NCBI GenBank assembly: GCA_017686895.1
Contig: GCA_017686895.1_4521.1
Origin: a phage
Reading direction: 5' to 3' (one strand)
DNA: 64,000 bases
The translations under genes were made by a program, and so were the position numbers. Numbering within the stretch: position 1 is the stretch's first letter; every line of letters starts with the position of its first letter. The notes under the pieces were generated by a model. The model was not told where the DNA came from. It was given only the letters and a program-made list of their open reading frames with translations, and searched no databases. Of this stretch, positions 1 through 64,000 are shown in pieces.

Positions 1-299
1 ACAAGATTGAAATTTATGGCATCCCTGAAGAAGTTGGACGTTGTCCAGGATGTTATACTGTTACAAAACTTTTAAAGGAGCTCAATGCTCCTTATACATT
101 TTATAAAGTCCTCACTAATAATGGTAAGATTGAATATGACCGTCCTTTAATCGTATCTCTTGCTAAACGTGCAGGATTCACTTCACTTAATATTCGTTAT
201 CCTGTCATATTTTTAAATGATAAGAAACAAAAGAATATTGCAGAGTTTAAAAAGTCCTTGATTTCATTAGGATACGACTCTGATATCATAGAAGATTGA
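1..299 (+). CDS. thioredoxin/glutaredoxin-fold protein (NrdC/NrdH-like), 5' end outside window
   Basis: Frame open from window edge (first full codon at 3); CPGC redox motif in IYGIPEEVGRCPGCY; stop at 297-299; absent from ORF track because no start in window. Confidence 0.5.
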   Translation, partial: KIEIYGIPEEVGRCPGCYTVTKLLKELNAPYTFYKVLTNNGKIEYDRPLIVSLAKRAGFTSLNIRYPVIFLNDKKQKNIAEFKKSLISLGYDSDIIED

Positions 300-371
300 C
301 CAGGTGCCGCCTGGTCTTCTTTATCCTATTTCTAATATAATCCATTAGAATCTTCACTTCACTATCTCCTT

Positions 372-647
372 GTGCCCCTCTCAAATCAAAAATATTTTCA
401 TAAACCAGTTTACATCCTCGATAGATATGTTAAGATTAAACCATCTGCTATAGAGGAAAACAAAATGACAATTGAAGATAAAGAAATTAAGGTTGACCAG
501 TATTATTCTGTCAATGGTAATGCAGTACGGATAACCAGAGTTTCAAGCCTGGATGTTTGGTACCGTTCAATCAAATATCCAGAAATTGGTGAAATGCTTT
601 GTGACCGTAGTATCTTCTGTTCAATTGCGAAGGAAATTAAGCCATGA
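372..647 (+). CDS. hypothetical protein (GTG start)
   Basis: 91-aa ORF in densely packed + strand block; no recognisable motif. Confidence 0.25.
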   Translation: MPLSNQKYFHKPVYILDRYVKIKPSAIEENKMTIEDKEIKVDQYYSVNGNAVRITRVSSLDVWYRSIKYPEIGEMLCDRSIFCSIAKEIKP

Positions 648-892
648 TTAGTTTAGATTCAAAGAAGGTTGTTCTAACCCTTAAAGTTAATGACGAGCAT
701 CCGGTATTCATTACCATTTCAGATTTGCATGTTGAAATTGCTAATGGCGTTCGTACTTATCAAGCAAATAAAACTCATTGGGATTATATCCCGATGTTGA
801 CGCTTACTCAGCGTTTAGAATCAATCGGTCTTAAAGACCTTTCAGTAAGTGAAGTGAATTTTATCAAACGTGTCGTATCAATCAACCTCTGA
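644..892 (+). CDS. hypothetical protein
   Basis: 82-aa ORF; ATGA start/stop overlap with upstream ORF. Confidence 0.3.
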   Translation: MISLDSKKVVLTLKVNDEHPVFITISDLHVEIANGVRTYQANKTHWDYIPMLTLTQRLESIGLKDLSVSEVNFIKRVVSINL

Positions 893-1193
893 GGTACTTA
901 TGGGTAAAACATATCGTCGTAAAGATTTGAAAGTTCGCGATTATGACTATTTTGGTAAGCGTAAAGCTCCTGACGGTGTTAGCCACAAAGACATGGTTGA
1001 AAACATTTTCCGCTCAGATAAATGGAAACGTATGAAAGGAGTTGATTCTGAAGTCAAGAATGAAATGAATCGACAACTCCGCAAAGAGGTTCGTAAGTTG
1101 AAAAAAGATGTTTACAGTAAAGAAGAGTATGATTATAATACTTCTCATACTGAAGCCAAACGTAAAGCTAACGAATGTTATCGTTACAGTTGA
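870..1193 (+). CDS. hypothetical basic protein
   Basis: 107-aa Lys/Arg-rich ORF; likely true start at internal ATG (MGKTYRRK). Confidence 0.35.
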   Translation: MSYQSTSEVLMGKTYRRKDLKVRDYDYFGKRKAPDGVSHKDMVENIFRSDKWKRMKGVDSEVKNEMNRQLRKEVRKLKKDVYSKEEYDYNTSHTEAKRKANECYRYS

Positions 1194-1200
1194 GGAAATT

Positions 1201-1335
1201 ATGAATATTAAACGAATGCTTTTTAAGCAAGGATTATATACTTTAAATGTTAATCCAAAGGGTGATACAACTAAATGGTCTGTAAATGACTGGATTAAGT
1301 TCATCGATGAAAATGGGGCGTGGAATACAAAATGA
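1201..1335 (+). CDS. hypothetical protein
   Basis: ATG at 1201 preceded by GAGGAAA Shine-Dalgarno; track ORF starts earlier at 1108. Confidence 0.35.
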   Translation: MNIKRMLFKQGLYTLNVNPKGDTTKWSVNDWIKFIDENGAWNTK

Positions 1336-1532
1336 ATCCTGAATCTATGTTATCGCAAAAGCTTCGTGAAGAACGTGCCGAATTCTTTGCCAATATGAAA
1401 CTCAACGGCGTTGAGGATGAAGACTTCTTACGCTGGTTCTGGATTTACAAATACAAAGAATGCCAGCACGCTGTACTATTGACTTGTGCAGCTATGTACG
1501 AAGGCTGGAAAGGCGCTAAAAAGTTCGGTTAA
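1332..1532 (+). CDS. hypothetical protein
   Basis: ATG overlaps upstream stop (ATGA coupling). Confidence 0.3.
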   Translation: MNPESMLSQKLREERAEFFANMKLNGVEDEDFLRWFWIYKYKECQHAVLLTCAAMYEGWKGAKKFG

Positions 1533-1535
1533 TAA

Positions 1536-1576
1536 TGTACAACGATAGGACGACATGTTATTATCTTCCTATCGTC
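1536..1576 (+). promoter_or_regulatory. early-promoter-like element with 9-bp inverted repeat flanking the -10
   Basis: TGTACA -35-like, TATTAT -10, arms acgatagga / tcctatcgt. Confidence 0.4.
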
Positions 1577-1595
1577 TTAAAATGAGGAAAATATC

Positions 1596-1835
1596 ATGGC
1601 CCAAGAATTAGATTTTATCAAATTCAAAAAACACCTCGACGTTAAAATTGGGGATTCAATTGTTAGGATTGAGTATGACATTTTAACAGATGCTATTACT
1701 GTTAGTTGTGATGGAAATAGTTTCAGCTTCGATACAACCGAAAACAAATACCCAATCTATAAAGGCATCTTTGATATGGGTGTTGATATTACTCCACGTG
1801 ATACAAATTACTTACTTTTCATGCTTAAAAAATAA
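1596..1835 (+). CDS. hypothetical protein
   Basis: 79-aa ORF preceded by promoter-like element and GAGGAAA SD. Confidence 0.4.
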   Translation: MAQELDFIKFKKHLDVKIGDSIVRIEYDILTDAITVSCDGNSFSFDTTENKYPIYKGIFDMGVDITPRDTNYLLFMLKK

Positions 1836-1873
1836 TATACAACTCTTGAGAGATGAGTATAATTCTCTCGTTG
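1834..1873 (+). promoter_or_regulatory. early-promoter/stem-loop cassette (PeSL-like), copy 1
   Basis: acaactcttgagagatgagTATAATtctctc; GAGAGA/TCTCTC arms flank -10; near-identical copy at 47384-47423. Confidence 0.45.
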
Positions 1874-1900
1874 GATAATAAAATAACCGAGGAAAATAAT

Positions 1901-2233
1901 ATGTCTACTAAAATCAAAAACGTAGTTAATTCTTTCGCTTTCGATAAAGTTGTTGCTCTTCTGGAATCCGGCAATATTGTTACTCCTCAAGTTCTTGACG
2001 CGTGGGAATTCCGTCTTTATGAAATCATGCAAAAACACGACCAGAAAATTGGACGTAATTCTATTCGCGAAATTCTAGTGCAATATATTCTTTCTGAATT
2101 TGACGTTGCTGCATTTGGTGTTGAATCTAAAGCTTATCAGAAACATGAAATCTCTGAAAAGACTATCCGTCGTATGAAAAATCAACGTAAGAAAAAATTC
2201 GTTGACCTTAAAATTGTTAAGGCGGTAAAATGA
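1901..2233 (+). CDS. hypothetical protein
   Basis: ATG at 1901 after GAGGAAA SD; downstream of promoter-like cassette at 1834-1873. Confidence 0.4.
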   Translation: MSTKIKNVVNSFAFDKVVALLESGNIVTPQVLDAWEFRLYEIMQKHDQKIGRNSIREILVQYILSEFDVAAFGVESKAYQKHEISEKTIRRMKNQRKKKFVDLKIVKAVK

Positions 2234-2457
2234 GCGTATTAACAGAAACTTTGATTAATGACCTGCGTCTAGCTGGTTACGAAGTTGGTACAAATAGCCT
2301 AGGTCTTCCTCAGATTGAAGGTCCTGGATTTATTCTAGAATACGAATTCAAACAATGGTGGTTATATGCTACGGTTGATGATGCATTGAATATTGATTTC
2401 GTCGACCAATTTGATTCATTGGATGCTGCTTTATTTGCCGCAAAGGAAATAGAATGA
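2230..2457 (+). CDS. hypothetical protein
   Basis: 75-aa ORF, ATGA overlap with upstream ORF. Confidence 0.35.
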   Translation: MSVLTETLINDLRLAGYEVGTNSLGLPQIEGPGFILEYEFKQWWLYATVDDALNIDFVDQFDSLDAALFAAKEIE

Positions 2458-2612
2458 AACTATCTCGAATCGCTATAACCGAAGAAAAGTATGGTGAATT
2501 TTAAGTCGACAACTTTATGAAAGTTACGTATCTTTGATAGTATCTCGTGCTTTAAGATAGGTCTCTAAATATTATGATATAATAGACCTATGAATTGAGC
2601 TAAGAGGTACTT

Positions 2613-3170
2613 ATGACTGAACAAAAACCTAAAAATAACTATGTGAATAATAAAGAGCTTCTCGCCGCTATAATCGAGTGGAAAAAGGAGCTCTTAAATA
2701 ATAAAGACCCAAACAAAATTATTCGTCAGAATGATACCATCGGTTTAGCAATTATGCTTATCGCCGAAGGCCTGTCCAAACGTTTCAACTTTTCAGGATA
2801 TACCCAGTCTTGGAAGCAGGAGATGATTGCAGATGGGATTGAAGCCTCTATTAAGGGACTTCATAATTTCGACGAAACTAAGTACAATAACCCACATGCA
2901 TACATAACTCGAGCTTGTTTTAATGCTTTTGTCCAACGTATCAAAAAAGAACGTAAGGAAGTTGCAAAGAAATATAGTTACTTCGTTCATAATGTCTACG
3001 ACAGTCATGACGATGATATGGTAGCGTTGGTAGATGAAACGTTTATTCAAGACATCTACGATAAAATGACGCATTATGAAGAATCCGCTTATAAAGCTCC
3101 TGGGGCTGAAAAGAAGGAAGTTGTTAGCGATTCGCCTAGTTTGGATTTTTTATATGAGGATGACAATTGA
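2613..3170 (+). CDS. 55: late-transcription sigma factor gp55
   Basis: N-terminus [27 protein letters not shown] closely matches T4 gp55 as recalled; 185 aa; synteny 55-47-46. Confidence 0.9.
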
Positions 3171-3369
3171 CATCTCTAACTACTTAGAAGAACCTTTTGA
3201 CGAAGCAATCCCTTATTTGGTAAAACTGTTGGGTCGTGAATTTAAAATTAATTTTGACATCGACCCTTTGAACCCACATGACGTGTCATTTTCAATAAAT
3301 GGGACTCCAGTTGAGTACGAGTTCTGTATTGAAGAGGATGGACGTTTTTATTTTAATTTAATGAGATAA
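3160..3369 (+). CDS. hypothetical protein
   Basis: ORF at the position where T4 has alpha-gt; start chosen at ATG after GAGG. Confidence 0.3.
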
Positions 3370-3370
3370 T

Positions 3371-3694
3371 ATGACTACCGATATTATTGAAAATAAAGAA
3401 GCAGAAGATGCAGTAGCTAAAATGCTACAAGAAATCCAAAAGAAAAATGAAGCTGAAGCACGTAAAAAATCCGAAAAGATTCTTAAAAAGAATCGTTTTG
3501 AACTAAACCGTCTTTATGCACATGCTCAAGAAGCAGCAATTCAAAACAACTTCGAAGCTTACGAATATGCTATTAAGAAATCTCGGGATATTCTACGACA
3601 ACCATATAATGACAAGTTAATTAAAATCCAGTGGATTACTACTCGTCAGGCTATTGAGGACATCATTAATGGCGCTAGTTCAAACAAAGTTTAA
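3371..3694 (+). CDS. hypothetical protein
   Basis: 107-aa ORF, charged helical-looking sequence. Confidence 0.4.
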   Translation: MTTDIIENKEAEDAVAKMLQEIQKKNEAEARKKSEKILKKNRFELNRLYAHAQEAAIQNNFEAYEYAIKKSRDILRQPYNDKLIKIQWITTRQAIEDIINGASSNKV

Positions 3695-3875
3695 ACGTCT
3701 GAAGCTGAACGCAGGGTTCACCCTTAAATTGGGAGGTCCTCTTTGTGTTAAAATTTCTGAAAAGGAATATCACGACGGTTCTATTACAGAAATTTGTCCG
3801 CCTATTGTAAAGGCGGACCCAAAACAACTCGTGTGGGTCGATTCATTTCAAGTTAAGAAATGGTGGAAACGATGA
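3669..3875 (+). CDS. hypothetical protein
   Basis: ATG at 3669 with GAGGA SD; overlaps end of upstream ORF. Confidence 0.3.
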   Translation: MALVQTKFKRLKLNAGFTLKLGGPLCVKISEKEYHDGSITEICPPIVKADPKQLVWVDSFQVKKWWKR

Positions 3876-3913
3876 GAGAAATCGATTTAGGTATTTTCTG
3901 AGAGGTGCTTATG

Positions 3914-4087
3914 CGTGACGAACATCCCGACTTCTGAAAATTTCGATAAAATCCGTAAAGGCAAAGCAGAAAGAACGAGACGTTTTAAAGAGTCTTATGA
4001 TAAAGCTAAAGCCGAAGGAACTATTACATACAAGCCCATTCGATTTAAAAGTTCAAATGAGCCTCTGTACGGTGTACTATGTGGATA
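3914..4087 (+). CDS. hypothetical small basic protein (GTG start)
   Basis: 57-aa ORF hand-translated; GAGG SD upstream; followed by terminator hairpin; below the track size cut-off. Confidence 0.2.
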
Positions 4088-4088
4088 G

Positions 4089-4112
4089 GAACTCTTCGGA
4101 GTTCCTTTTTTG
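4089..4112 (+). terminator. intrinsic terminator-like hairpin (UUCG loop) + T-run
   Basis: ggaactc-ttcg-gagttcc followed by tttttt. Confidence 0.55.
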
Positions 4113-4135
4113 CTTTATAAACGGATGATAGAATG
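4111..4135 (+). promoter_or_regulatory. middle-promoter-like element (MotA box + -10) upstream of gene 47
   Basis: TTGCTTTA then 11 nt then TAGAAT. Confidence 0.5.
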
Positions 4136-4157
4136 AATTAACTAATGAGGAAATAAT

Positions 4158-5177
4158 ATGAAAATTTTGCACTTAGGCGACTTCCATATCGGAGTCAAAC
4201 AAGACGACCCATGGGTTCAAGATATTCAACGTGATGGTATTCGACAAGCAATTGAATACTCTAAGAAACACGGGATTAAAACTTGGATTCAGTACGGTGA
4301 TTGGTTTGACGTCCGTAAAGCAATAACACATCGTACAATGGAATTCAATCGTGAAATCGTTGATATGATTTCTAAAGCAGGCATTCACGTTCATGTCACG
4401 ATAGGAAACCATGACATGGCGTTTAAGAATACAATAACACCTAACACTGTTTCTGAATTGTTAACTCAATTTGAAAACTTTACTATTTACGAGCATCCAA
4501 CTACTGTAGATTTTGACGGATGTCTGATTGATATCGTTCCATGGATGTGTGAAGAAAATACAGGTGAAATCTTAGAGCACATCAAGACTTCTTCTGCTGC
4601 GTATTGTGTTGGTCACTGGGAACTGAACGGCTTTTATTTCTATAAAGGAATGAAGTCCCATGGGCTTGAACCTGATTTCTTAAAGACTTATAAACAAGTC
4701 TGGTCCGGCCACTTCCACACAATCTCTGAAGCTGCTAACGTCAAATATATTGGGACACCATGGACCCTTACTGCAGGTGATGAGAATGATCCTCGCGGAT
4801 TCTGGGTATTTGACACTGACGTTGAACGTATGGAATTTATTCCTAATGAAACAACATGGCATCGACGAATCACTTATCCATTTAAAGGCAAAATCAATTA
4901 TTCTGATTATACTAATCTAGCCGTACGTGTTATAGTATCAGAAATTGATTCAGAGTTGACTAAGTTTGAATCTGAACTTGAAAAAGTAGTTCACTCTCTT
5001 CGTATGGTTTCTAAAGTTGATAACAGTGTTGAATCTGATGACGACCAGGAAATCGAGATTAAATCACTTCAAGATATCATTAAAGAATATATTGACGCGA
5101 TTCCAGATATCTCAGACGAAGACAGAGAAGCGCTGGTCAAATATTCCAACGAACTTTATATTGAGGCAACACAATGA
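4158..5177 (+). CDS. 47: recombination endonuclease subunit gp47 (Mre11-like)
   Basis: MKILHLGDFHIG phosphoesterase motif; high similarity to T4 gp47 along its length as recalled. Confidence 0.92.
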   Translation: MKILHLGDFHIGVKQDDPWVQDIQRDGIRQAIEYSKKHGIKTWIQYGDWFDVRKAITHRTMEFNREIVDMISKAGIHVHVTIGNHDMAFKNTITPNTVSELLTQFENFTIYEHPTTVDFDGCLIDIVPWMCEENTGEILEHIKTSSAAYCVGHWELNGFYFYKGMKSHGLEPDFLKTYKQVWSGHFHTISEAANVKYIGTPWTLTAGDENDPRGFWVFDTDVERMEFIPNETTWHRRITYPFKGKINYSDYTNLAVRVIVSEIDSELTKFESELEKVVHSLRMVSKVDNSVESDDDQEIEIKSLQDIIKEYIDAIPDISDEDREALVKYSNELYIEATQ

Positions 5178-5431
5178 CTTTAGATGAATTTAATAATGCT
5201 GGGCTCGGGCTTGAAGTTGAAATAGACGTTAAAGATGATGATGGATTCGAGAACACTATCAAGTATTGGATTGAGCCATTACGCGTTGAAGGCAATGAAG
5301 TTAAAGCAGTTCATGTCTGCACCGACTGGGCTATTGAATTTAGCTTTAATATAATGGACAACGATACTCCTGGCTCTATTCTTAAAATGGCTGAAGCGTG
5401 TATTGAGGATGCGTATAATGACGAAGACTGA
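5174..5431 (+). CDS. hypothetical protein
   Basis: 85-aa acidic ORF between 47 and 46. Confidence 0.4.
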   Translation: MTLDEFNNAGLGLEVEIDVKDDDGFENTIKYWIEPLRVEGNEVKAVHVCTDWAIEFSFNIMDNDTPGSILKMAEACIEDAYNDED

Positions 5432-5657
5432 CTATGAAATCCATCGTCACGAATTTAGTATTGGTGACGGTTATATTGGTATCGTTGAATGGACTGAGAA
5501 TTACGAGGAATCAACTCCTCGTTTCTTTGGAACAATGTATGTTACCTGTGAGTACGCACCAGGTGTTGTTATGTATGCAGAACTAGATGAATATTTTGCT
5601 GATAGGGATGACATGTTAAAATATGTAGAGGACTTCACTCGAAGAGAATACATATGA
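5403..5657 (+). CDS. hypothetical protein
   Basis: 84-aa ORF between 47 and 46. Confidence 0.4.
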   Translation: MRMRIMTKTDYEIHRHEFSIGDGYIGIVEWTENYEESTPRFFGTMYVTCEYAPGVVMYAELDEYFADRDDMLKYVEDFTRREYI

Positions 5658-7342
5658 AATCATTTAAATTAAATCGTGTTCGTTATCAAAACATCATGTC
5701 GGTAGGTGGGAATCCTATTGATATCCAATTAGATAAAGTCCAAAAGACATTAATCACTGGTAAAAATGGTGGTGGTAAATCTACGATGTTAGAAGCCATT
5801 ACTTTCGGACTTTTCGGTAAACCATTTCGTGATGTTAAGAAAGGACAAATCATTAATAGCACGAACAAGAAAGAGCTCTTAGTTGAGCTTTGGATGGAAT
5901 TCGATGATAAAAAATACTTCATTAAACGAGGCCAAAAGCCCAATATTTTCGAAATCTCCGTTGACGGTGTTCGTCTTGATGAATCTGCCAGCAGTCGTGA
6001 CTTCCAAGAAGAATTTGAACGTAGCATCGGAATGTCATACGCGTCTTTTAAACAGATCGTTGTGCTTGGGACGGCAGGGTATACCCCTTTCATGGCTCTT
6101 AGCACCCCTGCTCGCAGAAAGCTTGTTGAAGACTTATTAGAAGTTGGAACACTAGCTGAAATGGATAAAATCAATAAGTCTCAAGTTCGAGAACTTAATT
6201 CCCAGGGACAAGTTCTCGATGCCAAGAAAGATGGTATTATCCAACAAATTAAGATTTATAACGAGAATATCGAGCGTCAAAAGAAATTATCTGGCGATAA
6301 TGTAGCGCGTCTACAGAATATGTATGACGACCTAGCCAAAGAAGCTCGTTCATTAAAGGCTGAAATCGAAGAAGCTAATGAGCGTCTACTTAATATCGTT
6401 CTTGACGAAGACCCTACTGAGGCATTCAACAAGATCGGACAAGAAGCATTCTTGATTAAATCTAAAATTGACTCATATAACAAAGTTATTAAGATGTATC
6501 ATGATGGCGGTACATGTCCTACTTGTGCATCACAGTTGCACCAGGGTGATCCTATTGTCTCTAAGATTACCGATAAGCTTCATGAATGTAATCACTCATT
6601 CGAGCAACTTACCTGCCACAGAGATAATCTGAGTGTCCTAGTGGACGAATATAGAGCTAATGTTAAGACTAAGCAGGACCTTGCATCTGATATTCGTACC
6701 AAGAAACAAGCAATGATTGCCACTATTGATAAAGCTAAGAAAGTTAAAGCTGCAATAGAACAAGCCTCGGCGGAATTTATCGACCATGCCGATGAGATAG
6801 CTTTGCTTCAAAAAGAACTTGATAAAATCATTAAAACAAAATCGGATATCGTTCTTGAAAAATACCATCGTGGTATTATCACAGATATGTTAAAAGATTC
6901 TGGTATTAAAGGTGCTATCATTAAAAAATATGTGCCTCTGTTCAACAAGCAGATTAACCATTACCTTAAAATCATGGAAGCTGATTACGTGTTTTCTATT
7001 GACGAAGAATTCAATGAATCTATAAAATCACGTGGCCGTGAAGAGTTCAGTTATGCTTCATTTAGTCAAGGCGAAAAAGCGCGTATCGATATCGCATTGT
7101 TGTTTACATGGCGAGATATTGCTGAAAAGGTCTCTGGTGTTAGAATCAATACATTAATTATGGACGAAGTCATGGATTCCGCGACTGATTCTGAAGGTAT
7201 TAAAGCTATTTCAACAATTCTTAACTCTCTAACCGATGCAAACGTGTTTATAATTAGTCACAGAGACCATGACCCACAAGCTTATGGACAACATCTTCAA
7301 ATGAGCAAAGTTGGACGATTTACTGTAATGACTGTTTCATAA
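5654..7342 (+). CDS. 46: recombination endonuclease subunit gp46 (Rad50/SbcC-like ATPase)
   Basis: Walker A GKNGGGKST, coiled-coil middle, CPTC zinc hook; matches T4 gp46 as recalled. Confidence 0.92.
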   Translation: MKSFKLNRVRYQNIMSVGGNPIDIQLDKVQKTLITGKNGGGKSTMLEAITFGLFGKPFRDVKKGQIINSTNKKELLVELWMEFDDKKYFIKRGQKPNIFEISVDGVRLDESASSRDFQEEFERSIGMSYASFKQIVVLGTAGYTPFMALSTPARRKLVEDLLEVGTLAEMDKINKSQVRELNSQGQVLDAKKDGIIQQIKIYNENIERQKKLSGDNVARLQNMYDDLAKEARSLKAEIEEANERLLNIVLDEDPTEAFNKIGQEAFLIKSKIDSYNKVIKMYHDGGTCPTCASQLHQGDPIVSKITDKLHECNHSFEQLTCHRDNLSVLVDEYRANVKTKQDLASDIRTKKQAMIATIDKAKKVKAAIEQASAEFIDHADEIALLQKELDKIIKTKSDIVLEKYHRGIITDMLKDSGIKGAIIKKYVPLFNKQINHYLKIMEADYVFSIDEEFNESIKSRGREEFSYASFSQGEKARIDIALLFTWRDIAEKVSGVRINTLIMDEVMDSATDSEGIKAISTILNSLTDANVFIISHRDHDPQAYGQHLQMSKVGRFTVMTVS

Positions 7343-7384
7343 ACGCTTTAACATGATGTGGTTATAATGACCACATCAAATTAA

Positions 7385-7585
7385 ATGGAGAACAACATGG
7401 AGTATTCAACCGGACAACATCTTCTTGTTGTCCCTGAAATTAAAAAATATGTTTTGACCAATATGTTTTCAGGTGAAGAACATATTGTTACTGAACAAAT
7501 GCTCAAATCTGCTTTTAAAGATGAGTATAATAAAATAATGTCTAATCGCAATTCCGCATGGACAGTTACCGACTTCTACGAATAA
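7385..7585 (+). CDS. hypothetical protein
   Basis: 66-aa ORF. Confidence 0.35.
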   Translation: MENNMEYSTGQHLLVVPEIKKYVLTNMFSGEEHIVTEQMLKSAFKDEYNKIMSNRNSAWTVTDFYE

Positions 7586-7597
7586 GAGAGAAATAAT

Positions 7598-8014
7598 ATG
7601 TTTACTACTGCTAAAGGTTTTACCGCTGCTGATCTGAAAGTTACTTCTATCCGTACTGACGCTAACCCGCATAACCATAATCGTGTTCGTAAAGCATGGG
7701 TCCTGCATTGTGATGACGCAAGTGCTAAAAAGCTTCAATCTTTGCCACAAGAAACTCGTTTTATGATTTATGGTTTTATTGATAACGATGTATCTGATAT
7801 GTGGATTCATCTGATGCGTAAGCACTATAAAGATTCTATTGAAGCAGGTGGAAAAATCGTTCTTGATAAAGATGGTTCTGAGCGCCTGGAAGATTTCTAC
7901 TGTGTTGATGCCGACGAACAATTAATTGCAGCTGGCGAAATTGTTGCTTCTAAAATTCCAGAATATATTGAATCACTGCCTGAAGCTATTAAAAAGCAGA
8001 TGGTCGCTGCTTGA
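7598..8014 (+). CDS. hypothetical protein (possible RpbA by position only)
   Basis: 138-aa ORF upstream of gene 45 where T4 has rpbA; sequence identity not verified. Confidence 0.35.
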   Translation: MFTTAKGFTAADLKVTSIRTDANPHNHNRVRKAWVLHCDDASAKKLQSLPQETRFMIYGFIDNDVSDMWIHLMRKHYKDSIEAGGKIVLDKDGSERLEDFYCVDADEQLIAAGEIVASKIPEYIESLPEAIKKQMVAA

Positions 8015-8910
8015 TAATTATGAATTTAATATATCTTATAACCTTTTATAATCGTGAGATTAAAAATGAATACCCGTGTTATTATATAGGTTCTAAAGTT
8101 TCGTGTCATTTTAATGGAAAGGATATTATTGAAGATTCTACCGGTAAAATATATACCGGTAGTGTTAATTCCTCGTATTCTCCTTTATATAACAGATTAA
8201 TAGACCAAGGCGAATATTCTGTAAAAATTTTAGGCGAAACCACATTAGACCCTAGAAGAATAGAAAGACTATTCCAACTCAATGTTAAAGCCGTTTCAAA
8301 TGAAAAATATTTTAATAAGGCTTATGCTAACGAGAAGTCTAGAATATCAGCTAAAGGATATGCACCGTATAAAAATTTAAAAACAGGCAAAATAGTAAAA
8401 CTTTCTAAAAACGAAATAAACGAAGATTACGTCGGTGTTAGAAAAAATTGCAAATTGTCGGAGAATCATTTAAACGCAATTAGAGAATTTCAAAAAACAT
8501 ATTGGACCAAAGAACGAAGAGAGAAAGTTTCTATTCGTTCTAAAAAAATGTTTAACGATAGAGATTTTGCTTTAAAATTTAAAGATATAATGAATTCTCC
8601 TAATGTTAAAGATAAAATAAAAATATCTAAAACATTGTATTGGTCTAAACCTGAAAATAGAGCAAAGGCCTCTATCGCAGCTTCGAAAAGAAATGCAACC
8701 AAAGAATTTAAGGATAAATTCAGAAAATCTAAAGCTAGAGGTACATGGATATTTCATGAACAAAAATTAAAGGAATTGTGGATTGCTTTAGGAAAACCAA
8801 GTTATATTACATTTAGAAAACATGCAATTCAGCATGGTTTTAATGATGAATCATACCAAGGTGCTATCCGGTCTTGGACAAATTATTATGCTAATAGGAA
8901 ACCTAAATGA
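8011..8910 (+). CDS. homing-endonuclease-like protein (GIY-YIG-like N-terminus, NUMOD-like C-terminal repeats)
   Basis: N-term LIYLITFYNREIKNEYPCYYIGSK resembles GIY..YIG; Lys-rich C-terminal S-x-x-x-K/R repeats; markedly AT-rich relative to flanking genes. Confidence 0.5.
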   Translation: MIIMNLIYLITFYNREIKNEYPCYYIGSKVSCHFNGKDIIEDSTGKIYTGSVNSSYSPLYNRLIDQGEYSVKILGETTLDPRRIERLFQLNVKAVSNEKYFNKAYANEKSRISAKGYAPYKNLKTGKIVKLSKNEINEDYVGVRKNCKLSENHLNAIREFQKTYWTKERREKVSIRSKKMFNDRDFALKFKDIMNSPNVKDKIKISKTLYWSKPENRAKASIAASKRNATKEFKDKFRKSKARGTWIFHEQKLKELWIALGKPSYITFRKHAIQHGFNDESYQGAIRSWTNYYANRKPK

Positions 8911-9593
8911 AACTTAGCCGTGAAACCGTAAATATTCTGAAAAACTTCGCTTCTATTAACTCTGGCATTCTGCTGAGTCAAGGTAAATTTATTATGACTC
9001 GTGCAGTTAATGGCACCACTTATGCGGAAGCAAATATCTCTGATGAAATTGATTTTGACGTAGCACTTTATGATTTGAATAGCTTCTTAAGCATTTTGAG
9101 TCTAGTGTCTGACGATGCTGAAATTTCAATGCACACTGATGGTAATATTAAAATTGCAGACACACGTTCCACAGTTTATTGGCCTGCCGCTGACAAGAGC
9201 ACCATTGTTTTTCCTAATAAGCCAATTCAATTCCCAGTGGCTTCTGTGATTACTGAAATTAAAGCCGAAGACCTTCAACAATTGCTTCGAGTTTCACGTG
9301 GTCTTCAAATTGATACAATTGCTATTACAAATAAAGATGGTAAAATTGTTATCAATGGCTATAATAAAGTTGAAGATTCTGGACTAACTCGTCCTAAGTA
9401 TTCTTTGACTCTTACCGATTATGATGGTTCTAACAACTTTAACTTCGTAATCAATATGGCTAATATGAAAATCCAGCCAGGTAACTATAAAGTAATGTTG
9501 TGGGGAGCTGGTGATAAAGTTGCAGCCAAGTTTGAAAGCTCTCAAGTAAGTTATGTTATTGCAATGGAAGCCGATTCTACTCACGACTTCTAA
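8907..9593 (+). CDS. 45: sliding clamp gp45
   Basis: MKLSRETVNILKNFASINSGILL matches T4 gp45 as recalled; 228 aa. Confidence 0.93.
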   Translation: MKLSRETVNILKNFASINSGILLSQGKFIMTRAVNGTTYAEANISDEIDFDVALYDLNSFLSILSLVSDDAEISMHTDGNIKIADTRSTVYWPAADKSTIVFPNKPIQFPVASVITEIKAEDLQQLLRVSRGLQIDTIAITNKDGKIVINGYNKVEDSGLTRPKYSLTLTDYDGSNNFNFVINMANMKIQPGNYKVMLWGAGDKVAAKFESSQVSYVIAMEADSTHDF

Positions 9594-9625
9594 GTCAAAG
9601 CTTTACGTTTAATGTAGTACGATTA

Positions 9626-9643
9626 TGGAGGAGAAATCCTCCA
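9626..9643 (+). other. RNA hairpin with GAAA tetraloop between genes 45 and 44
   Basis: ggagga-gaaa-tcctcc; no T-run. Confidence 0.35.
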
Positions 9644-9668
9644 GATTAATGATAATGAGGAAAATTAC

Positions 9669-10631
9669 ATGATTACTATCAATTCCAAAGAACACATTCT
9701 AGAACAGAAATATCGTCCTTCTTCCATTGACGAATGTATTCTGCCTGCGTATGACCATGAAACATTCAAGTCTTTAGTATCTAAAGGAAAACTTCCTCAT
9801 ATTATTTTGCACTCTCCTTCTCCTGGTACCGGTAAAACAACCGTAGCAAAAGCATTATGTAATGATATCAATGCCGAAATGATGTTCGTCAACGGCTCTG
9901 ATTGTAAGATTGATTTTGTGCGTGGTCCGTTAACTGCATTCGCTCGTTCAGTCTCAATGGAAGGCAAGCCTAAAGTTATTGTTATTGATGAATTCGACCG
10001 TAGTGGTCTCGCCGAATCACAACGTCACCTTCGTACGTTTATGGAAGAATTCTCTAGTAACTGCTCTATTGTTATTACTGCTAACAACATCGATGGAATT
10101 ATTGAACCATTACGTAGTCGTTGTCGAGTTATCGAATTCGGACGTCCAACCGAAGAAGATAAAATCTCGATGATGAAGAAAATGATTCATCGTATGGTTG
10201 AAATCTGTAAGAACGAAAATATCGAAATCGCTGATATGAAAGTTGTTGCAGCTCTGGTTAAAAAGAACTTCCCGGACTTTCGTCGCACAATCGGCCAATT
10301 AGACCAGTACTCGTCTAAAGGTGTTCTTGATGCAGGTATTCTGTCTATCGTAACTAATGATCGTGGCACAGTCTCTGATGTTATTGAAGCAATGAAGAAC
10401 AAAGATATCAAACAACTTCGTGCATTAGCTCCAAAATATGCTGCAGATTATTCATGGTTCATCGATAAATTAGTTTCAGAATGTTACGACCAAGTTGCAC
10501 CTGGTAAAAGTATTATTTCGCTTTACGAAATTGCAGGCGAAAATAATAAGTTTCATGGACTAGCAAGTAATATTGAATTACATGTTATGTATATGCTTCT
10601 TCAACTGACCTGTGAACTGACTTGGAAATAA
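9669..10631 (+). CDS. 44: clamp loader large subunit gp44
   Basis: Walker [11 protein letters not shown]; matches T4 gp44 as recalled. Confidence 0.92.
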
Positions 10632-10632
10632 T

Positions 10633-11196
10633 ATGAACTTATTCGATGATGACGTCCAGCTTAACGAGCACCAAATTGCATGGAAGTCTAATGACGCTGA
10701 TGCGATTCAAAAATGTGCTGATATGTTTAAAGAAAAACCTGAGAATGAATTCTTTAAAATCATTAATGCTATTAATGAAAAGAAATCTATGTCAATTGCT
10801 CAGGTCGACTACTCAAAATTTATGGTTGAGAACTCATTATCCCAGTTTCCAGAATGTATGCCAGCTGTTTACATGATGAACTTAGTCGGTTCTGAATTAA
10901 GCGATGAAGCGCACTTCAACTATATGATGGCGGCAATTCCGCGTGGTCGTCGATTCTCTAAATGGGCTAAACTAGTCGAAGACACTTCAGAGTTACTAGT
11001 TATCAAACTGTTGATGAAACATTACACAATCAACATGAATGACGCCACTGAGTATAAGCGGCTCCTTGAAAAAAATAACAAGTTGCCAATAGTCCTTAAA
11101 GAACTGAAGGCCATGGTCACTGATGAATTTCTCAAAGAAGTTACCAAAAACGTGAAAGAACAAAAACAATTTAAAAAATTAGCATTGGAATGGTAA
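10633..11196 (+). CDS. 62: clamp loader small subunit gp62
   Basis: 187 aa; matches T4 gp62 as recalled; synteny 44-62-regA. Confidence 0.9.
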
Positions 11197-11198
11197 AA

Positions 11199-11567
11199 AT
11201 GATTGAAATTAAATTGAAGAACCCCGAAGATTTTCTGAAAGTCAAAGAGACTTTGACCCGTATGGGCATCGCTAATAACAAGGATAAAGTCCTTTACCAG
11301 TCTTGTCATATCCTCCAAAAGCAAGGTAAATATTACATCGTCCACTTTAAAGAAATGCTGCGTATGGACGGACGTCAGGTTGATATTGATGGTGAAGACT
11401 ATCAGCGACGTGATTCGATTGCTCAGTTGCTTGAAGACTGGGGCTTGATTGTTATTGAAGACTCTGCTCGTGAAGATCTATTTAGCCTGACTAATAACTT
11501 CCGAGTTATCTCTTTTAAACAGAAAGATGACTGGACTTTGAAAGCAAAATATACAATTGGTAATTAA
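11199..11567 (+). CDS. regA: translational repressor RegA
   Basis: MIEIKLKNPEDFLKVKETLTRMGIANNKDKVLYQSCHILQK matches T4 RegA as recalled. Confidence 0.88.
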   Translation: MIEIKLKNPEDFLKVKETLTRMGIANNKDKVLYQSCHILQKQGKYYIVHFKEMLRMDGRQVDIDGEDYQRRDSIAQLLEDWGLIVIEDSAREDLFSLTNNFRVISFKQKDDWTLKAKYTIGN

Positions 11568-11573
11568 AGCAAT

Positions 11574-11587
11574 GGGACTTCGGTCCC
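11574..11587 (+). other. RNA hairpin (UUCG loop) between regA and gene 43
   Basis: gggac-ttcg-gtccc; no T-run, abuts TATAAT at 11596. Confidence 0.35.
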
Positions 11588-11648
11588 ATTTGGAGTATAA
11601 TGAGTTCATCAACAAACAAAAGACAATAACTCGTCTAAAGGAAATTAA

Positions 11649-14360
11649 ATGAAAGAATTTTACTTAACGGTTGAACAGATTGGTGATTCAATTTTTGAAC
11701 GTTACATCGATTCTAATGGCCGTGAACGTACTCGTGAAGTAGAATATAAACCATCACTGTTTGCTCATTGTCCAGAAAGTCAGGCTACGAAATATTTCGA
11801 TATCTACGGTAAGCCGTGTACTCGTAAGTTGTTCGCTAATATGCGTGATGCCTCCCAATGGATTAAACGCATGGAAGATATCGGACTTGAAGCACTTGGC
11901 ATGGACGATTTCAAATTGGCGTATTTGTCTGACACTTATAACTATGAAATCAAATACGACCATACAAAAATTCGTGTGGCTAACTTCGACATCGAAGTAA
12001 CATCTCCGGATGGGTTCCCTGAGCCGTCACAAGCAAAACATCCAATTGATGCTATCACCCATTATGACTCAATTGATGACAGGTTCTACGTATTTGATCT
12101 ATTGAATTCTCCATATGGTAATGTAGAAGAATGGTCTATTGAAATCGCTGCTAAGCTTCAAGAACAAGGTGGTGATGAAGTTCCATCTGAAATTATCGAT
12201 AAAATCATTTATATGCCATTCGATAATGAAAAAGAATTGTTGATGGAATATCTCAACTTCTGGCAACAGAAAACTCCTGTCATTTTGACTGGATGGAACG
12301 TTGAGTCATTTGATATTCCATATGTGTATAACCGAATCAAGAATATTTTTGGCGAATCTACTGCGAAACGTTTATCACCACATCGTAAAACTCGTGTTAA
12401 AGTTATCGAAAACATGTATGGTTCTCGTGAAATCATTACATTGTTCGGTATCTCTGTTCTTGATTATATCGACCTTTACAAAAAATTCTCTTTCACAAAC
12501 CAACCGTCGTATTCTCTGGATTACATTTCAGAATTTGAATTGAATGTCGGTAAACTGAAATATGACGGTCCTATTTCTAAACTTCGTGAAAGTAATCACC
12601 AACGATATATTTCTTATAACATTATCGACGTGTATCGTGTATTGCAAATTGATGCTAAACGCCAGTTCATCAACTTGAGTTTGGACATGGGTTATTATGC
12701 TAAGATACAGATTCAATCTGTGTTTAGCCCAATTAAAACATGGGATGCTATTATTTTTAATAGCCTTAAAGAGCAGAACAAGGTGATTCCACAAGGTCGT
12801 TCTCACCCGGTTCAACCTTATCCTGGCGCTTTTGTTAAGGAACCTATTCCAAATCGATACAAATATGTAATGAGTTTCGACCTTACATCTCTGTATCCAA
12901 GTATTATTCGCCAAGTGAATATTAGCCCAGAAACAATAGCAGGAACGTTTAAAGTAGCTCCATTGCATGATTATATTAACGCAATCGCTGAACGTCCTTC
13001 AGATGTGTACAGTTGCTCTCCTAACGGCATGATGTATTATAAAGACCGTGACGGTGTAGTTCCAACCGAAATCACCAAGGTCTTTAATCAACGTAAAGAA
13101 CATAAAGGTTATATGCTTGCTGCTCAACGTAACGGTGAAATAATTAAAGAGGCATTGCATAATCCTAATCTTTCTGTTGATGAACCATTAGATGTTGATT
13201 ATCGTTTCGACTTCACTGACGAGATTAAAGAAAAGATTAAAAAGTTGTCTGCTAAATCTCTTAATGAAATGTTGTTTAGAGCTCAACGTACTGAAGTTGC
13301 AGGTATGACTGCCCAAATTAACCGTAAATTGCTCATCAACTCGCTTTATGGTGCACTTGGCAACGTTTGGTTCCGTTATTACGATTTGCGTAATGCTACT
13401 GCAATCACAACATTTGGTCAAATGGCTTTACAATGGATTGAACGTAAAGTTAATGAATATCTGAATGAAGTTTGTGGTACAGAAGGTGAAGCTTTCGTTC
13501 TTTATGGTGATACAGACTCTATTTACGTATCTGCTGATAAAATTATCGATAAGGTTGGTGAATCTAAATTCCGTGATACCAACCATTGGGTAGACTTCTT
13601 AGATAAGTTCGCACGTGAACGTATGGAACCAGCTATTGATAAAGGTTTCCGTGAAATGTGTGAATACATGAACAATAAACAACACTTAATGTTCATGGAC
13701 CGAGAAGCTATCGCTGGTCCTCCGCTTGGTTCTAAAGGTATTGGTGGATTCTGGACTGGTAAGAAACGTTATGCATTAAACGTGTGGGATATGGAAGGAA
13801 CTAGATACGCTGAGCCTAAACTCAAAATCATGGGTCTAGAGACTCAGAAATCTTCGACCCCTAAAGCAGTACAGAAAGCTCTTAAAGAATGTATTCGTCG
13901 TATGCTTCAAGAAGGTGAAGAATCATTACAAGAATATTTTAAAGAGTTTGAAAAAGAATTCCGTCAATTGAATTATATTAGCATCGCGTCGGTATCTTCT
14001 GCGAATAACATTGCTAAATATGATGTAGGTGGATTCCCTGGTCCTAAATGTCCGTTCCATATTCGTGGAATTCTGACATATAACCGAGCTATCAAAGGTA
14101 ATATTGATGCTCCACAAGTTGTAGAAGGTGAAAAAGTATATGTTCTGCCTTTACGTGAAGGAAACCCATTCGGTGATAAATGTATCGCATGGCCTTCTGG
14201 TACTGAAATCACAGATTTAATTAAAGACGACGTACTTCATTGGATGGACTACACTGTTCTCCTTGAGAAGACATTTATTAAACCACTTGAAGGATTCACA
14301 TCAGCAGCGAAACTCGATTACGAGAAGAAAGCATCTCTGTTCGATATGTTCGATTTTTGA
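11649..14360 (+). CDS. 43: DNA polymerase gp43 (family B)
   Basis: MKEFYLTVEQIGDSIFERYIDSNGRERTREVEY matches T4 gp43; exo motif FDIE and pol motif YGDTDS present; 903 aa, uninterrupted. Confidence 0.95.
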   Translation: MKEFYLTVEQIGDSIFERYIDSNGRERTREVEYKPSLFAHCPESQATKYFDIYGKPCTRKLFANMRDASQWIKRMEDIGLEALGMDDFKLAYLSDTYNYEIKYDHTKIRVANFDIEVTSPDGFPEPSQAKHPIDAITHYDSIDDRFYVFDLLNSPYGNVEEWSIEIAAKLQEQGGDEVPSEIIDKIIYMPFDNEKELLMEYLNFWQQKTPVILTGWNVESFDIPYVYNRIKNIFGESTAKRLSPHRKTRVKVIENMYGSREIITLFGISVLDYIDLYKKFSFTNQPSYSLDYISEFELNVGKLKYDGPISKLRESNHQRYISYNIIDVYRVLQIDAKRQFINLSLDMGYYAKIQIQSVFSPIKTWDAIIFNSLKEQNKVIPQGRSHPVQPYPGAFVKEPIPNRYKYVMSFDLTSLYPSIIRQVNISPETIAGTFKVAPLHDYINAIAERPSDVYSCSPNGMMYYKDRDGVVPTEITKVFNQRKEHKGYMLAAQRNGEIIKEALHNPNLSVDEPLDVDYRFDFTDEIKEKIKKLSAKSLNEMLFRAQRTEVAGMTAQINRKLLINSLYGALGNVWFRYYDLRNATAITTFGQMALQWIERKVNEYLNEVCGTEGEAFVLYGDTDSIYVSADKIIDKVGESKFRDTNHWVDFLDKFARERMEPAIDKGFREMCEYMNNKQHLMFMDREAIAGPPLGSKGIGGFWTGKKRYALNVWDMEGTRYAEPKLKIMGLETQKSSTPKAVQKALKECIRRMLQEGEESLQEYFKEFEKEFRQLNYISIASVSSANNIAKYDVGGFPGPKCPFHIRGILTYNRAIKGNIDAPQVVEGEKVYVLPLREGNPFGDKCIAWPSGTEITDLIKDDVLHWMDYTVLLEKTFIKPLEGFTSAAKLDYEKKASLFDMFDF

Positions 14361-14400
14361 TATAATACCATGGACGGTAAACTAATTAAATGAGAGAAAT

Positions 14401-15036
14401 ATGAAAACTACACCAATCACTATCGCTATTGACGCAATCGTAAAACAAGCTTCTTCTTTGGCTACTATGGCCAAAGTAATTAGTCAAAACCCTGCTCGTT
14501 ATAATGCTATTCTAGAAACTCTTCGACGCCCTGGACTGAGTAATTATGAAAGCCGAGTAATTATTACAGGTGTTGGTAAGAACGCTAATATCGCAACTAA
14601 AGCTTCCGAGACTTTTGCTTCACTAGGTATTCCTAGCATGTATTTGAACACCGGGCATTATTCTCATGGCGACGCAGGGTTTATTGCACCTAATGATGTA
14701 TTAGTTCACATCAGTCGTTCTGGTAAGACTGAAGAAATGATAGGTGTTGCTAAACATCTTCGTATGATTCGTCCTCAGGTTAAACAGATTCTGTTACATT
14801 GTAACCCTGACATTCCGCAAGAATACGAAGCTCTTTTTGATTATACGTTCTGTACAGGCATCGCGGTAGAGGTTGATGAGAATTCTCTGGCTCCGACCAT
14901 GTCCACTACATTGTTGTTAGCGCTTATCGATACGTTTGCTATCAACCTTTCGTCTGAACGTGGATTTACCTCTAATGACTTCCTTAAGTTCCACCCTGGT
15001 GGTGCACTAGGTGCCATGTTACGAGGCGAACAATGA
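14401..15036 (+). CDS. SIS-domain sugar-phosphate isomerase, arabinose-5-phosphate isomerase (KdsD/GutQ)-like
   Basis: Motifs ETFASLGIP, HGDAGF, ISRSGKT resemble KdsD SIS domain; no CBS domains. Confidence 0.7.
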   Translation: MKTTPITIAIDAIVKQASSLATMAKVISQNPARYNAILETLRRPGLSNYESRVIITGVGKNANIATKASETFASLGIPSMYLNTGHYSHGDAGFIAPNDVLVHISRSGKTEEMIGVAKHLRMIRPQVKQILLHCNPDIPQEYEALFDYTFCTGIAVEVDENSLAPTMSTTLLLALIDTFAINLSSERGFTSNDFLKFHPGGALGAMLRGEQ

Positions 15037-15176
15037 AAGCAATAACAATAGGACTTTTACTATTGATGCTTGTCATGACTATCTACTGGAGCTTAACGGC
15101 TCCAGTAATGATTCCGACTCTTATAATCGGATGGATTATGATTGGACTACAAACAAAGTATGAATGCTTTAACTAG
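15033..15176 (+). CDS. small hydrophobic membrane peptide
   Basis: 47-aa ORF hand-translated (MKAITIGLLLLMLVMTIYW...); ATGA overlap with upstream stop; below track cut-off. Confidence 0.25.
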   Translation: MKAITIGLLLLMLVMTIYWSLTAPVMIPTLIIGWIMIGLQTKYECFN

Positions 15177-15217
15177 AATAGTGTACAATACACCTACTTA
15201 CCAATGAGGACCACAAC

Positions 15218-16903
15218 ATGAAAAAAGCTGTTATTCTTGGTGCTGGACTGGCAACTCGTTTGTATCCAATAACGCACCATATTCCTAAGGTGCTTGTTAA
15301 CTATAAACAAGACACTATTCTGAGCAATTTGTATACAATTTATTCTGACCTTGGTGCAGATGAAATTATTGTAGTAGTTCATTCAAAATTTGTTGAAACT
15401 GTTCGAGCTTATTGTGAGCAAGAAGGGTTCAATGTGACTATTCGTACAGTTGATGAAGCGTATGGTTCTGCTTATGCTCTTGCTAAATTATACAAAGATT
15501 TAGATGGCCATAACGTAATTGTTAACTGGTGTGATATTATTCCTGATTTTGGTTCATGGTCTTGGAATGTTAACGCAATCTATGTTAAGGGTGATGAATG
15601 TCGATATAATTTCGATGGTGAAAATATCACTAACGTAGGTTCAACAGGCGGTAATGTTGTAGGAATTTATCAGTTCAAAGACTGGGAATTCTATATGGGT
15701 TCTACTGATGAGGAAATTCATGAATACTGCAAAGGGCGTGATTTCGTAGAATTCCTTTACGGCAGTGCATTCAATAAATCAGAGCTTATGAATCTAATTG
15801 ATTTAGGTGATATGCCTAAACTTGAAAAAGCTCATGAAGTTCGTGAACTTAATCGTAGTTTTAATGCAGTTGAAATTGGTGAAGAAACTGTAACTAAATT
15901 CGCATTAACCGAACAGGGACGAGCTCTTCAGAAAGATGAGATTTCGTGGTATCTTAAAGTGAAATCAGATTCAGTTCCTCAGTTAGTTTCTGTTAATGAA
16001 AATAACTTTGAAATGGAACGCATTAAAGGTAAGCCAGCATTTGAATATATTAAATCCAAATCAAGTCTTGCTCGTCCACAAATTGTTGATGCAATTTTAG
16101 ATGCACTGAAATTCAGCACAGACACTTATTTTGTAAGTCCTGAAACTGTTCGTCGTGATTTCACTAAAGAATTCTATACGAAAGTTATTGATCGTTGTGA
16201 AAGCATTCAACCATTGATTGATTCATTTGGTAAAATCACACATGTGAACTACACTAAGATTGGACGTCTGAAGCCAATGCTGAAACAAGCTTTAGAACAC
16301 CTTATTCGTTATCATAACCGTTCTCAGGGACAGTACTCTGTTATTCATGGTGACCCGAACTTCAGTAATACTATGATTACTGATAACGGCGAAGTCAAGT
16401 TTATCGACCCTCGTGGATATTTTGGCGAAACCAAGATTTACGGGCCAAAATTGTACGATGAAGCTAAAGTGCTTTATGCTGTTTCAGGTTATGATGAATT
16501 CAATGCTAATCCGACCTGGGGACAGTTTACTATTGATGAAACAACTTGTAATGTGACTATTAACATCAATCCATTAATTTACAAATATGGAAAGATGAGT
16601 TCGTTTAACGAGTATCATCATTTGGCGGTGGCAATTATCTGGATTGCATTAGGTGGTTATTTCAAGAATAATCCACTTAAAGCGGTAGCCGCATATTATA
16701 AAGGTATGGAACTTCTGACTAAGCAATTACGCAACATGGGCCGTGTACTTCAAGACGGCTCTATTAGTTATGACGTAGCAGAACCTGTAACGGCTACTCT
16801 GATTACAAAAAATCCTGGTAAATGGGTACTAACTGATAAAGAAACTGGTGTTTCCTATCGTCCAATCGGTGGCGATATCACTCATCAATGGGAACGAATC
16901 TAA
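15218..16903 (+). CDS. bifunctional sugar-1-phosphate nucleotidyltransferase / anomeric sugar kinase-like protein
   Basis: N-term AVILGAGLATRL...PK nucleotidyltransferase signature; C-term HGDPNFSN...IDPRG resembles APH/choline-kinase catalytic loop. Confidence 0.65.
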   Translation: MKKAVILGAGLATRLYPITHHIPKVLVNYKQDTILSNLYTIYSDLGADEIIVVVHSKFVETVRAYCEQEGFNVTIRTVDEAYGSAYALAKLYKDLDGHNVIVNWCDIIPDFGSWSWNVNAIYVKGDECRYNFDGENITNVGSTGGNVVGIYQFKDWEFYMGSTDEEIHEYCKGRDFVEFLYGSAFNKSELMNLIDLGDMPKLEKAHEVRELNRSFNAVEIGEETVTKFALTEQGRALQKDEISWYLKVKSDSVPQLVSVNENNFEMERIKGKPAFEYIKSKSSLARPQIVDAILDALKFSTDTYFVSPETVRRDFTKEFYTKVIDRCESIQPLIDSFGKITHVNYTKIGRLKPMLKQALEHLIRYHNRSQGQYSVIHGDPNFSNTMITDNGEVKFIDPRGYFGETKIYGPKLYDEAKVLYAVSGYDEFNANPTWGQFTIDETTCNVTININPLIYKYGKMSSFNEYHHLAVAIIWIALGGYFKNNPLKAVAAYYKGMELLTKQLRNMGRVLQDGSISYDVAEPVTATLITKNPGKWVLTDKETGVSYRPIGGDITHQWERI

Positions 16904-17289
16904 TGCACCGTGTAGAAAACATGCTTAATCTTTGTTTTGATGTCGATGATTGTATAACAGAGTGGAATAACAATCGTGATTACGTGAACTTCAAACCAGA
17001 CGTCGAAATGGTGTCTGCCATTAATGCCCTGTATGATGCAGGGCATACCATAACGCTTTACACTGCTCGTGGTATGAAGTCAGTAGGTCCTGGTCGTATA
17101 GCAATTGACATTCTCCCAAGTCTGATTCAGAACTTGGCAAACATTGGCTTGAAGTACCATAATTTGCTAACACATAAACCAGTATATGATTGGATTATCG
17201 ACGACAAAGCTATGCGTCCTGACGAATTCAAAGCTCTTATGAATAAAGGCGAATTCGAAACATTTAAATCATATAAACCGAATCTATAA
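16903..17289 (+). CDS. HAD-superfamily phosphatase-like protein
   Basis: FDVDDCIT (DxD motif I), LYTARG, WIIDDK; start taken at ATG overlapping upstream stop. Confidence 0.45.
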   Translation: MHRVENMLNLCFDVDDCITEWNNNRDYVNFKPDVEMVSAINALYDAGHTITLYTARGMKSVGPGRIAIDILPSLIQNLANIGLKYHNLLTHKPVYDWIIDDKAMRPDEFKALMNKGEFETFKSYKPNL

Positions 17290-17335
17290 TAATTTAAGTA
17301 AGACCTGCAAAAACCATCGCATCAATTAACGCGAG

Positions 17336-18505
17336 ATGCAAAAAATGAATACTTTTAAAATCGGAACGAATTTTGATTTAGCTCTTCTTGATAAAATCGT
17401 AGAGCTCAATAAAACCTATCCTAATAGCTTGATAAACGAAGTATATGGCTCTACAAGAGAAATGGCTTTTGTAGCAGCCAGACCTGATTTTAGGCTTCCT
17501 GACGTTGACAAAAAGATGTTAGAAGATTACGTTAAACGTTGTAACGAATTAGGTATTTGCTTTAACTATACACTCAACACGATAAATCCTGGTTCAAAAA
17601 GAGAACTAGTTGAGTGGAAGAAGAAAGCTATTCAGGATTATGTTCAGTATCTTTGGTCAATAGGCGTATGGCGTATTACTATCGCTAACCCTGTTGTTAT
17701 GGAAATTGTTCGTGAAGTCAATAAAGATATTGAGATTGAAGTTTCAACAATTCTACATGTCGATGCGGTAACTCAAATCAAATACTTACATGACCAATAT
17801 AACATCAAAAAGGTCTGTTGCGGAATTCATAAGAACCGTTCAGTTTCTTTCCTGAAGCGTGCAGCAGAGTTTTGCAATAAGAACAATATAATATTTGAAG
17901 TTCTTGTAAATGAGTTCTGTTCTAATGCTGGTAAAGGGTATACAACACATTGTAGTTATCGTGACTCTTGCTATATTTTCCATAGTACTGATGTTACAGC
18001 TGATGATGCTAAATCCTTAAATGGATATCCAATGCAACACTGCATTAAAGCTCGTGATACAGACCCATTTAACTGGTTGAGAACTCGTTTTGTTCGTCCT
18101 CAAGATTTGAAACTTTATAATGATATTGGTATCACTCAATTCAAAGTTTCAGGACGTACAGGTAGCACAGACTACATTTTGAAAGTTCTTGAAGCATACG
18201 CTTCTGAAAAGTTTGAAGGTAATTTGTTAGAACTGTGGAAGCCTTTAGAGACTATTTTCACTCTTGAAAATGAGACTGAGTTTTCACATACAGTAAATAT
18301 TGAAACCTCTTTGTTAGATGGCTTTTTAGAAAAAAGGTGGTTCAGACATCCAGATTTTGATTGTGCTAATGAAATCTGTGGGTCAACGTGTACATATTGT
18401 GAAAGGTATTATAAACGTCAATTATCTAAAAACGGGTTAGCAGAAAACTCCATATCTATTATTGATATAACTAACTCTGATGACGCTTTGAGGTACCCGG
18501 AATGA
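17336..18505 (+). CDS. peptidase-U32-family-like Fe-S protein
   Basis: N-terminal layout and Cys-rich EFCSNAGKGYTTHCSYRDSC segment resemble U32 family; C-terminal CxxxCxxC cluster. Confidence 0.5.
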   Translation: MQKMNTFKIGTNFDLALLDKIVELNKTYPNSLINEVYGSTREMAFVAARPDFRLPDVDKKMLEDYVKRCNELGICFNYTLNTINPGSKRELVEWKKKAIQDYVQYLWSIGVWRITIANPVVMEIVREVNKDIEIEVSTILHVDAVTQIKYLHDQYNIKKVCCGIHKNRSVSFLKRAAEFCNKNNIIFEVLVNEFCSNAGKGYTTHCSYRDSCYIFHSTDVTADDAKSLNGYPMQHCIKARDTDPFNWLRTRFVRPQDLKLYNDIGITQFKVSGRTGSTDYILKVLEAYASEKFEGNLLELWKPLETIFTLENETEFSHTVNIETSLLDGFLEKRWFRHPDFDCANEICGSTCTYCERYYKRQLSKNGLAENSISIIDITNSDDALRYPE

Positions 18506-18741
18506 TTTCTAGAAAAAGTTTTAATTATAAACTTAACGAAGAGATTTTGACTATGAAACTGAACACTAACGAACAAATTCTTAAAAAGGCCCTTATGGGC
18601 CTGTTTGAAACCAAAGCGGCTAAAGTGATTAAAGAACCTGTTCAATTGGAATACTACACTGATGCATTCCTTCATAGTGTTCTTGGAAGTATAGATTCTG
18701 AAGCTTTACGTTATATCAACATTGTCAAGAAATTCAAATAA
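18502..18741 (+). CDS. hypothetical protein
   Basis: 79-aa ORF, ATGA overlap. Confidence 0.3.
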   Translation: MISRKSFNYKLNEEILTMKLNTNEQILKKALMGLFETKAAKVIKEPVQLEYYTDAFLHSVLGSIDSEALRYINIVKKFK

Positions 18742-18764
18742 GCTTTATGAATTGAGTATATAAT
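18741..18764 (+). promoter_or_regulatory. middle-promoter-like element upstream of 42-like gene
   Basis: aGCTTTA box, 11-nt spacer, TATAAT. Confidence 0.35.
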
Positions 18765-18783
18765 AAATTGTATTGAGGTAAAT

Positions 18784-19500
18784 ATGGGAAAACATAACAC
18801 AATGAAATATATCAAAGCCGCAGATTTTCAAACCGCATTTAAAGCAGTCAATCGTGAAATTTTAGAAAACCCCGAATTCGTAACTGATTCTCGTATTGGA
18901 CGTTGTAATGAAATTGGGTCTATGACAGTAGTTGTTGACACTCCATCATCATTCAAAATGACCGACCCACGTATTAACCGCATCTCTTATGAATATGCCG
19001 AAGACTTCTGGAAGTTTATGATTTCTGGTGGTACCAACGCAGAAGAAGCGTTTAAGGCATATCCTAATGTCGCTAAATTTATTTCTAAACCAAAATCAGA
19101 TGTTTTGCCGGCGAACTTCAACACTTTCTATGGTCCTCGCATTGCGGCCCAATTACCAACTCTTCTAAAAGAACTTAAAGAAAAACCTAACTCTCGAAGA
19201 GTTGTGTTCCAAATTCTAGAAAGTTCTGATCAGGCTTTGCTTGATTCGGACGAAACACTTGAATATCCATGTACTGACTCAGTAACTTATTATATTCGTG
19301 ATGGTAAGCTTTATACCCACTGTCATATGCGTTCTCAGAACTGTGCTGTTGTTATGCAGTTGGATTTTTATCTCCAAGGAAAATTACTTCATTATATCGC
19401 TAACGAATGCGGTGTAGAAGTTGGTGATTATACTCATACCATGGTAAGTGCCCATGTGTTTGAACGTGATTTTGATTATGTTAAAGGATTCCTTGACTAA
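18784..19500 (+). CDS. thymidylate-synthase-family pyrimidine hydroxymethylase (gene 42-like dCMP hydroxymethylase)
   Basis: PCTDSV and HCHMRSQN resemble TS-family catalytic Cys and (Q/M)RS motifs; position and dCTPase at 29023 support hmC synthesis; divergent from T4 gp42. Confidence 0.65.
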   Translation: MGKHNTMKYIKAADFQTAFKAVNREILENPEFVTDSRIGRCNEIGSMTVVVDTPSSFKMTDPRINRISYEYAEDFWKFMISGGTNAEEAFKAYPNVAKFISKPKSDVLPANFNTFYGPRIAAQLPTLLKELKEKPNSRRVVFQILESSDQALLDSDETLEYPCTDSVTYYIRDGKLYTHCHMRSQNCAVVMQLDFYLQGKLLHYIANECGVEVGDYTHTMVSAHVFERDFDYVKGFLD

Positions 19501-20399
19501 TGGCTATTTTCCGCGTACCAATCTTGAGTATGCGGTCTTATGAAACTGGACAGTATGCTATCCTTAAGGATGGCAACTTCCAACTTCATTTGCACCGTGC
19601 TAATCCAGGTGATGTGATTACATATCCACGTAATGCATCTGATATTAAAGAATGCGAACGTCTTTTCCCAGAATTTAAGTTTGTTCCATTATGGTATAAA
19701 GATAACGCGTATAACACTCGTAAATATTTCTGGTCTGAAAATGAATTTGTGGTTGATTCATTAATTGCTTATTATGATTGTGATTTTCTAATCACAGATA
19801 TCACCGGATATGACGGCGCTTTTGATGTGGAATTCAATTTCAATATCACTGCAGACCCTAATAAACCACGTTTTTATATTGACGAATTCTTAAAAACTGA
19901 TATGTTGTCGGTTAATCGTTCACTTCAAACTACTGTGTTGAATGAACGTCAAAAAGAAGTGCTGGTTAACGCAGGTGCAGATGGTAATAAGATTATCGTA
20001 ACGCAGAAAGTTATACGTCCTTCCATCATGCAGCGTCTTGTAGGTGATTTGGCTCCTATTCATCTAGATGGTATTTTTCATCCATTTCGAATTAGTGACC
20101 CGTGCTATCGTTTTGAACAAGTGGTTGAATGTGCAATTCAATTAGGCCAACCGCTTTATATAACCGATCCAAATAATAGCTTCGACAGAAATAAGTATCC
20201 TGAAGAAGCATTGATTCGAATTTTTAAACCAACTAAAACTGAGTACTATCAAATTCTTAAAGGACGTCCGAAGATTCAATATTTCGAAAATCCTGAAGAA
20301 GTATTCCATCCAGGTCTTGGTGAGTTCATCTACTTTAATGCTTTAATTTCTTCGCCGTATAATATACCTAAATATGAAGATGTCGTAATCGAGGAATAA
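19500..20399 (+). CDS. hypothetical protein at the T4 beta-gt position
   Basis: 299-aa ORF between 42-like and uvsX; no recognisable motif. Confidence 0.45.
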   Translation: MAIFRVPILSMRSYETGQYAILKDGNFQLHLHRANPGDVITYPRNASDIKECERLFPEFKFVPLWYKDNAYNTRKYFWSENEFVVDSLIAYYDCDFLITDITGYDGAFDVEFNFNITADPNKPRFYIDEFLKTDMLSVNRSLQTTVLNERQKEVLVNAGADGNKIIVTQKVIRPSIMQRLVGDLAPIHLDGIFHPFRISDPCYRFEQVVECAIQLGQPLYITDPNNSFDRNKYPEEALIRIFKPTKTEYYQILKGRPKIQYFENPEEVFHPGLGEFIYFNALISSPYNIPKYEDVVIEE

Positions 20400-20400
20400 A

Positions 20401-20949
20401 ATGGCTAAAATTATTTTAGTAGATGGCCCGGATAATGCTGGTAAAACAACTTTCATTAATGACATAATGGAAATTAGTGAAAGATATGTAAAGATTGATT
20501 TCCCTAAACGAACAGTTGATGGACGTTTCGATGTTAAGTCTCGAAATGAAGTTGGCTGTTTCGAAACTATGTTGAATTATTTAGACCCTACTAAGATTTA
20601 TCTATTAGACCGTGGATATATTAGTAACTGGGTTTATGGACGTATTCGACAAGATGCGGACTCGGTTCTTGACGTTTATGAACAGGATTATGTTCGTCTT
20701 TGCCAAAACCATGATGTGTTCACAATTATTTTAACACGTAACGAAATGACTGAAAGTTTTGAAGACGACCTTATTACTTTGTCTTCATTCGGTTTTAATA
20801 CAGTAATTTCACATTTTGAAGAGTTTGCAATTCATAACGAAATCCAAACGTATCAATTACTTAATCATGATGGTGCTAACAAAGTTATAGGATTTAATGC
20901 AAGCGAACGTAATAATTTGATTACAGAAATCATCAAATGGGCTCGTTAA
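20401..20949 (+). CDS. P-loop nucleoside/nucleotide kinase-like protein
   Basis: Walker A GPDNAGKTT and LDRGY motif resemble thymidylate/dNMP kinase fold. Confidence 0.5.
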   Translation: MAKIILVDGPDNAGKTTFINDIMEISERYVKIDFPKRTVDGRFDVKSRNEVGCFETMLNYLDPTKIYLLDRGYISNWVYGRIRQDADSVLDVYEQDYVRLCQNHDVFTIILTRNEMTESFEDDLITLSSFGFNTVISHFEEFAIHNEIQTYQLLNHDGANKVIGFNASERNNLITEIIKWAR

Positions 20950-21047
20950 GAGCCATTTAAAGTTTTAAATGCTGTATAACCCTTAGTATATAATCATCTT
21001 ATCTTTTAAACATGAGTAAAATATAATGATGCCTATGGAAAAATACA

Positions 21048-22220
21048 ATGTCTGATTTAAAATCTCGTCTGATTAAAGCTTCTACTTCTAAAATGACTGC
21101 AGACTTGACTAAGTCTAAGCTGTTTAATAATCGTGATGAAGTCCCTACTCGTATTCCAATGTTGAATATTGCACTAGGTGGTGCACTGAATGCAGGGTTG
21201 CAATCAGGCTTAACTATTTTTGCTGCTCCTTCTAAACATTTTAAAACGTTGTTTGGGCTGACCATGGTTGCAGCATATATGAAGAAATATAAAGATGCAA
21301 TCTGTTTGTTTTATGACTCAGAATTCGGTGCTTCAGAATCTTACTTCCGTTCGATGGGTGTTGATTTAGACCGTGTAGTTCATACTCCGATTCAATCCGT
21401 CGAACAACTTAAAGTTGATATGACTAATCAGCTTGACGCGATTGAACGCGGCGATAAAGTTATTATCTTTATCGATTCAATCGGTAATACTGCATCTAAG
21501 AAAGAAACCGAAGATGCGTTGAACGAGAAAGTTGTAGGTGATATGTCTCGTGCTAAGGCACTTAAATCTCTTTTCCGTATTGTGACTCCTTATCTGACTA
21601 TTAAAGATATTCCGTGTGTTGCAATTAACCATACTGCAATGGAAATTGGCGGATTGTATCCTAAAGAGATTATGGGCGGTGGTACAGGTATTCTTTATTC
21701 CGCCAACACGGTATTTTTTATCTCTAAACGTCAGGTTAAAGAAGGTACAGAATTGACCGGTTATGACTTCACGTTGAAAGCAGAAAAATCTCGTACAGTT
21801 AAAGAGAAATCTACTTTCCCGATCACGGTTAATTTCGACGGTGGTATCGACCCATTCAGTGGCTTGTTAGAAATGGCAACTGAAATCGGTTTTGTGGTTA
21901 AGCCTAAAGCTGGTTGGTATGCTCGCGAATTCCTTGACGAAGAAACAGGTGAAATGATTCGTGAAGAAAAATCATGGCGTGCTAAAGCTACTGATTGTGT
22001 AGAATTCTGGGGACCTTTGTTTAAACATAAGCCTTTCCGTGACGCAATTGAAACTAAATATAAACTAGGTGCTATCTCTTCTATTAAAGAAGTTGATGAC
22101 GCTGTTAACGACCTTATTAATTGCAAAGCAACAACTAAAGTTCCGGTTAAAACTTCTAATGCTCCGTCTGCAGCAGATATAGAAAACGACCTTGACGAAA
22201 TGGAAGATTTCGATGAATAA
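21048..22220 (+). CDS. uvsX: recombinase UvsX (RecA-like)
   Basis: MSDLKSRLIKASTSKMTADL matches T4 UvsX as recalled; 390 aa. Confidence 0.93.
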   Translation: MSDLKSRLIKASTSKMTADLTKSKLFNNRDEVPTRIPMLNIALGGALNAGLQSGLTIFAAPSKHFKTLFGLTMVAAYMKKYKDAICLFYDSEFGASESYFRSMGVDLDRVVHTPIQSVEQLKVDMTNQLDAIERGDKVIIFIDSIGNTASKKETEDALNEKVVGDMSRAKALKSLFRIVTPYLTIKDIPCVAINHTAMEIGGLYPKEIMGGGTGILYSANTVFFISKRQVKEGTELTGYDFTLKAEKSRTVKEKSTFPITVNFDGGIDPFSGLLEMATEIGFVVKPKAGWYAREFLDEETGEMIREEKSWRAKATDCVEFWGPLFKHKPFRDAIETKYKLGAISSIKEVDDAVNDLINCKATTKVPVKTSNAPSAADIENDLDEMEDFDE

Positions 22221-22554
22221 TCTCGATGATTTAAATCTAGAAATCGTTGATGAATCCCCTTCTTCGGAAGGGGAGGACATTCGCAAAGAACGAGTGTTTA
22301 ATGAATCTCTTAAAATTATCCGTTCAGCAATGGAAAATGTCATTCAAGAGATTCTGATTACACTTGAAGACGGTTCCCATCATATAGTCTATATTACAAA
22401 ACTAGACTGGGTTGATGGTAAAATCGTAATGGACTTTGCAGTTCTTGACCAGGACAGAAAAGCAGAACTTGCACCACACGTTGAAAAATGTGTTACAATG
22501 CAAGTACAACAAGCTTTTAATGAACGAACCAAGAAAAAATTTAAATTCTTTTAA
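22213..22554 (+). CDS. gp40-like protein (by position)
   Basis: 113-aa ORF between uvsX and 41, as gene 40 in T4; identity not verified. Confidence 0.4.
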   Translation: MNNLDDLNLEIVDESPSSEGEDIRKERVFNESLKIIRSAMENVIQEILITLEDGSHHIVYITKLDWVDGKIVMDFAVLDQDRKAELAPHVEKCVTMQVQQAFNERTKKKFKFF

Positions 22555-22563
22555 GGAGTTATC

Positions 22564-24006
22564 GTGGTAGAAATTATTTTGTCTCATCTAGTATACGACC
22601 AGGCTTATTTTTCTAAGGTCTGGCCTTATATGGATTCTGACTATTTTGAGCGTGGACCGGCAAAAAATGTCTTTAAAATTATAAAGAGCCACGTTAACGA
22701 ATATAATGCAATGCCATCTATCAATGCGTTAAAGGTGGCTTTAGATAACAGTTCTTTAACTGAAGCCGAATATAAAGGAACTTCAGACCTAATTGAAAAA
22801 TTGGCTGATACTCCTGAAGACCATGAATGGTTGGTTAAAGAAACTGAGAAATATATCCAGCAAAAAGCGATGTATAATGCTACATCCAAAATCATTGAGA
22901 TTCAGTCTAATGCTGAACTACCTCCGGAACAACGTAACAAGAAAATGCCTGACGTAGGAGCTATTCCTGATATTATGCGTCAAGCACTTTCAATTTCGTT
23001 CGATAGTTATGTTGGGCATGACTGGATGGAAGACTATGAAGCACGTTGGCTTTCTTATCTAAATAAAGCACGTAAGGTCCCGTTCAAATTAAACATTTTG
23101 AATAAAATCACCAAAGGCGGCGCAGAAACAGGTACACTAAACGTTTTAATGGCTGGTGTTAACGTCGGTAAATCTTTAGGCCTTTGTTCACTTGCTGCAG
23201 ATTATCTTCAAACAGGTCATAATGTTCTTTATATTTCCATGGAAATGGCTGAAGAAGTTTGTGCTAAGCGTATAGATGCAAACATGCTTGACGTATCACT
23301 CGATGATATCGATGATGGTAACATATCTTATGCTGAATATAAAGCCAAGATGGAAAAATGGCGTTCAAAAACAACATTAGGACGTTTAGTAGTTAAACAG
23401 TATCCTACTGGCGGAGCTAATGCTAATACATTCCGTGCATTGCTTAATGAGTTAAAACTTAAGAAGAACTTTGTGCCATCTGTAATCATGGTTGATTACT
23501 TAGGTATTTGTGGGTCTTGTCGTATCAGAGTTTACACTGAAAATAGCTACACATTAGTTAAAGCTATCGCAGAAGAACTTCGTGCATTAGCAGTAGAATC
23601 TGAAACAGTTCTATGGACTGCAGCTCAAGTAGGACGTGCAGCATGGGATGCTTCAGACATGAACATGAGTGATATCGCAGAATCAGCAGGTTTACCAGCA
23701 ACGGCAGATTTCATGTTGGCTGTAATTGAAACCGAAGAACTTGCACAAGCTGAACAACAACTTATCAAACAAATCAAATCACGATACGGCGATAAGAATA
23801 AGTGGAATAAATTCCTGATGGGTGTACGTAAAGGCAATCAGAAATGGGTTGAGATTGAGCAAGAAGGCATGAACACACCTAACACAGTAAATGAAAACGC
23901 AGGTGCTCAGATGCGTCAGGCAGAGGTGAATCGTACGGAACGCGTAGGTAAAGCCAAAGCAACACGTGCTGACCTAGATAGCTTAGCCAATGAGTTAAAA
24001 TTTTAA
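22564..24006 (+). CDS. 41: replicative DNA helicase gp41 (DnaB-like)
   Basis: GTG start with AAGGAG SD; MVEIILSHLVYDQAYFSKVWPYMDS matches T4 gp41; Walker A GVNVGKS. Confidence 0.93.
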   Translation: MVEIILSHLVYDQAYFSKVWPYMDSDYFERGPAKNVFKIIKSHVNEYNAMPSINALKVALDNSSLTEAEYKGTSDLIEKLADTPEDHEWLVKETEKYIQQKAMYNATSKIIEIQSNAELPPEQRNKKMPDVGAIPDIMRQALSISFDSYVGHDWMEDYEARWLSYLNKARKVPFKLNILNKITKGGAETGTLNVLMAGVNVGKSLGLCSLAADYLQTGHNVLYISMEMAEEVCAKRIDANMLDVSLDDIDDGNISYAEYKAKMEKWRSKTTLGRLVVKQYPTGGANANTFRALLNELKLKKNFVPSVIMVDYLGICGSCRIRVYTENSYTLVKAIAEELRALAVESETVLWTAAQVGRAAWDASDMNMSDIAESAGLPATADFMLAVIETEELAQAEQQLIKQIKSRYGDKNKWNKFLMGVRKGNQKWVEIEQEGMNTPNTVNENAGAQMRQAEVNRTERVGKAKATRADLDSLANELKF

Positions 24007-24012
24007 TAAAAA

Positions 24013-24028
24013 GGAGACTTCGGTCTCC
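24013..24028 (+). terminator. hairpin (UUCG loop) after gene 41
   Basis: ggagac-ttcg-gtctcc then ttt. Confidence 0.4.
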
Positions 24029-24035
24029 TTTCGGG

Positions 24036-24065
24036 GTTTACATCTTCCTCTAGGCATGATATGAT
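24036..24065 (+). promoter_or_regulatory. early-promoter-like element
   Basis: GTTTAC -35, 18-nt spacer, TATGAT -10. Confidence 0.45.
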
Positions 24066-24094
24066 GTACTTACACAAACCAAGAGGAAAACATT

Positions 24095-24469
24095 ATGAAT
24101 ATGTCTCAAGCAATTTTTACTGCAATCACCGAAAACACAACTGTTGAAGTAGTTTCTCCGCTGGCAACCTACGTTATTCTTGCTCCTAAAACTATTGTAT
24201 CTCGTATGGAAAACACAGGCAAACGTATCGTACAAATAGTTGGAGCTGGAAATCAAAAACTTGATTATCTACGAACCATCAAAGCTTACGAACATTTCCA
24301 ACTCGAAAAAGGTTCTCCTATCCAGGTAGAACTCGTAAATGGTGATATCGTTCGAGCAATGTTCCATCATTTCTATGCATTGAATGACCCATCTAAAGCG
24401 GTTCGTTTAATTGCATATGACGCAAACCAAAACGAAATCAACGCAGATATATCTAAATTACATTTTTAA
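24095..24469 (+). CDS. hypothetical protein
   Basis: 124-aa ORF downstream of early-promoter-like element. Confidence 0.4.
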   Translation: MNMSQAIFTAITENTTVEVVSPLATYVILAPKTIVSRMENTGKRIVQIVGAGNQKLDYLRTIKAYEHFQLEKGSPIQVELVNGDIVRAMFHHFYALNDPSKAVRLIAYDANQNEINADISKLHF

Positions 24470-24518
24470 GTTTACTTCTCCAGTAGTTGTGTTATTATAG
24501 ACCTATCAACTACTGGAG
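24470..24518 (+). promoter_or_regulatory. early-promoter/stem-loop cassette (PeSL-like)
   Basis: GTTTAC -35, TATTAT -10, 12-bp arms ctccagtagttg / caactactggag flanking -10; right arm carries the SD. Confidence 0.5.
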
Positions 24519-24524
24519 AACAAA

Positions 24525-24842
24525 ATGAAAACCATCGATTGTAAAGCAGAATTTAAGATTTTTTATCACGGTTCAAGTAGTTCAGCTAACATCGAAAACA
24601 TGCTTTGTCCTCCTGAAGAAACAGGAGTTCTGTCTGAAACTGGACGTAAGAAAAACTTGGATCGTGTATTCTTTACTGAAGATATCGGTTTAGCAAAGAT
24701 TTATGCAGGACGAGCAGCACGCTCTTATGGAGGTGAACCACGTCTCTATCGAGTAATTTCTCCGGTAGATGTAGTTCAAATGAATGATACTAAAGGCGCT
24801 ACAGTTTATCACGCTGAATGGGCATTTTGCGAGGAAATATGA
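24525..24842 (+). CDS. hypothetical protein
   Basis: 105-aa ORF downstream of promoter/stem-loop cassette. Confidence 0.4.
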   Translation: MKTIDCKAEFKIFYHGSSSSANIENMLCPPEETGVLSETGRKKNLDRVFFTEDIGLAKIYAGRAARSYGGEPRLYRVISPVDVVQMNDTKGATVYHAEWAFCEEI

Positions 24843-25030
24843 GCAAATTAACTAAAGTTACTTTTATCGGTTGGTTTAAAAGCGGTGAGATGTTCACTAA
24901 AGATATCATGTTATCAGGTGATCGCGAAGAAATCGAGTGGGTTACGGTACAACTTGCTGAAGTGAACAATGCATTAGTTAAAGCATTTATTAATGACGAG
25001 AAAGTTTTTGAAGCTGATTTCAGAGGATAA
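24839..25030 (+). CDS. small protein, possible Dmd-like antitoxin (tentative)
   Basis: 63 aa; near gene 41 as dmd is in T4; identity rests on uncertain recall. Confidence 0.4.
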   Translation: MSKLTKVTFIGWFKSGEMFTKDIMLSGDREEIEWVTVQLAEVNNALVKAFINDEKVFEADFRG

Positions 25031-25031
25031 T

Positions 25032-25244
25032 ATGTATTCAACTGTGTTTAAACCATCAACATACGAATTTGCATCAACTACACAATGGAAAGCTCTTATT
25101 CTGGAAGGATGGGAACTAATGATGGACTGCGAAGCATCTGAAAAGTTTCCACACGGCAAAGTGGACTTCGTTAAATTTGCTGTACGTCCGACTAAACGAC
25201 AGATTCGTCAAGAAAAACGCAAATTTCGAAAAAGTTTAAAATAG
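25032..25244 (+). CDS. hypothetical basic protein
   Basis: 70-aa ORF with basic C-terminus. Confidence 0.35.
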   Translation: MYSTVFKPSTYEFASTTQWKALILEGWELMMDCEASEKFPHGKVDFVKFAVRPTKRQIRQEKRKFRKSLK

Positions 25245-25246
25245 CT

Positions 25247-25276
25247 GTTTACAAGCACCACATACTGTGTTACTAT
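25247..25276 (+). promoter_or_regulatory. early-promoter-like element
   Basis: GTTTAC -35, TACTAT -10 upstream of lipoprotein gene. Confidence 0.45.
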
Positions 25277-25304
25277 CTTTCTATCAACTACAGAGGAAAT
25301 TGAA

Positions 25305-25673
25305 ATGAAAAAATTAATCGCTTTAGCAATGGTATTTGGATTAACCGGATGTGGTGCCCATGGCTTTATCCCTAATAACGTCGGCCAATTGATTTACAAT
25401 CCGAATGTTAAACAGTACGACCAACCTAAAGTTGAAGTGGAAGACCCGGTTACTGTAGGTAATCGAATGATTCAAGCTGATGCCCATGCTCAACGTTATC
25501 GTGACTCTGATACCGTAGCATTGTCAAAAGAACAACGCGTTAAAGAACATTGTCTACAGGCTACTGAAATCGCATTCATTCGCTATGTTGAAACAACTGG
25601 TAAAGAGCCTACCCAGAAACAAATCGCGAATAACTACGTCCAGTGTATTGAACGTTTAAACAAATTTAATTAA
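25305..25673 (+). CDS. putative lipoprotein
   Basis: Signal peptide plus lipobox MKKLIALAMVFGLTGC. Confidence 0.5.
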   Translation: MKKLIALAMVFGLTGCGAHGFIPNNVGQLIYNPNVKQYDQPKVEVEDPVTVGNRMIQADAHAQRYRDSDTVALSKEQRVKEHCLQATEIAFIRYVETTGKEPTQKQIANNYVQCIERLNKFN

Positions 25674-25676
25674 TTG

Positions 25677-25706
25677 GTTTACACCAAAGTTAAAATAAGA
25701 TACTAT
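25677..25706 (+). promoter_or_regulatory. early-promoter-like element
   Basis: GTTTAC -35, TACTAT -10 upstream of imm-like gene. Confidence 0.45.
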
Positions 25707-25734
25707 AAACATAACAAATCAAGAGGAAATTAAC

Positions 25735-25983
25735 ATGGAATTATTCGTAGCTAGTTCAGTAGCAGTTTTAATCGCAGGTATTGGTTCAATCATCATTTAC
25801 ATGTTGCCTTGGGTAATCGCACTTATTCGTGGCACAAAAAGCACAACAGCAATCTTCTTTGTATCTTTACTCTTTAACTGGACGATGGTTGGTTGGATTG
25901 GAACTTTAATTTGGTCTATCGTTGCCGAAAAGAAATCTGCTCAGCAGCCTCAACAAGTAATTATTATTCGCGAAAAAGAATAA
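25735..25983 (+). CDS. imm: superinfection immunity protein Imm-like membrane protein
   Basis: 82 aa, two predicted TM helices; LPWVIALIRG...LLFNWTMVGWIGTLIWS resembles Imm family. Confidence 0.6.
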   Translation: MELFVASSVAVLIAGIGSIIIYMLPWVIALIRGTKSTTAIFFVSLLFNWTMVGWIGTLIWSIVAEKKSAQQPQQVIIIREKE

Positions 25984-25987
25984 ACTT

Positions 25988-26026
25988 GTTTACATTATAG
26001 ATGGACTATAGTATAGTAGTCCTATC
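25988..26026 (+). promoter_or_regulatory. early-promoter-like element
   Basis: GTTTAC -35, TATAGT -10, conserved agtcctatc start region. Confidence 0.45.
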
Positions 26027-26046
26027 AAATTAACTAAGGAGTTAAA

Positions 26047-26340
26047 ATGAAAAAGTTATCATTGGCAGCAATCTTACTTGCAGTATCATGTGCACCGGCT
26101 CCAGTTACGGCAGGTTATGATAAAGACCTCTGTGAGTGGTCAATGACTGCAAATCAAGAAGATGTTGAACAACAAATCTTCTCTGATATCATGAACATCA
26201 CTAAACGAGACCGTCCTAATATGGTTAATAAAGTTGTTGAACAACTTAAGTCTGGCGGTATCATGCAGTACAATTATGTTTTGTATTGTGACCCTAATTT
26301 CGATAACAAAGATATCGTAACCGAAATCACAGGTGAATAA
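26047..26340 (+). CDS. sp: periplasmic Spackle-like protein
   Basis: 97 aa with signal peptide; AGYDKDLCEWSMTA...QYNYVLYCD resembles T4 Sp as recalled; adjacent to gene 61. Confidence 0.5.
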   Translation: MKKLSLAAILLAVSCAPAPVTAGYDKDLCEWSMTANQEDVEQQIFSDIMNITKRDRPNMVNKVVEQLKSGGIMQYNYVLYCDPNFDNKDIVTEITGE

Positions 26341-26341
26341 T

Positions 26342-26992
26342 ATGATTTATTACATGCACAAAAACGCACCATTTAAATATGGTAAATTTCCTAATGCACA
26401 ATGTTATAATATAACGCCGAACGAAAATAATAACGGATATCATATTGGTGTAATTTTTGTAATTGTTAAAGATAACGAAATCGTTGCCTGGGCCGATTTT
26501 AAAGGTACAACATATGATGTTAATCCTGTGCCTTTCACATATTACAATATAATGGATTTGGCATATGATTATAATTGGTTTAATCATGACGCGTTGGCTC
26601 ATATTGAAGGTGTAGGATTTGACATCTCTTATTCTAGCTATTCATTATGTCCTATGAGCAGGGCTCATGGTAAAGATGCATCATATCTTTCATTTCGGAA
26701 ACGTGTAAACTTCAAACGTAGTACAGAGTATGTTGGCGGACTCTTTGTTAAAGATAATAAAATAACCCGTATTAGTTATCCTTTAAGTGTAGGTCAAAAA
26801 GATGTTGATGTTGATTTAGACTTAACTGAAAATAACATTAATCGTATTGCTTCTGTATATTTTGATATCGATGAAAAAATTGTAGTGTGTGGATACGAAT
26901 TACCACCTGAAGAAAAGGCTGAAGCAGTTGAAGTCGAATTAGAAATTTCTGTTGATGACCAAATATTTAATGCATTTATGAATCGAGGTTAA
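26342..26992 (+). CDS. hypothetical protein
   Basis: 217-aa AT-rich ORF. Confidence 0.4.
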   Translation: MIYYMHKNAPFKYGKFPNAQCYNITPNENNNGYHIGVIFVIVKDNEIVAWADFKGTTYDVNPVPFTYYNIMDLAYDYNWFNHDALAHIEGVGFDISYSSYSLCPMSRAHGKDASYLSFRKRVNFKRSTEYVGGLFVKDNKITRISYPLSVGQKDVDVDLDLTENNINRIASVYFDIDEKIVVCGYELPPEEKAEAVEVELEISVDDQIFNAFMNRG

Positions 26993-26993
26993 A

Positions 26994-27191
26994 ATGACTA
27001 CTGCAATTTGCACTGGTTCTAAAATTAGTGTTTTTACAAGTTTTGAAGATTATGAAGTTGTTTCAAAACACCAACGCCATATTAGCGTAAAAGCTAATGA
27101 CGGTGTAATTTGGAATATTCCACAGTATGAAGGCACTACATATGAAGTCACAGATATAAATGGTGACAAAGCAATCTTTGTAATTGATTAA
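26994..27191 (+). CDS. hypothetical protein
   Basis: 65-aa ORF. Confidence 0.3.
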   Translation: MTTAICTGSKISVFTSFEDYEVVSKHQRHISVKANDGVIWNIPQYEGTTYEVTDINGDKAIFVID

Positions 27192-27210
27192 ATATACTCA
27201 GGAGGTACCT

Positions 27211-27678
27211 ATGGGTATTATTAACACTGCAATAGATTCTGTTTACGCATATAAGTTTATTCGACTAATGCAAAAACCTTTTACTGAATGGAAAGCGTAT
27301 GAAGCCAAAATCATCGATGAACGTGGGAGTGTTCTTAAACGCCCTTCCACTCCTGAAGAGAAAGCGGCTTATACACCTTTTCATGCTTCAGTTCGTTCAA
27401 TGAAGCGAATGATGAGCACTGTTCCAGGTCTTAATGGAATGGCCTCAATGATGTCTGCCTGGAGTGCTGTAGCTTCACGCTATAACATTACGGAAGAACA
27501 ACAGAAAGAAATATTTAAAGAACTCCCTTTATTTGAGGATATGGTTGCTGGTGATTCAGGTGGCAGCCCTCAAGCTATTGCATCAGGAACAACTACAGGT
27601 GCAGTAGTAAATAAAGGTCCAGAACAAATTCCTTCCAAGAAAAGAAAGCGAATTAAAGTAAATATTAATAAGTTGTGA
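27211..27678 (+). CDS. hypothetical protein
   Basis: ATG after GGAGGT SD; basic KKRKRIKV C-terminus. Confidence 0.4.
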   Translation: MGIINTAIDSVYAYKFIRLMQKPFTEWKAYEAKIIDERGSVLKRPSTPEEKAAYTPFHASVRSMKRMMSTVPGLNGMASMMSAWSAVASRYNITEEQQKEIFKELPLFEDMVAGDSGGSPQAIASGTTTGAVVNKGPEQIPSKKRKRIKVNINKL

Positions 27679-27717
27679 TATGATGGCCTTATTAATTTAA
27701 GGCCTCTGGAGAATACT

Positions 27718-28740
27718 ATGGCTGAATGGATAGATAATGAATTTGCTTATCGTGCGTTTTCTCACCTACCTCGTTTTAGACAAATCAATAATTCAAGCAC
27801 ATTTAAATTAACATTTCGATGTCCAGTTTGTGGCGACTCCCAGACAGATGCAATGAAAGCTCGCGGATGGTATTATGGTGGAACTCCAGGTAATGTGCAT
27901 TGCTATAACTGTCAATATCATAATACAATTTCCGGATACTTAAAAGAGTATGATGAAGAGCTTTATCGCGAATATCTAATGGAAGTTCGTAAAGAAAAAG
28001 CTAGAATGGAACCAAAGATTGAAAAGGTTCCTGAAGCTAAGCCGGAACCAGAGAAAAAGACTATAAATTCTTTGCCGTCTTGTTCTCGTCTGGACAAGCT
28101 GCCCGAAGAGCATCCTATTGTGAAATATGTTAAGTCTCGGTGTATTCCTAAAGAATCATGGAACAGATTATGGTTCACATTAGAATGGCCTAAATTGGTC
28201 AACAAGATTCAACCTGGTACGTATAAGAAAGAGATTCCCGAACCACGTTTAGTGATTCCTATTTTTAATAAAGATGGGAAGGCCGAGTCATTCCAAGGAC
28301 GTGCACTTCGTAAAGATGCTCCTCAGAAATATATCACTATTAAAGCGTTTGAGTCTGCAACAAAAATTTATGGTGTTGAACGTGTTAAGGAAGGGGACGT
28401 CTGGGTAATGGAAGGCCCTATTGATAGTTTATTCATACCCAATGCAATCGCTATTACAGGCGGCTCGATAGATTTAGATGTGGTACCATTTAAAGAACGT
28501 CGGGTATGGGTAATGGATAATGAACCTAGGCATCCGGATACTATAGCTCGTATGAAGCGATTAGTTGATGCAGGCGAACGTGTCATGTTCTGGGACCGAG
28601 CTCCATGGAGATCAAAGGATGTGAATGATATGGTAATGAAAGAAAATGCAACACCACAAGAAATTTTAGAATATATGAAACAGAATATTTCAAGTGGGTT
28701 GCATGCTAAAATGAGATTATCTCGTTATTCGAAGATTTAA
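27718..28740 (+). CDS. 61: DNA primase gp61
   Basis: WIDNEFAYRAFSHLPRF and zinc motif FRCPVCGDSQTD match T4 gp61 as recalled. Confidence 0.9.
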   Translation: MAEWIDNEFAYRAFSHLPRFRQINNSSTFKLTFRCPVCGDSQTDAMKARGWYYGGTPGNVHCYNCQYHNTISGYLKEYDEELYREYLMEVRKEKARMEPKIEKVPEAKPEPEKKTINSLPSCSRLDKLPEEHPIVKYVKSRCIPKESWNRLWFTLEWPKLVNKIQPGTYKKEIPEPRLVIPIFNKDGKAESFQGRALRKDAPQKYITIKAFESATKIYGVERVKEGDVWVMEGPIDSLFIPNAIAITGGSIDLDVVPFKERRVWVMDNEPRHPDTIARMKRLVDAGERVMFWDRAPWRSKDVNDMVMKENATPQEILEYMKQNISSGLHAKMRLSRYSKI

Positions 28741-28934
28741 ACAAGCCCTATAATAGCAAAGGCCAAATCAACTACAGTATCCAATGGAACAGAAGGAACT
28801 ATAATACCATGGGCAACTAACAATGGTGCAATCCCGAAGTTCCATGAAATAATGCCACCTACAACTATTGCAGCGATGGCAGTTTTCTTTTTATTGCCTT
28901 TAATAGCGTTGATTAACGACGGAAGTTTAAACAT
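28737..28934 (-). CDS. small hydrophobic membrane protein
   Basis: 65 aa, two hydrophobic segments; GGAG SD 5 nt upstream on - strand; only - strand gene in this + strand block. Confidence 0.4.
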   Translation of the reverse strand: MFKLPSLINAIKGNKKKTAIAAIVVGGIISWNFGIAPLLVAHGIIVPSVPLDTVVDLAFAIIGLV

Positions 28935-29022
28935 AATATCTCCTTAGTTACCTATTATTTATTACGCTTTATAAAATTAATGTTAGAATTAACTCTCTTA
29001 TACTGAATTGAAAGGAAAAATA

Positions 29023-29544
29023 ATGGCGCACTTTAATGAATGTTCACAACTTATTTCTGGTGTTGATAAAGCAGAAGAAGTTTATTTTAATGCTCTGATT
29101 CACGAAGATAAAGACCCACTTCAGGTAATGCTTGATATGCAGAAATCTTTACAGGTTCGTCTGGCAAATGACAAGCCTGAACATAACAAACATCCTGATG
29201 AATTGGCTACTGCTGGTGATGTTGTTGATTGGCTGCGTAATCAGAAAGATTATATTGATGATGAATTCCGTGAACTGTTGACTTCACTTGGTGGTATGAG
29301 CAATGGTGAAAAAGCCGCCAGCAGTGTATGGAAGCCTTGGAAAGCACAACATGCTGAATATCGAAATCGTCGTATCGATGAACTGTCTCCTGAAGACCAG
29401 CTTGAAATTAAATTTGAGATGATTGATATTCTTCATTTCGTTCTGAATATGTTCCAAGGTCTGGGTCTTTCTGCTGAAGAAATCTTTAAACTTTACTACT
29501 TGAAAAACCAACACAACTTTGAACGTCAGGATAATGGTTACTAA
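29023..29544 (+). CDS. 56: dCTP pyrophosphatase gp56
   Basis: MAHFNECSQLISGVDKA...DPLQVMLDMQ matches T4 gp56 as recalled; start at ATG 29023 rather than track TTG. Confidence 0.9.
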   Translation: MAHFNECSQLISGVDKAEEVYFNALIHEDKDPLQVMLDMQKSLQVRLANDKPEHNKHPDELATAGDVVDWLRNQKDYIDDEFRELLTSLGGMSNGEKAASSVWKPWKAQHAEYRNRRIDELSPEDQLEIKFEMIDILHFVLNMFQGLGLSAEEIFKLYYLKNQHNFERQDNGY

Positions 29545-29550
29545 TTAAGT

Positions 29551-29558
29551 TATAAATA
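29551..29558 (+). promoter_or_regulatory. late promoter TATAAATA upstream of soc
   Basis: Exact T4 late promoter consensus about 30 nt upstream of soc start. Confidence 0.55.
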
Positions 29559-29589
29559 CACCTGTAATTAAACAACAAAGGAGTTAATT

Positions 29590-29826
29590 ATGGGTGGTTA
29601 TGTAAACATCAAAACCTTTACGCATCCTGCTGGTGAAGGCAAAGAAGTTAAAGGTATGGAAGTTTCTGTTCCGTTTGAGATTTATTCAAACGAACATCGG
29701 ATTGCAGATTCTCATTACCAAATCTTTCCATCAGAAAAGGCAGCTTATTCTACTGTAGTTTCTAATGCAGCTGACTGGAAAACTAAGAACGCTGAAATGT
29801 TTACCCCTACACCAGTAAGTGGTTAA
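29590..29826 (+). CDS. soc: small outer capsid protein Soc
   Basis: GYVNIKTF...HYQIFPSEKAAYSTV matches T4 Soc; TATAAATA late promoter upstream. Confidence 0.85.
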   Translation: MGGYVNIKTFTHPAGEGKEVKGMEVSVPFEIYSNEHRIADSHYQIFPSEKAAYSTVVSNAADWKTKNAEMFTPTPVSG

Positions 29827-29835
29827 ATAATTTAA

Positions 29836-29859
29836 GGAATCCTTCGGGATTCCTTTTTT
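29836..29859 (+). terminator. intrinsic terminator after soc
   Basis: ggaatcc-ttcg-ggattcc followed by tttttt. Confidence 0.6.
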
Positions 29860-29869
29860 CGTTTCTAGA

Positions 29870-29899
29870 GTTTACATCCACTAAAAACTATGTTAAGAT
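29870..29899 (+). promoter_or_regulatory. early-promoter-like element
   Basis: GTTTAC -35, TAAGAT -10. Confidence 0.4.
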
Positions 29900-29927
29900 A
29901 TTCTTACTTACTCAAGAGGAGAACATT

Positions 29928-30155
29928 ATGTTAAATCGTTGGATTAAACCTAATAACACATTAGGTGCTTTGATTGCTCAAGAAGTTTCGTTGAAATACG
30001 GCCTTGGATATTATGATGACGTAGTCGTACACTCATTCATGATGGATGGTGAAGACGTCAAATTTAATGCCGAAATCCGTTGGGATGATGGTGGTGTTCG
30101 TTTTGTTCGAGGAACAATTAATGCTTACGATGCTGAAGAAGTTATTTGTTGTTAA
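29928..30155 (+). CDS. hypothetical protein
   Basis: 75-aa ORF after early-promoter-like element. Confidence 0.35.
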   Translation: MLNRWIKPNNTLGALIAQEVSLKYGLGYYDDVVVHSFMMDGEDVKFNAEIRWDDGGVRFVRGTINAYDAEEVICC

Positions 30156-30168
30156 ACCAGGCGAAGGT

Positions 30169-30357
30169 ATGATGCCTATTCCTGATACACATGAAAAAAG
30201 TTGGGAATATATTGGTGACGGCATGATGGAAGAAGTTATTCGTCCTAAGTCTGCTTCAAGCTCTTCAAGTTATAATCATTCTTACGTATCATCCTGGTCT
30301 GGAGATTCTGGTTCAAGTTATTCTGATTGTAGTTCGGACTCAGGGAGCTGCGAATGA
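30169..30357 (+). CDS. hypothetical protein with Ser-rich low-complexity tail
   Basis: Start uncertain; C-terminal SASSSSSYNHSYVSSWSGDSGSSYSDCSSDSGSCE. Confidence 0.25.
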   Translation: MMPIPDTHEKSWEYIGDGMMEEVIRPKSASSSSSYNHSYVSSWSGDSGSSYSDCSSDSGSCE

Positions 30358-30533
30358 ACAGAATAGTAAAATGGTTTAAAAGCTGGAATGATGGAGTCGG
30401 ACCAGAAGATTGGTTAGATGCTCTTGAAGAGAATATGGCTAAAGAATTCCAGAAACATGAAGAAAAACTCGTCGAAGATGAAGGCGAACGTATTGTAAAA
30501 CTTTATATGGGTGAACCATCGAGGAAATTATAA
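30354..30533 (+). CDS. hypothetical protein
   Basis: 59-aa ORF hand-translated, ATGA overlap; below track cut-off. Confidence 0.25.
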   Translation: MNRIVKWFKSWNDGVGPEDWLDALEENMAKEFQKHEEKLVEDEGERIVKLYMGEPSRKL

Positions 30534-30997
30534 TGGATGCTATGTTATTTAAAATGTATTTGCTTGAAGCCAAGTCATTTAAACATATACCAGTAGAAGA
30601 TAAGACTCCACTAGAAATAGCTATTCTCATTAACAAAAGTCTAAATAATCCGCAATATATCGTAGAAGAATTCTGCAAATTGCAGATTCCTAAAGGTTAC
30701 AAAATTCGTGTAGAGCGAGTTGGAGCTATTACTCATTCTAAAAATTCTCCGTTTAGTCTTGAAGAAGGCATAAAGGACTTAGGGTATGAATCTACAGAAA
30801 ATGCTGTTTATGTGAATCCTGAAAAGCGTTTAGACCTGTTTGAAAAGCGAGACCATACGTATTTTGCCAAAAAATACTTTATTACATCATTAGCAGATTT
30901 AATCCATTTGCAACGAGCTATTTGGAAATTTTTTAAGACAAAAGGTGTAGCACTAGAAACATTCTCTGAACCTGCTAGTTTTTATTTAGGTGAATAA
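30533..30997 (+). CDS. hypothetical protein
   Basis: 154-aa ORF. Confidence 0.4.
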   Translation: MDAMLFKMYLLEAKSFKHIPVEDKTPLEIAILINKSLNNPQYIVEEFCKLQIPKGYKIRVERVGAITHSKNSPFSLEEGIKDLGYESTENAVYVNPEKRLDLFEKRDHTYFAKKYFITSLADLIHLQRAIWKFFKTKGVALETFSEPASFYLGE

Positions 30998-30998
30998 T

Positions 30999-31178
30999 AT
31001 GGACCTTATGAGTATGTTTGACGAGCCTGAAGTTGAGGCTCCTAAAGTGCATCGTAGTGAACTTGTTGATGAACTAGATAGTATTATACAACGACACGGC
31101 TTTAGTTTACCATTAGATGTCCTGAAAGACCTCGCCTCTTATTATGATGACCCTCCACCATGGAGTCCTTGGAAATGA
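30999..31178 (+). CDS. hypothetical acidic protein
   Basis: 59-aa ORF. Confidence 0.3.
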   Translation: MDLMSMFDEPEVEAPKVHRSELVDELDSIIQRHGFSLPLDVLKDLASYYDDPPPWSPWK

Positions 31179-31339
31179 AAGAGAAATTGAAAGAGAAATT
31201 CTTACTAGAAATCAAGGAAAAAGACTTTGAGACATGGTATCGAATGGTGAAAGGGTTGACATTGCTTTTTAAAGCATCGTTATTCGTGTTAGAACAACCT
31301 GGCCCTGATGGACCTTTAGTAGGAAAGCTTAAAAAGTAG
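31175..31339 (+). CDS. hypothetical protein
   Basis: 54-aa ORF hand-translated; contains 12-bp tandem duplication gaaagagaaatt. Confidence 0.2.
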   Translation: MKEKLKEKFLLEIKEKDFETWYRMVKGLTLLFKASLFVLEQPGPDGPLVGKLKK

Positions 31340-31367
31340 TTTACATTCCCTCCTCTCGTGTTATGAT
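31339..31367 (+). promoter_or_regulatory. early-promoter-like element
   Basis: GTTTAC -35, TATGAT -10 upstream of modB-like gene. Confidence 0.45.
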
Positions 31368-31394
31368 AGGCTTATCTTTAAATGGAGGTCTATC

Positions 31395-31976
31395 ATGACA
31401 TGTCAATCTGAACTTCAAGAACGCGAATATCTCGCAGCACTAATTGATGATAAATTCACTAAACAAGAACAAAACATTCTCTGGGCTTGCACTGATTATA
31501 AGGAAGACCCGGATTTCCACTATGAATTAGACCATCTTGTTCGTAAGCATATGACTTCTACAGTACCAGTAGAACTCTACCGTGGTGTAACTCCAGAAGA
31601 AGTAGAACGTCTTTCCCTTCTTTCTGTTGGATGTCATTGGTCTCCCGGACGAGTAACATCGTTTACAACAGACTTTGGTACGGCCAGACAGTTCTCTGGG
31701 AGTTGGGAATATCAAACGTACACTATTCTTAGTCTCAGGAATGCTCCGTTCATTTTCGATTACTACCAAAACATGGTTAACATTGTACTCGCCGGAAAGA
31801 ACCCTAAGCATGTTATGGAAGAAAAACGTGTTGACGTCCTAGATATGATTGAATCTGAACAAGAATACATGGTCTCAGGTATCTCTAGATTTGAGATTGT
31901 AGAAATTGAAGACTTAGAATATGACCCTTTATCTCGGTTATACAAAATCATTCATTTGAAAATGTTGAATTTTTAG
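31395..31976 (+). CDS. ADP-ribosyltransferase-like protein (ModB position)
   Basis: Arg (YRG), S-x-T (SFTTDFG) and acidic EQEY motifs in R-S-E order; paralog of next ORF. Confidence 0.5.
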   Translation: MTCQSELQEREYLAALIDDKFTKQEQNILWACTDYKEDPDFHYELDHLVRKHMTSTVPVELYRGVTPEEVERLSLLSVGCHWSPGRVTSFTTDFGTARQFSGSWEYQTYTILSLRNAPFIFDYYQNMVNIVLAGKNPKHVMEEKRVDVLDMIESEQEYMVSGISRFEIVEIEDLEYDPLSRLYKIIHLKMLNF

Positions 31977-32033
31977 TGTACAAACTCTTCCGATGATGAT
32001 ACTATACCTTTATCAACCACAGGAGAAACCTAA

Positions 32034-32642
32034 ATGTTTATGCCGTATAACGAGTGTGAAATTGAAGAAATGGTTCGTCGTGCTCAAAACCCCGAATATC
32101 AAGATGTATTGCAGTACGAAATTGATAGTCAATTCAGCGACATTGAACAAAGTGTACTGTGGCAGTGTATGGAAAACAAGCCAGTCTGTATTCAACAGGA
32201 GTTAAGTTCAATCGTTCGTAGAAATTGGACGTCTTCTGTTCCTGAGACAATGTATCGTGGAATCTCTAAGAAAACTATGGCCGCACTCGATGATAAAGGC
32301 ATTGGTAGTATTATTAAATTTGACAGAGTAATGAGCTTCAGCCCAGTGTTCGGTGTAGCACGTAACTTTGCTTCGTATAATTTTTACGGAACATTTAATA
32401 TGTTCTGCATCAAAGATGCACCGTTTGCTTTCAACTTCCGTGAACATATGCTTAACATGATTCTGGCTGCGCCATCTTGTGAGTTCAATGGAGCTTTCCC
32501 TGAAGCGACAAGACGGTCTAATGCTAGACTTATATCTGACGAATGTGAATTTATGCTCCCTATAGGGACTACACTGCGTGTAGATTCTATTATTCAAGAT
32601 GGACGTTATACAATCTGGAATCTGTCTATTGTCAGTTACTGA
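32034..32642 (+). CDS. ADP-ribosyltransferase-like protein (ModA position)
   Basis: YRG, SFSPVFG, DECEF motifs; paralogous to 31395-31976. Confidence 0.5.
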   Translation: MFMPYNECEIEEMVRRAQNPEYQDVLQYEIDSQFSDIEQSVLWQCMENKPVCIQQELSSIVRRNWTSSVPETMYRGISKKTMAALDDKGIGSIIKFDRVMSFSPVFGVARNFASYNFYGTFNMFCIKDAPFAFNFREHMLNMILAAPSCEFNGAFPEATRRSNARLISDECEFMLPIGTTLRVDSIIQDGRYTIWNLSIVSY

Positions 32643-32794
32643 CTGAATTGGAATAACCGGATGGAACTCAGAACCATTATAACACATAAAAAATTAAAGC
32701 ATTTTATGAAAAAAGAGTGTACACTACCTGAGGGCATGATATTATAAGCTTATCAGCTAAATGACCTAACGTCCGTAAGACAGAGGAAAATATT

Positions 32795-33541
32795 ATGTTA
32801 TCAAATAATAAAATTAACAAAATCAATCGTCGTCTTGACCACACCAGAGCTTCTGCGAAGAGACACTCTAAGGATTTTAACTTGGACTTTAATTACCTTA
32901 AAAACATTCTTGATCAAAAGGTCTGCGCTTACTCAGGTGAATCTTTTAATAACTCTGTTGAAGGTGAGAAATTATCCTTAGAACGTTTTAATAATGATAT
33001 AGGCTACATTAAAGGTAATGTTATCCCGGTTAAGAAAAAATATAACACGGCTCGTTCTGATTTAACATTAGAAGAACTTATTGAGAAACGTGATGCCATT
33101 GCAAGACGTATCGCTAATCCTTCTGCCCGTAAAGTAGAGAAACTTAATCTCGACGAGAAGAAATGGGCCCAAATTAAAAAGGTTTATGGTGCTATTTTAA
33201 AAATCCGAGCAAAACGTGAAAATCGTGTTAAGCATATGGCGAACATGATGAAAAATCAACCTTTATCTAACGAATCTAAACTTAGAATTGTTGCTTTAAA
33301 AGCACGCATTAATGGCTCACATCAAGCAGAAGGCCATGAACTTACTAAACTCAACGTTCTTCTTAAAGGCTCTGACTGGAAAACTAAAACTAAATTAACT
33401 GACGCTGAATCGCTTTTCGATACATATGATAAAGTTATCCAAGGTCTGCAACGTTTTGAAAAGATTGGTTTCATTGGTAAATTAAAATTGAAACGTGGCT
33501 TACCACTTAACGCATCATTATTCCAACTGATTAAAGGTTAA
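32795..33541 (+). CDS. basic protein with degenerate HNH-like motif (Srd position)
   Basis: VCAYSGESF...LSLERFNNDIGYIKGNVIPV resembles HNH core but lacks the catalytic His. Confidence 0.35.
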   Translation: MLSNNKINKINRRLDHTRASAKRHSKDFNLDFNYLKNILDQKVCAYSGESFNNSVEGEKLSLERFNNDIGYIKGNVIPVKKKYNTARSDLTLEELIEKRDAIARRIANPSARKVEKLNLDEKKWAQIKKVYGAILKIRAKRENRVKHMANMMKNQPLSNESKLRIVALKARINGSHQAEGHELTKLNVLLKGSDWKTKTKLTDAESLFDTYDKVIQGLQRFEKIGFIGKLKLKRGLPLNASLFQLIKG

Positions 33542-33543
33542 TT

Positions 33544-33855
33544 ATGGTTTATGTATATGCAATAGTTTATCGAGATATGGAAGGATTTACTGTCCCGGTC
33601 CCACTTGATGAGCATCGTCCTGCAGTATTTTTTAGAAAGGATATTGCAGATAAAGTTTTCGATACTTTGAAAACACAGTATAAAACAGATTTAAAAACGG
33701 GAGTTCTAAGAATGGTCGAAACTCCGCGTAAGTTCTGGTTTAATAAGCTTGAAATGAAACACGTTAAACTAGATGCGGAGACGCAAAGATTGTATCAACG
33801 AATCCTGGACACAGGCCGTATTGTTAGTATTCCAATTGCAGGGACTTTACGATGA
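33544..33855 (+). CDS. hypothetical protein (dda.1 position)
   Basis: 103-aa ORF immediately upstream of dda. Confidence 0.4.
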   Translation: MVYVYAIVYRDMEGFTVPVPLDEHRPAVFFRKDIADKVFDTLKTQYKTDLKTGVLRMVETPRKFWFNKLEMKHVKLDAETQRLYQRILDTGRIVSIPIAGTLR

Positions 33856-35165
33856 CATTTGATGATTTGACTGAAGGCCAGAAAAACGCCTTCAACGTTG
33901 TTATGAAAGCTATTAAAGAAAAGAAACATCACGTAACTATTAATGGGCCTGCCGGTACAGGTAAAACAACCCTTACTAGATTCATCGTTGAAGCCCTTAT
34001 TTCTTCTGGAGAATCAGGTATTATTTTAGCAGCCCCTACACACGCTGCTAAAAAGGTTCTAAGCAAACTTGCAGGTCAAGAAGCATCGACTATTCATAGC
34101 ATTCTTAAAATCAACCCAACTACATACGAAGAAAACGTATTGTTTGAGCAGAAAAAGGTTCCCGACTTAGCCTTGTGTCGTGTACTGTTATTTGATGAAG
34201 CGTCAATGTGCGACCGTCCTCTGTTTAAAATAATGTTAGCTAGTATCCCTAAATGGTGTACAGTAATTGGAATTGGTGACAGATGCCAGATTCGACCGGT
34301 AGACCCAGGCGAATCCACTGCGTATCTAAGTCCTTTCTTCACTCACAAAGACTTCGTGCAATGCAACCTTACAGAAGTTAAACGTAGCAATGCGCCAATT
34401 ATTGATGTTGCGACTGATATTCGTAATGGCAAATGGATTTACGATAAAGTAGTTGATGGGCATGGTGTTCATGGATATACAGACCTTAAATCGTATATGA
34501 TGAACTATTTTAACGTCGTTAAAACTCCTGAAGACCTTTTCGAAAATCGAATGATGGCATTCACAAATAAGTCGGTGGACAAGTTAAATTCAATTATTCG
34601 CCGAAAACTTCTTGAAACAGAAAAACCATTTATTAAAGACGAAGTCATTGTTCTACAAGAGCCATTTACTAAGACATATAAGCTAGACGGTAAAAATATG
34701 ACCGAAATGCTTTTCAATAATGGGCAATTCGTTCGTATTCGAGATGCTGTAGAAACGTCTACATTCGTTAAAGCACGTGGTGTTTCAGGCGAATATATGA
34801 TACGATACTGGAATCTTACAGTAGAAACATATGGTGATGATGAAGAATACATCCGCGAAGATATAAAGGTTATTTCTTCTGAAGAAGAGCTTTATAAATT
34901 CAATTTGTTTTTGGCTAAGACCGCAGAAACATACAAATTTTGGAATAAAGGTGGTAAAGCTCCATGGAGCGAATTCTGGGATGCTAAACGTATGTTCACT
35001 AAGGTGAAGGCGCTACCAGTATCAACCTTCCATAAGGCCCAGGGTATGTCTGTTGACACAGCCTTTGTTTATACACCGTGTATCCATTATGCTGATTCAG
35101 AATTAGCTAAACAGTTGTTGTATGTCGGCACAACTCGTGGTCGTTTTGACGTCCATTTTATTTGA
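33852..35165 (+). CDS. dda: DNA helicase Dda (SF1B)
   Basis: MTFDDLTEGQKNAFNVVMKAIKEKKHHVTINGPAGTGKTT matches T4 Dda as recalled. Confidence 0.93.
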   Translation: MTFDDLTEGQKNAFNVVMKAIKEKKHHVTINGPAGTGKTTLTRFIVEALISSGESGIILAAPTHAAKKVLSKLAGQEASTIHSILKINPTTYEENVLFEQKKVPDLALCRVLLFDEASMCDRPLFKIMLASIPKWCTVIGIGDRCQIRPVDPGESTAYLSPFFTHKDFVQCNLTEVKRSNAPIIDVATDIRNGKWIYDKVVDGHGVHGYTDLKSYMMNYFNVVKTPEDLFENRMMAFTNKSVDKLNSIIRRKLLETEKPFIKDEVIVLQEPFTKTYKLDGKNMTEMLFNNGQFVRIRDAVETSTFVKARGVSGEYMIRYWNLTVETYGDDEEYIREDIKVISSEEELYKFNLFLAKTAETYKFWNKGGKAPWSEFWDAKRMFTKVKALPVSTFHKAQGMSVDTAFVYTPCIHYADSELAKQLLYVGTTRGRFDVHFI

Positions 35166-35174
35166 GAGAAAATT

Positions 35175-35852
35175 ATGAGCACTGATGTTATTATAGATTT
35201 TGAAACATTCGGCAATACATCAAAAGCGGCTGTTATTGACCTTGCGGTTATTGCATATAATTCAGACCCTGAAGTTGTTGAATCATTTGAAGAACTTGTT
35301 CAACGAGGTAAGCGAATTAAATTTAATTTAGCTTCTCAAAAAGGGAAGCGAGTTTTCGCTAAATCCACTATGAAATGGTGGAAAGAACAATCAGCAGAAG
35401 CACGTAAAAACCTGGCCCCATCTGAAGACGATGTCACTACGCTTGAAGGCATTAAAATCTTTTTAGATTATTGTCGAGCTAATAAAGTTGACCAATGGAA
35501 ATCACAGATGTGGTGCCGTGGTATGAGCTTTGACTTCCCGATATTGGTCGATTTGATTCGTGACCTCTATCGTGATGAAGGTGTTCTTGAACCAGATATT
35601 GATACCGATAAATTAGAACCTGTTAAATTCTGGGCTCAACGCGATATTCGTACGGCAATCGAAGCTTACTCGTTGACACGAGGATTAAGTATGTGTCCAT
35701 TACCGATGGGTACTCTAAAAGGATTCGTTGCCCATGATAGTATTCATGATTGTGCTAAAGATATTTTGATGTTAAAATATGCTCAGCGTTATGCGCTTGG
35801 TCTTGAAGATGTACCTGAGAATCCTGACCCGTTAAGTGTAAAACAGCGATAA
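35175..35852 (+). CDS. dexA: exonuclease A (DexA)-like protein
   Basis: 225 aa immediately downstream of dda as in T4; DFETFG N-terminal acidic motif. Confidence 0.6.
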   Translation: MSTDVIIDFETFGNTSKAAVIDLAVIAYNSDPEVVESFEELVQRGKRIKFNLASQKGKRVFAKSTMKWWKEQSAEARKNLAPSEDDVTTLEGIKIFLDYCRANKVDQWKSQMWCRGMSFDFPILVDLIRDLYRDEGVLEPDIDTDKLEPVKFWAQRDIRTAIEAYSLTRGLSMCPLPMGTLKGFVAHDSIHDCAKDILMLKYAQRYALGLEDVPENPDPLSVKQR

Positions 35853-35857
35853 AACCA

Positions 35858-35888
35858 GTTTACAACCAAGGATGGTTGGAGTATAATC
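35858..35888 (+). promoter_or_regulatory. early-promoter-like element
   Basis: GTTTAC -35, TATAAT -10. Confidence 0.45.
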
Positions 35889-35917
35889 TTTCTATCTTAA
35901 CCAAACAGGAAAACATT

Positions 35918-36412
35918 ATGAATATCAATACTACGGCTACTTACATCCTGAAAGATGAAAAACAAATCAACTGGTACGGTGCTTCAGTGCGAGCTTATGA
36001 AAAGTTTTGTGAAATTTTAGGTGCCACTCAAGGTAATAGTTTCACTATTGTTAACTTCATCAAACAAGTTGAAGGCCCTTGGTTATTCTTAGAAATTAAA
36101 AATTCATATGGTACAATTTCTACCACCGCCCTTCCAAGCACCGACTTTGAACTGTTGATTGAAGAAGTAGAACCCGTTAAAGATATCTGTATTGATATGG
36201 ATATCGCTTGTATGTACGGTACTCTGATTAAGCCTATTGAGCCTACTGATTTGTTGTGTAAATATGTTTCAATTCGACGCCCATTCGCTGGTCCAGTAAA
36301 TGGATGGGTGACTGATCAGTGGATTGAAGACGGTGTTGAACTTCTGAACGTTGTTCATGCAGGTGATTTTAGTGTAGTTCCACGTAGTGCTGTGGTTAAT
36401 ATCCTTAATTAA
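35918..36412 (+). CDS. hypothetical protein, paralog family member 1
   Basis: C-terminal GWVTDQWIEDGVELLNVVHAGDFSVVP shared with next two ORFs. Confidence 0.45.
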   Translation: MNINTTATYILKDEKQINWYGASVRAYEKFCEILGATQGNSFTIVNFIKQVEGPWLFLEIKNSYGTISTTALPSTDFELLIEEVEPVKDICIDMDIACMYGTLIKPIEPTDLLCKYVSIRRPFAGPVNGWVTDQWIEDGVELLNVVHAGDFSVVPRSAVVNILN

Positions 36413-36473
36413 TGTTGTACATCCAAGGACGGGTGGAGTATAATGAATTCAACTTAAACAAAGAGAGAAAATT

Positions 36474-36959
36474 ATGAATCTTGGTATTATTGGTGAAATC
36501 GTTCGCGTATCTAACAAATCTCGTTCTAAAGCAGCAGGAAAATTGGTCGAAGTTGTAAGTATTCAACTTAAAGAAGGCGTTAAAGATGAAGATTCTGAGG
36601 TAAAAGTTCGTATTATTCCTAGTCTTGGGTCGAGGGAAACTCAGTTCGCTTATGTTCGTGCAAAGTTCTTGGAAACTCCTGCGAGTAGTGCTTTTGCTTC
36701 AAGAGAAAAAGTTGAATCCACAGAGCCTAATGTACAGTTCAAATGGGCCTTGTGTAAAGGTGTTGAATTCCAGACTGATAAAGAATTTGACTTCATCGAT
36801 GAATATGGTTATCCAAGCACAACTGATACCATGTGTGGCTTCATTAGTGACCAATGGGTAGAAGATGGTGAAAAGTTATACAATATCGTATTCTTAGGTG
36901 ACTTCCGAGTTGTTAAAGAATCCGAAATCACTCGCTATGTGTCTCCTCGTAAAGCTTAA
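36474..36959 (+). CDS. hypothetical protein, paralog family member 2
   Basis: SRSKAAGKLVEVVS and GFISDQWVEDGEKLYNIVFLGDFRVV shared with neighbours. Confidence 0.5.
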   Translation: MNLGIIGEIVRVSNKSRSKAAGKLVEVVSIQLKEGVKDEDSEVKVRIIPSLGSRETQFAYVRAKFLETPASSAFASREKVESTEPNVQFKWALCKGVEFQTDKEFDFIDEYGYPSTTDTMCGFISDQWVEDGEKLYNIVFLGDFRVVKESEITRYVSPRKA

Positions 36960-36968
36960 GGAATTATT

Positions 36969-37388
36969 ATGAATATTGTAAATCTCTCTACAGGTGATTA
37001 CGTATATGTATCTGTTGCTTCTCGCTCTAAAGTTGCCGGGAAGTTGGTTGAAGTTCTTTCTGTGAGTGATCCGGTTTTTGGTCGTAACCAAGTTAAAGTT
37101 CGTGATGCTAATGGTAATATTGGCTACGTCTCAAGCCAGTTCATTGAGCCAGAAGAAAAAGCGTTCAAATGGGGACTATGCAGATCAGTTTCTGTTGAAA
37201 AAGACCATGAATTCACTATTGCTGCGGCAACTGATGGAACGCCATGGAAAACTAAGCAAATCGCCGGATTTATTAGCGACCGTTGGGTAGAAGATGGTGT
37301 TAAGCTTTATAACATCGTTTTCGCTGGTCAGTTCATGGTAGTTCCTGAATTCCAAATTAAAAAATATAGCCCAGCTGCTTTCGCATAA
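36969..37388 (+). CDS. hypothetical protein, paralog family member 3
   Basis: SRSKVAGKLVEVLS and GFISDRWVEDGVKLYNIVFAGQFMVV shared with neighbours. Confidence 0.5.
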   Translation: MNIVNLSTGDYVYVSVASRSKVAGKLVEVLSVSDPVFGRNQVKVRDANGNIGYVSSQFIEPEEKAFKWGLCRSVSVEKDHEFTIAAATDGTPWKTKQIAGFISDRWVEDGVKLYNIVFAGQFMVVPEFQIKKYSPAAFA

Positions 37389-37392
37389 AGTT

Positions 37393-37442
37393 GTTTACTT
37401 CTCCTCTGGTTTTGATATTATAACCATATCAACCAGAGGAGA
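37393..37442 (+). promoter_or_regulatory. early-promoter/stem-loop cassette (PeSL-like)
   Basis: gtttacttctcctctggtt..TATTAT..aaccagaggagaa; 11-12-bp arms flank -10; related to cassette at 24470. Confidence 0.5.
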
Positions 37443-37447
37443 ATAAT

Positions 37448-37972
37448 ATGTTAGTTTACCGCGTAGAACGTAGTTTTTGCACTCAACGTGAATCATTACC
37501 AGGAATTGCTATCGAAGACGGTAAAGCCGTCAGAATTTGGGAAACCTCTTGGAATAAAGAACCTCGTTCGCCATACGGTTGGTCGGGCACCGACAACTCT
37601 GAAGAAACATGGGAGTTCCTTGATAAGCATGGAATACTCTCAGGTAACTTCTACCATCACGGCGACAACTATAATGTCCCTAATCGTCCTACAGTAAATG
37701 AAGACAAACTTCTTGAACAAAATATCTTAAGATACCATAGAATTGAGTACACATTTGAATTGAGTGAAGATTGGGCTCAAGGGTTCTATTTTGGATTTGA
37801 AAGCGTTGACGCGGTTTATGCATGGTTTGATGACCAGGTGGATGTTGAACTCTTGAAAGCTAAAGGATACTACATCGCGGTCTATGAAGCACCTGATTTC
37901 ATCCTCGGAAGTTGTCAATTAATGTTTAGACGTTCATTGGCAGAACAAGTTGATTTTATTTTGCTAAAATGA
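37448..37972 (+). CDS. hypothetical protein
   Basis: 174-aa ORF after promoter/stem-loop cassette. Confidence 0.45.
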   Translation: MLVYRVERSFCTQRESLPGIAIEDGKAVRIWETSWNKEPRSPYGWSGTDNSEETWEFLDKHGILSGNFYHHGDNYNVPNRPTVNEDKLLEQNILRYHRIEYTFELSEDWAQGFYFGFESVDAVYAWFDDQVDVELLKAKGYYIAVYEAPDFILGSCQLMFRRSLAEQVDFILLK

Positions 37973-38029
37973 TGTACAACAACTATGGTCTATGATACTA
38001 TAGACCTATCAAAACAAGAGGAGAATATT

Positions 38030-38257
38030 ATGAAACGTCAAATCATTAAAAACGTAACTACTGATTCAAACATCGATGAGTTTGAAGATGTTCTGTTTAA
38101 TCCTGATTTAGTTGTTGTACAGAAAAACTGGACCAGATTTTTATGCTACACCGAAGTGGTTTACGTTTACGAAAAACTCGGCGATGAAATGCCTATCTAC
38201 GGTATCTTCCGTGAAATCACTGAAAACGGTACAACTTATTGGAAGGAAACTTACTAA
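38030..38257 (+). CDS. hypothetical protein
   Basis: ATG at 38030 after GAGGAG SD. Confidence 0.35.
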
Positions 38258-38667
38258 TGGCTAATAAATTCCGCGTTAACTCGTGGTACCAATTTAAAGA
38301 TAAACGTGCCCAAGAAGAGTTTATTAAAAACCACACTGATAATGGGATTTATGCACGACGTCTTGGCATGGAACCATTTAAAGTATTAGATGTTGACCAT
38401 CTTGGTCGTCCTACTAAAATTGTGACATCTACTGGCACGGTTGGATACGCAACAGGCGGTGATATCCTTGATGAAAACTTTATCTGGCTCTCCACGAATG
38501 AAGCAGAATTCTTTGACGAAGTTGGAAATCCGTATCAAGCGTCCGAAGAGCAAGATTCTGGTGAACTTGACGAATTGTCTGAATTTCCGGTGATGACAAT
38601 TACTATCGAAAATAACGACCAGGCATGGTCTTTGTATCAAATGTTGAAAGCACATTTTAAGGAATAA
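38257..38667 (+). CDS. hypothetical acidic protein
   Basis: 137-aa ORF, ATGA-type overlap. Confidence 0.4.
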
Positions 38668-38669
38668 TA

Positions 38670-38849
38670 ATGCCGTTATACGACTATAAATGCCAATCTG
38701 AAGATTGCGGACATGAATATGAAAAAATTAAAAGGATTTCTGAACGAGAAAACGATGTTTGCCCTGAATGTCATCGTCTGTCTACTCGTCGGGTTTCTGC
38801 TCCTAAACATGTGAACGGTGGTTTTTACGACTTACTTAAGAAGGGTTAA
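38670..38849 (+). CDS. zinc-ribbon small protein
   Basis: 59 aa hand-translated: MPLYDYKCQSEDCGH...CPECH, two CxxC pairs; below track cut-off. Confidence 0.4.
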   Translation: MPLYDYKCQSEDCGHEYEKIKRISERENDVCPECHRLSTRRVSAPKHVNGGFYDLLKKG

Positions 38850-38851
38850 TT

Positions 38852-39277
38852 ATGGCTTTTAAAGGTTTTGAAGTTGGTAAGAAATATCGTATTATCAAAG
38901 GTCAAGAAGATAATTTCTTGAGAATTCTTAATACGACCGGTAAACGTCTTAATACTAATCTGCATACTACTTTATTGTCCAAAGATTTTATTGTGGAAGA
39001 GATGATTGGTTACGGTGTTTCGGTTATTGCTGTAGAAGCCGTAGGCGATTATGGTCGAACTATTCATAGTATGCAAGGTGATATTCTGCTTTATGGTGCA
39101 GAATTTAAATTCTTTGAAGAAGTTCCGGAACCAGATACATCTGTCGATTTCAAAAAAGGCTCTATAGAATTTGTTGATGGATCGGTGATCGTATCAGGCG
39201 ATGTGGTCATTACAGTTAAAAGTGAACAAGGGCGTTTGGCTGTAATTGATGCACTTCAGAAAATTAAATTTAAATAA
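38852..39277 (+). CDS. hypothetical protein
   Basis: 141-aa ORF ending at terminator hairpin. Confidence 0.45.
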   Translation: MAFKGFEVGKKYRIIKGQEDNFLRILNTTGKRLNTNLHTTLLSKDFIVEEMIGYGVSVIAVEAVGDYGRTIHSMQGDILLYGAEFKFFEEVPEPDTSVDFKKGSIEFVDGSVIVSGDVVITVKSEQGRLAVIDALQKIKFK

Positions 39278-39294
39278 GGGCTTCGGCCCTTTTT
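39278..39294 (+). terminator. intrinsic terminator upstream of gene 39 promoter
   Basis: gggc-ttcg-gccc followed by ttttt. Confidence 0.6.
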
Positions 39295-39318
39295 GCTTTA
39301 GATTTCGGATGATAGAAT
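39293..39318 (+). promoter_or_regulatory. middle-promoter-like element (MotA box + -10) upstream of gene 39
   Basis: TTGCTTTA then 12 nt then TAGAAT; near-copy of the element upstream of gene 47. Confidence 0.5.
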
Positions 39319-39340
39319 ACCTTCATAACGAGGAGACAAC

Positions 39341-41158
39341 ATGATTAAAAACGAAATTAAGGTATTGTCAGATGTAGAACATATTAAGAAACGTAGTGGT
39401 ATGTATATTGGTTCTTCGGCTAAAGAAGCACATGAGCGTTTTTTGTTTGGTAAATATCAACAAGTTGAATATGTTCCTGGTCTGGTTAAATTAATCGATG
39501 AGATTATTGACAACTCGGTTGATGAAGCTATTCGTACATCATTTAAGTTTGCAAATAAAATTGATGTGCAAATTAAAAATAATCAAGTTTCGGTGGAAGA
39601 TAACGGACGTGGTATTCCTCAAGGTTTAGTTACTGACCAAACAGGTGAACAAATTCCTGGGCCTGTAGCAGCCTGGACTATTCCAAAGGCCGGTGGTAAC
39701 TTTGGTGATGATTCTGAACGCAAGACTGGTGGTATGAACGGCGTCGGGAGTAGTTTAACTAATATCTTCTCTACGTTGTTTACAGGCATCACGTCAGATG
39801 GCGAAAATGAAATCACTGTTAACTGTTCAAACGGAATGGAAAACAAATCATGGTCTTCTAAGAAATCTAAAGGTAAAGGCACTAAAGTAATCTTCACTCC
39901 TGATTTCACTTCATTTGAAGAGAATAATTTATCTCAAATTTATTTAGATATTACTTTAGACCGACTTCAAACATTGGCAGTTGTTTATCCTGATATCAAG
40001 TTCACATTTAATGGTAAAAAGGTTGATGGTAATTTTAAACGATTTGCTAAACAATTTGGTGAAGATAACATCATTCAAGAAAATGATAAAGTCTCTATAG
40101 CATTCACAACATCACCAGATGGCTTCCGTCATTTAACTTATGTGAATAACATCCATACTAAAAATGGTGGTCATCATGTTGAATGTGTAATGGATGATAT
40201 TTGCGAACATCTTTTACCGGGTATTAAAAAGAAATATAAGGGTATTGAAGTCACTAAAGCTCGTGTTAAAGAATGCCTCACAATGTTGATGTTTATTAGA
40301 GACATGAGCAATATGCGTTTTGATTCTCAGACTAAAGAACGTTTAACGTCAACGTATGGTGATATTCGTAATCATATCCAATTAGATGCTAAGAAAATTG
40401 CTCAGGCACTTCTTAAAAACGAAGCCTTGATTATGCCTATTGTTGAAGCAGCATTAGCTCGTAAATTGGCAGCAGAAAAGGCTGCAGAAACTAAAGCAGC
40501 TAAAAAGGCAACTAAAGCTAAGGTTCATAAGCATATTAAAGCTAACCGATGTGGTAAAGATGCAGATACGACATTGTTTTTAACAGAAGGTGATTCGGCA
40601 ATTGGTTATCTCATTGATGTTCGTGACCGTGAACTACACGGTGGATTCCCATTACGTGGTAAGGTGATGAATAGCTGGGGTATGTCATATGCTGATATGA
40701 TGAAGAACAAAGAGCTCTTTGATATCTGTGCTATCACAGGTCTTATTCTTGGTGAAAAGGCAGAGAATACGAACTATCGTAATATTGCAATTATGACTGA
40801 TGCAGATCACGACGGTCTTGGAAGTATCTATCCGGCTTTGCTTGCTTTCTTTAGTAATTGGCCTGAATTGTTTGAACAAGGACGTATTCGCTTTGTTAAA
40901 ACGCCTGTAATTATTGCACAAATTGGCAAAACTCAAAAATGGTTTTATACTGTAGCTGAGTATGAAGAAGTTAAAGATACACTGCCTAAGCATAGTATTC
41001 GATACATCAAGGGATTAGGCTCCCTTGAAAAGTCAGAATATCGTGAAATGATTCAGAACCCTGTGTACGACGTAGTTAAACTTCCTGAAAATTGGAAAGA
41101 ACTCTTTGAAATGTTGATGGGTGATGATTCAGAACTTCGTAAAGAATGGATGTCCTAA
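39341..41158 (+). CDS. 39: DNA topoisomerase II large subunit gp39 (GyrB-like ATPase), continuous 39+60 equivalent
   Basis: 605 aa; MIKNEIKVLSDVEHIKKRSGMYIGS; Toprim region present; single uninterrupted ORF. Confidence 0.92.
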   Translation: MIKNEIKVLSDVEHIKKRSGMYIGSSAKEAHERFLFGKYQQVEYVPGLVKLIDEIIDNSVDEAIRTSFKFANKIDVQIKNNQVSVEDNGRGIPQGLVTDQTGEQIPGPVAAWTIPKAGGNFGDDSERKTGGMNGVGSSLTNIFSTLFTGITSDGENEITVNCSNGMENKSWSSKKSKGKGTKVIFTPDFTSFEENNLSQIYLDITLDRLQTLAVVYPDIKFTFNGKKVDGNFKRFAKQFGEDNIIQENDKVSIAFTTSPDGFRHLTYVNNIHTKNGGHHVECVMDDICEHLLPGIKKKYKGIEVTKARVKECLTMLMFIRDMSNMRFDSQTKERLTSTYGDIRNHIQLDAKKIAQALLKNEALIMPIVEAALARKLAAEKAAETKAAKKATKAKVHKHIKANRCGKDADTTLFLTEGDSAIGYLIDVRDRELHGGFPLRGKVMNSWGMSYADMMKNKELFDICAITGLILGEKAENTNYRNIAIMTDADHDGLGSIYPALLAFFSNWPELFEQGRIRFVKTPVIIAQIGKTQKWFYTVAEYEEVKDTLPKHSIRYIKGLGSLEKSEYREMIQNPVYDVVKLPENWKELFEMLMGDDSELRKEWMS

Positions 41159-41186
41159 GCTCCTTCGGGAGCTTCATTTTAATTTT
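41159..41186 (+). terminator. terminator-like hairpin after gene 39
   Basis: gctcc-ttcg-ggagc then T-rich tract. Confidence 0.5.
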
Positions 41187-41200
41187 AATAAGGCTTAATT

Positions 41201-42301
41201 ATGAAAGTTATGTTTATCCCATCTCGTGCAGTCCCATTTAATCCTGACCGTGTACAAGGTGGTCTTGAAGCAGTACATTTAAATGTGTTGAAATATCTTG
41301 TGTCCATCGGTGCTGATATTGATTATATCGGCTTTGATAATGACGTGTTTGGTGATTGGAAAGTTACACACCATCCTGTCGGCCATCTGACTAAATTCAG
41401 TCTAGGTATGAGTTATACTATGGCTCGTAAGATTGTTGAACTAGCCGGCATCCATGAATACGATTTTGTTGTTACTATGGAACCGACTAAACTAACCGTT
41501 CAGGCAATTAAAGACGCAGGTCTCTCTAAAGTTCATAAGAATTTTATGGCAACACCATTTGAACCGGTATCTCGTGGCATTGTTCAAATTTGGGACCAGA
41601 CTATTCAAATTCATAAGAATGGTGGTAAGAGTTATGCTCCTACTAAAGCCTTCCGTGAATTTGAACGCAAATATTGTTATATGACTTCAGGTCTGACTGA
41701 CAAAATTGATTATGATTATTGGCGAGCAAATCCGTTGTTTGAAGCCGAAGATTATCCGGTTATTTGTTTGAATGAGAAACCTGAAGTTCTTCCGGCGACT
41801 GATCTGATTATTAGTGCACAACGTTATGACACTAAAATGCGTCGTACTGATGTTGCTCTTGAAGCGATTAAAGCACTAGGCGAAAATGGTGTAGGATACT
41901 GTCCTAGTAAATGGGCGCCACCGGCTAAGTATCCTGTTATTATTGATGCTCCACATAGTGAAATCATGGAACGTCTTAAAACAGCTAAAGCACTTATCAA
42001 TACGTGTCCTGACACAGGTACGGTAGAGAATAGTTCTATTGAAGCCATCTCTAAAGGTGTCCCTGTAATCCAGTTAGTTTTTAAGGATTATCCTCATGCG
42101 ACATTTGAATACGACCCAGATACTGTGCGTGTAGAAATTGATTCCTCTACTCCTAAGAAAGAAGTAGTTGCGCTTTACACAAAAGCTGTATTAGAATTCA
42201 CTGACACATACGAAGCTCGAGTTAAACGTGCTGAAGCCGTATGGAAGAAGTATAACCGAGATGCAGTTGTTGCGATGTGGGATAAAATCTTCACAGCGTA
42301 A
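41201..42301 (+). CDS. GT-B fold glycosyltransferase (GT4-like), candidate DNA sugar transferase
   Basis: N-term MKVMFIPS...QGGLEAVHLNVLKYL and C-term TGTVENSSIEAISKGVPVI (E-x7-E motif). Confidence 0.55.
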   Translation: MKVMFIPSRAVPFNPDRVQGGLEAVHLNVLKYLVSIGADIDYIGFDNDVFGDWKVTHHPVGHLTKFSLGMSYTMARKIVELAGIHEYDFVVTMEPTKLTVQAIKDAGLSKVHKNFMATPFEPVSRGIVQIWDQTIQIHKNGGKSYAPTKAFREFERKYCYMTSGLTDKIDYDYWRANPLFEAEDYPVICLNEKPEVLPATDLIISAQRYDTKMRRTDVALEAIKALGENGVGYCPSKWAPPAKYPVIIDAPHSEIMERLKTAKALINTCPDTGTVENSSIEAISKGVPVIQLVFKDYPHATFEYDPDTVRVEIDSSTPKKEVVALYTKAVLEFTDTYEARVKRAEAVWKKYNRDAVVAMWDKIFTA

Positions 42302-42393
42302 ATCCTGAATAGCCTGAGGCACTATTACACATAAGATGATAGATTATATGGTCTTTAGTAATAGTGCCCTAGGAATCTACTGAAGAGAATATT

Positions 42394-42594
42394 ATGAGAA
42401 CATATAACGTGGACTTGGAACTTTTTGATAAAGCAGTGCTCCGGGAATTCCGGCTTATCCAAAGATTTTTTGATATTGAGTCAGCAGAGTCCTTTAAAGA
42501 ACGCTTTAAAGAAATTCGATATAAAATACAAACCGATACAGCTACTAAAGAAGAACTTCTTGAAGTAGCAGAAATTTTTAAACGTAACTTGTGA
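42394..42594 (+). CDS. hypothetical protein
   Basis: 66-aa ORF upstream of rIIA. Confidence 0.35.
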   Translation: MRTYNVDLELFDKAVLREFRLIQRFFDIESAESFKERFKEIRYKIQTDTATKEELLEVAEIFKRNL

Positions 42595-42606
42595 TGAGAG
42601 AAAAAT

Positions 42607-44820
42607 ATGATTATTGAAACGGCTAAAGAAACGATTATTGGTTCAGGCGGTAAGAGCACAGCATTTACTATTCAAGGCAATAGCAAAGTTTATAAGATTT
42701 TGTCTAATGACCTTTATACAAACAAAGAATTGGCTTGTGTACGTGAATTAATTACAAACTGTATCGATGGACAAATTCTTAACGGTTGCACTGATAAGTT
42801 TATTATTCAGGCTCCAGGTCGGTTAGACCCGCGCTTTGTAGTTCGAGACTTTGGTCCTGGTATGAGCGATTTCACCATTAGAGGTAATGACGAAGAGCCA
42901 GGAATTTATAACTCATATTTTGCTTCAACTAAAACATCGAGTAACGATTTCATCGGTGGATTCGGACTCGGCTCTAAAGCTCCGCTAGCATATACCGATA
43001 CGTTTAACCTTACGTCTTATCACAACGGCGAAGTTCGTGGTTACGTAATCTACCAAGATGACACGGGTCCACAAATTAAGCCGACCTTTGTAGATAAGAT
43101 GGGTCCTGATGACCGTACTGGTGTAGAAGTAGTTGTACCGGTTAACCCGGAAGATTTTGAAAAGTTCGCATCCGAAATTGCATATGTTATGCGTCCTCTA
43201 GGTGATATTGCAGAAGTTCGTGGTGTTAAAGATATTAAATACTTCCCTGAATTTGACGATGTATATTTGGCCAAGGAAGCTCCATGGGGTGAACGCGGTA
43301 ATATCATGGCTGTTTATGGCGGTATTGTATATCCAATCGGAAGTGTTATTAAAGAACAAACATGGATGATGACTCGATGCACTACAGCTTATATTAAATT
43401 CCCTATGGGTGAACTAGACGTAGCTCCGTCTCGTGAAGCATTGTCATTTGATAAACGTACAGTAGCAAATATCCATAAACGCGTTGCAGAAATCGATGCT
43501 AAATTGTTCGCTGAAGATTCTAAGAAATGGATTGATTGTAAATACCCGCGTCATGTGTTCCGTGAAATTGATTCTCTTGGCTATACCGCTCGTAAATACA
43601 TGGAAAAGGCCGGGTCTAATATTGAATCGCTGAAATACTCCAAAGAACAACTAACTTATTCTGAGTTGTACAAACGTTTTAAAATGGGGCCTGAGTGGTG
43701 TAATCTTGGCGTAGTATACGATATCGTTGAATCCCCTCGTCTTCGTCGTATTCGTGAAAGTGGTAGCTCAACGGCAACCATTTCAATTAACAGTCTGATT
43801 GGCATTAACATTAAAAATGTTGAAATTGTTATTGACGACGTTAAGGGACGCGTTCCATTAATGCGAGCTCTTAATTCAATTGAAATGTCTAAAGACGAGG
43901 TTAAATTAACTGGTAAAGTTCCACGCGGTTTTGGTAAAAGTGTACTATTCGTTGACCCTACAGACGAAGATGCAATGAAACTTCTGGAACGCCTTAAAGT
44001 TATCTTTGATGGCGACAATATTAACATGTACAAGACTTCAGAGCTTTTACAAATCGTTAAGCCATGGATTGAAGTCAGGAAACGGACTAATGAGCCTCGT
44101 CCTAAATCGCCAAGTGCTCATCGATTCTTTAAGAATGAAAATGATGTTTGGGTATCAGAAGACCTCTTTATTCCGGCAAGTGAAGCAGATGAAATCCAAG
44201 GTTATGCTATAGTTCGTAATCGTTCTAATGCTGAATGTCTTGACGCAGATAAAGGTTGGTTGAACTATGACTCCAATTTCTTGACCCGTATTGCTGATTT
44301 GTCAGGTATTAAAGAGTTCACTGTAGTTCGTCCGCAGATTGCTAAGAAAGTTCGTAAACTTGGTGAAGTAGAATGCTTGTTCGAAAAATCAATTAATGAC
44401 TATATTACGCTAATCGATAAAGTGGATTATGATGAGTATGTATCACCAAGTCGTAGAGCACAGCCTTATTTGAATCATATTACTCGTAATGAAGAGCTTA
44501 ACTTCCTTAGTAAGTATTTTAGCTCTAAGAACAAAGAAATCAGTAAAGACTTTGCAAAACTCTCAACAGTAAATAATCGTTGGGGATGGAATCGATTCGC
44601 AGGTGCTACTAATACAGACCTGAATAAGAAGTTAGAATTGTGTGCTAAAATTTTCGATAAGCTTAAAGATAATGCTTACGATAATGATGATAAAATGGTT
44701 ATTGAATTCGAAACCAATTATCATATTGTGTCAGACTACATGGGACGACGTGGTACTCTTTCTAAAGAACAAGTCGCTCAAATCGTTAAATTCATGAAGG
44801 CTGTGGAAGCAGCCAAATAA
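42607..44820 (+). CDS. rIIA: rIIA protein
   Basis: MIIETAKETIIGSGGKSTAFTIQGNSKVYKILSNDLYTNK matches T4 rIIA as recalled; 737 aa. Confidence 0.93.
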   Translation: MIIETAKETIIGSGGKSTAFTIQGNSKVYKILSNDLYTNKELACVRELITNCIDGQILNGCTDKFIIQAPGRLDPRFVVRDFGPGMSDFTIRGNDEEPGIYNSYFASTKTSSNDFIGGFGLGSKAPLAYTDTFNLTSYHNGEVRGYVIYQDDTGPQIKPTFVDKMGPDDRTGVEVVVPVNPEDFEKFASEIAYVMRPLGDIAEVRGVKDIKYFPEFDDVYLAKEAPWGERGNIMAVYGGIVYPIGSVIKEQTWMMTRCTTAYIKFPMGELDVAPSREALSFDKRTVANIHKRVAEIDAKLFAEDSKKWIDCKYPRHVFREIDSLGYTARKYMEKAGSNIESLKYSKEQLTYSELYKRFKMGPEWCNLGVVYDIVESPRLRRIRESGSSTATISINSLIGINIKNVEIVIDDVKGRVPLMRALNSIEMSKDEVKLTGKVPRGFGKSVLFVDPTDEDAMKLLERLKVIFDGDNINMYKTSELLQIVKPWIEVRKRTNEPRPKSPSAHRFFKNENDVWVSEDLFIPASEADEIQGYAIVRNRSNAECLDADKGWLNYDSNFLTRIADLSGIKEFTVVRPQIAKKVRKLGEVECLFEKSINDYITLIDKVDYDEYVSPSRRAQPYLNHITRNEELNFLSKYFSSKNKEISKDFAKLSTVNNRWGWNRFAGATNTDLNKKLELCAKIFDKLKDNAYDNDDKMVIEFETNYHIVSDYMGRRGTLSKEQVAQIVKFMKAVEAAK

Positions 44821-44829
44821 GGAAACATT

Positions 44830-45777
44830 ATGTACAATATTAAATGCTTGTCTCAAGAAGAACAGTTAGAAGCTTACGGCCTGGTTGAATCAGGCAAATG
44901 GACTCGTAAAGAAATTGCCGATTACTTCGACATTTCAACAGATACTCTTCGTAAGATTGTTAAGAATTTTAAAGCAGAAGGCGTTGTCCCTGAAGCAAAC
45001 GATGCCTCTTATGTAATCGAAGAAGTTCCAGAAAATGATGAACCTATTATCGGCGGACATCGTCCAGAAATCGTATGGAACGCATCATCTAAATTTATTT
45101 CAATCATTGAAGGACGCGTAGCATACAATGCGACCCCATCAAGTCATGCAAATTTTGAAGAAATTAAAGCTAATCTGGTCGCAGGAAACCTTAGTAAAGC
45201 TGTCGAACTTATTAACATCAAGAAAGCTATTACTAAGTTTGTTGATGGTAATGTTACTATTGAAGGTGGTAGTTTATTTTATCAAGGTATAGAGATTCGT
45301 TCAGGGCTGGTTAACCGTATTATTGATTCCATGGAAAAAGGTGAAGACTTTAAATTCTATCTGCCATTCCTTGAAAACCTGTTAGAAAACCCAAGCGAAA
45401 AAGCTGTACAACGTTTATTCGACTTCTTGGTTGCAAATGATATTGAAATCACTGAAGATGGGTATTTCTATGCGTGGAAAGTAGTTCGTAAAGACTATTT
45501 AGATTGTTATAGCGGTACATTTGATAACTCACCAGGTAAAGTTGTTTCAATGCCTCGTACTCGTGTTAACGATGATGATACACAAACCTGCTCCCGCGGT
45601 CTACATGTTTGCGCTAAATCATATATTCGTTACTTTGGTTCAAGCTCAGATAAAGTTGTTAAGGTTAAAGTTCATCCACGTGATGTTGTATCCATCCCAG
45701 TTGACTATGGTGATGCTAAGATGCGTACTTGTCGTTATGAAGTAATTTCAGACGTTACTGAATTATTTGCAGAATAA
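44830..45777 (+). CDS. rIIB: rIIB protein
   Basis: MYNIKCLSQEEQ...; C-terminal half nearly identical to T4 rIIB as recalled. Confidence 0.93.
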   Translation: MYNIKCLSQEEQLEAYGLVESGKWTRKEIADYFDISTDTLRKIVKNFKAEGVVPEANDASYVIEEVPENDEPIIGGHRPEIVWNASSKFISIIEGRVAYNATPSSHANFEEIKANLVAGNLSKAVELINIKKAITKFVDGNVTIEGGSLFYQGIEIRSGLVNRIIDSMEKGEDFKFYLPFLENLLENPSEKAVQRLFDFLVANDIEITEDGYFYAWKVVRKDYLDCYSGTFDNSPGKVVSMPRTRVNDDDTQTCSRGLHVCAKSYIRYFGSSSDKVVKVKVHPRDVVSIPVDYGDAKMRTCRYEVISDVTELFAE

Positions 45778-45782
45778 TAATT

Positions 45783-45806
45783 GGGGACTTCGGTCCCCTT
45801 TTTCTT
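45783..45806 (+). terminator. intrinsic terminator after rIIB
   Basis: ggggac-ttcg-gtcccc followed by tttttcttt. Confidence 0.6.
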
Positions 45807-45817
45807 TAGGGGTAATT

Positions 45818-46105
45818 ATGATTCATCCATTTGACGTATCAGAATCCAAAATTGCTAATCTTCGTGGTCATCATAAGTGTAAATCAGTTTATTGTGCTAA
45901 ATTGGTAAAACATCCTGGTGATGCACACTACGGCTGGTTAGAATGCGACGAAGTTGTTATTGAAATCCCACCGGTAGATGCTAACTATCTTGAAGAAGGA
46001 GACCGCATTTATTTTGGCGAACTACACATCAGAGGTATCTATGGTAAAGACGAACTTGGGACTGTTGAGACTGAAGAATCTTCCGACATTTATCCTGTCG
46101 AATGA
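45818..46105 (+). CDS. hypothetical protein
   Basis: ATG at 45818 after terminator hairpin and SD. Confidence 0.35.
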   Translation: MIHPFDVSESKIANLRGHHKCKSVYCAKLVKHPGDAHYGWLECDEVVIEIPPVDANYLEEGDRIYFGELHIRGIYGKDELGTVETEESSDIYPVE

Positions 46106-46121
46106 GTTTTTGACTAGTGAA

Positions 46122-46598
46122 ATGAAAGTGAAGATTGCTGACACTGCTCGGTATTCACTAAGCCAAAATCCAGACCAAAACAAAGAAGATGTAGTTCGAC
46201 GTTGTAAGGTTGCAGTCTTTGCAGAGTATGTAGTAGCAAATTGGCTAGACGGATATGTTAATAAAGGTATTGAAGATGTAGAAGACCCGTACACGTATGC
46301 ATGGGACGTGTTAGCCCATCCCAAATATTGTGGAATTCGTGTAGAAGTCAAGACACATCAGATGGATTCTAAATGGATTTCTGTTACCACAGGATACAGT
46401 GGTGATTATCCGGGTGGCAACGGAATCAACATAGGGCCCTTCCTTAATCATCGAGTCGCTGACTGTATTATTATATTGAATGTCAAAGAAACCTCACCTG
46501 ACGTCTTCTCTTATTCTATAAAGTTCGTTGGAGACCATGAAGACCTAAAGAAAATCGTCCGCAAGAGCAACTACAACGGGTGGTATCTTCATCTTTAA
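46122..46598 (+). CDS. hypothetical protein (denB position)
   Basis: 158-aa ORF between rIIB and ndd, where T4 has denB; identity unverified. Confidence 0.35.
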   Translation: MKVKIADTARYSLSQNPDQNKEDVVRRCKVAVFAEYVVANWLDGYVNKGIEDVEDPYTYAWDVLAHPKYCGIRVEVKTHQMDSKWISVTTGYSGDYPGGNGINIGPFLNHRVADCIIILNVKETSPDVFSYSIKFVGDHEDLKKIVRKSNYNGWYLHL

Positions 46599-46610
46599 TT
46601 TCATAAAAGT

Positions 46611-46649
46611 GTTTACAACTAAGTAGGACTATGATATAGTAGTCCTATC
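46611..46649 (+). promoter_or_regulatory. early-promoter-like element
   Basis: GTTTAC -35, TATAGT -10, agtcctatc start region. Confidence 0.45.
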
Positions 46650-46666
46650 TAAAAGAGGATAACATC

Positions 46667-46930
46667 ATGAAATTTAAATTTTTCTACGCAAAACATAAAG
46701 TGACTGGTGAGTTTGTTTCAATGTACAACACTGCAGATGACGAAGGGATGATTTATACTCATTTAGGTCTATCTCATTGGGACTCAGACGTGCCTTATAT
46801 GTCATCCGAAGCCGAAATAACTCGTTTAGTTAATGGACATATGAATGACCATTTTGGTGTTATTCTTTCTAAAGACCTTAAAGAGGTTATCAACAAAGGA
46901 TATATGGAACTCGCGGAAGTTGAGATATGA
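46667..46930 (+). CDS. hypothetical protein
   Basis: 87-aa ORF after early-promoter-like element. Confidence 0.4.
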   Translation: MKFKFFYAKHKVTGEFVSMYNTADDEGMIYTHLGLSHWDSDVPYMSSEAEITRLVNGHMNDHFGVILSKDLKEVINKGYMELAEVEI

Positions 46931-47122
46931 GCTCTAAAATGTGGATTGGAATATGGTTGCTTAGTATCCCAATGATTTGTATAATATTTTCAATTGTGTT
47001 GAGGTACTTATGAAAAATGCACTTCTTATTGTACTAAAAACAATTTGTGATACTGGTTTTTACATTGCATGTTCGTTCACTGGAACATGGCTGGCTTTAA
47101 CATATTTTAATGTAATTTAATT

Positions 47123-47160
47123 GTTTACATCATGGTAGGATTATGGTATAGTAGTCCTAT
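47123..47160 (+). promoter_or_regulatory. early-promoter-like element
   Basis: GTTTAC -35, TATAGT -10, agtcctatc start region. Confidence 0.45.
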
Positions 47161-47180
47161 CAAAACACGAGGAATACAAA

Positions 47181-47381
47181 ATGGCTAAGCTTTTTAAAGA
47201 TGTTGAAATTGGTGAAAAATTTGTCCTGAATAATGGTCAGCAGCTTATTCGTGTAGCTTCTATAGCCGGACAAACTCATAACTGCATCGCCCCAACGTGT
47301 TGGACCCGATTCTTTATTGAGGATGACACCGAATGTTTAACCGTTGAAGAGCTTTTTGAACGTTCTGATATGACCGAATAA
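47181..47381 (+). CDS. hypothetical protein
   Basis: 66-aa ORF after early-promoter-like element. Confidence 0.4.
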   Translation: MAKLFKDVEIGEKFVLNNGQQLIRVASIAGQTHNCIAPTCWTRFFIEDDTECLTVEELFERSDMTE

Positions 47382-47383
47382 AA

Positions 47384-47423
47384 TTGTACAAACTCTTGAG
47401 AGCAGAGTATAATGCTCTCATGG
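47384..47423 (+). promoter_or_regulatory. early-promoter/stem-loop cassette (PeSL-like), copy 2
   Basis: acaaactcttgagagcagagTATAATgctctc; near-identical to 1834-1873. Confidence 0.45.
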
Positions 47424-47457
47424 ATTACAAAAACATTAATCAATTGAGGAAATTAGC

Positions 47458-47904
47458 ATGTCCAAATATTTAACTCGTAAAGACCTTCTGGCCGTTGGCG
47501 GTGAAGTTGTTGCAGTAGTTCGTAATGGTGAATACGGTTCCGAAGTTTCTAAAGAGTTTCGTTCTCGTGAAGGTTTTTACTTCTTTGTTAAAGGTTCATC
47601 TGACTGGCGACAAGTAGCAGCACGATTCTTTGTAGGACGTCAACGTTCTAAACAAGGGTTAGATGCAATTCTTTCTCACATTCGTCAAGGCCGTTCACAA
47701 CTAGCTCGTACCATGGGTACTAATAATATTGAATATGACGTAATTTTTGTTTCAGCCAAGAACATGAAACCTCTGACCACTGGTTATGGTAAAGGTCAAT
47801 TGGCTCTGGCATTCACTCGCAATCATTCATCAGAATATCAAACACTCACTGAAATGAACCGTCTCCTGGCTGATAATTTCAAATTCATTCTGCAGAGTTA
47901 CTAA
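47458..47904 (+). CDS. ndd: nucleoid disruption protein Ndd
   Basis: QRSKQG...[14 protein letters not shown]...[22 protein letters not shown]...LADNFKF matches T4 Ndd as recalled. Confidence 0.85.
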
Positions 47905-47911
47905 TTTATAT

Positions 47912-47945
47912 AGGCCTATTAAGTTAGGCCTTTAATTTATTTTTG
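47912..47945 (+). terminator. terminator-like hairpin after ndd
   Basis: aggcct-attaagtt-aggcct then T-rich tract. Confidence 0.35.
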
Positions 47946-47956
47946 AGGTAATTAAA

Positions 47957-48103
47957 ATGGTAGCATGGATTATTGCATTGCTGTGTTGGTCGTTTTTATT
48001 CGTTAGCACTTTAGTTACAGGCGAAACAACAGTATTTCAACAGGCCGTATCACAAGGTACCTTAGCGGTCTTAGCTCTTATTAACGTGTTAAAAGGCGAG
48101 TAA
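47957..48103 (+). CDS. small membrane peptide
   Basis: 48 aa hand-translated (MVAWIIALLCWSFLFVSTLV...); below track cut-off. Confidence 0.3.
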   Translation: MVAWIIALLCWSFLFVSTLVTGETTVFQQAVSQGTLAVLALINVLKGE

Positions 48104-48243
48104 TGATTAAGAAAATCTTAGCAGGAGCCTTCGGGCTCTTGTTGTTGCTTACGGTTCTGTATTATGGTGTGATGTTTGGACTAATCCAAGTGGTGCTTTT
48201 CATTTCAGATGTTATAATGGTTATTCGTTCATTAATATGGTGA
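48103..48243 (+). CDS. small membrane peptide
   Basis: 46 aa hand-translated (MIKKILAGAFGLLLLLTVLYYGVMFGL...); position of ac/stp-type genes. Confidence 0.3.
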   Translation: MIKKILAGAFGLLLLLTVLYYGVMFGLIQVVLFISDVIMVIRSLIW

Positions 48244-48247
48244 AAAT

Positions 48248-49573
48248 ATGCAATTGAATTCTCGTAATCTAAAAAGTATTATTGATAACGAAGCCTTAGC
48301 ATATGCGATGTACACCGTTGAAAACCGTGCAATCCCAAACATGATTGATGGATTTAAGCCGGTTCAACGTTTTGTTGTTCATCGGGCATTAGATTTGGCT
48401 CGTGGTAATAAAGAAAAATTTCATAAACTTGCGTCAATTGCAGGAGGTGTTGCAGATTTAGGTTATCATCATGGCGAATCTTCTGCACAAGATGCAGGTG
48501 CATTGATGGCTAATACGTGGAATAACAACTATCCACTGTTAGACGGCCAGGGCAACTTTGGTTCTAGAACAGTCCAAAAAGCTGCAGCATCTCGTTATAT
48601 TTTTGCTCGTGTAAGTAAAAATTTCTATAATGTCTATAAAGATACTGAATATGCTCCAGCACATGAAGATAAAGAACACGTTCCACCAAAATTCTATCTT
48701 CCTATTATTCCGACAGTTCTTTTGAATGGCGTCTCTGGTATTGCAACCGGTTACGCAACAAATATTCTGCCTCATAGTTTTAAATCAGTTAAAAAGGCTG
48801 TATTACAAGCTCTTCAAGGTAAAAATGTCACTAAGCCAAAAGTTGAATTCCCAGAATTCCGTGGTGAAGTACATGAAGTTGATGGGCGTTATGAGATTCA
48901 CGGAACATATAAGTTCACATCTCGCACTCAAATGCAGATAACTGAAATCCCATATAAATTCGACCGTGAAACGTATGTGAGTAAGGTTCTTGACCCGTTG
49001 GAAGACAAAGGTCTAATCTCATGGGAAGATGATTGTGGTGAACACGGCTTTGGGTTTAAGGTGAAGTTCCGTAAAGAGTACTCGCTTCCAGATGACGAAG
49101 AGCTACGTCATGAAAAAATCATGAAAGATTTTAGTCTCATCGAACGTCGTTCACAAAACATCACAGTGATTAATGAAAAGGGTAAATTGGCGGTCTACGA
49201 TAACGTAGTGGACTTAATCAAAGATTTTGTTGAAGTCCGTAAGACTTACGTTCAGAAACGTATTGATAACAAAATCCTTGAATCTGAAAAAGCATTTAAA
49301 CTTGCTTTTGCTAAGGCACACTTCATCAAAAAAGTTATCAGTGGCGAAATTGTGATTCAGGGCAAGACTCGTAAAGCTTTGACTGAAGAGCTAGCACAAA
49401 TCGAAATGTATAAAGAACATGTCGATAAACTGGTAGGTCTTAACATCTTCCATATCACTTCCGACGAAGCACGGAAACTAGCAGAAGAAGCTAAAGCTAA
49501 GAAAGAAGAAAATGAGTATTGGAAGTCTACTGATGTTGTGACAGAGTACACTAAAGACTTGGAGGCACTTTGA
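48248..49573 (+). CDS. 52: DNA topoisomerase II medium subunit gp52 (GyrA-like)
   Basis: AYAMYTVENRAIPNMIDGFKPVQRF motif; 441 aa. Confidence 0.92.
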   Translation: MQLNSRNLKSIIDNEALAYAMYTVENRAIPNMIDGFKPVQRFVVHRALDLARGNKEKFHKLASIAGGVADLGYHHGESSAQDAGALMANTWNNNYPLLDGQGNFGSRTVQKAAASRYIFARVSKNFYNVYKDTEYAPAHEDKEHVPPKFYLPIIPTVLLNGVSGIATGYATNILPHSFKSVKKAVLQALQGKNVTKPKVEFPEFRGEVHEVDGRYEIHGTYKFTSRTQMQITEIPYKFDRETYVSKVLDPLEDKGLISWEDDCGEHGFGFKVKFRKEYSLPDDEELRHEKIMKDFSLIERRSQNITVINEKGKLAVYDNVVDLIKDFVEVRKTYVQKRIDNKILESEKAFKLAFAKAHFIKKVISGEIVIQGKTRKALTEELAQIEMYKEHVDKLVGLNIFHITSDEARKLAEEAKAKKEENEYWKSTDVVTEYTKDLEAL

Positions 49574-49648
49574 GTGCCCTAGCCTTAGGATTTCTCAGTG
49601 CAATAGCTGCACTAGTGATTTGGCTGTATTGGTTGGACAATCATGATT

Positions 49649-49680
49649 AGGGAGCTTCGGCTCCCTTTTGTGCATTTTTT
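49649..49680 (+). terminator. intrinsic terminator after gene 52
   Basis: gggagc-ttcg-gctccc followed by ttttgtgcattttttc. Confidence 0.55.
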
Positions 49681-49691
49681 CTCACAAAACA

Positions 49692-49730
49692 GTTTACATG
49701 TGCTTCAAACGTGATATTATAGACCTATCA
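49692..49730 (+). promoter_or_regulatory. early-promoter-like element
   Basis: GTTTAC -35, TATTAT -10, agacctatc; near-duplicate of 50013-50050. Confidence 0.45.
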
Positions 49731-49759
49731 AAACAAAACAACCAAATTGGAGAAATAAA

Positions 49760-49975
49760 ATGTCTAAAATGAAATTAACCCAAAACACAACTACTCGTTT
49801 CGGTAAAGTCAAACCCGGTATGAATGCTCTCCGTAAAGCACTTGTTGAAGAATTAAATTTCTTAGAAGTTGAAATCAATTCTTTAGTGGTTCGCGGTTCA
49901 AATGGACATCATTTAGAAAAGCTTCGTTCTAAAAAGGCAAAACTTATTAGCCTTATTAAAGAAATGAGTTTGTAA
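49760..49975 (+). CDS. hypothetical protein
   Basis: 71-aa ORF after promoter cassette duplicated upstream of motA. Confidence 0.4.
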   Translation: MSKMKLTQNTTTRFGKVKPGMNALRKALVEELNFLEVEINSLVVRGSNGHHLEKLRSKKAKLISLIKEMSL

Positions 49976-50012
49976 ATTTTACCAGGGCTTTTGAAAAAGA
50001 GCCCAAAATAAA

Positions 50013-50050
50013 GTTTACTTTTGCTTCAAACATGATATTATAGACCTATC
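50013..50050 (+). promoter_or_regulatory. early-promoter-like element upstream of motA
   Basis: GTTTAC -35, TATTAT -10, agacctatc. Confidence 0.45.
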
Positions 50051-50077
50051 AAACAAATACTAATTTGGAGAAATAAA

Positions 50078-50710
50078 ATGTCTAAAGTTACTTACATCAT
50101 CAAAGCTTCTGAAAACGCTCTGAATGAAAAAACTGCTGCAATAATGGTTTATATCATTAAGAACAACTTCACCACTGCTGCCAATGTCCGTGAAGCTCTG
50201 AAAGCGGAATACAATGCATCGGTTGTTAACTCTAACATTGGTGTATTGATTAAAAAAGGTTTAGTCGAAAAATCCGGTGATGGACTTGTGGCAACCGGCG
50301 AAGCAATGGATATTATCCAAAAAGCTGCAGACCTATTTGCTCAAGAAAATGCTCCAGAACTTCTCCAGAAACGTAACACCAGAAAAGCACGTGGAGTTAC
50401 TCCTGAAATGCATGAACTAGCGAACTTTGTTTTTGAAAATATTAAAGATAAAGTTGAAGTTAAAGAAATTGGTGAAAACCGTAGTAACTTAGAAGTTCGA
50501 TTCGCTAAACGAGTTCTAGGCATTCGCCAAATTGAAATTCGACGAGATGGCGCTCTTAGAATCTTTGCATACAACATGTCAGAAACTGAATCAAAGCTGT
50601 TTACTTCTCTTGAAAATGATGTTAAGATTAAAATCGGTGGTAAATATACTTACATTGACTTCCCTAATGTGTCCAAAGAAATCATTACCCTTGTAACTAA
50701 CGTACTGTGA
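50078..50710 (+). CDS. motA: middle-transcription activator MotA
   Basis: MSKVTYIIKASENALNEKTAAIMVYI...NSNIGVLIKKGLVEKSGDGL matches T4 MotA as recalled; 210 aa. Confidence 0.9.
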   Translation: MSKVTYIIKASENALNEKTAAIMVYIIKNNFTTAANVREALKAEYNASVVNSNIGVLIKKGLVEKSGDGLVATGEAMDIIQKAADLFAQENAPELLQKRNTRKARGVTPEMHELANFVFENIKDKVEVKEIGENRSNLEVRFAKRVLGIRQIEIRRDGALRIFAYNMSETESKLFTSLENDVKIKIGGKYTYIDFPNVSKEIITLVTNVL

Positions 50711-50720
50711 GGAATACATA

Positions 50721-51050
50721 ATGAATAAGCTGAATATTATTAACGAACTTCGTAAATGTGCAGAACCTACTCAGGAAGGATGGGATATTTGGTACCACGG
50801 GGCTTATTTAGGGACAATTGTAAAGATTAAAGCAGGCCAATATACGGTTATTCGTGAAAATAATGACGCGCCATTTGGCCTTCGTAAAAACTACATGGCA
50901 GCGATCAGTTCATTTGTTGATGCAGCTTACGAAATCTATAAAGAAGATTATAAAGAATATCAGCAGTCACAACCGGTTATTCGTTCGATTGGTGTAAATA
51001 AACAAGCACAAAAATCTATTTGGCAACGTATTAAGGAATGGTTTAAATGA
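50721..51050 (+). CDS. hypothetical protein
   Basis: 109-aa ORF. Confidence 0.4.
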
Positions 51051-51508
51051 AATCATTTAAAGAACGTTTAGAGCTATTAGATTTAGCCTTGTCTCGTGAG
51101 ACTCCTGAAAGTCTAGCAGAAAAATTCCAGTCCTACGGTTATAATTATTCTGCTGATGATATAATGAATGAAGTTCCTGAAATCTGTTGGCAAACGTGCT
51201 ATTGGAATAATGACCAAAAAGTTCAACGTGTTATAGTATGTGCAGCTAATAGGTTTAAATTGAAGAGTGGTGGAACTCTGGTTATTCCTGGAGTTCGTCA
51301 TTACTCTAAAGATATGGCTGAAGTACTTGACATAGTTGGTCCTCAATTAGTCTCGCAACAAGTTTGTGGTGACGACCAAGGCTTTATTGACCAATACTCT
51401 AATTACTGGACACGTGAAGAAGCAATGATTATTGCAACGTATGCTGGACAGGTACGTATTGAACGTGGCGGAAGTGAGAAAGAACTTTATTCAGAGGACC
51501 TTTATTAA
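51047..51508 (+). CDS. hypothetical protein
   Basis: 153-aa ORF. Confidence 0.4.
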
Positions 51509-51789
51509 TGAATATTAAACAACTCCAGAAAGATGCTATTGAATCACGTATCCAAGATATCAAACGTCTTAATCATATGATGGAAGAAAACTATGGTATG
51601 TATGCTAATCAGCCTGGTTGGGACGCTTTAGATCATCCTTATTTGGTTAATTTATGTAAAGGTGATACGTTAGCAATTATTCGTGATGGGTTAAAACCTT
51701 TCTTGCGTGACATGTATATTAAAATGAACGAAGAAATTATTAGCTCGTTGCAATATCAATTAAGGAAATTAGATGATGAGAATAATTGA
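51508..51789 (+). CDS. hypothetical protein
   Basis: 93-aa ORF. Confidence 0.4.
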   Translation: MNIKQLQKDAIESRIQDIKRLNHMMEENYGMYANQPGWDALDHPYLVNLCKGDTLAIIRDGLKPFLRDMYIKMNEEIISSLQYQLRKLDDENN

Positions 51790-51991
51790 TTCTAAAGCAG
51801 ATTATTTTAATTCTGTTAATGATAAGAATAAAGCTTTAATTCGCCACTTTATTACTGAGATGGGTTATACTGACTCTAAAGATTTGAAAGAGCACATTAT
51901 CGAATGTTCTGTGGCTAAAAAGTTTTCTTTCACAGACAAATGTTTAAACGAGGTTATAAATCATTATGAACAATCTTGTAGCAAAACATGA
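51773..51991 (+). CDS. hypothetical protein
   Basis: 72-aa ORF. Confidence 0.35.
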   Translation: MMRIIDSKADYFNSVNDKNKALIRHFITEMGYTDSKDLKEHIIECSVAKKFSFTDKCLNEVINHYEQSCSKT

Positions 51992-52074
51992 TTTCAATAA
52001 GGCTTCTGTCCATAAGGACAAGAAGAAATCAGAACTTCAATCTAAGCGTAAACAAAAACATAAGGGTAAAGACT

Positions 52075-52362
52075 ATGTTTACTAAAATCAAAGAAAATCC
52101 TGCCACTGAACTTGTTATTCGTTGTGAAGAACTTGCAGAGCTTTATCAGGTTAACCGAGAAGTGTGTCGTAGTGTTATCGTAGATATGGCAGACGAAGTA
52201 TGTTCTCGTATTCCTTTTAGCGTTGATTTCAATCATATGAAGCCTGGTGAAATCACTATCGTCTTTGGTTCTGACTATACTGAAGAACGGGCTCTTAATG
52301 TCCTAGAATATGAAATGTCGTTCTTTGACATACAGGACTACATTGATAGTTATAAGGAATGA
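52075..52362 (+). CDS. acidic small protein, possible Arn-like DNA mimic (tentative)
   Basis: 95 aa, Asp/Glu-rich; lies between motA and asiA where T4 has arn; identity unverified. Confidence 0.3.
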   Translation: MFTKIKENPATELVIRCEELAELYQVNREVCRSVIVDMADEVCSRIPFSVDFNHMKPGEITIVFGSDYTEERALNVLEYEMSFFDIQDYIDSYKE

Positions 52363-52363
52363 T

Positions 52364-52525
52364 ATGAGCCATAATCTTCAGAACGTAGTAGAGGCAGAAC
52401 GTGAGCGTGAGGCTTTAGTCTATAATGAACTATTAGTCACGTTCTTGGCCTTACACTCGTACGAACAGGAAGACTACACTGATTACGTTAAAAGTGTAGA
52501 AAAAGCCGTTTACAATCAACACTGA
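52364..52525 (+). CDS. hypothetical protein
   Basis: 53-aa ORF. Confidence 0.25.
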   Translation: MSHNLQNVVEAEREREALVYNELLVTFLALHSYEQEDYTDYVKSVEKAVYNQH

Positions 52526-52571
52526 TAATGGTACTATACTCATATCAACCAAATGGAATGAATAAAACGTT

Positions 52572-52844
52572 ATGAATAAAGACATTGAAATCGTACGTGA
52601 AATTATTACTATTGCTTCTATTTTGATTAAATTCTCTAGGGAAGATATTGTTGAAGACCGAGCAAATTTCATCGGATTCTTGAATGAGATTGGAATTAAA
52701 AAAGATGGTCGGCAGCTAAATCAGAATTCGTTCAGAAAACTAATTACAAATTTAACTGCCGAAGAAAAGAAAACACTGATTAGTGAATTCAATGAAGGTT
52801 TTGAAAATATTTATCGCCATTTGACGATGTATTCTAACAACTAA
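52572..52844 (+). CDS. asiA: anti-sigma-70 factor AsiA
   Basis: MNKDIEIVREIITIASILIKFSREDIVEDRANFIGFLNEIG matches T4 AsiA as recalled; 90 aa. Confidence 0.92.
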   Translation: MNKDIEIVREIITIASILIKFSREDIVEDRANFIGFLNEIGIKKDGRQLNQNSFRKLITNLTAEEKKTLISEFNEGFENIYRHLTMYSNN

Positions 52845-53504
52845 TTATTTAGCCCGCCCTAATATCCTTGCTGCTTGGTTGCATATTGCAGCCAAGCGTT
52901 CTTCATTTAGCACATCCGATCCCTTATACCAATACATAGAAACAGTTCCCGCATATATGTTATCCAAATTGAAGTAAGGACAACTATACATATACGCCAG
53001 TTCCGGAGTTTTTGATTTGGTAGGTAAGAAAGCAAAATCTGTTTTAGAAGTAAAGTGAAGTCCACTTAAATGGACCGAATATTCTGCTGTCGTTTTATCA
53101 ACAGGAAATCCTCCCATAGATTTTTCAGTTACTGTGCTAGGTAACTTACCTTCATACGCAATAAGGTCGACGAAATAATTTAGATTTTTAGGTCTGAAAG
53201 AATACACCGAACTAAAATCCGCCCTTGATGTGACGTGGACTATTTGTAGTTGTTCTAAAGCCGCAGATTCAAATCGTGTATTTCTTTCTTTTTGAATTAC
53301 TTCTGTGTAAGTATCATATTTCGACCTCACGTAATAATCCATAAAAATATTCCCTTTGTACCATATTAGTGCCATTAGGAACAAAAGAACTACAACAGCA
53401 ACTCTTGAAATAAGAATATTTCCAGAGGCGTTATCTTTGAAAATGCGGTCTAGCAACCCAAATAAAATATCACTAGGCGAAAATGATACTTTTGGTGCTG
53501 CCAT
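52845..53504 (-). CDS. t: holin T
   Basis: MAAPKVSFSPSDILFGLLDRIFKDNA matches T4 holin; start at second ATG, since the track's extra MGGN codons form the GGAGG SD. Confidence 0.9.
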   Translation of the reverse strand: MAAPKVSFSPSDILFGLLDRIFKDNASGNILISRVAVVVLLFLMALIWYKGNIFMDYYVRSKYDTYTEVIQKERNTRFESAALEQLQIVHVTSRADFSSVYSFRPKNLNYFVDLIAYEGKLPSTVTEKSMGGFPVDKTTAEYSVHLSGLHFTSKTDFAFLPTKSKTPELAYMYSCPYFNLDNIYAGTVSMYWYKGSDVLNEERLAAICNQAARILGRAK

Positions 53505-53523
53505 ATTACCTCCCATTTATCAA

Positions 53524-53531
53524 TATTTATA
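53524..53531 (-). promoter_or_regulatory. late promoter TATAAATA upstream of holin t
   Basis: TATAAATA on - strand, followed by GGAGG SD and ATG at 53504. Confidence 0.5.
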
Positions 53532-53549
53532 ATTGAGAGGTATTATCGT

Positions 53550-54329
53550 TTAAATCCAGGAGCCGTAGATTGTGCCTGTAGCACCCCATGACGGTGAACT
53601 TCCGAATACTGCTCTGCCAGGAGCACCACCGCCAGATCTAGATAAGTGATTACCCCATCCATCTCCGCCACGACCTCCAGCATCACCGCCATTGCCTCCG
53701 CCGAATTGGGAAGTGTAACCGGCCCCGCCCGGGGCGTCATAACTAGCATTACCACCCGGCCAATTAACGCCACCTCCGCCGATGCCAAATGGTCTACCAC
53801 CACCGCCACCTGCTGTAGCATTTGGCGCCCAGCTATTCTGTAATGACACTGCACCACCTCCGCCACCGCCTGATGCAATAACACCATAGTTCCAAATACG
53901 AAGTCTTCCGCCGATATCATTTTGGATTACATCGCCACCATTAGTGCCTGGGTTTCCGTTTACAGTACCGTTACCACCTCGTCCCCACATATGAACTCCA
54001 CCATGAATATTCAAAGTAACATATTCATTTGGCGTATCGCCATACATAAAGAATAATGGAACATCTTTACTATATGATACTAAATTTCCAGTGATATTAA
54101 ACACTATAGGTGCACTACCTGCCTCAAAACATCTATCTCGGAACCATTGACCATTGAAGTTATGGTCTGCTCCAAGTGTGTGAATAATCTCACGAGACCG
54201 ACCAGCAAATTGCGACATTGATACCGGTAGTCCCAATCTTAACTGTCCAGCCGCTGCAGACATCAATCGCTGGCCTGTTTCAGCCACTGCTGATGTTCCA
54301 ATCCAACCAGGAATTCCTACTACTGCCAT
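53550..54329 (-). CDS. 38: tail fibre adhesin gp38 (T2-type, glycine-rich motifs)
   Basis: Several poly-Gly motifs ([38 protein letters not shown]) separated by variable segments; directly downstream of gene 37. Confidence 0.75.
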
Positions 54330-54341
54330 AAAAACCTCCAG

Positions 54342-54355
54342 GGCCCGAAGGCCCT
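54342..54355 (-). other. GC hairpin between genes 37 and 38
   Basis: gggcc-ttcg-ggccc on - strand just upstream of gene 38 SD. Confidence 0.35.
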
Positions 54356-54358
54356 TTA

Positions 54359-57300
54359 TTATAATAATGATTTAATTAATGCTTTCAATTCAGCAATTTC
54401 AGATTTCAATTCCTTGATTTCGTCAGTATGCTCGTTGATAGTAGCAGTATTTAAACCGATAATACCGTTATAGTTTAAACGAAGTAAGCCGGTCTCTTTA
54501 TCTTCAGAAACAAGTTCAGGTAATACTTCTTGAACTTCCTGAGCAATTAAACCTGCGGACGGTTTAACTTCGTCTGTAACAGAGTTTTTAAGCAGATAAG
54601 TATAACCGCCCAATAGTTTAGATTTCTCTTGGGCATTCTCTATAAGCTTAATTTCTGACTTACAACGAATATCAGAACGAATATAAACGTCGTTAACATC
54701 GATGTTATCACGAACATACATACCTGCATTACAGTGGAAGTTAACATCACCGAATGTCTGAGCTAAACCAGGTCTAAAACTAAACACACCTTGGCCGTTT
54801 GCATATGCGTTGAAAATACCATCGTTTTCCCAAAGCAAACCGGTATCGTTATCTCCCAGTACAATACACGGCCCGGCCCATGCAGGGTCACCGCCGCCTG
54901 CTGATACTCTGCCGCTCTTAAGTAAGCTAGGGGCATAAAAAACACCATTATGATGGAATTCATAGATGGCTTGGGGGTCAGAACCGTTTTCCTGGTTACC
55001 TACACGAATAATACCTTGTGCCCAGGTATTAGTAATGCGTTGCATACCAAAATCTACGCCGGATACGTATCCTTCGTTAGTAATACCGGATTTTCCTTTA
55101 ATAATAGGATAATAACTATCATTACCGACATTACCAAAATCTACAAATATAGGAGCTTCTTGGCGCCATTGGTTAGCCCAGTCACCGCCCTGGTGTGCGG
55201 TCCATTGTGTACCGTTTATATGGAGGCGGTCTCTATTAAAATTAAATGTTCCTTGGCCTTGAGGAGAAAGCGATATTTCACCGTTAGTTGTTATGTATAC
55301 ACCGCCTTGTGTAATGTAACTGTAAAAACCTAGACCATTGTCGGCACCGCCTTTACCAATATACCAATTATTGGCCCCGGCCGTATCAGAACGAATAAAT
55401 GATGAATCACTGGCCAAAGGAGGATTAAGAACTATTCCAGCAGCATCTTTATTAATCCAAAGAGTGCCGGTCATCGTATCACCTTCTTTGGCAACACGAG
55501 TAGCTATTGCGTCGCGAATATTAGTTACGTCGCCTGCAGAAGTAAACGTTTTCCAAATATCCGAGAAAATATTACCATTACGAGCAATAGCAGCTTCACC
55601 ACCACCGACCAGAACGTTATCTGGGAAGTTAACAGTACCGTCTTGATTAAAACGAGATGTATGTCCTTGAGTTCCGTCTTCTTTTAAATGATGAATAACA
55701 AATGTGCCTGAATTAATTTCAGTGCCTAAAGACCAAACGGCTTTACCATTTAAAAACTTCTGTTTAACAATAGGATAATATTTGCTTACAGCATCGTCAT
55801 CGATTTCCTGGAAAATAGGAGCCGCTTGAGCATATTGAATATCATAACCGCCGGCACCCGCTCCATGGCCAACAAATTTAATATAGCCGTTCGCAGTGAT
55901 CGTATTGTATTTTGATTGTAAATCTGGAATAGTAACTTTACCAGTATCTAAAGCCATACTAAACGGGCGAAGTGGACCGATATCGCCGTGTTTACCTTCA
56001 CCGTAAGCAGTTGGAATAATATGAAGACTATCTTCTGAACGTCTAAAAATAGCTCCATAATCTGCGTTCCAAATACGAAGAGCATTCACTTCTCCAGATG
56101 AAATTTCACCTGTTGTGTGAACTCCTCTATCTCCAGCAGTAACACCAGATGATTCAAATGAGCCATTAACGTTCATTTCTACTTCGCCAGTAGTAAGTCT
56201 TTGAATATAGCTCATCCAGCTAGTTGCATCAGAAATTTCCATAATGTTTTTACGGATACCTCCGCTTGGATCAACAAACGTATTACCCCAAACTTTAATA
56301 TCCATATTATCAACCGAGCTGTATCCTGTTGTGTTGCCTCTAAACATTAGTGTAGAAGAATTATTTCTACCATCTATATTAACAGAACCGCCAATAACAT
56401 CAATATTACCAGGAGTAACCAACAAACCGCCATGAGTATTAATGTTTGTGGTACCCTTACCACGGAAATAGTGATGATAGTTACCGCCTTGATAATATCC
56501 CAAAAGAGTCTGACCATCTCCAAACGCGTTATTATCGTGATATGTCACAACAGTAGCAAGAGCATAGTTTTCAGTTGGAGGAGTAGTTAAATCGGCTCCA
56601 TTAGTAGAATATCCAGCTACAAATTTTCTTAGGCTAGTTGTTTCGCTAGGATTAAATAAAAACGTTTTTGTTCCATTATTAACGCTGAAATAATATCCGT
56701 CTTGATGCCATTTAAATCCAGTATCATTATCCCCAAGAACAATAGAACCTTTACCTAAGGTTGAATATGTCATAGGCCCTGATTCCATACCTACTGCAAT
56801 CGAATGGCCTGCTTGAAAACCGCCGGAATAAGCAAAAGATAACATATAATCAGTAGGGGTTGAACCAGAATACCAACTGATGCCGTTGTTTTCACAAATT
56901 TCATGGAGCATTGCGGCCGCTGGGTCGGTACGTACAACACGTAAATTATTTTTATCTGTATTAGAATTATTATTTGCTAATGAATAGATGTCATAATCAC
57001 CTGCCTTCTTCCCGTCTGTAATGACTTTGTCAGTCAAAATCTGAGGAGTTGACATAGATTTCCATGCCGATACTTCAGGTGAAATAAATTGTCCACTGCC
57101 TGAAAATGCATAGGTGCTTTCGCTACCAGCTGCGTAGTCTTGAACTCTAATATTAATTACTTGTGTAGTTAATCCATCATTAGCAGGAGAAAAAATGATT
57201 CCACGTTCACGGTCAGCTGAATCATGAAAACGAACATGTGATGTACCTGAACTTTTTGTAATAAGTTCTCCGCCTTCAGTCATAATCTGCCCAGCGGCAA

Positions 57301-57595
57301 TAATATCGCGAGTTACTCGAGCAATACCAGTTAAATTAAAATTACCAGTCTGAGTGAAGACGCCATTTAAAGTATAATCACCAGTTTGATTATAGTTTCC
57401 TATATGAATAACATTCCCGTCAATACTACCACCCTTAGCAAAACCAAGATCAATGATATTTCCTTGGTCGTCTTTAGTAAAAAGTACGCGGTCTTTTAAG
57501 TTTATAGCCAATTCACCTTCGGCTAATACTGAAGCGGCAGGACGTGCTCCTGCAGTTTTGCTTCTTTTAAATTGTATTTGTTTTAAAGTAGCCAT
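54359..57595 (-). CDS. 37: long tail fibre distal subunit gp37 with C-terminal intramolecular chaperone domain
   Basis: 1078 aa; C-terminus [15 protein letters not shown]...[15 protein letters not shown] resembles self-cleaving S74 chaperone domain; synteny 34-35-36-37-38. Confidence 0.88.
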
Positions 57596-57603
57596 AAGTC
57601 CTC

Positions 57604-58260
57604 TTAATAATAGCCGAAATCTTGAACAGAATCCTTAATAACAATTTGATCAAATCGTGGAACATGTGAGGGTTGAGATGCAGGATTCTGTGAGAAAAAG
57701 TTTGGGGCGGTTAGCGCGCCGGTCATCGTATCTCCTGAACGGAGTACACGACTGTTTGCATTAGCATTAACTGTATTTATTTGACTATCAACATAATCTT
57801 TGCGAGTAAGGTCGTAATTATTTAAAGGTGCTAACGTTGTGGCTCTGAATTGAGATGCTTCAATAACGCCTTTAGAACTTATATTACCGGTGCGAGTATC
57901 AATTACAGCAGTTCTTTCACCTGTACCTTGAGATGATTTAAACCCAATACCATACCACGAAACAATATCCATGTTTGTTTGGTCGAATGTCGCAGCGTCA
58001 CCACCACCAGAAAAAATACCATTCGTTTGGTCATCTGCTGTTTTGACTGCAATACCTTCGTTAAAGATTACCTTTTTGAGATATGTCCCACCATTTGCTT
58101 TAGATACGAAATCGTTATCAGCCGCTTTTGGCTTGTTATATTCGGTGTATAATTTAAATGTTTTATATAGGATGTCATCGCCAGCTGGCATTAAAGGAAA
58201 ATTGCCTTGATGCCATATGACGGAACCACCAACTGTACTTCCGGCTTTTAAATCGGCCAT
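57604..58260 (-). CDS. 36: long tail fibre distal connector gp36
   Basis: MADLKAGSTVGGSVIWHQGNFPL and C-terminal PRFDQIVIKDSVQDFGYY match T4 gp36 as recalled. Confidence 0.85.
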   Translation of the reverse strand: MADLKAGSTVGGSVIWHQGNFPLMPAGDDILYKTFKLYTEYNKPKAADNDFVSKANGGTYLKKVIFNEGIAVKTADDQTNGIFSGGGDAATFDQTNMDIVSWYGIGFKSSQGTGERTAVIDTRTGNISSKGVIEASQFRATTLAPLNNYDLTRKDYVDSQINTVNANANSRVLRSGDTMTGALTAPNFFSQNPASQPSHVPRFDQIVIKDSVQDFGYY

Positions 58261-58286
58261 TTCGTGTCTCCTTATTAATATTAAAG

Positions 58287-58294
58287 TATTTATA
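58287..58294 (-). promoter_or_regulatory. late promoter TATAAATA upstream of gene 36
   Basis: TATAAATA on - strand between hairpin after gene 35 and gene 36 SD. Confidence 0.5.
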
Positions 58295-58302
58295 CGCGAA
58301 AA

Positions 58303-58318
58303 GGAGACCGAAGTCTCC
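58303..58318 (-). terminator. hairpin (UUCG loop on - strand) between genes 35 and 36
   Basis: ggagac-ttcg-gtctcc on - strand, then late promoter. Confidence 0.4.
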
Positions 58319-58319
58319 T

Positions 58320-59444
58320 TTATTCTGTGTACTCTTTAAATTCCTGCCCAAATACCTTACCTGTGTCGTTAGATAACTGAGTAGGCAAGTCCATTATATC
58401 ATTACCGGTTAATGATTCATCGATGTAATTAGCACGAATACCATTTAGGCCAAACTCGGCAGGTTTTGCTATACTTCCGTTACATGATACTTCAGTGAAA
58501 ATAACATTTCTTAGTCCACCTTGACCGACTGGGACCGTACGGTAACAATATACTGTAAAGCCATCGGCTTCAGCTGGTATTTCAACGTATTCTTCATATA
58601 GCTTCCACACTCCAGCAGTTCCGTCAAAGTTTATATCTTTAGATGATATAGGAGAGCTAGATGGAGACTTAAAGAAACGAATTGAAAGTCTTGTGGTTCC
58701 TTCCTCTAATAATTCTTCATCAGCCATTAATTGAAATTTCAAATAAAGAAAATCTGTAGGCTTTAATCCATAGTTTGCGATAGGAGTAACAAGGGATGAT
58801 GTAGGCATCCTTTTTATTTCATTGTTAGTTCCTCCAACAGGAGATAAAAACGTTTCTAGAGCTTCATATGTACGTCTAGGATAGCCGGTAGCACCTATAT
58901 CAGCAATAGAGTCATATACAATATCTAATGGAGTTGAGTAATCAGAAATTGTTTTCTTATTACTGTATTTTATGTGTTCTAATGCAATAGTATTTTTACC
59001 TGAAACATAAAACGCCGAATATGAAATATCAACAAGACTAGCAACTTCAATTGACGGTATAACTGAACTCCCAGCAGCTTTAAACCATTCAATTATTTCT
59101 GGCGGCAAATTAAATTTGTTATTAGAAATAAATGCGAAAATGAAATTATCTGCGTATGTATTAACAAACGAAATAAATGCAGCTGAAGTTGCATTATTTG
59201 TAGGCGCAAAATTGTATAATTTACTATCAACTATAGTTCCATTTTCCGGATTTATTACCCTAACATTTAGTCCAATACCAAAAGACTGCAACCCTAAAGG
59301 CTCATTTTGGAACAAAATATACGGATTAGTTGTTGAAAGCGGGCATGAACCCGCTATACTTAGTTTAAATCTAACTGAATTGCTTTCCGATAAAAACGGC
59401 GTTTGGACGTATCCCTGTCCAAACCTTGCCATAAATTTTTCCAT
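58320..59444 (-). CDS. 35: long tail fibre hinge protein gp35
   Basis: 374 aa between 34 and 36; size and position as T4 gp35. Confidence 0.8.
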   Translation of the reverse strand: MEKFMARFGQGYVQTPFLSESNSVRFKLSIAGSCPLSTTNPYILFQNEPLGLQSFGIGLNVRVINPENGTIVDSKLYNFAPTNNATSAAFISFVNTYADNFIFAFISNNKFNLPPEIIEWFKAAGSSVIPSIEVASLVDISYSAFYVSGKNTIALEHIKYSNKKTISDYSTPLDIVYDSIADIGATGYPRRTYEALETFLSPVGGTNNEIKRMPTSSLVTPIANYGLKPTDFLYLKFQLMADEELLEEGTTRLSIRFFKSPSSSPISSKDINFDGTAGVWKLYEEYVEIPAEADGFTVYCYRTVPVGQGGLRNVIFTEVSCNGSIAKPAEFGLNGIRANYIDESLTGNDIMDLPTQLSNDTGKVFGQEFKEYTE

Positions 59445-59452
59445 ATAACCTC

Positions 59453-62400
59453 TTATTCAACCCATATAAATTTAACTGTTTTGTTAACCGGGTCTGGAAC
59501 AATTCTCACATTTCCTAATTGTAAGAAGTCTCGAACAGTAAGGTTTCCAATAACAGCATTATCAGATGGGATAGCACCGACATCGCTAGGTGAAGGTGGG
59601 TTGCCACTATCAAATACCATTGCAAATGAAGTCCAAGCATCTTTATTTTTCTGCCAGGTACGAGTATATCGAATACTACCACCATTTGCACCTGTAGGAT
59701 AACAAATCCAATCCTGATAAAGCGAATCTAAGCTATTGCCGAATTGAGTCAAAGTACCAGGATATTTAATTTCTTGGTCACGGTTACCTTTGTTATCACG
59801 CGTCCAGTATCCAGGGAATTGGCTATATACGGCAGAATCGTTAATGTCAATAGACCAAAAACCTACAGTAGAAGCTGTTGGTTTATCGGTATAAACCGTG
59901 GCAGTTTTAACGCCGTTAGAAATAATCCTGTTATTTACAGTTAACCCACCGGTAGTTATTGTTGCACCACTTGTGATTTGAACACCGTTGTCAAGACGAA
60001 CTAGGCCTGTGGCATTGTTAATCGTGATCGGGCGTAAGTTATTAAACGTCCCGGTCTGGTCACCTGAGTTAGTTAATGCAATATAAGAACTGTCACCAGC
60101 ATTATAAAGCATAACACCATAGTTACCGTTAATAGCTCTGAATGCAATAGGAGAACTAGAAACAATTTCGCCTGTAGCACTAATAGGCCCGGTAAATGTA
60201 GAAACACCTGTAACATTTAATCCATTTGTAGAAACAATACCTGTTGAATAAAGTGTTCCATTAATATTAAATGATACTTTATTATCAGAAGCGCGCTGAG
60301 AATAGAAATGGTATCCGGTTTCGTCACCCGCTTCAAATACTGTATCACGGGCACCATCTGTAGCGCTATTACCCCATGCTCTAACAACGAAATTCTCTTT
60401 ATTACTAAGAGATTGGGTTCCTTTAGTGAAAACTATTTCGGAACCGCTAGAGTCATTAAGAGTTAATCTACGAGTAACAGATGCTTCGGAACCAAAAGAA
60501 GCAGTGCTTGTAGATACTAAAGGAGCACTCAGGTTGGTCTGTTTAGTAAGACTTAAAGAACCATTAACCGTCTGGTCGATGTCTCTACGGATGAACTGAA
60601 GAGAATCTAGACCATCTAACAGATTACTATCTACGGCTTTAGCTTTCAATGGTAAGTAGTTAGCAAGTACACGGTTTAATTCATATGGAGAAATAGCATA
60701 ACTATTTTTCTCATAAAGATTCAGGTCCTGGGTACTACCTTGAGTATCGTCACCAACGAATGTAATAGAACCGGATGAAGTTTTAACGAATCCGCGAATT
60801 GCTGTAGTAGCAGCCCATGTTGGTTCATCCTGGACAATCCATTTTAAATTCTTAGGCGATACAGCAGTATTAGCAGAAGTTCCTGTTACAGTTTCAGCCT
60901 GAGTAGCAACCTTAATTACACCTTCAGATGTTTCAGTGGACTTAGTCCCTAAAAGCTTTTTAGGAGTAATAAGAACATCATCTAAAGTTCCTGCATTAGA
61001 TTCTGCCTGGGTCGCTACACGAAGTGTACCACGTTGTGTTTCATTTGCTTTAGAAATATCAAGAGTATAATGGTTCCACAAGGTTCCTTCTTCAATAAGT
61101 CCGGAATCAGAATTAACACTGGTACGGTCAGAAGAATCAAAATGAGTTTTAATTTTCAGTGGAGACGAGATACGAGTATCGTCAGTTCCAGTATCAAATT
61201 CAACTTGCGTAGCAATTTCGGCTATGCCGGATAATCCTTCCGTAGCTTTCCTATCATTTAACGTCTTAGGCGTTACTGCTCTAGTATAATCAGTTCCAGT
61301 GTTAGTTTCTGCTTGCGTAGCAATTTCAATTAAACCAATACGTCCATCAGTAGAAGTTTTCTTATGCAGAGTTTCAGGAGTCACTACAGCATTAGCCCAA
61401 CCGGTTTGTGATTCACCAGCGATAACTTCACTTTCAATAGCAAGAATTACTGCGCCCTGTTGAGTAGGGGTAGCTTTATACTGGTCAAGAGCCTTTGGAG
61501 AAATAGTTAAATTATCTACGGCTTTGTTATAAACGTTAGTCCCAGCATTACCACGAACAGTAGCCGCTGTAGTACCAGTCGTAGATGTGTATTTTACAAT
61601 ACCAGATAAAACTTCAGAACCTTGACGGGCATCCAATTTCTTAGGAGTAATAATAGTGGTATCATCTATGCCAGCATTAGTTTCATCCTGAGTTGCAACT
61701 TCAGCAACACCTCTACGGGTTTCAGTTGCTGTACGTTCGTTCAATTTCTTAGGAGAAATAATCAAGTCGTCTTGGAATGCAAAATCGGTATTCTGGTTAA
61801 CTTGTGCAGTTGTTGCAATTCGAGCAATACCACGACGAGTTTCAGTTGCTGTACGATTTGCTAATGTTTCCGGAGTAATAGCCAGTTCTTTACCAGGAGC
61901 ATTTTCTAAATCAACATTTGCTTGCGCTTGAGAAGCAAGAGCAATAACACCTAAACGAGCTCGAGTGGTATTGCTCGATGCATCGACTCGTTCGACGGTT
62001 ACGGTGTTTTGTTGAACTACCCAATATTTTGTTTCAGATGAATAATCTTCTATATAAGCTAACTCAAGTACAGGTACATACGAAGTATCACCATTAAATT
62101 CCAGCTCACTAACAGAAACCCATTGTGCATCAGGTGGATACTCTGAACGTTTTGGGAACTGTAATAAAGAAATACTGCTAGCAATTGTATCGCCTTCAGC
62201 AGCTTTAATTTTTACAGTTTGCCCTTTACGCATATAATTCAACGATATTTTAACAGTATCACCAGACAAAATATCTGTAGGCAAAGTAAGATTTACCGTC
62301 GAGATTGTATCATTATTAGTTCCAAAAACAAGAACTTCTTCATTAGGGCGTAAATCAGTATCATTACGAACTATACGTAAACGAGATTTCTGGTCACCTT

Positions 62401-63286
62401 CCCAAACACGCCATAAGCTATTAGCAGAATCATAAACAAAGAATGCTTCTGCAGTATTACGTCCTTCTGCTACATGAACACCGGCTTCTCGTATAGAAGT
62501 TGTATCATCGTAAGTTTTGACAATTGTGTGATATAACGGGTTTAATTTGTCTAAATCAACTAAATTAATAATATCGCCATTATTAGCATTGCGAGGCAAT
62601 GTAATATTAATAGGAGCGGCTGATGTAAAACGTCGAATGATAAAATCGTTAGGTTGCGCCTGATATGGCTTAGCAGGAGTTACTGTGACTGCATTACGTT
62701 CGTAATCAGAAACATACATTTGCCATAGGCGGTTGCTAAAAATGAAGACCATTTTAGATTTTGGGTGCGTCATTAAAACTGAACGAACCTGTTGTCCTCT
62801 AAAGTTTACAATACTTTGAGCCTCTGCAGTAATTTGAACTTTTACATAGCCTACTCTACCGCCAATATCAGACAAAATAACTGTATCGCCATTTAAAGGA
62901 TTTTTAGGCAAAGTGAAATTAATATCAGTGCCAGCTGAAGTATCAACCGCAATAGAGTTACCTACTGATAATTGGAAATCTCCGCCTTGAACTGTAATCC
63001 ATTCTGCATCTGTACGAGTTGCCTTCCATTTAGCCAAAGAGAAAGGGCCCGCCGGAGCTGGAATATCACTTAAAGCTTGATAAAAACGATTATCATAAAG
63101 AACAATAAAATCTTTTGTATACGCGCGCGTATCGTCATAATTCTGTACGGTGTTTTCTTGCACCAAAAAGTCAACGTTCACGCCATCGGTGCCAACTGTG
63201 CGGTCAGCAAGCGCAACGTTAACTATCTTATCACCGCCTGCGTCAAGACCATCTTCGGCCCTGAACTTACGTTTGATGTCAACCAT
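59453..63286 (-). CDS. 34: long tail fibre proximal subunit gp34
   Basis: 1277 aa; internal repeats of ATQAETN(T/A)GTD...TPK(K/T)L type; late promoter upstream. Confidence 0.92.
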   Translation of the reverse strand: MVDIKRKFRAEDGLDAGGDKIVNVALADRTVGTDGVNVDFLVQENTVQNYDDTRAYTKDFIVLYDNRFYQALSDIPAPAGPFSLAKWKATRTDAEWITVQGGDFQLSVGNSIAVDTSAGTDINFTLPKNPLNGDTVILSDIGGRVGYVKVQITAEAQSIVNFRGQQVRSVLMTHPKSKMVFIFSNRLWQMYVSDYERNAVTVTPAKPYQAQPNDFIIRRFTSAAPINITLPRNANNGDIINLVDLDKLNPLYHTIVKTYDDTTSIREAGVHVAEGRNTAEAFFVYDSANSLWRVWEGDQKSRLRIVRNDTDLRPNEEVLVFGTNNDTISTVNLTLPTDILSGDTVKISLNYMRKGQTVKIKAAEGDTIASSISLLQFPKRSEYPPDAQWVSVSELEFNGDTSYVPVLELAYIEDYSSETKYWVVQQNTVTVERVDASSNTTRARLGVIALASQAQANVDLENAPGKELAITPETLANRTATETRRGIARIATTAQVNQNTDFAFQDDLIISPKKLNERTATETRRGVAEVATQDETNAGIDDTTIITPKKLDARQGSEVLSGIVKYTSTTGTTAATVRGNAGTNVYNKAVDNLTISPKALDQYKATPTQQGAVILAIESEVIAGESQTGWANAVVTPETLHKKTSTDGRIGLIEIATQAETNTGTDYTRAVTPKTLNDRKATEGLSGIAEIATQVEFDTGTDDTRISSPLKIKTHFDSSDRTSVNSDSGLIEEGTLWNHYTLDISKANETQRGTLRVATQAESNAGTLDDVLITPKKLLGTKSTETSEGVIKVATQAETVTGTSANTAVSPKNLKWIVQDEPTWAATTAIRGFVKTSSGSITFVGDDTQGSTQDLNLYEKNSYAISPYELNRVLANYLPLKAKAVDSNLLDGLDSLQFIRRDIDQTVNGSLSLTKQTNLSAPLVSTSTASFGSEASVTRRLTLNDSSGSEIVFTKGTQSLSNKENFVVRAWGNSATDGARDTVFEAGDETGYHFYSQRASDNKVSFNINGTLYSTGIVSTNGLNVTGVSTFTGPISATGEIVSSSPIAFRAINGNYGVMLYNAGDSSYIALTNSGDQTGTFNNLRPITINNATGLVRLDNGVQITSGATITTGGLTVNNRIISNGVKTATVYTDKPTASTVGFWSIDINDSAVYSQFPGYWTRDNKGNRDQEIKYPGTLTQFGNSLDSLYQDWICYPTGANGGSIRYTRTWQKNKDAWTSFAMVFDSGNPPSPSDVGAIPSDNAVIGNLTVRDFLQLGNVRIVPDPVNKTVKFIWVE

Positions 63287-63320
63287 GGTAGTCCTCTTAT
63301 CATTATGTGTTCTATTTTAC

Positions 63321-63328
63321 TATTTATA
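63321..63328 (-). promoter_or_regulatory. late promoter TATAAATA upstream of gene 34
   Basis: TATAAATA on - strand about 35 nt upstream of gene 34 start; AAGAGGA SD. Confidence 0.55.
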
Positions 63329-63342
63329 AATGAGTAAAAGAC

Positions 63343-63373
63343 TATTTACGCTTTCGAACTAGTATGTTACTAT
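63343..63373 (+). promoter_or_regulatory. early-promoter-like element upstream of rnh
   Basis: TTTACG -35-like, TACTAT -10. Confidence 0.35.
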
Positions 63374-63406
63374 AGTCCAAGTTGACTAACTGAACAAGAG
63401 GTTCAT

Positions 63407-64000
63407 ATGGATTTAGAAATGATGTTGAATGAAGATTACAAAGAAGGTATTGCACTTGCCGACTTTAGTAACATTGCATTGGCAGCTGCATTAAACAACT
63501 TTGAAGACGGTGATAAAATTACTGTTCCGATGGTTCGCCATGTAGTCTTGAATTCAATTCGTAAAAACGTAGTGATGTTCCGTAAGCAAGGTTATACAAA
63601 ATTTGTATTGTGCATGGATAACGCTACTTCTGGATATTGGCGTCGTGACTTTGCTTACTATTATAAGAAAAATCGTAAAACCGATCGTGAAGCTTCAAAG
63701 TGGGATTGGGAAGGATATTTTACTGCACTTCATCAAGTTGTTGATGAGATTAAGAAATATATGCCATACGTTGTAATGGATATTGACAAATACGAAGCGG
63801 ATGACCATATCGGTGTATTAACTAAATATTTGTCATTAGCTGGTCATAAGGTGTGTATTGTTGCATCAGATGGTGACTTTACACAATTACACAAGTACCC
63901 TAACGTTAAACAGTGGTCGCCACCGCAGAAAAAATGGGTTAAAATTAAGAATGGTTCTGCTGAAATTGATTGCATGACTAAAATTCTTAAAGGCGACCGT
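63407..64000 (+). CDS. rnh: RNase H (Rnh), 3' end outside window
   Basis: MDLEMMLNEDYKEGIALADFS...GYWRRDFAYYYKKNR...YEADDHIGVL matches T4 RNase H as recalled; no stop in window so absent from track. Confidence 0.88.
   Translation, partial: MDLEMMLNEDYKEGIALADFSNIALAAALNNFEDGDKITVPMVRHVVLNSIRKNVVMFRKQGYTKFVLCMDNATSGYWRRDFAYYYKKNRKTDREASKWDWEGYFTALHQVVDEIKKYMPYVVMDIDKYEADDHIGVLTKYLSLAGHKVCIVASDGDFTQLHKYPNVKQWSPPQKKWVKIKNGSAEIDCMTKILKGDR

What the first reader, a model, noticed from the sequence alone, without database searches (positions are those of the whole stretch)
19500..20949. Unknown 299-aa protein and an extra P-loop nucleotide kinase where T4 has beta-glucosyltransferase
These two translationally coupled ORFs lie between the 42-like gene and uvsX. 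The second has a Walker A motif (GPDNAGKTT) and an LDRGY motif like thymidylate/dNMP kinases. A dedicated kinase beside the hydroxymethylase suggests phosphorylation of a modified nucleotide. The 299-aa protein has no recognisable motif and could be a new transferase or pathway component.
Basis: inference. Interest (0 to 1): 0.55.

Follow-up and report, generated by a model that had tools for sequence, protein, structure and literature searches.

The report
Known phage DNA-arabinosylation genes: transferase plus kinase
The two genes are real, but they are near-identical copies of phage RB69 genes already listed in the published pathway that coats phage DNA cytosines with arabinose sugars; one is a sugar transferase and the other a small nucleotide kinase whose exact job is still untested.

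Summary
Both ORFs exist exactly as described (19500-20399, 299 aa; 20401-20949, 182 aa; tightly packed behind the thymidylate-synthase-like gene). The window is a Mosigvirus, 98.3% identical to RB69 over this stretch. The 299-aa protein equals RB69 ORF047+ORF046, which an extra T splits in the reference. It folds with high confidence as a compact GT-B glycosyltransferase. The literature already lists it as putative "arabinosyltransferase 1". The 182-aa protein is 181/182 identical to RB69 gp45, a stripped-down thymidylate-kinase-like enzyme. The neighbouring "42-like" gene is not a hydroxymethylase. It is the flavin-dependent 5-hydroxy-dCMP synthase (97% identical to PDB 9iqc; diagnostic D169N). 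New here: the 299-aa transferase occurs in 349 phage genomes, whereas the second transferase (window 41201-42301) occurs in only 212. Of 53 independent loci with enough flanking DNA, 51 carry the kinase next to the transferase. The kinase lacks the thymine-binding arginine and the basic lid of true thymidylate kinases. So this is a known system. The open points are the kinase's substrate and whether the first arabinose goes onto DNA or onto a free nucleotide. Two primary papers could not be read.

The parts
19500..20399 (+). 299-aa GT-B glycosyltransferase; orthologue of RB69 ORF047+ORF046 (gp46:47); predicted base-proximal arabinofuranosyltransferase acting on 5-hydroxycytosine
20401..20949 (+). 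182-aa minimal thymidylate-kinase-like nucleotide kinase; orthologue of RB69 gp45
18784..19500 (+). TS-superfamily 5-hydroxy-dCMP synthase (flavin- and O2-dependent), not a hydroxymethylase
   Evidence: 97% identical to PDB 9iqc/9ir2/9iqu. It carries the D169N and N177D signature and keeps the catalytic Cys.
14401..15036 (+). SIS-domain arabinose-5-phosphate isomerase (RB69 gp55-like); supplies Araf5P
   Evidence: Pfam SIS 8e-10. PHROG 5670 'arabinose 5-phosphate isomerase' 2e-116. Literature assignment.
15218..16903 (+). Bifunctional sugar kinase / UDP-arabinose pyrophosphorylase (AfhE-like, RB69 gp52:53)
   Evidence: Pfam NTP_transferase at the N-terminus plus weak kinase-family hits at the C-terminus. 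Literature.
16888..17289 (+). HAD-type phosphatase (AfhF-like, RB69 gp51); converts Araf-1,5-P2 to Araf-1-P
   Evidence: PHROG 1238 at 5e-43. Literature.
17336..18505 (+). Peptidase-U32-family protein (RB69 gp50); role in the pathway unknown
   Evidence: Pfam PF01136 7e-11. Found in 222 phage records, all at 82% identity or more, and not among Acinetobacter phages.
18502..18741 (+). Conserved 79-aa ORF (RB69 ORF049c-like); function unknown
   Evidence: PHROG 8601 at 2e-50. Present in several related loci.
41201..42301 (+). Second GT-B glycosyltransferase (366 aa; RB69 ORF003c; crystallised HY126 glycosyltransferase); predicted to add the second arabinose
   Evidence: PDB 9iqz/9ir0 at E 2e-250. 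98.9% identical to RB69ORF003c. Found in only 212 records, restricted to Escherichia/Shigella and Acinetobacter phages. Literature.

Best explanation
The two ORFs are the Mosigvirus (RB69 gp46:47 and gp45) components of the published 5-arabinosyl-5-hydroxycytosine DNA hypermodification pathway. Likely mechanism, step by step. (1) The adjacent TS-like enzyme hydroxylates dCMP to 5-hydroxy-dCMP using flavin and O2. This is shown in the literature for 97-99% identical proteins. (2) 5-hydroxy-dCMP is phosphorylated to the diphosphate. The T4-gp1-type dNMP kinase can do this (shown in the literature). I infer that the 182-aa TMK-like kinase is a dedicated or auxiliary kinase for this modified deoxypyrimidine monophosphate. 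Host NDK would then make the triphosphate, and the phage polymerase would incorporate it. (3) The upstream SIS isomerase, the bifunctional kinase/pyrophosphorylase and the HAD phosphatase make UDP-arabinofuranose (shown for HY126 homologues). (4) The 299-aa GT-B enzyme transfers the first, base-proximal arabinofuranose from UDP-Araf to the 5-OH of 5-hydroxycytosine, most likely on DNA after replication by analogy with T4. This step is inferred. (5) The 366-aa GT at 41201-42301 adds the second arabinose (inferred).
Against: No biochemical test of either protein was found in the papers I could read. Lee et al. saw no arabinosylation of 5hoC-DNA with single purified DLP3 GTs. They state they cannot tell whether the first arabinosylation is on the mononucleotide or on DNA. 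The gp1-type dNMP kinase already phosphorylates 5-hydroxy-dCMP, so the TMK-like kinase would be redundant. The kinase has neither a P-loop arginine (N12) nor a basic LID, so its activity is not guaranteed. The Thanatos homologue TH1_063 was reported as a UDP-xylose pyrophosphorylase in vitro. Two distant GT-like loci (L051, L054) have no detectable kinase. He et al. 2026 and Mahler et al. 2025 could not be read and may assign these genes differently.
Confidence: 0.68

Rival explanations
1. Pre-replicative glycosylation. The 299-aa GT arabinosylates the free nucleotide (5-hydroxy-dCMP). The TMK-like kinase is specialised to phosphorylate the bulky arabinosyl-5-hydroxy-dCMP that the gp1-type kinase may not accept. 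The polymerase would then incorporate an already glycosylated dCTP analogue.
For: The GT-kinase pair is conserved down to 28-38% identity, with overlapping or abutting reading frames. A compact FMN-reductase-like/TS/GT/kinase module occurs in uncultured phages. Purified GTs failed to arabinosylate 5hoC-DNA, and the published pathway explicitly leaves this open. A gp1-type kinase already covers 5-hydroxy-dCMP, which leaves the extra kinase without an obvious unique substrate. The kinase has lost the thymine-specific Arg segment and has a short LID, which would leave room near C5. The GT299 family is markedly acidic, with median pI 5.1.
Against: All characterised T-even sugar transfers are post-replicative on DNA (established knowledge; T4 annotation). 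DLP3 gp76/77 act on DNA. In about a dozen loci the kinase is separated from the GT and coupled to the HAD phosphatase gene instead. T4 alpha-GT is also acidic, at pI 6.1, so charge does not discriminate. The negative in vitro result is 'data not shown' and could be technical.
Confidence: 0.13
2. The 299-aa protein is a UDP-pentose pyrophosphorylase, a sugar-activating enzyme, rather than a transferase, as claimed for its Thanatos homologue TH1_063.
For: In vitro, TH1_063 with UTP, xylose-1-phosphate and pyrophosphatase gave a UDP-xylose mass peak that was absent from the no-enzyme control. TH1_063 and TH2_066 are true homologues, at 47.5% identity with the same synteny.
Against: The fold is GT-B, not the nucleotidyltransferase fold. 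The cluster already encodes a bona fide NTP-transferase domain, shown for HY126 AfhE to make UDP-arabinose. The assay had only a no-enzyme control, so a co-purified E. coli pyrophosphorylase is not excluded. The acceptors tested in that study were unhydroxylated C, dCMP and dCTP, which are the wrong substrate.
Confidence: 0.05
3. The 182-aa protein is an ordinary thymidylate kinase that boosts dTTP supply, as most genome annotations say. Its position in the cluster is historical accident.
For: It is annotated 'thymidylate kinase' in RefSeq and PHROG 761. It has a TMK fold. Phage TMKs can be dispensable (jumbo phage PCH45).
Against: It does not reach Pfam PF02223 at E 0.1. It lacks the segment with the thymine-O4-binding arginine and the basic LID. 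The family is tiny and phage-restricted, with 45 clusters at E<1e-10 among 1.84 billion representatives. It co-occurs with the 5hoC cluster in 344 versus 349 genomes and in 51 of 53 informative loci, despite rearrangement of gene order. The phage already has a gp1-type kinase that handles dTMP.
Confidence: 0.1
4. The 299-aa protein is a UDP-sugar 2-epimerase-like enzyme that remodels the nucleotide sugar rather than transferring it.
For: Foldseek's lowest E-values include UDP-GlcNAc 2-epimerases, which share the GT-B-like fold. Lee et al. report the same kind of hit for the RL38J1 counterpart.
Confidence: 0.04

Closest known systems
RB69 gp46:47 / Acinetobacter phage DLP3 gp79 / Shewanella phage Thanatos TH1_063 (putative alpha-arabinosyltransferase 1 of the 5-arabinosyl-5-hydroxycytosine pathway; Lee et al., NAR 2026, PMC13326640)
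   Same: 99% identical to RB69 ORF047+ORF046 and 46-48% identical to the Acinetobacter and Thanatos proteins. Same position after the 5-hydroxy-dCMP synthase gene. Same top fold matches, 6kih and 3c4q.
   Different: Nothing substantive differs. The window carries the intact 299-aa reading frame that is split in the RB69 reference. Activity is untested in every member I could read about.
RB69 gp45 / DLP3 gp78 / RL38J1_214 'nucleotide kinase' (same paper, table only)
   Same: 181/182 identical to RB69 gp45. Same TMK-like fold matches. Same linkage to the GT and TS genes.
   Different: The paper gives no function or discussion. The motif analysis and the quantified linkage here are additions, not contradictions.
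T4 alpha- and beta-glucosyltransferases (DNA hmC glucosyltransferases)
   Different: No detectable sequence similarity. The protein is smaller (299 aa versus 351 and 400 aa). The acceptor is 5-hydroxycytosine (ether link directly at C5), not hydroxymethylcytosine. The donor is UDP-arabinofuranose, not UDP-glucose. It has not been shown that DNA is the acceptor.
Thymidylate kinases (Pfam PF02223; human TMPK, E. coli Tmk, vaccinia A48R)
   Different: Below the Pfam threshold. About 30 residues shorter. No Arg equivalent to human R76 / E. coli R78 (thymine O4). No P-loop Arg. A short acidic LID (FEDD) replaces the basic LID. An invariant extra motif, G41-R42...R48-N49-E50, lies in a low-confidence loop.
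T4 gp1 deoxynucleoside monophosphate kinase (the kinase known to phosphorylate hm-dCMP and, for RB69 gp159, 5-hydroxy-dCMP)
   Same: Possibly the same reaction on a modified dCMP (inference).

Membership tests
GT-B fold glycosyltransferases (GT4-like, retaining) | Two Rossmann-like beta/alpha/beta domains with an interdomain cleft | tested here: met
GT-B fold glycosyltransferases (GT4-like, retaining) | Sequence membership in a curated GT family model (e.g. Pfam Glycos_transf_1 / Glyco_trans_4) | tested here: not met
   No Pfam family at E<=0.1. No PDB sequence match with a 36-sequence profile. PHROG 3891 has 'unknown function'.
GT-B fold glycosyltransferases (GT4-like, retaining) | C-terminal-domain nucleotide-sugar binding motif (EX7E) and a basic residue for the diphosphate | tested here: inconclusive
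   E267-x7-E275 is present in the window protein, but only the second acidic position is conserved (E or D) across the family. Invariant R197, K246 and H270-P271-G272 are candidates. No ligand-bound model was available.
GT-B fold glycosyltransferases (GT4-like, retaining) | Transfer of a sugar from an NDP-sugar to an acceptor | not testable with these tools
   This needs an enzyme assay. The only assay on a homologue (TH1_063) used unhydroxylated acceptors and found no transfer.
5-hydroxycytosine arabinosylation cluster, first transferase (RB69 gp46:47 type) | Orthology to RB69 gp46:47 | tested here: met
   179/181 and 116/116 identical residues, with a single-base indel in the RB69 reference.
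5-hydroxycytosine arabinosylation cluster, first transferase (RB69 gp46:47 type) | Encoded next to a TS homologue carrying the D169N 5-hydroxy-dCMP synthase signature, and with UDP-arabinose synthesis genes | tested here: met
   Asn at ThyA position 169 in the window, Thanatos and metagenomic TS homologues, versus Asp in T4 gp42. SIS, AfhE-like and HAD genes lie upstream.
5-hydroxycytosine arabinosylation cluster, first transferase (RB69 gp46:47 type) | Present in every phage with the modification, including mono-arabinosylated ones | tested here: met
   349 records versus 212 for the second GT. It is the only GT of the cluster in Thanatos. Mono versus di status of LC53 and Bas46 comes from the literature.
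Thymidylate kinase (PF02223) | P-loop GxDxxGK[ST]T, FPxR and DR(Y/H/F) motifs | tested here: met
   G9-P-D11-N-A-G14-K15-T16-T17, F34-P-K-R37 and D70-R71-(G72). hhalign to human TMPK gives 93% probability over residues 3-39.
Thymidylate kinase (PF02223) | Score above the curated Pfam gathering threshold | tested here: not met
   PF02223 is not reported at E<=0.1. A PDB profile search gives TMKs only at E 0.006-0.07, over the P-loop region.
Thymidylate kinase (PF02223) | Arginine that hydrogen-bonds thymine O4 (human R76, E. coli R78) and a catalytic arginine in the P-loop or LID | tested here: not met
   The segment is deleted in the alignment. Position 12 is Asn. The LID is nine residues shorter and acidic, with invariant D122-D123. 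This result depends on the alignment.
Thymidylate kinase (PF02223) | ATP:dTMP phosphotransferase activity | not testable with these tools
   No assay on this protein or its orthologues was found in the readable literature.
T4 gp1-type dNMP kinase | Fold and sequence similarity to T4 gp1 (1dek) | tested here: not met
T4 beta-glucosyltransferase | Sequence homology to T4 b-gt | tested here: not met

The most novel reading that the evidence does not exclude
The first arabinose is added before replication. The 299-aa GT would glycosylate free 5-hydroxy-dCMP, and the stripped-down TMK-like kinase would be a dedicated arabinosyl-5-hydroxy-dCMP kinase. The polymerase would then incorporate a pre-glycosylated dCTP analogue. 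That would be the first case of nucleotide-level sugar hypermodification in a T-even-type phage. It would also explain why an extra kinase is co-inherited with the GT in nearly every lineage.
Probability: 0.13. Interest if true: 0.75.

Novelty: already known. Interest (0 to 1): 0.3.

Why it matters
The finding itself adds little. These are 99%-identical orthologues of RB69 genes already placed in the arabinosyl-5-hydroxycytosine pathway published in 2025-2026. That modification protects phage DNA from restriction enzymes, the Brig1 glycosylase and DNA-targeting CRISPR systems. What remains useful is a sharply posed and testable gap. The base-proximal transferase and its kinase partner are the two conserved pathway genes with no biochemical assignment in the papers I could read. 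The kinase is linked to the transferase in 51 of 53 informative loci, although a gp1-type kinase already handles 5-hydroxy-dCMP. Resolving its substrate would settle whether the first sugar goes onto DNA or onto a nucleotide. That in turn matters for engineering glycosylated DNA and for predicting phage sensitivity to defence systems.

Tried and rejected
(1) Pfam on both proteins gave nothing significant.
(2) PDB sequence searches were uninformative. The 299-aa profile had no real hit. The kinase profile matched only the P-loop region. A single-sequence phmmer search with the kinase returned noise such as thioredoxin and ABC transporters.
(3) hhalign of the kinase profile against single TMK sequences aligned only the first ~40 residues. 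A 158-sequence bridging alignment was needed instead.
(4) The sigma-70 promoter and terminator scan of 14300-21200 found fewer sites than shuffled controls (21 versus 26.8; 5 versus 3.8), so it gave no operon boundaries. T4 middle and late promoters are not covered by the tool.
(5) I tried net charge as a discriminator between DNA and nucleotide acceptors. I rejected it because T4 alpha-GT is also acidic.
(6) I could not obtain He et al. (Nat Chem Biol 2026) or Mahler et al. (Cell Host Microbe 2025) by DOI, PubMed id or term searches. Searching for Afh gene names returned only unrelated acronyms.
(7) The transposon-mutagenesis preprint that mentions Bas46 and LC53 has no gene-level essentiality data for them.
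(8) I considered a GT-kinase fusion as a Rosetta-stone link, but none was found. The kinase fusions are to HhH-GPD-like, UDG and TS-like domains, and only in distant relatives.
(9) I considered checking whether some phages lack a gp1-type kinase. I did not pursue it, because expected information was low and it would have needed whole-genome downloads.
Full report
OBSERVATION. The upstream TS-like ORF (18784-19500) ends in a TAA that overlaps the ATG of the 299-aa ORF by one base. The 299-aa ORF ends at 20399, and the kinase ATG follows at 20401 with a GAGGA seven bases upstream. The Walker A GPDNAGKTT and the LDRGY motif are present. T4 has b-gt (plus segA) between gene 42 and uvsX, so the positional comparison is correct. 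Neither ORF is a chance reading frame. Homologues occur in 349 and 344 phage genome records. Alignments down to 36-43% identity keep 39 invariant columns each. Both give confident AlphaFold2 models, with pLDDT 94.5 and 86.6.

GENOMIC BACKGROUND. The region is 95-99% identical to about 150 Mosigvirus (RB69-like) genomes. Against the RB69 reference the TS-GT-kinase stretch is 98.3% identical. The kinase is 181/182 identical to RB69p045. The 299-aa protein equals RB69p047 (179/181) joined to RB69p046 (116/116). The only indel is one extra T in the RB69 record at window position 20043, which splits the gene there. Lee et al. call this a sequencing error.

THE NEIGHBOUR IS NOT A HYDROXYMETHYLASE. 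The 238-aa TS-like protein is 97% identical to solved structures 9iqc, 9ir2 and 9iqu. Aligned with E. coli ThyA (sequence confirmed from the genome) and T4 gp42, it keeps the catalytic Cys and has N177D for cytosine specificity. It carries Asn at position 169, where ThyA and gp42 have Asp. That is the published diagnostic of 5-hydroxy-dCMP synthases.

WHICH TRANSFERASE IS FIRST. The window also encodes, at 41201-42301, a 366-aa GT. It matches the crystallised HY126 glycosyltransferase (9iqz/9ir0, E 2e-250) and is 98.9% identical to RB69 ORF003c. That GT occurs in only 212 phage records, confined to Escherichia/Shigella Mosigviruses and to Acinetobacter phages. The Acinetobacter phages carry two copies, matching tri-arabinosylating DLP3. 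The 299-aa family occurs in 349 records across Klebsiella, Serratia, Enterobacter, Proteus, Yersinia, Shewanella and others. Thanatos has TS - GT(300 aa) - kinase(186 aa, 44% identical) - U32 and no 366-type GT in the cluster. Lee et al. describe Thanatos as mono-arabinosylated with a single ara-GT. Serratia/Prodigiosinella phage LC53 is mono-arabinosylated and Bas46 di-arabinosylated. This distribution independently supports the published guess that the 299-aa enzyme adds the base-proximal sugar and the 366-aa enzyme extends it.

- D11 aligns with the P-loop acid that contacts the 3'-OH.
- F34-P-K-R37 aligns with FPER (R45).
- F54 aligns with the base-stacking Phe72.
- D70-R71 aligns with the DR(Y/H) motif.
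- Y79 aligns with the aromatic that excludes a 2'-OH.
Three differences stand out. The segment carrying the thymine-O4-binding Arg (human R76, E. coli R78) is absent. The P-loop Arg is Asn. The LID is nine residues shorter and acidic, with invariant F120-x-D122-D123. I read this as a deoxynucleoside-monophosphate kinase that is no longer thymine-specific. This reading depends on the alignment and is not a demonstration of activity.

LINKAGE. I fetched 58 IMG/VR loci and 3 metagenome loci that encode a relative of the 299-aa protein. I scanned them with the window's pathway proteins and with profile HMMs. Of the 55 loci with a strong GT match, 51 have a kinase homologue immediately beside the cluster. 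Two of the four exceptions are contig ends directly after the GT (L047, L049). The other two (L051, L054) have no detectable kinase within the flanking DNA scanned. Two arrangements occur. One is TS-GT-kinase, often with overlapping frames, as in L002, L004 and Thanatos. The other is HAD-kinase-(U32)-TS-GT (L007-9, L013-17, L022, L027-28). An uncultured clade has a compact module of Flavodoxin_2-like, TS, GT and kinase genes. There the kinase is only 28-30% identical to the window's (E 2e-20). Lee et al. tabulate the same TS-GT-kinase triad in Rhizobium phage RL38J1, whose base-proximal sugar is galactose. So the kinase tracks the 5-hydroxycytosine and first-glycosylation part of the pathway, not arabinose synthesis. 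Distant relatives of the kinase are fused to HhH-GPD-like domains (8 clusters), a UDG domain and a TS-like domain. That again places the family in modified-base metabolism.

MECHANISM AND RIVALS. The best-supported reading follows the published pathway. The TS homologue makes 5-hydroxy-dCMP. Kinases take it to the diphosphate and host NDK to the triphosphate. The polymerase incorporates it. The 299-aa GT adds the first Araf from UDP-Araf, and the 366-aa GT adds the second. The role of the 182-aa kinase as a (redundant or preferred) 5-hydroxy-dCMP kinase is inferred. The main rival is pre-replicative glycosylation of the mononucleotide, followed by a dedicated kinase. It fits the tight GT-kinase linkage, the redundancy with gp1 and the negative DNA assay. 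It runs against the T4 precedent, against the DNA-level activity of DLP3 gp76/77, and against the arrangement in which the kinase is coupled to the HAD gene instead. Protein charge does not discriminate: GT299 has pI 5.1, T4 a-gt 6.1 and b-gt 9.05. The Thanatos claim that the homologue is a UDP-xylose pyrophosphorylase rests on one assay with only a no-enzyme control. It conflicts with the GT-B fold and with the presence of a genuine NTP-transferase in the cluster. An ordinary dTMP kinase is unlikely, given the missing thymine-binding segment and the strict co-inheritance with the cluster.

VERDICT. These are already-described, though biochemically unassigned, parts of a known phage DNA hypermodification system. 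Interest is low to moderate. It lies only in the unresolved substrate of the kinase and the unresolved acceptor of the first transferase.

Noticed in passing
window 17336-18505 (+): A peptidase-U32-family gene sits inside the 5-hydroxycytosine cluster. From my own knowledge, the U32 family includes O2-independent hydroxylases: RlhA for 5-hydroxycytidine in 23S rRNA, TrhP for ho5U in tRNA, and UbiU/V. The TS-type 5-hydroxy-dCMP synthase needs O2. The gene is in 222 phage records, all from Enterobacterales or Shewanella hosts, and is not among the Acinetobacter (strict aerobe) phages that carry the rest of the cluster. It is unusually conserved: 82% identity between E. coli and Shewanella phages, versus 44-47% for the neighbouring GT and kinase. 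Its C-terminus has a CX4CX3CX2C motif. It could be an anaerobic route to 5-hydroxycytosine. Lee et al. list it only as 'sugar or heterocycle reductase'.
   Followed up: partly
window 41201-42301 (+): Second GT-B glycosyltransferase (366 aa). It matches the crystallised 'phage HY126 glycosyltransferase' (PDB 9iqz/9ir0, E 2e-250) and is 98.9% identical to RB69 ORF003c. It has no Pfam hit. It is restricted to 212 Mosigvirus and Acinetobacter phage genomes.
   Followed up: yes
L004 6739-7293; L032-L045 (upstream of the TS gene): In an uncultured T4-like clade a Flavodoxin_2 (NAD(P)H-dependent FMN reductase-like) gene lies directly upstream of TS-GT-kinase, forming a compact four-gene module. It plausibly supplies reduced flavin to the 5-hydroxy-dCMP synthase. 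The window has no such gene in the cluster.
   Followed up: partly
L054 3615-6201; L051 3755-8300: Two distant relatives of the cluster lack a detectable kinase. L054 has TS, a 316-aa GT-like gene and a UDP-galactopyranose mutase (PF03275, 6e-34), which suggests a galactofuranose decoration of 5-hydroxycytosine in an uncultured phage. L051 has TS, a 551-aa extended GT-like protein, SIS and an AfhE-like gene.
   Followed up: partly
proteins P0179, P0180, P0185, P0187, P0190, P0195, P0196, P0245, P0246, P0294 (distant relatives of the 182-aa kinase): The TMK-like kinase domain recurs fused to other domains. Eight clusters have a ~150-aa HhH-GPD-like domain that is mutually homologous; Pfam PF00730 is just at threshold in P0179. 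P0246 has a UDG-superfamily domain (7e-11). P0294 has a TS-like C-terminus (PF00303 2e-4, below threshold). Kinase-glycosylase-fold fusions are unexplained.
   Followed up: partly
window 20043 versus NC_004928.1 (L064 3098-3998): The RB69 reference genome has one extra T that splits the glycosyltransferase into ORF047c and ORF046c. The window, like most Mosigvirus genomes, has the intact 299-aa frame.
   Followed up: yes
L001 (Escherichia phage NRG-P0074) 2733-5504: In this otherwise collinear genome a homing-endonuclease gene is inserted between the AfhE-like gene and the HAD phosphatase gene. The AfhE-like gene is annotated 'dCMP deaminase' and the HAD phosphatase 'phosphoheptose isomerase', both apparent misannotations. 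This is the only record seen that already names the 299-aa protein 'glycosyltransferase'.
   Followed up: no
window 20401-20949, residues 37-45 and about 121-130 of the protein: The two low-confidence stretches of the kinase model (pLDDT below 50 at residues 37-45 and about 61 at 121-130) coincide with family-invariant residues: G41-R42, R48-N49-E50, and F120, D122-D123. This suggests mobile substrate-closing loops that differ from the canonical TMK LID.
   Followed up: partly

Follow-up and report, generated by a model that had tools for sequence, protein, structure and literature searches.

The 64-kb stretch of phage DNA analysed in this study (the window) carries ten tightly packed plus-strand ORFs at positions 24095-27678, between the replicative helicase gene 41 and the primase gene 61, the same number that had been counted in an earlier note made from the letters of the sequence. 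They lie in the order ORF041c, ORF040c, dmd, tifA (61.4), imm.1, imm, sp, adfA (61.2), ORF033c and 61.1 (Table 1), and each occurs once in the window. The ten coding sequences annotated in phage JS09 match them one for one, and the full 3691 nt from 24010 to 27700 is 98-99% identical, with like gene calls, in 155 phage records (Mosigvirus: RB69, JS09, APCEc01 and others). PHROG matches were obtained for all ten genes, the Pfam thresholds were passed by Dmd, Sp, Imm, AdfA, TifA and Imm.1, and the T4 proteins map back onto the same ORFs at 32-69% identity. The block is not new; it is an ordinary early-gene region, already annotated, of a T-even phage of the RB69 type (Mosigvirus). The dmd-tifA-adfA neighbourhood has been named the 'anti-TA island' (eLife 2022; PMC9391042), in agreement with the exclusion and anti-defence character that the earlier note had proposed. 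The longest frames given by the ORF finder were too long in comparison with the conserved starts for dmd (70 versus 63 aa), 61.4 (83 versus 70 aa), adfA (219 versus 216 aa) and 61.1 (164 versus 155 aa).

Table 1. Features of the interval between genes 41 and 61, its flanks and the ancestral imm site (positions in the window).
Feature	Position	Strand	Basis
Remnant of T4-type imm-42 intercistronic region, downstream of gene 43, without imm	15054..15166	+	similarity to T4 spacer
Gene 41, replicative helicase (left flank, outside block)	22564..24006	+	480-aa ORF; gp41 at matching position in JS09, RB69
Terminator-like hairpin, UUCG loop then UUU, directly after gene 41	24010..24031	+	9-bp stem, -12.8 kcal/mol, z -2.6
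P1, early-promoter-like, GTTTACA-N17-TATGAT, upstream of ORF041c	24036..24065	+	motif
ORF041c homologue, 124 aa	24095..24469	+	phrog_10668; 98% identical to RB69ORF041c
P2, early promoter, GTTTACT-N16-TATTAT, within 14-bp stem-loop (24476-24520); PeSL-like composite	24470..24526	+	motif, inverted repeat, folding
ORF040c homologue, 105 aa, putative Arr/Tpt1-like mini ADP-ribosyltransferase fold	24525..24842	+	fold and family links
dmd, 63 aa, antitoxin-like RnlA/LsoA inhibitor	24839..25030	+	PF17587, phrog_2102
tifA (61.4), 70 aa, ToxN inhibitor	25032..25244	+	PF23945/DUF7279
P3, early-promoter-like, GTTTACA-N17-TACTAT, upstream of imm.1	25247..25276	+	motif
imm.1, 122-aa predicted lipoprotein	25305..25673	+	PF17578/DUF5481
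P4, early-promoter-like, GTTTACA-N17-TACTAT, upstream of imm	25677..25706	+	motif
imm, 82-aa membrane protein, superinfection immunity	25735..25983	+	PF14373, phrog_1039
P5, early-promoter-like, GTTTACA-N17-TATAGT, upstream of sp	25988..26017	+	motif
sp (spackle, 61.3), 97-aa periplasmic gp5 tail lysozyme inhibitor	26047..26340	+	PF25676
adfA (61.2), 216 aa, anti-DarT factor A	26342..26992	+	PF23813
ORF033c homologue, 65 aa	26994..27191	+	phrog_3249; 98% identical to RB69ORF033c
61.1, long form, 155 aa	27211..27678	+	phrog_2086, phrog_1823
Hairpin in 61.1-61 spacer, directly upstream of gene 61 ribosome-binding site	27682..27706	+	-12 kcal/mol, z -2.9
Gene 61, primase (right flank, outside block)	27718..28740	+	340-aa ORF; gp61 in JS09, RB69

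Both strands of the window were scanned with the promoter motif GTTTACW-N16-18-TAnnnT, which gave 18 matches on the plus strand and two on the minus strand. Five of the 18 fall in the 3.7-kb block, all of them in intergenic gaps with a start codon 25-60 nt further on, as had been anticipated by the claim that several of the ORFs possess early-promoter-like elements of their own. Judging from motif, position and strand bias, these promoters are probably used early, and several sigma-70-type early promoters would transcribe the block straight after infection. The P2 stem-loop, detected as an inverted repeat, has a folding energy of -21.1 kcal/mol (z -5.3) that was equalled by none of 200 shuffled sequences, and the -10 and downstream part of P3 repeats P2 directly over 33 nt at 76% identity. 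A strong flanking stem is found at P2 but is weak or absent at the other four block promoters. P2, an intergenic early promoter joined to a stem-loop, resembles the T4-type PeSL elements (PMC2839356, PMC4122927); it fits their consensus TTTACW-N17-TAYWAT with a spacer of 16, and sits in a genus-variable region adjoining genes that T4 lacks. The element is known here from its promoter and stem-loop sequence, and the recombination role of elements of this type, as mediators of module shuffling, is only proposed (PMC4122927). In several near-identical genomes a terminator is annotated somewhere under the matched stretch.

The ten genes and their order are identical in RB69 (RB69p031-p041, 61.1 to ORF041c; NC_004928), JS09, APCEc01, HX01 and approximately 150 other Mosigvirus phages. 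Protein identities to RB69 are 98-100%, Dmd, TifA and Imm being identical and AdfA, ORF041c, ORF033c, Sp, Imm.1 and ORF040c showing few substitutions; 61.1 is intact here and in JS09, whereas the RB69 reference splits it into ORF032c and 61.1. The order in T4 is 41-dmd-61.4-sp-61.2-61.1-61. Between the two intervals dmd, tifA, sp, adfA and the C-terminus of 61.1 are orthologous, with shared order and orientation and predicted early-promoter control. However, the T4 interval is without ORF041c, ORF040c and ORF033c, its 61.1 has only 54 aa compared with 155 aa here, and the imm.1-imm pair of T4 lies between genes 43 and 42. Relative to T4, ORF041c and ORF040c have been inserted after gene 41, imm.1-imm has moved in from its ancestral place behind gene 43 and ORF033c has been inserted, with 61.1 at full length. 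We are highly confident that the block represents the 41-61 early region in its RB69-type, Mosigvirus form, the content of this region varying among T-even phages, and that it encodes counter-defence and exclusion products. It is most improbable that it is instead a recently acquired foreign island, as might be thought from the three genes without a T4 orthologue and from the density of promoters and hairpins of the type proposed for module shuffling (PMC4122927); its GC content (0.31-0.41) and strand skews are like those of the flanks, the T4 order is retained by six of the ten genes, the arrangement is common to all of the approximately 155 Mosigvirus records, and between genera only single cassettes vary.

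The genes for imm, a Spackle-like protein and a Dmd-like protein had all been described as relocated. This is correct for imm: in three other genera, represented by T4, Gaprivervirus and Dhakavirus, the gene comes after 43, but here it lies between 61.4 and sp, paired with imm.1 directly upstream as in T4; sp and dmd, on the other hand, are orthologues in the T4 order. The imm.1-imm pair is the only part that has moved, dmd, tifA, sp, adfA and 61.1 keeping their T4 order. The segment downstream of gene 43 at 15054-15166 is 71% identical to the T4 imm-42 spacer over 115 nt (E 3e-9), and the annotation of RB69ORF054c reads 'similar to T4 42-imm intercistronic region'. This segment is the footprint of the ancestral imm site, and the relocation of imm.1-imm is real; the footprint was observed directly in the present analysis, as were the gene identities, the gene order and the promoter motifs.

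The Imm protein scores 56.9 bits against PF14373 (cut-off 27.9, E 2e-15), is 65% identical to T4 Imm and has two hydrophobic segments (residues 1-34 and 40-59), in keeping with the two-helix protein recognized earlier. Sp scores 145 bits against PF25676 (cut-off 27, E 1e-42) and aligns without gaps to T4 Sp at 66% identity; it has a hydrophobic N-terminal signal segment (residues 4-24) and keeps both cysteines, 29 and 81, of the T4 disulfide, which has been described together with the Sp-gp5 lysozyme complex (PMC7677548). Both proteins agree with their T4 counterparts in family, size and topology features; however, imm.1, imm and sp adjoin here with a promoter motif for each, whereas in T4 imm and sp are approximately 6 kb apart. 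Imm.1 scores 37.3 bits against its model (cut-off 27), is 35% identical to T4 Imm.1 and has a lipobox (LTGC, residues 13-16); its AF2 model is poor (pLDDT 60), and its family, DUF5481, is one to which Pfam assigns no function. Two lipobox or signal-peptide proteins had been expected in addition to Spackle, of which Imm.1 is one; the only other such protein is Sp itself, and there is no third.

Three further genes are homologues of known toxin inhibitors. The start of dmd overlaps the ORF040c stop by 4 nt (ATGA), and tifA begins 1 nt past the dmd stop. Dmd scores 77.2 bits against PF17587 (cut-off 27, E 1e-21), with residues 4-63 on model positions 3-60 of 60, and is 58% identical to T4 Dmd and 100% identical to RB69 Dmd; the suspicion that the 63-aa protein might be a Dmd was well founded, and family models together with direct T4 alignment bear out all three of the imm, sp and dmd calls. 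TifA scores 71.7 bits against its model (cut-off 24.5, E 5e-20) and has the further marks of its family, a dmd neighbour and a central basic cluster, with 15 Lys and Arg residues in 70 aa. It is identical to RB69 TifA, for which ToxN inhibition has been demonstrated (PMC9391042), and 57% identical to T4 TifA, which bears a C-terminal extension. Since Dmd and TifA are only 58% and 57% identical to the T4 proteins, their target ranges may differ from those in T4, although the identical RB69 TifA was assayed. AdfA matches PF23813 over its full length (model 1-211 of 211; 401 bits, cut-off 27, E 1e-120) and is 98% identical to RB69 AdfA and 69% identical to that of T4. It has Arg at the RB69 R164 position (NNINRIAS), as in wild-type RB69, whereas T4 has His (NIINHIAS); the absence of this His bears on activity against one DarT and not on family membership. 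The Arg allele neither binds nor neutralizes Escherichia coli DarT1, for which His is needed (PMC11257639), and AdfA of this phage therefore probably targets another DarT. TifA and AdfA had been overlooked, so the view in the earlier note that a function could not be assigned to most of the ORFs no longer holds: homologues of five of the ten genes have been characterized by experiment.

ORF040c is the first cistron of an ORF040c-dmd-tifA unit and is translationally coupled to dmd. Even in distant T4-like phages its conservation is 65-70%. A Pfam search with ORF040c gave no match at E 0.1 or better, and hence no direct match to PF12120, the family of the rifampin ADP-ribosyltransferase Arr. However, its family profile matches Arr-ms (2HW2) at E 0.005 in an alignment where the His-Gly-Thr and Glu-x-Gly-Arg motifs coincide, its distant homologues score 24-29 bits on PF12120, a transitive link, and the split β-sheet core of the ADP-ribosyltransferase (ART) fold is present. 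The protein can be likened to Arr and Tpt1/KptA, minimal ART folds of the H-Y-[DE] type, and to the ART domains of phage polyvalent proteins (Iyer et al., 2017, as relayed in PMC9503650). It differs from Arr in an extra conserved basic loop (GRKKNLD). That ORF040c is no enzyme but a catalytically dead ART-fold protein, acting as a binder or a decoy (by mimicry it could titrate out an antitoxin, a sensor or an ART toxin, DarT being one example), is the unlikely alternative: the Arr Tyr49 corresponds to an invariant Phe (F49), the alignment stops before Asp84 and no invariant acidic residue was found in that region, ORF040c has 105 residues compared with 143 in Arr, and the neighbouring Dmd, TifA and AdfA work by binding and not by catalysis (PMC11257639, PMC9391042). 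Nevertheless, among 39 diverse sequences H15 (in H15-G16-S/T, aligned to Arr H19) and E38 are invariant and G40, R41, K43 and N44 are conserved in 90% or more, a pattern typical of an active site; a Phe could still stack on nicotinamide; and the same domain is found within giant polyvalent proteins, in company with the enzymatic effector domains ART-PolyVal, NUDIX, 2H/Acb1 and GNAT.

ORF041c and ORF033c gave no match in Pfam, NCBIfam, PADLOC or PDB. ORF041c is found in just two clusters among 5.8 billion proteins and, on this distribution, is essentially restricted to Mosigvirus. Although such isolation could suggest chance open frames, this is scarcely credible for either ORF: both occupy parts of the transcribed strand that would otherwise be empty, are tightly spaced and possess ribosome-binding sites, and both have PHROG families. 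One of the two ORF041c clusters is a full-length homologue at 52% identity, and ORF033c has a 66% identical homologue in the same relative position, directly upstream of 61.1, in Gaprivervirus SP18. The C-terminal ~50 aa of 61.1 are the counterpart of T4 gp61.1 (70% identical), and the full-length protein is 57% identical to 61.1 of Acinetobacter phage Acj61, which likewise adjoins gene 61. This gene would be an ancient partner of the primase gene and not an accessory gene; that it is kept beside the primase across subfamilies argues against the block being concerned with defence alone.

The products of the block would act in three compartments, with biochemical activities presumed from published work on the T4 and RB69 proteins. 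In the cytoplasm, Dmd, TifA and AdfA would bind the toxins that the host deploys in toxin-antitoxin defence and neutralize them, with Dmd countering the RnlA/LsoA RNases, TifA the ToxN RNase and AdfA a DarT DNA ADP-ribosyltransferase. At the inner membrane Imm would block DNA entry of later-arriving T-even phages, and in the periplasm Sp would inhibit their gp5 tail lysozyme. ORF040c, as an Arr-like mini ADP-ribosyltransferase, would most probably be one more effector directed at the host, a role suggested by its fold and family; it is the one under-studied item of the block and the one lead worth keeping.

Ten tightly packed ORFs on the + strand fill the interval between gene 41 (helicase; 22564-24006) and gene 61 (primase; 27718-28740), as the earlier note had described. 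Its calls of imm-, sp- and dmd-like genes were right, as the products match Pfam families above the gathering score and searches with the T4 proteins lead to these same ORFs and to no other place in the window. All ten genes of the block belong to PHROG families. PADLOC matched none of the ten, and ORF041c, ORF040c and ORF033c (named after their RB69 counterparts) and 61.1 gave no match in Pfam, NCBIfam or PADLOC. ARAGORN detected no tRNA in the block and Rfam no family: its single match, to the mir-2010 hairpin, scored 27 bits, below the cut-off of 66, and is attributable to chance. Among the ten products, hydrophobicity is confined to three: Imm.1, which has a signal and an LTGC lipobox, Imm, which has two membrane segments, and Sp, which has a signal; a third secreted protein was rejected, since hydropathy gives none. 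Sp aligns with T4 Sp without gaps, and both cysteines of the disulfide in the T4 structure (PMC7677548) are kept.

Features of the gene 41-61 interval. Coordinates are those of the window unless a locus is named; gene starts were reset to conserved starts, and all Pfam scores listed exceed the gathering score.
Feature	Coordinates	Strand	Product	Pfam match or remark
UUCG hairpin then UUU	24010-24031	+		after gene 41
ORF041c	24095-24469	+	124 aa	
ORF040c	24525-24842	+	105 aa	
dmd	24839-25030	+	63 aa	Dmd PF17587, 77 bits
tifA (61.4)	25032-25244	+	70 aa	DUF7279, 72 bits
imm.1	25305-25673	+	122 aa	DUF5481, 37 bits
imm	25735-25983	+	82 aa	Imm_superinfect PF14373, 57 bits
sp	26047-26340	+	97 aa	T4_Spackle PF25676, 145 bits
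adfA (61.2)	26342-26992	+	216 aa	AdfA PF23813, 401 bits, full length
ORF033c	26994-27191	+	65 aa	
61.1	27211-27678	+	155 aa	
Hairpin	27682-27706	+		before gene 61
61.1 counterpart, RB69 (L003)	3318-3784			
61.1 counterpart, Acj61 (L008)	5302-5781			

The block is a region that is already known and annotated, in a well sampled phage genus. Its 3691 nt match 354 phage records, 155 of them with coverage of at least 80%, and the best-ranked records match over the full length with 98-99% identity. The records with at least 80% coverage are RB69-type phages of the genus Mosigvirus (mar005P1, JS09, APCEc01, HX01, ST0 and others), and many Mosigvirus records annotate sp, imm and dmd in the matched stretch. 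The JS09 and RB69 records contain the same ten genes as the window in identical order, and the RB69 and window proteins share 98-100% identity, with Dmd, TifA and Imm identical. The possibility that the block is a foreign island was rejected, as its base composition is that of the flanks and synteny with T4 is retained.

The reading of the block as an exclusion and anti-defence region is supported by published functions, although tifA and adfA had been missed in the earlier note. Gene 61.4 has been renamed tifA, its protein product being an inhibitor of the ToxN RNase; among four homologues tested against ToxN, potency was highest for RB69 TifA, to which the window TifA is identical (PMC9391042). 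The dmd-tifA-adfA neighbourhood has been termed an anti-TA island, the other genes of which were considered attractive antitoxin candidates (PMC9391042). Gene 61.2 is adfA, anti-DarT factor A; the RB69 form with Arg164 neither binds nor neutralizes Escherichia coli DarT1, whereas the form with His164 does both (PMC11257639). The His allele of RB69 adfA arises readily under selection. The window carries the Arg allele (NNINRIAS versus NIINHIAS in T4) at residue 168 of 216, corresponding to Arg164 in RB69 numbering. The target of Sp is the gp5 tail lysozyme, which it inhibits, and superinfection exclusion results from Imm and Sp acting together (PMC7677548). Owing to this work on TifA, AdfA, Imm and Sp, the content and meaning of the block are already known; GenBank annotations and papers published from 2003 to 2025 contain the gene set and gene order, the move of imm in RB69-type phages and the interpretation as anti-defence.

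Local alignment of the window and T4 proteins gives identities of 58% for Dmd, 57% for TifA, 35% for Imm.1, 65% for Imm, 66% for Sp and 69% for AdfA, and T4 61.1 is 70% identical to the C-terminal ∼47 residues of the window 61.1, which is three times as long. The order in T4 is 41-dmd-61.4-sp-61.2-61.1-61, so that dmd, tifA, sp, adfA and 61.1 hold the T4 order in the window, and the proposed relocation of sp and dmd was rejected. Compared with T4, the window has in addition ORF041c and ORF040c after gene 41, imm.1-imm between tifA and sp, and ORF033c.

The imm gene itself has moved. In T4, imm lies after the polymerase gene 43, behind imm.1; it also follows gene 43 in Gaprivervirus UPEC07 and Dhakavirus dhabil, and in Salmonella phage S16 it adjoins the dCMP hydroxymethylase gene (T4 gene 42). 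The Mosigvirus position of imm is therefore derived. Downstream of gene 43, positions 15054-15166 of the window align with the T4 imm-42 spacer across 115 nt at 71% identity (E = 3e-9). This stretch is the surviving footprint of the old imm site, without the imm gene, and the RB69 annotators made the same remark on RB69ORF054c (RB69 record). A second imm copy at the T4 site was rejected, as only this 115 nt spacer remnant is found there. The remnant also contains a strong hairpin at 15084-15107 (-16 kcal/mol, z = -4.4). Its stem (CTACTGGAGC) has the motif CTACTGGAG in common with a promoter-embedded hairpin at 24476-24520. Between gene 43 and uvsX (14401-20949), the place of imm.1, imm, 42 and beta-gt in T4 is taken in the window by sugar-metabolism-type genes, annotated in RB69 as arabinose-5-phosphate isomerase-, nucleotidyl transferase-, peptidase U32- and phosphoheptose isomerase-like; a 561-aa ORF at 15218-16903 covers roughly two RB69-annotated ORFs (052c and 053c).

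In Gaprivervirus SP18, the interval consists of 41, two ORFs of no assigned function, an ORF040c homologue, dmd, sp, four more ORFs, a short 61.1 and 61; one of the four is a homologue of ORF033c, at the matching place and with 66% identity. Comparison of the gene content of SP18 with that of the window and T4 indicates that the 41-61 interval is a conserved frame with cassettes gained and lost. Rather than an accessory gene, 61.1 seems to be a conserved companion of the primase gene. It is a single intact ORF in the window and two ORFs in the RB69 reference; in Acinetobacter phage Acj61, the gene beside the primase gene matches it from end to end with 57% identity. This full-length match suggests that the long form is ancestral and that the 54-aa 61.1 of T4 looks like a truncated remnant of it. 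ORF041c is a real gene and a genus-level orphan, with homologues in two protein clusters among 5.8 billion sequences (one at 52% identity) and only chance-level matches to the PDB. The homologue search for Imm.1 gave three clusters; these numbers are too small for good structure prediction, and the Imm.1 model is poor (pLDDT 60). Just beyond the interval, a 65-aa hydrophobic ORF on the - strand (28737-28934) shares 4 nt with the end of gene 61; it is the counterpart of RB69ORF029w and is among the few - strand genes of this early region.

Of the T-even early-promoter motif GTTTACW-N16-18-TAnnnT, the 64 kb window has 18 copies on the + strand and two on the - strand. Five of the + strand motifs lie in the block, all of them intergenic (upstream of ORF041c, ORF040c, imm.1, imm and sp); they match the consensus TTTACW-N17-TAYWAT of T-even promoter-early stem-loops (PMC4122927) and, judging by sequence, are presumably used. 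The ORF040c promoter is embedded in a 14 bp stem (24476-24520; -21.1 kcal/mol, z = -5.3). A 33 nt direct repeat with 76% identity, comprising the promoter -10 element and downstream sequence, is found before ORF040c (24488-24520) and before imm.1 (25266-25298), and its copies bracket an ORF040c-dmd-tifA unit of coupled genes, in which ORF040c and dmd share an ATGA overlap, with translational coupling, and dmd and tifA are 1 nt apart. In evolved T4, amplification of dmd-tifA was driven by short flanking homologies (PMC9391042); by analogy, the repeat-bracketed unit may be likewise prone to amplification. A generic terminator scan inside the block gave nothing convincing (two sites versus 2.3 expected).

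Under the naming rule of the RB69 annotators, ORF040c is a gene without a T4 orthologue. Nevertheless, tblastn found homologues in 610 phage records, with 65-72% identity in T4-like phages of Klebsiella, Acinetobacter, Aeromonas and Stenotrophomonas, and a few of these records label the homologue 'ADP-ribosyl transferase'. Strong conservation of ORF040c extends from coliphages to phages of Acinetobacter, Aeromonas and Vibrio, and 25 of the 105 positions are invariant across 38 homologues. AlphaFold2 modelled ORF040c with confidence (pLDDT 86, pTM 0.78), and among viral models Foldseek matched it to a phage protein that carries the name 'Rifampin ADP-ribosyl transferase' (37% identity, E = 6e-8). 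The predicted fold is that of an ADP-ribosyltransferase close to rifampin ADP-ribosyltransferase (Arr), Tpt1 and the anti-CRISPR protein AcrF11.

A single-sequence search of the PDB with ORF040c gave no matches and a profile of close homologues (A1) only a chance match; a broadened profile (A3) matched the solved Arr-ms structure (E = 0.005). In the A3 alignment, His15 corresponds to Arr His19, E38-x-G40-R41 to Arr E40-x-G42-R43 and the invariant Phe49 to Arr Tyr49, and the alignment ends short of Arr Asp84. The fold and the NAD-site histidine are thus in place, the histidine being the one residue of the catalytic triad matched in this alignment. Searching 1.84 billion representative proteins with a profile gave 222 matches, many of which are C-terminal or internal domains in proteins of up to 3924 aa (P0144, 3735 aa; P0147, 3924 aa; P0175, 2892 aa; P0166, 1955 aa; and others). 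In six of ten large proteins scanned, the matching stretch also matches PF12120 (Arr-ms). The partner domains include ART-PolyVal, NUDIX, lambda-type portal with 2H/Acb1, GNAT and Toprim. Such a domain make-up has been described for phage polyvalent effector proteins (PMC9503650), which these large proteins look like.

In Mosigvirus and Gaprivervirus, ORF040c immediately precedes dmd, whereas its homologue is located elsewhere in RB16 and 44RR and, in Acj61, near NAD-salvage genes and sp-61.1-61. This last neighbourhood would fit an NAD-using enzyme. In this Acj61 stretch (locus L008, 249-4297), the NAD-salvage genes encode nicotinamide phosphoribosyltransferase and ribose-phosphate pyrophosphokinase, and the homologue follows ∼1 kb downstream, after three small ORFs. 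No experimental study of ORF040c was found in the literature searched: the string 'ORF040c' gave one match, to like-numbered ORFs of two other phages, Aeh1 and RB49, and searches for ADP-ribosyltransferase with RB69, Mosigvirus or T4-like gave nothing on this family. Tentatively, and with considerable doubt, ORF040c might be an active Arr-like ADP-ribosyltransferase that, as the first cistron of the dmd-tifA unit, modifies a host defence component or nucleic acid and so protects the phage.

The block itself adds little, and its practical value is a short list of antitoxin candidates in the island, namely ORF041c, ORF040c, ORF033c, Imm.1 and the N-terminal part of 61.1, among which ORF040c is ranked best. 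If ORF040c is indeed an active enzyme, it would be a stand-alone version of an effector domain injected by other phages within polyvalent proteins, and a near-core counter-defence or host-takeover enzyme of the non-T4 Straboviridae, overlooked because T4 lacks it.

What the first reader, a model, noticed from the sequence alone, without database searches (positions are those of the whole stretch)
24470..24518. Promoter cassettes with 12-bp inverted repeats bracketing the -10 and start site
At 24470-24518 the arms ctccagtagttg and caactactggag flank a TATTAT -10. A related cassette at 37393-37442 has arms tctcctctggtt and aaccagaggaga. In both, the right arm contains the ribosome-binding site of the downstream gene. 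Similar shorter repeats flank the -10 at 1542-1575 and 7355-7377. The arrangement could form cruciform or RNA hairpin structures and may act as recombination hotspots or regulatory operators.
Basis: seen in the sequence. Interest (0 to 1): 0.5.

Follow-up and report, generated by a model that had tools for sequence, protein, structure and literature searches.

The report
Early promoters that mask read-through ribosome sites
In this T4-like (RB69-type) phage, two compact early-promoter/ribosome-site cassettes carry an inverted repeat split by the transcription start. RNA made from the cassette's own promoter should therefore have a free ribosome-binding site, while RNA reading in from upstream folds a hairpin that buries it; this is a variant of known T4 tricks, not a new kind of element.

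Summary
The window is an RB69-like T4-type coliphage. At 24470-24527 and 37393-37450 a GTTTAC-N17-TATTAT early promoter abuts a Shine-Dalgarno (SD) sequence and ATG. A 14-bp and a 13-bp perfect inverted repeat have the left arm in the -35/-10 spacer and the right arm over the 5'UTR and GGAG. They are the only perfect repeats of 12 bp or more in 64 kb (shuffles: 0.17).

The predicted start site lies in the loop. Read-through RNA masks the SD (opening cost 17-20 kcal/mol); own-promoter RNA leaves it free (2-3).

The pairing looks selected on the sense strand:
- Arms covary within one cassette family, and the same gene in other phages has compensatory changes.
- Stem mismatches are 11 G·U against 0 A·C.
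- T4 has the same design before denV.
- Masking follows the downstream gene: motB.2 13/13 and denV 30/35 upstream regions, with unrelated stem sequences.

The hairpins do not look like intrinsic terminators, and the arms differ between sites, so a shared operator is unlikely. Homology breakpoints and chimeric cassettes support recombination at cassettes.

Verdict: a variant of PeSL-type cassettes that works like the T4 e/soc/49 gate but with an early promoter. Function is inferred, not shown.

The parts
24470..24475 (+). Cassette A: -35 hexamer GTTTAC (T4-type early promoter). The stop codon of upstream ORF041c is at 24467-24469.
   Evidence: RB69 Pe:20537 in Nolan 2006 supplement
24476..24489 (+). 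Cassette A left arm TTCTCCAGTAGTTG. It lies in the -35/-10 spacer, upstream of the start site, and begins with the anti-SD TCTCC.
24493..24498 (+). Cassette A -10 TATTAT (TG at -15/-14). The predicted start site, A24505, lies in the hairpin loop.
   Evidence: the 3' end of the published promoter model maps to 24505
24507..24520 (+). Cassette A right arm CAACTACTGGAGAA = 5'UTR including SD GGAG 24515-24518. GGAGAACAAAA matches the RegB/S1 consensus 11/11.
24525..24842 (+). Gene served by cassette A: RB69ORF040c homologue, 105 aa (phrog_2110, unknown function).
37393..37398 (+). Cassette B: -35 GTTTAC. The stop codon of the upstream motB-like ORF010c is at 37386-37388.
   Evidence: RB69 Pe:7443
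37399..37411 (+). Cassette B left arm TTCTCCTCTGGTT, in the spacer.
37416..37421 (+). Cassette B -10 TATTAT. The predicted start site, about A37428, lies in the loop.
37431..37443 (+). Cassette B right arm AACCAGAGGAGAA including SD GGAG 37438-37441. GGAGAATAATA matches the RegB consensus 10/11.
37448..37972 (+). Gene served by cassette B: motB.2 homologue, 174 aa.
408..467 (+). Weaker SD-masking cassette: GTTTAC 408-413, left arm TCCTCGATAG 415-424, -10 431-436, right arm CTATAGAGGA 448-457, ATG 465.
   Evidence: p 0.02; SD opening cost 8.1 read-through vs 0.9 own
24036..24097 (+). Weak SD-complementary cassette before ORF041c: left TTCCTCTAGG 24045-24054, right CCAAGAGGAA 24079-24088. It is preceded by the gene 41 terminator hairpin at 24010-24031. 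Predicted masking is small.
   Evidence: p 0.0035; 3.1 vs 2.2
31339..31397 (+). Early cassette with a short anti-SD: CCCTCCT 31348-31354 against TGGAGGT 31383-31389.
   Evidence: 11.5 vs 3.9
1533..1598 (+). The right arm covers the start site, not the SD; -35 is TGTACA-like; ATG 1596.
7344..7399 (+). CGCTTTA 7344-7350 lies 12 nt upstream and resembles a MotA box (a possible middle promoter). The SD is not in the arm; ATG 7397.
   Evidence: MotA-box consensus
25988..26049 (+). Second-flavour cassette: left arm in the spacer 25999-26010, right arm over the -10/start site 26015-26027, SD left free.
   Evidence: p 0.003
46611..46669 (+). Second-flavour cassette: arms 46622-46633 / 46638-46649.
   Evidence: p 0.004
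47123..47183 (+). Second-flavour cassette: arms 47132-47145 / 47150-47163, with a U·G wobble on the sense strand.
37973..38032 (+). Cassette before cef: -35 TGTACA 37973-37978, arms GGTCTAT 37987-37993 / ATAGACC 38000-38006, -10 TACTAT 37996-38001, ATG 38030. It is the partner of cassette B in the motB.2 deletion seen in phage TH58.

Best explanation
Each site is a compact (about 58 bp) T4-type early-promoter plus ribosome-binding-site cassette that abuts the stop codon of the previous gene.

The 17-nt spacer between -35 and -10 is the one part of the promoter free to vary. It encodes an anti-Shine-Dalgarno arm that is complementary to the 20-nt 5'UTR. Transcription from the cassette's own promoter starts in the loop (A24505; about A37428). 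That mRNA lacks the left arm and has an open SD, so it can be translated. Its SD also matches the target of the phage nuclease RegB.

RNA that arrives from upstream promoters carries both arms. No terminator separates ORF041c from ORF040c, or ORF010c from motB.2. This RNA folds a 13-14 bp hairpin that buries the SD, so the downstream gene is not translated from read-through transcripts. The result is that the gene is expressed only from its own early promoter, insulated from its genomic context.

What is shown: the anatomy, the folding energetics, selection for the pairing, and its tie to particular downstream genes. What is inferred: use of the start site in vivo, the translation block, and its biological purpose.

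Separately, the conserved cassette backbone acts as a site of homologous exchange between phages.
For: Promoter identity and start site:
- The sigma-70 scan calls both promoters, with an extended -10.
- They coincide with RB69 Pe:20537 and Pe:7443. The 3' ends of those models (the start site) map into the loops.

Energetics:
- Read-through RNAs fold at -22.8 and -28.1 kcal/mol (z -3.8 and -3.95) with the SD paired. Own transcripts fold at -1.0 and -0.9 (z +1.0 and +1.5).
- Opening the SD costs 17.1 and 20.1 kcal/mol in read-through RNA against 2.9 and 1.9 in own RNA.
- The left arms begin 7 and 11 nt after the upstream stop codon. I infer from ribosome footprint size that this is roughly at the edge of a terminating ribosome, so upstream translation should not melt the stem.

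Selection for pairing:
- In one cassette family with identical -35, -10 and start region, the arms covary: CTCC-AG-TAG/CTA-CT-GGAG, -AT-/-AT-, -TG-/-CA-.
- On that unfiltered 31-sequence family, changes on both sides number 30 cells against 18.1±2.8 in shuffles, and the covariation score is 0.202 against 0.142 (0/500 shuffles reach it). Shifted registers score lower.
- Cassette B in phage ESh15 has G:C changed to A:U plus a U·G wobble.
- Among 112 distinct cassettes, 18 have stems of 10 or more, against 0.07 in shuffles and 2.2 when spacers are re-paired with other cassettes.
- Stem mismatches are 11 G·U against 0 A·C.

Tie to the downstream gene:
- motB.2 is masked in 13/13 distinct upstream regions, with three unrelated stem sequences.
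- denV is masked in 30/35, median 13.4 against 2.8 kcal/mol, and the pairing partner lies upstream of the start site in 31/35.
- Shuffling the sequence upstream of the start site gives masking in only 8% and 27% of cases.
- T4 denV has TCTCCTGTAG/CTACAGGAGA around its -10.
- Among all window cassettes only 4/18 mask the SD.

Precedent: T4 e, soc, 49 and I-TevI use the same logic with late promoters; the gene e structure reduces lysozyme synthesis about 100-fold.
Against: - There are no experimental data for this phage. The start sites are predicted, and in vivo folding and the translation block are not shown.
- About as many cassettes carry a second flavour of repeat, where the right arm covers the -10/start site and the SD stays free. 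Examples are 25999-26027, 46622-46649 and 47132-47163, and RB51 has a 13-bp stem ending 14 nt before the SD. SD masking cannot explain all promoter-embedded hairpins.
- In such short cassettes the spacer and the 5'UTR are almost the only places an arm could sit, so overlap with the SD could be partly geometric.
- For ORF040c, strong masking is limited to the RB69-like lineage (7/34 family-wide).
- The sequences compared are related and recombining, so shuffle statistics overstate independence.
Confidence: 0.65

Rival explanations
1. The PeSL reading: the stem-loop serves the upstream gene. It would act as a transcription terminator or attenuator, or as a 3'-end hairpin that protects the upstream mRNA from exonucleases. 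It overlaps the next promoter only because the genome is so compact, and burying the SD is incidental.
For: - Arbiol 2010 and Comeau 2014 describe promoter/stem-loop cassettes in T4-type phages and showed terminator activity for one RB49 stem-loop.
- The second flavour of repeat, which leaves the SD free, fits this reading better.
- Strong stems occur where the upstream ORF abuts the promoter with no terminator. ORF040c cassettes that follow a terminator (JS98-like, Yersinia phages, LF82-1, VR20) have only 0-6 bp of pairing.
Against: - There is no U-tract after either stem (AACAAAAUG, UAAUAUG), and the loops are 16-19 nt. The terminator scan does not call them.
- Masking follows the downstream gene across genera even though the upstream neighbours differ. 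For motB.2 the upstream gene is dexA in JS98 and ORF010c here.
- In denV relatives the common feature is that the SD is the paired element, not the position of the hairpin.
Confidence: 0.2
2. A DNA-level element: the inverted repeats are selected as recombination hotspots, through hairpin or cruciform DNA or a recombination protein, to shuffle genes between phages.
For: - Homology with other genera starts or stops at cassette edges or inside cassettes. Query positions 64/65, 88, 91 and 116 for A, and ends at 64 and 121 for B.
- ORF041c is absent in LF82-1, and motB.2 is absent in TH58, which carries a chimeric cassette.
- JS98 cassette L091 is a left/right chimera.
- PeSL mini-circles are documented.
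Against: - Exchange needs only the shared backbone (GTTTAC...TAYTATAGACCTATCAAC...GGAGAA). It does not need pairing between the arms.
- It does not explain compensatory changes, the G·U-only mismatches on the sense strand, or why the SD is the paired element in gene after gene.
- Loops of 16-19 nt disfavour cruciform extrusion (general knowledge).
Confidence: 0.07
3. No function: the repeats arise and are perfected by templated (quasi-palindrome) mutation or by cassette recombination. The covariation would be a mutational by-product.
For: Templated correction of quasi-palindromes is a known mutational route in T4 (my own knowledge, not tested here). The cassettes are paralogous and recombine.
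Against: - The mismatch spectrum is strand-asymmetric.
- Unrelated stem sequences mask the same gene in different genera.
- Pairing decays where a terminator lies upstream.
Confidence: 0.05
4. A palindromic operator for a DNA-binding regulator that overlaps the -10 and start site.
For: The dyad symmetry is centred on the -10/start region, where repressors often bind.
Against: - Arm sequences differ between A, B and the other cassettes, and vary freely among relatives as long as pairing is kept.
- Only the SD/anti-SD part is shared.
- No regulator is implicated.
Confidence: 0.03

Closest known systems
PeSL (promoter-early stem-loop) cassettes of T4-type phages (Arbiol et al. 2010, PMC2839356; Comeau et al. 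2014, PMC4122927). This includes the PeSL-like early-promoter/stem-loop repeats at the T-even internal-protein loci (Repoila 1994, as cited).
   Same: - An intergenic early promoter (for T4/PST: TTTACW-N17-TAYWAT) plus a stem-loop plus SD and ATG in under 100 bp.
- Many copies per genome, next to small genes of unknown function in variable regions.
- Indels and replacements between relatives with crossovers in or at the cassettes.
- The T4 denV cassette sits at the ipII locus.
   Different: - Published stem-loops are compact units. They are G-rich in RB49, and 'just upstream of the promoter' in PST. They are interpreted as terminators.
- Here the two arms are split by the -10 and start site, the loop is 16-19 nt, no U-tract follows, and the right arm is the SD itself.
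- The 2010 PeSL paper does not contain the words ribosome, translation or mRNA.
T4 genes e, soc, 49 and I-TevI: ribosome site sequestered in long transcripts, with a promoter inside the hairpin (reviewed in PMC3014915)
   Same: The SD is buried in a helix on transcripts started upstream. A promoter is placed so that its own transcript lacks the 5' arm and is translated.
   Different: - In those cases the internal promoter is a late (gp55, TATAAATA) promoter, and the effect is 'late only'.
- Here it is a sigma-70-type early promoter, the 5' arm is the promoter's own spacer, and the predicted effect is 'own early promoter only'.
- Nothing has been tested experimentally here.
Intrinsic (Rho-independent) terminators
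   Same: A stable RNA hairpin between two genes.
   Different: No U-tract, a long loop and an AU-rich stem; not called by the scan. A true terminator is present nearby after gene 41 (24010-24031).
RegB/S1 cleavage sites in T4 early mRNAs (GGAGRAYARAA; PMC1702504)
   Same: The SDs of A (GGAGAACAAAA) and B (GGAGAATAATA) fit the consensus 11/11 and 10/11.
   Different: This is a match by sequence only. Cleavage, and its predicted block by the hairpin, were not tested.

Membership tests
PeSL-type cassette | Early (sigma-70-type / T4-type) promoter in an intergenic space, with SD and start codon at its 3' end | tested here: met
   GTTTAC-N17-TATTAT with TG at -15/-14, then SD and ATG within 58 bp. 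Coincides with published RB69 predictions.
PeSL-type cassette | A stem-loop overlapping or adjacent to the promoter | tested here: met
   14- and 13-bp perfect stems. However, the geometry (arms split by the -10 and start site, right arm = SD) is not among the published positions.
PeSL-type cassette | Repeated through the genome, next to small variable genes | tested here: met
   At least 19 cassettes in the window. The four neighbouring ORFs scanned (starts 465, 24095, 24525, 37448) have no Pfam family.
PeSL-type cassette | Associated with indels and replacements between relatives, with crossovers within cassettes | tested here: met
   BLAST breakpoints at cassette edges. LF82-1 lacks ORF041c; TH58 lacks motB.2 and has a chimeric cassette; L091 is a chimera.
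PeSL-type cassette | The stem-loop is an effective transcription terminator | tested here: not met
   The sequence signature of an intrinsic terminator is absent: no T-run, loop 16-19 nt, not called. A functional assay is not possible with these tools.
PeSL-type cassette | Mini-circle formation by recombination between neighbouring cassettes | not testable with these tools
   Needs inverse PCR on phage DNA.
T4 e/soc/49/I-TevI-type translational gate | SD and/or AUG sequestered in a helix on transcripts started upstream | tested here: met
   Predicted only: SD opening cost 17.1 and 20.1 kcal/mol in read-through RNA.
T4 e/soc/49/I-TevI-type translational gate | A promoter placed so that its transcript lacks the 5' arm | tested here: met
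   The predicted start site lies in the loop. Own transcripts are unstructured at -1.0 and -0.9 kcal/mol. The start site is predicted, not mapped.
T4 e/soc/49/I-TevI-type translational gate | The internal promoter is a late promoter (TATAAATA), giving late-only expression | tested here: not met
   The internal promoter is of the early GTTTAC/TATTAT type.
T4 e/soc/49/I-TevI-type translational gate | Reduced translation from long transcripts shown experimentally | not testable with these tools
   Needs reporter fusions or toeprinting.
Intrinsic terminator | G+C-rich stem, 3-8 nt loop, U-tract | tested here: not met
Palindromic operator | The same half-site sequence recurs at the regulated promoters | tested here: not met
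   The arms differ between cassettes and vary among relatives while pairing is kept.
Known RNA family (Rfam) | Match to a curated covariance model | tested here: not met
   0 matches at gathering score in the whole window.

The most novel reading that the evidence does not exclude
The hairpin is a transcript-origin switch with several outputs, and it is a portable design rule of T-even early cassettes.

On read-through RNA it would:
- block ribosomes;
- hide the GGAG from the RegB nuclease, which secondary structure is known to inhibit;
- possibly expose the RNA to Rho by leaving the ORF untranslated.

On the short own-promoter mRNA the same GGAG is open, so it is translated in a brief burst and then cut by RegB.

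Genes such as motB.2, denV and ORF040c would then be strictly 'immediate-early only'. This would also partly explain why RegB spares middle and late transcripts that cross the same intergenic sites.
Probability: 0.2. Interest if true: 0.6.

Novelty: new variant of a known kind. Interest (0 to 1): 0.4.

Why it matters
If the reading is right, T4-type phages encode in the otherwise 'free' promoter spacer a signal that distinguishes mRNA by where it started. Each small early gene then carries its own promoter, ribosome site and insulation from upstream transcription in about 60 bp.

That would explain how such genes can be shuffled between genomes without disturbing expression, and how expression is confined to the first minutes of infection. 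It also gives a simple, testable rule for annotating and engineering T4-like phages used in therapy: look for an anti-SD directly after the -35.

It does not change the general picture. Promoter/stem-loop cassettes and promoter-in-hairpin translational control are both established in T4.

Tried and rejected
- Intrinsic terminator: scanned, not called; no U-tract.
- Known RNA family: Rfam gave 0 hits in 64 kb.
- Protein clues to why these genes would need tight control: Pfam gave nothing, PHROGs gave 'unknown function'.
- Shared operator or cruciform: rejected because the arms vary and the mismatches are strand-asymmetric.
- Chance: rejected. The other 10-bp repeats found (about 6197 and 34033) lie inside coding sequence and look like chance.
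- Correlation of strong stems with the absence of an upstream terminator in the window: suggestive only (5 of about 11 cassettes against 1 of 4), too few to test.
- Literature: the T4 genome review (PMC150520) and Repoila 1994 (PMC395341) are not held. No T4 genome-wide start-site or 3'-end data were found in the library. I therefore cannot exclude that the denV or motB.2 hairpins were noted in older papers.

Full report
**What the window is.**
The region 23500-25500 is 99.9% identical to Escherichia phage vB_Eco_mar005P1 and 98.8% identical to RB69 (Mosigvirus, T4-type), in reverse orientation relative to those records. By RB69's annotation, site A lies between RB69ORF041c and RB69ORF040c, downstream of gene 41 and upstream of dmd. 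Site B lies between the motB-like RB69ORF010c and motB.2, upstream of cef. All genes here are on the + strand.

**Observation.**

- Cassette A: GTTTAC 24470-75; TTCTCCAGTAGTTG 24476-89; TGT; TATTAT 24493-98; AGACCTA (A24505); T; CAACTACTGGAGAA 24507-20; CAAA; ATG 24525.
- Cassette B: GTTTAC 37393-98; TTCTCCTCTGGTT 37399-411; TTGA; TATTAT 37416-21; AACCATA (A37428); TC; AACCAGAGGAGAA 37431-43; TAAT; ATG 37448.

The perfect stems are 14 and 13 bp, slightly longer than reported, and GGAG sits 6 nt before each ATG. These are the only perfect inverted repeats of 12 bp or more with a 3-40 nt loop in the 64 kb; block shuffles give a mean of 0.17. The shorter repeats at 1542-1575 and 7355-7377 are also real.

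**Promoters.**
A simple search finds 17 + strand cassettes of the form GTTTAC(A/T)-N16/17-TAnnnT, then about 7 nt, ATC, an SD and ATG, each about 60 bp. The sigma-70 scan calls A and B with an extended -10.

Nolan et al. 2006 predicted RB69 early promoters Pe:20537 and Pe:7443 at exactly these places. The 3' ends of their models, which are their nucleotide 0 (the start site), map to window 24505 and about 37428. Both positions are inside the loops.

**Is the repeat a property of the cassettes?**
I scored duplexes between the spacer and everything from the -10 to the ATG, against 2000 spacer shuffles. A and B have z -6.8 and -6.1, and 6 of 17 cassettes have p<=0.005, where about 0.09 would be expected.

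The repeats come in two flavours:

- The right arm is the 5'UTR and SD: A, B, and more weakly the cassettes at 408 and 24036.
- The right arm is the 3' half of the -10 plus the start site, and the SD stays free: 25999-26027, 46622-46649, 47132-47163, 37987-38006 and 1542-1575.

**Folding.**
- Read-through RNAs (106 nt) fold at -22.8 and -28.1 kcal/mol (z -3.8 and -3.95) with the SD in the stem.
- RNAs starting at the predicted start site fold at -1.0 and -0.9 kcal/mol (z +1.0 and +1.5).
- Opening the SD costs 17.1 and 20.1 kcal/mol in read-through RNA, against 2.9 and 1.9 in own RNA.

No terminator-like site lies between the upstream promoters and either cassette. The upstream stop codons end 7 and 11 nt before the stems. 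I infer that a terminating ribosome would melt at most a few base pairs.

**Evidence that pairing is selected.**
- T4 has the same cassette before denV: GTTTAC-ATCTCCTGTAG-GTATGA-TACTAT-AGACCTATCAA-CTACAGGAGA...ATG. Compared with A, the central pair is swapped (A:U to U:A).
- I scanned IMG/VR for GTTTAC-N17-TAYTATAGACCTATCAAC, a pattern that does not specify the arms. It returned 33 distinct cassettes in which the arms covary: AG/CT, AT/AT, TG/CA.
- On the unfiltered 31-sequence alignment, 57.6% of cells are paired against 53.0±1.1 in shuffles. Cells changed on both sides number 30 against 18.1±2.8. The covariation score is 0.202 against 0.142 (0/500 shuffles reach it), and slipped registers score lower.
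- Within Mosigvirus, phage ESh15 carries cassette B as TTCTCCTCTAGTT/GACTAGAGGAGAA, which is a compensatory G:C to A:U change plus a U·G wobble.
- Over 112 distinct GTTTAC cassettes from all loci fetched, 38 have a stem score of 7 or more (shuffle 3.9). Eighteen score 10 or more (shuffle 0.07; re-pairing spacers with other cassettes 2.2).
- Internal mismatches are 11 G·U on the sense strand, 0 A·C and 4 others. So it is the sense strand that folds, most simply as RNA.
- An anti-SD tetramer occurs in 42 of 91 distinct spacers (shuffle 8.0±2.6), almost always 2-6 nt after the -35.

These sets are related and partly selected by my own searches, so the statistics overstate independence.

**Masking follows the downstream gene.**
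This is the main argument for the mechanism.

- motB.2: 13 of 13 distinct upstream regions mask the SD in read-through RNA only (12.5-19.2 against 0.8-2.4 kcal/mol). They use three unrelated stems: CTGGTT/AACCAG here, CATG/CATG in JS98-like phages where dexA is the upstream gene, and a 17-bp stem in a third lineage.
- denV: 30 of 35 regions differ by 4 kcal/mol or more (median 13.4 against 2.8). The pairing partner lies upstream of the predicted start site in 31 of 35. In some the partner sits in the spacer and in others in the -10/discriminator region.
- Control: shuffling the sequence upstream of the start site gives such a difference in 8% (denV) and 27% (motB.2) of cases, and a difference of 8 kcal/mol or more in 1%.
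- Baseline: only 4 of 18 window cassettes mask the SD.
- ORF040c: only 7 of 34 in the family do so. The strong stem is specific to the RB69-like lineage, where ORF041c has been placed upstream with no terminator. Where gene 41 and its terminator directly precede the cassette, pairing is reduced to 0-6 bp.

**Mechanism I commit to.**
A read-through-specific SD mask. The logic is that of T4 e, soc, 49 and I-TevI, where long transcripts sequester the ribosome site and a promoter inside the structure gives a translatable RNA. The differences are that the internal promoter here is an early one and its own spacer serves as the 5' arm. The predicted consequence is that the gene is translated only from its own early promoter. 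Confidence is about 0.65.

**Rivals.**
- The PeSL reading (terminator/attenuator, or 3' stabiliser for the upstream mRNA) fits the second flavour of repeat. It cannot be excluded for A and B, but the terminator signature is absent and masking tracks the downstream gene.
- A shared operator is excluded by the variability of the arms.
- A cruciform is unlikely given the long loops and the strand-asymmetric mismatches.
- A purely mutational origin does not explain the asymmetry or the gene-specific conservation.

**Recombination.**

- Dhakavirus and Yersinia phages share ORF040c with its cassette starting exactly at the -35 edge. Other phages join at the -10 or at the SD.
- T4-like phages lose homology exactly at the -35 of cassette B. 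TH58 and PNJ-9 lose it at the ATG. JS98-like phages match the cassette alone.
- LF82-1 lacks ORF041c. TH58 lacks motB.2 and has a cassette made of the left part of B and the right part of the cef cassette. JS98 has a left/right chimera.

This matches PeSL-mediated modular shuffling.

**RegB.**
The SDs of A and B match the RegB/S1 consensus GGAGRAYARAA 11/11 and 10/11, and secondary structure protects RNA from RegB. The hairpin may therefore also decide which transcripts RegB can cut. This is inference only.

**Novelty.**
Promoter/stem-loop cassettes in T4-type phages have been described since 1994, 2010 and 2014. Promoter-in-hairpin translational control is textbook T4.

What I did not find described in the papers I could read:

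- the split geometry, with the spacer as an anti-SD arm and the SD as the other arm;
- its covariation;
- its gene-specific conservation (denV, motB.2).

The 2010 PeSL paper does not mention translation or ribosomes, and the 2010 review lists only late-promoter examples. I rate it a new variant of a known kind, of moderate interest.

Noticed in passing
window 25999-26027, 46622-46649, 47132-47163, 37987-38006, 1542-1575: A second flavour of promoter-embedded inverted repeat. The left arm is in the spacer and the right arm covers the 3' half of the -10 plus the start site, so the SD stays free. It is as frequent as the SD-masking flavour. It is also seen in T4 before ipII (a 14-bp stem in L060) and in RB51 (13 bp). 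SD masking does not explain its purpose.
   Followed up: partly
Comeau 2014 called such elements PmSL in phage nt-1.
   Followed up: partly
window 42313-42373: A 16-nt inverted repeat (88%) with a 29-nt loop, in the intergenic space before a 66-aa ORF (ATG 42394) that precedes a 737-aa rIIA-sized ORF. It has no GTTTAC promoter. Its nature was not studied.
   Followed up: no
window 24095-24469 and 37448-37972; loci L006, L095: Gene-sized presence/absence differences bounded by cassettes. ORF041c is missing in phage LF82-1. motB.2 is missing in TH58, and BLAST coordinates suggest the same for PNJ-9.
   Followed up: partly
window 24515-24525 and 37438-37448: Both SDs fit the RegB/S1 cleavage consensus GGAGRAYARAA (11/11 and 10/11). 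The other cassette SDs I checked by eye fit less well.
   Followed up: partly
window 24525-24842; loci L007-L056: The ORF040c family (phrog_2110, no Pfam domain) is present in 50 T4-like IMG/VR contigs at 55-100% identity, with a conserved N-terminus MKTI(D/H)C...YHGS. One GenBank record labels a feature at the matching place as ADP-ribosyl transferase (H118). Neither the label nor which feature it belongs to was checked.
   Followed up: no
window 24010-24031: A canonical terminator hairpin (AAAGGAGAC-TTCG-GTCTCCTTT) lies directly after gene 41 and directly before the ORF041c promoter. This is the PST-type 'stem-loop just upstream of the promoter' arrangement.
   Followed up: partly
window 37985-38257: The mechanical ORF call starts at 37985, upstream of the gene's own promoter. 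The SD and promoter indicate that the cef-like gene starts at 38030.
   Followed up: yes
whole window: No Rfam family reaches its gathering score anywhere in the 64 kb.
   Followed up: yes

Follow-up and report, generated by a model that had tools for sequence, protein, structure and literature searches.

Genomic setting of the gene

The stretch of phage DNA analysed here, 64 kb in length and hereafter called the window, carries a short ORF on the minus strand between the genes for DNA primase and dCTPase/dUTPase. The features of this locus are the following.

28737..28934, minus strand: coding sequence of a 65-aa protein, stop included (from the ORF list and its translation), counterpart of RB69ORF029w and of dam.1 of phage T4T, member of PHROG 2024
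28940..28945, minus strand: Shine-Dalgarno sequence AAGGAG, read from the sequence, 5 nt 5' of the ATG of the ORF
28737..28740, across both strands: TTAA common to the two convergent stops (TAA of the primase gene, plus strand; TAA of the ORF, minus strand)
27718..28740, plus strand: DNA primase, gene 61, convergent with the ORF
29023..29544, plus strand: dCTPase/dUTPase, gene 56, divergent from the ORF, with an 88-nt spacer between them

The ORF starts with the ATG at 28934..28932, runs for 65 codons and ends in a TAA that is the complement of 28737..28739, while the stop of gene 61 is the TAA at 28738..28740 on the plus strand. An identical 4-nt overlap of stops with gene 61 is found in T4, RB69, VR5 and Marfa, and a GGAG or GGAGG is present at the matching position in all compared lineages of the family. 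Around the ORF lie homologues of T4 gp61 (27727..28737), gp56 (29023..29541) and Soc (29596..29811). The long genes from approximately 1.8 kb to 52.4 kb of the window all lie on the plus strand, and long minus-strand genes occur only from 52.8 kb onward. No homologue of dam or of segF (the old gene 69) was found anywhere in the 64-kb window.

The initial annotation of this locus had described a hydrophobic 65-aa ORF on the minus strand between genes 61 and 56, preceded by a well-placed ribosome-binding site, overlapping the primase stop in a convergent arrangement, alone on its strand within a block of plus-strand genes, and accompanied by neither dam nor gene 69. The ORF list, the translation, the hydropathy profile and the gene map presented above agree with this description on every point. 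A reading of the ORF as a replacement for dam and 69, or as an oddity of one phage, was considered and rejected: T4 has the same gene between dam and 61.

Identity and annotation history

Over 1.9 kb spanning the ORF, the window is 98% identical to the Mosigvirus genomes of FP43 and ATK47, and it is itself a Mosigvirus, that is, an RB69-like T-even phage. The ORF protein is 98.5% identical to the RB69 protein RB69ORF029w (NP_861719.1, hypothetical protein). The two genes also agree in length, in the convergent TTAA overlap with gene 61 and in the late-promoter motif, and between RB69ORF029w, its T4T counterpart and the ORF nothing substantive differs. The profile of PHROG 2024, a family of unknown function, matches the protein with an E-value of 1.9e-27 (residues 1-65 against positions 1-65 of 65), and members from T4, from Gaprivervirus and from a second subfamily (see below) match the same profile. 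The T4 homologue, 66 aa long and 54% identical to the window protein, lies in the dam-61 interval (17738..17938, plus strand, of NC_000866); it has a strong AAGGAGG site and the TTAA overlap. In T4, dam separates this gene from gene 56, whereas the ORF of the window faces gene 56 directly. The ORF is a genuine gene of T-even phages and corresponds, in Mosigvirus, to RB69ORF029w and to dam.1 of T4T.

The gene has been recorded unevenly. T4T (HM137666.1) names the T4 homologue dam.1 (ADJ39749.1) and newer records list it as hypothetical; the T4 records NC_000866.4, AF158101.6, KJ477684-6 and MT984581 carry no annotation for the 310-bp gap between dam and 61. FP43 annotates the ORF as hypothetical and the RefSeq record of ATK47 omits it. 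The gene is thus already catalogued (RB69ORF029w, T4T dam.1, PHROG 2024) and annotated as hypothetical in hundreds of genomes, and no function is recorded for any member of the family. New in the present analysis are the recognition of the T4 gene as an orthologue and of its absence from the T4 reference annotation, the evidence for a late promoter, a measurement of purifying selection, the structure of two subfamilies with tandem pairs, and a topology model.

Searches of the literature returned no mention of RB69ORF029w, or of dam.1 alongside bacteriophage, and nothing relevant to the ORF among reports on T4 Ribo-seq, unannotated genes and new lysis-inhibition genes. Sequence searches of Pfam, NCBIfam and the PDB gave no significant match, whether the query was the protein alone or an alignment of 12 members, the best PDB hit having an E-value of 1.7. 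One family member matched an Ldr toxin with an E-value of 0.1, which was dismissed as noise.

Distribution and two subfamilies

Matches to the protein were obtained by tblastn in 693 phage records, and in 686 of these at least 80% of its length is covered. Identity is at least 95% in approximately 150 of the records (the Mosigvirus type) and 50-56% in more than 500 (Tequatrovirus); Gaprivervirus copies are 45-49% identical to the window protein. A word-indexed protein search reached close relatives only, and a scan of IMG/VR returned 7 loci. A profile search covering all of 1.84 billion representative proteins yielded three full-length clusters and three fragments, which indicates a narrow family, with the qualification that the profile was built from the subfamily to which the window protein belongs (subfamily A) and did not reach the other (subfamily B). 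Conservation in related phages had been proposed in the initial annotation as a check on the ORF, and the gene proves to be conserved in at least six genera.

In the window, RB69, T4, CJ20, VR5, Marfa and CGG4-1, the gene is convergent with gene 61 and opposite to the early-gene strand. The far side of this slot varies, with dam in T4, mobE in VR5 and other genes in Marfa. As judged from these gene orders, the gene is a constant of T-even phages in the strict sense, in place despite mobile or accessory insertions alongside. In the pseudo-T-even phage RB49 (Krischvirus, NC_005066.1), genes 56 and 61 are 14 nt apart and their junction (2009..2024 of the compared locus) contains no ORF on the opposite strand; the small membrane-protein gene is therefore confined to T-even phages in the strict sense.

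Subfamily B, paralogous to subfamily A, has the pattern MGT.FYQIWKL...LWNL.V.P.AATQ...LPQV and shares 45% identity with A over 42 residues. In Dhakavirus VR5, Marfavirus and Gelderlandvirus it is the B gene that stands in this slot, convergent with gene 61. Its members (for example VR5 gp029, YP_009205723.1; Marfa gp028) share with subfamily A the slot, the orientation, the size, the late-promoter motif and a core of Trp-Asn, Pro and Pro; they differ in the N-terminus (MGT.FYQIWKL), in the C-terminal helix and in an Asp within the transmembrane helix. A tblastn search of the whole window detected no subfamily B member, second copy or paralogue. A and B occur together in Gaprivervirus TH41 and in ESCO47-like phages, and a trace of B persists in CJ20, as listed here by coordinates of the compared loci.

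2501..2698 and 2707..2907, TH41: tandem pair in the order A-B, 8 nt apart
2305..2508 and 2501..2698, ESCO47 and a metagenomic relative: tandem pair in the order B-A, overlapping by 8 nt
2707..2760, CJ20: remnant of B only, 18 codons long

These pairs and the CJ20 remnant suggest that recombination has occurred at the slot more than once and that the two proteins may form a heteromer; the side-by-side arrangement of A and B genes would fit membrane partners.

Selection on the protein

Pairwise comparisons by the method of Nei and Gojobori gave the following ratios of synonymous to non-synonymous differences and values of dN/dS.

Window and RB69: 8 : 1, dN/dS 0.04
Window and ESCO47: 31.5 : 18.5 over 49 and 146 sites, dN/dS approximately 0.10
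Pairs within Tequatrovirus: 4-9 : 2-4, dN/dS 0.12-0.22
Pairs within Gaprivervirus: 5-20.5 : 5-18, dN/dS 0.17-0.36

Within genera, dN/dS thus ranges from 0.04 to 0.36 and the synonymous excess is clear in most comparisons. In addition, the length of the frame is constant at 65-66 codons between genera whose proteins are only 45-55% identical. Taken together, these two properties rule out a chance ORF and also rule out conservation that is due to overlapping regulatory DNA alone. The ORF is short, has no characterised homologue and is unannotated in the T4 reference and in the RefSeq record of ATK47, as would be expected of an unexpressed frame arisen by chance in an AT-rich spacer; however, conservation, purifying selection, the fixed position, the ribosome-binding site and the promoter motif described below all contradict such an origin, the probability of which we consider negligible.

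A candidate late promoter

The spacer upstream of the ORF contains a sequence of the T4 late-promoter type.

28956..28963, minus strand: candidate late promoter AATAAATA, ending 21 nt ahead of the ATG

In T4, late promoters have the sequence TATAAATA at -13 to -6 (PMC2988020). The candidate departs from this consensus at -13, where it has an A; among 50 listed T4 late promoters, 32 are perfect and nine have A at -13, the commonest variant (PMC2988020), and relatives often have T or A at this position (PMC1524935). In T4, all early and middle transcripts run in a single direction, and late transcripts are the only ones to come from both strands (PMC2988020), which favours late expression of the ORF.

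The heptamer ATAAATA is depleted approximately four-fold in the window, with 7 occurrences on both strands against 30 +/- 5 expected from shuffled sequences. Apart from the candidate, its occurrences are these.

29552, plus strand: TATAAATA, upstream of soc
53524, minus strand: TATAAATA, upstream of the holin gene t
58287, minus strand: TATAAATA, upstream of a tail-fibre gene
63321, minus strand: TATAAATA, upstream of a tail-fibre gene
52808 and 57774, minus strand: ATAAATA with no evident gene start directly downstream

Since the motif is depleted and most surviving copies stand before late genes, its presence in this genome is a strong indication of a late promoter. For any of the 7 sites to fall 15-35 nt upstream of the ORF on the right strand, the chance is approximately 7 x 21 / 128000, or 0.001.

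In each lineage (Mosigvirus, Tequatrovirus, Gaprivervirus, Dhakavirus and Marfavirus), the unit's first gene is preceded, at a distance of 19-21 nt, by ATAAATA, within a spacer that cannot otherwise be aligned. The forms found at this place are as follows.

T4: GATAAATA, with G at -13
Tequatrovirus without dam: AATAAATA
Gaprivervirus: CATAAATA, with C at -13
ESCO47 and the metagenomic relative: CATAAATA, in front of B
VR5: AATAAATA
Marfa: TATAAATA
Salmonella phage CGG4-1: ATTAAATA only, an exception to the conservation

The annotation of phage Lutter independently marks an 8-bp promoter at the corresponding place. On this evidence from sequence, the gene is very probably transcribed late, from a start near 28950. 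RNA polymerase carrying gp55, the late sigma factor of the phage, would initiate at AATAAATA and produce an mRNA whose leader of approximately 16 nt would hold the strong AAGGAG site.

The same spacer contains one more promoter-like element. On the plus strand, 28965..28989 (CGCTTTA, a 12-nt spacer and TAGAAT) has the look of a MotA-dependent middle promoter serving gene 56 and sits back to back with the candidate late promoter of the ORF. In the T4 record X01416, an early promoter for dam, P(E) 17.40, lies across the corresponding spot.

A terminator scan and RNA folding revealed no convincing terminator downstream of the ORF, so a late transcript should run on antisense into gene 61. A study of T4 by dRNA-seq reports 150 phage start sites, 22 of which are antisense (bioRxiv 10.1101/2024.04.04.588121). 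T4 is known to transcribe both strands of some sites at different times (PMC2988020). It could be argued from such two-strand transcription and from the missing terminator that the protein is incidental, and that the locus serves either to damp primase through a late antisense RNA or to hold promoter or origin elements of gene 56; the 88-nt spacer does carry the candidate middle promoter of that gene, and oriA of T4 lies within the adjoining gene 56. However, the excess of synonymous differences and the maintenance of a frame of 65-66 codons at 45-55% identity point to selection on the protein itself, and the strong ribosome-binding site is conserved. An antisense effect could add to the function of the protein and cannot be the only function of the locus; as a full account of the gene, we regard it as very unlikely.

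Predicted structure and topology of the protein

Kyte-Doolittle means over 15 residues lie between 1.2 and 2.1 from residue 15 to the C-terminus. An AlphaFold2 model, built from a 13-sequence alignment, has a mean pLDDT of 81 and places helices at residues 3-11, 15-41 and 51-62. The two longer helices correspond to the following segments of the window.

28812..28892, minus strand: predicted transmembrane helix, codons 15-41 (AlphaFold2 block with pLDDT 82-88, and hydropathy), carrying Trp31-Asn32 and Pro37
28749..28784, minus strand: predicted amphipathic acidic C-terminal helix, codons 51-62 with Asp52 and Asp56 (AlphaFold2), predicted to be periplasmic

The initial annotation had called the product a membrane protein, and hydropathy and model support the call with one predicted transmembrane helix. 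Net charge is +5 over residues 1-17 and -2 over residues 42-65, which by the positive-inside rule would put the N-terminus in the cytoplasm and the C-terminus in the periplasm. The C-terminal helix has a hydrophobic moment of 0.43, with Asp52 and Asp56 on one face. Trp31, Asn32, Pro37 and Pro47 are invariant across both subfamilies, Gly43 and Val49 are nearly so, and in the model these conserved residues map to the outer half of the membrane helix and to the periplasmic loop. In general, helices in membranes are classically driven to associate by a buried Asn, and the invariant Asn may act in this way here. A fold search of BFVD returned members of the protein's own family only.

A small, probably late protein embedded in the membrane, with a polar residue in its transmembrane helix, recalls holins and pinholins such as S68 of phage 21 and holin T of T4, and might oligomerise into holes that release endolysin, either as the holin or as a second one. 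The predicted helix at residues 15-41 and its Asn, the late-promoter motif, and a UniRef label of "Holin" on one family member (P0032, A0A482MZV5) speak for this function. The label is contradicted by the NCBI name of the same protein (hypothetical protein), and the other named members of the UniRef clusters examined have no function in their names. Moreover, no holin family of Pfam or NCBIfam matches at E-values up to 10, and the gene is not adjacent to an endolysin gene. Holins have at least one transmembrane domain, which the helix at residues 15-41 would supply, and a highly charged hydrophilic C-terminal domain, which this protein lacks: its C-terminus, ending in LDTVVDLAFAIIGLV, has a net charge of -2 and is hydrophobic to the last residue, and its basic segment is N-terminal. 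Finally, the T-even holin gene t is already present in the window (52845..53516) with a perfect TATAAATA. T4 mutants null for t do not lyse, which indicates that T4 has no independent holin. We consider it highly improbable that the protein is itself a holin.

Possible roles in the late phage cycle

Taken as a whole, the data are best explained, and in our view probably so, by a late T-even gene for an inner-membrane protein with an accessory role at the envelope. We infer the late timing, the topology, the partners and the biological role of its product from the features described above. The 65-aa protein would insert into the inner membrane with its basic, amphipathic N-terminal helix in the cytoplasm, cross it once (approximately residues 15-41), and end at the periplasmic face in a short loop followed by an acidic amphipathic helix of 12 residues. 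The most strongly conserved residues, Trp31-Asn32, Pro37, Gly43 and Pro47, all fall within either the loop or the outer half of the transmembrane helix, a placement which suggests that the protein may act through contacts between helices within the membrane, near the periplasmic face. It could pair with itself, with its paralogue in phages that carry one, or with some other membrane protein of phage or host. The role would most likely be that of a non-essential accessory in a late event at the envelope, such as the timing of lysis, lysis inhibition or the handling of secondary phages. Neither sequence nor fold searches link the protein to a pathway, their matches being confined to its own family. 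Decades of genetic work on T4, with searches for rapid-lysis mutants carried to saturation, are not known to have assigned a phenotype to the dam-61 interval, which implies that any role in lysis would be subtle or dependent on the host.

Protection at the level of the membrane is another function to be considered: the protein might block or misroute the DNA of late-adsorbing phages, as Imm does, or counter a membrane-acting defence of the host. T4 Imm (82-83 aa) is likewise a small T-even inner-membrane protein, and imm lies a few kb away in the window (25735..25983). The size and topology of the ORF product resemble those of small phage immunity proteins, and its conserved residues are predicted to lie toward the periplasmic side, where incoming DNA crosses. 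In addition, genes for interaction with the host are abundant in the region (imm, sp, AdfA/61.2, dmd), and the swapping and duplication of subfamilies (A, B, A-B, B-A) follow a pattern that is frequent among accessory genes related to host range or defence. However, the known exclusion genes of T-even phages are early and on the other strand, and a product made only late would protect little of the cycle. The Imm homologue has two long hydrophobic stretches and is encoded on the early strand, whereas the ORF protein has one such stretch and is encoded on the opposite strand. There is no sequence similarity between the ORF protein and Imm or other proteins of the window (tblastn against the whole window, no second match below an E-value of 0.3). 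We rate a protective function as rather unlikely in itself and nearly as plausible as the proposed role in a late envelope event.

Within the reading of the gene as a late accessory membrane protein, a more specific and tentative idea, which we think doubtful as it stands, is that the dam.1/ORF029w family is an overlooked late inner-membrane factor that would tune the triggering of holin T or lysis inhibition, or handle late-adsorbing phages, through Asn-mediated contacts and A-B pairing. It might have been missed because the T4 reference is without it and because its phenotype would be conditional. If a role in lysis timing, lysis inhibition or exclusion were real, the gene would be a new component of a classic system; otherwise, it would be one more small accessory membrane protein. 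More generally, the T4 reference (NC_000866 / AF158101) lacks a gene that is under purifying selection, fixed in position in at least six T-even-like genera and preceded by a late-promoter motif. Screens built on the reference gene list would have skipped it, and this likely concerns many transcriptome, proteome and knock-down studies. In practical terms, the annotation recommended for this ORF of the window is "conserved late membrane protein, function unknown".

Minor observations in related records and near soc

Two records of family members deserve comment. In Salmonella phage CGG4-1, the B copy (NC_031065.1, 13466..13690) is annotated as "dCTP pyrophosphatase", a name evidently carried over from the adjoining gene 56. 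In T4_ev240, an evolved T4 (LR597657.1), a 1-nt deletion in the AAGAAA run of the gene causes a frameshift and an early TAG (approximately 1450..1465 of the compared locus); this is either a sequencing error in a homopolymer or a sign that the gene is dispensable in the laboratory.

Just 3' of soc, the window contains one further element.

29834..29855, both strands: perfect 9-bp hairpin AAGGAATCC TTCG GGATTCCTT, with a T-run on the plus strand

This hairpin looks like the terminator that is annotated after soc in ATK47.
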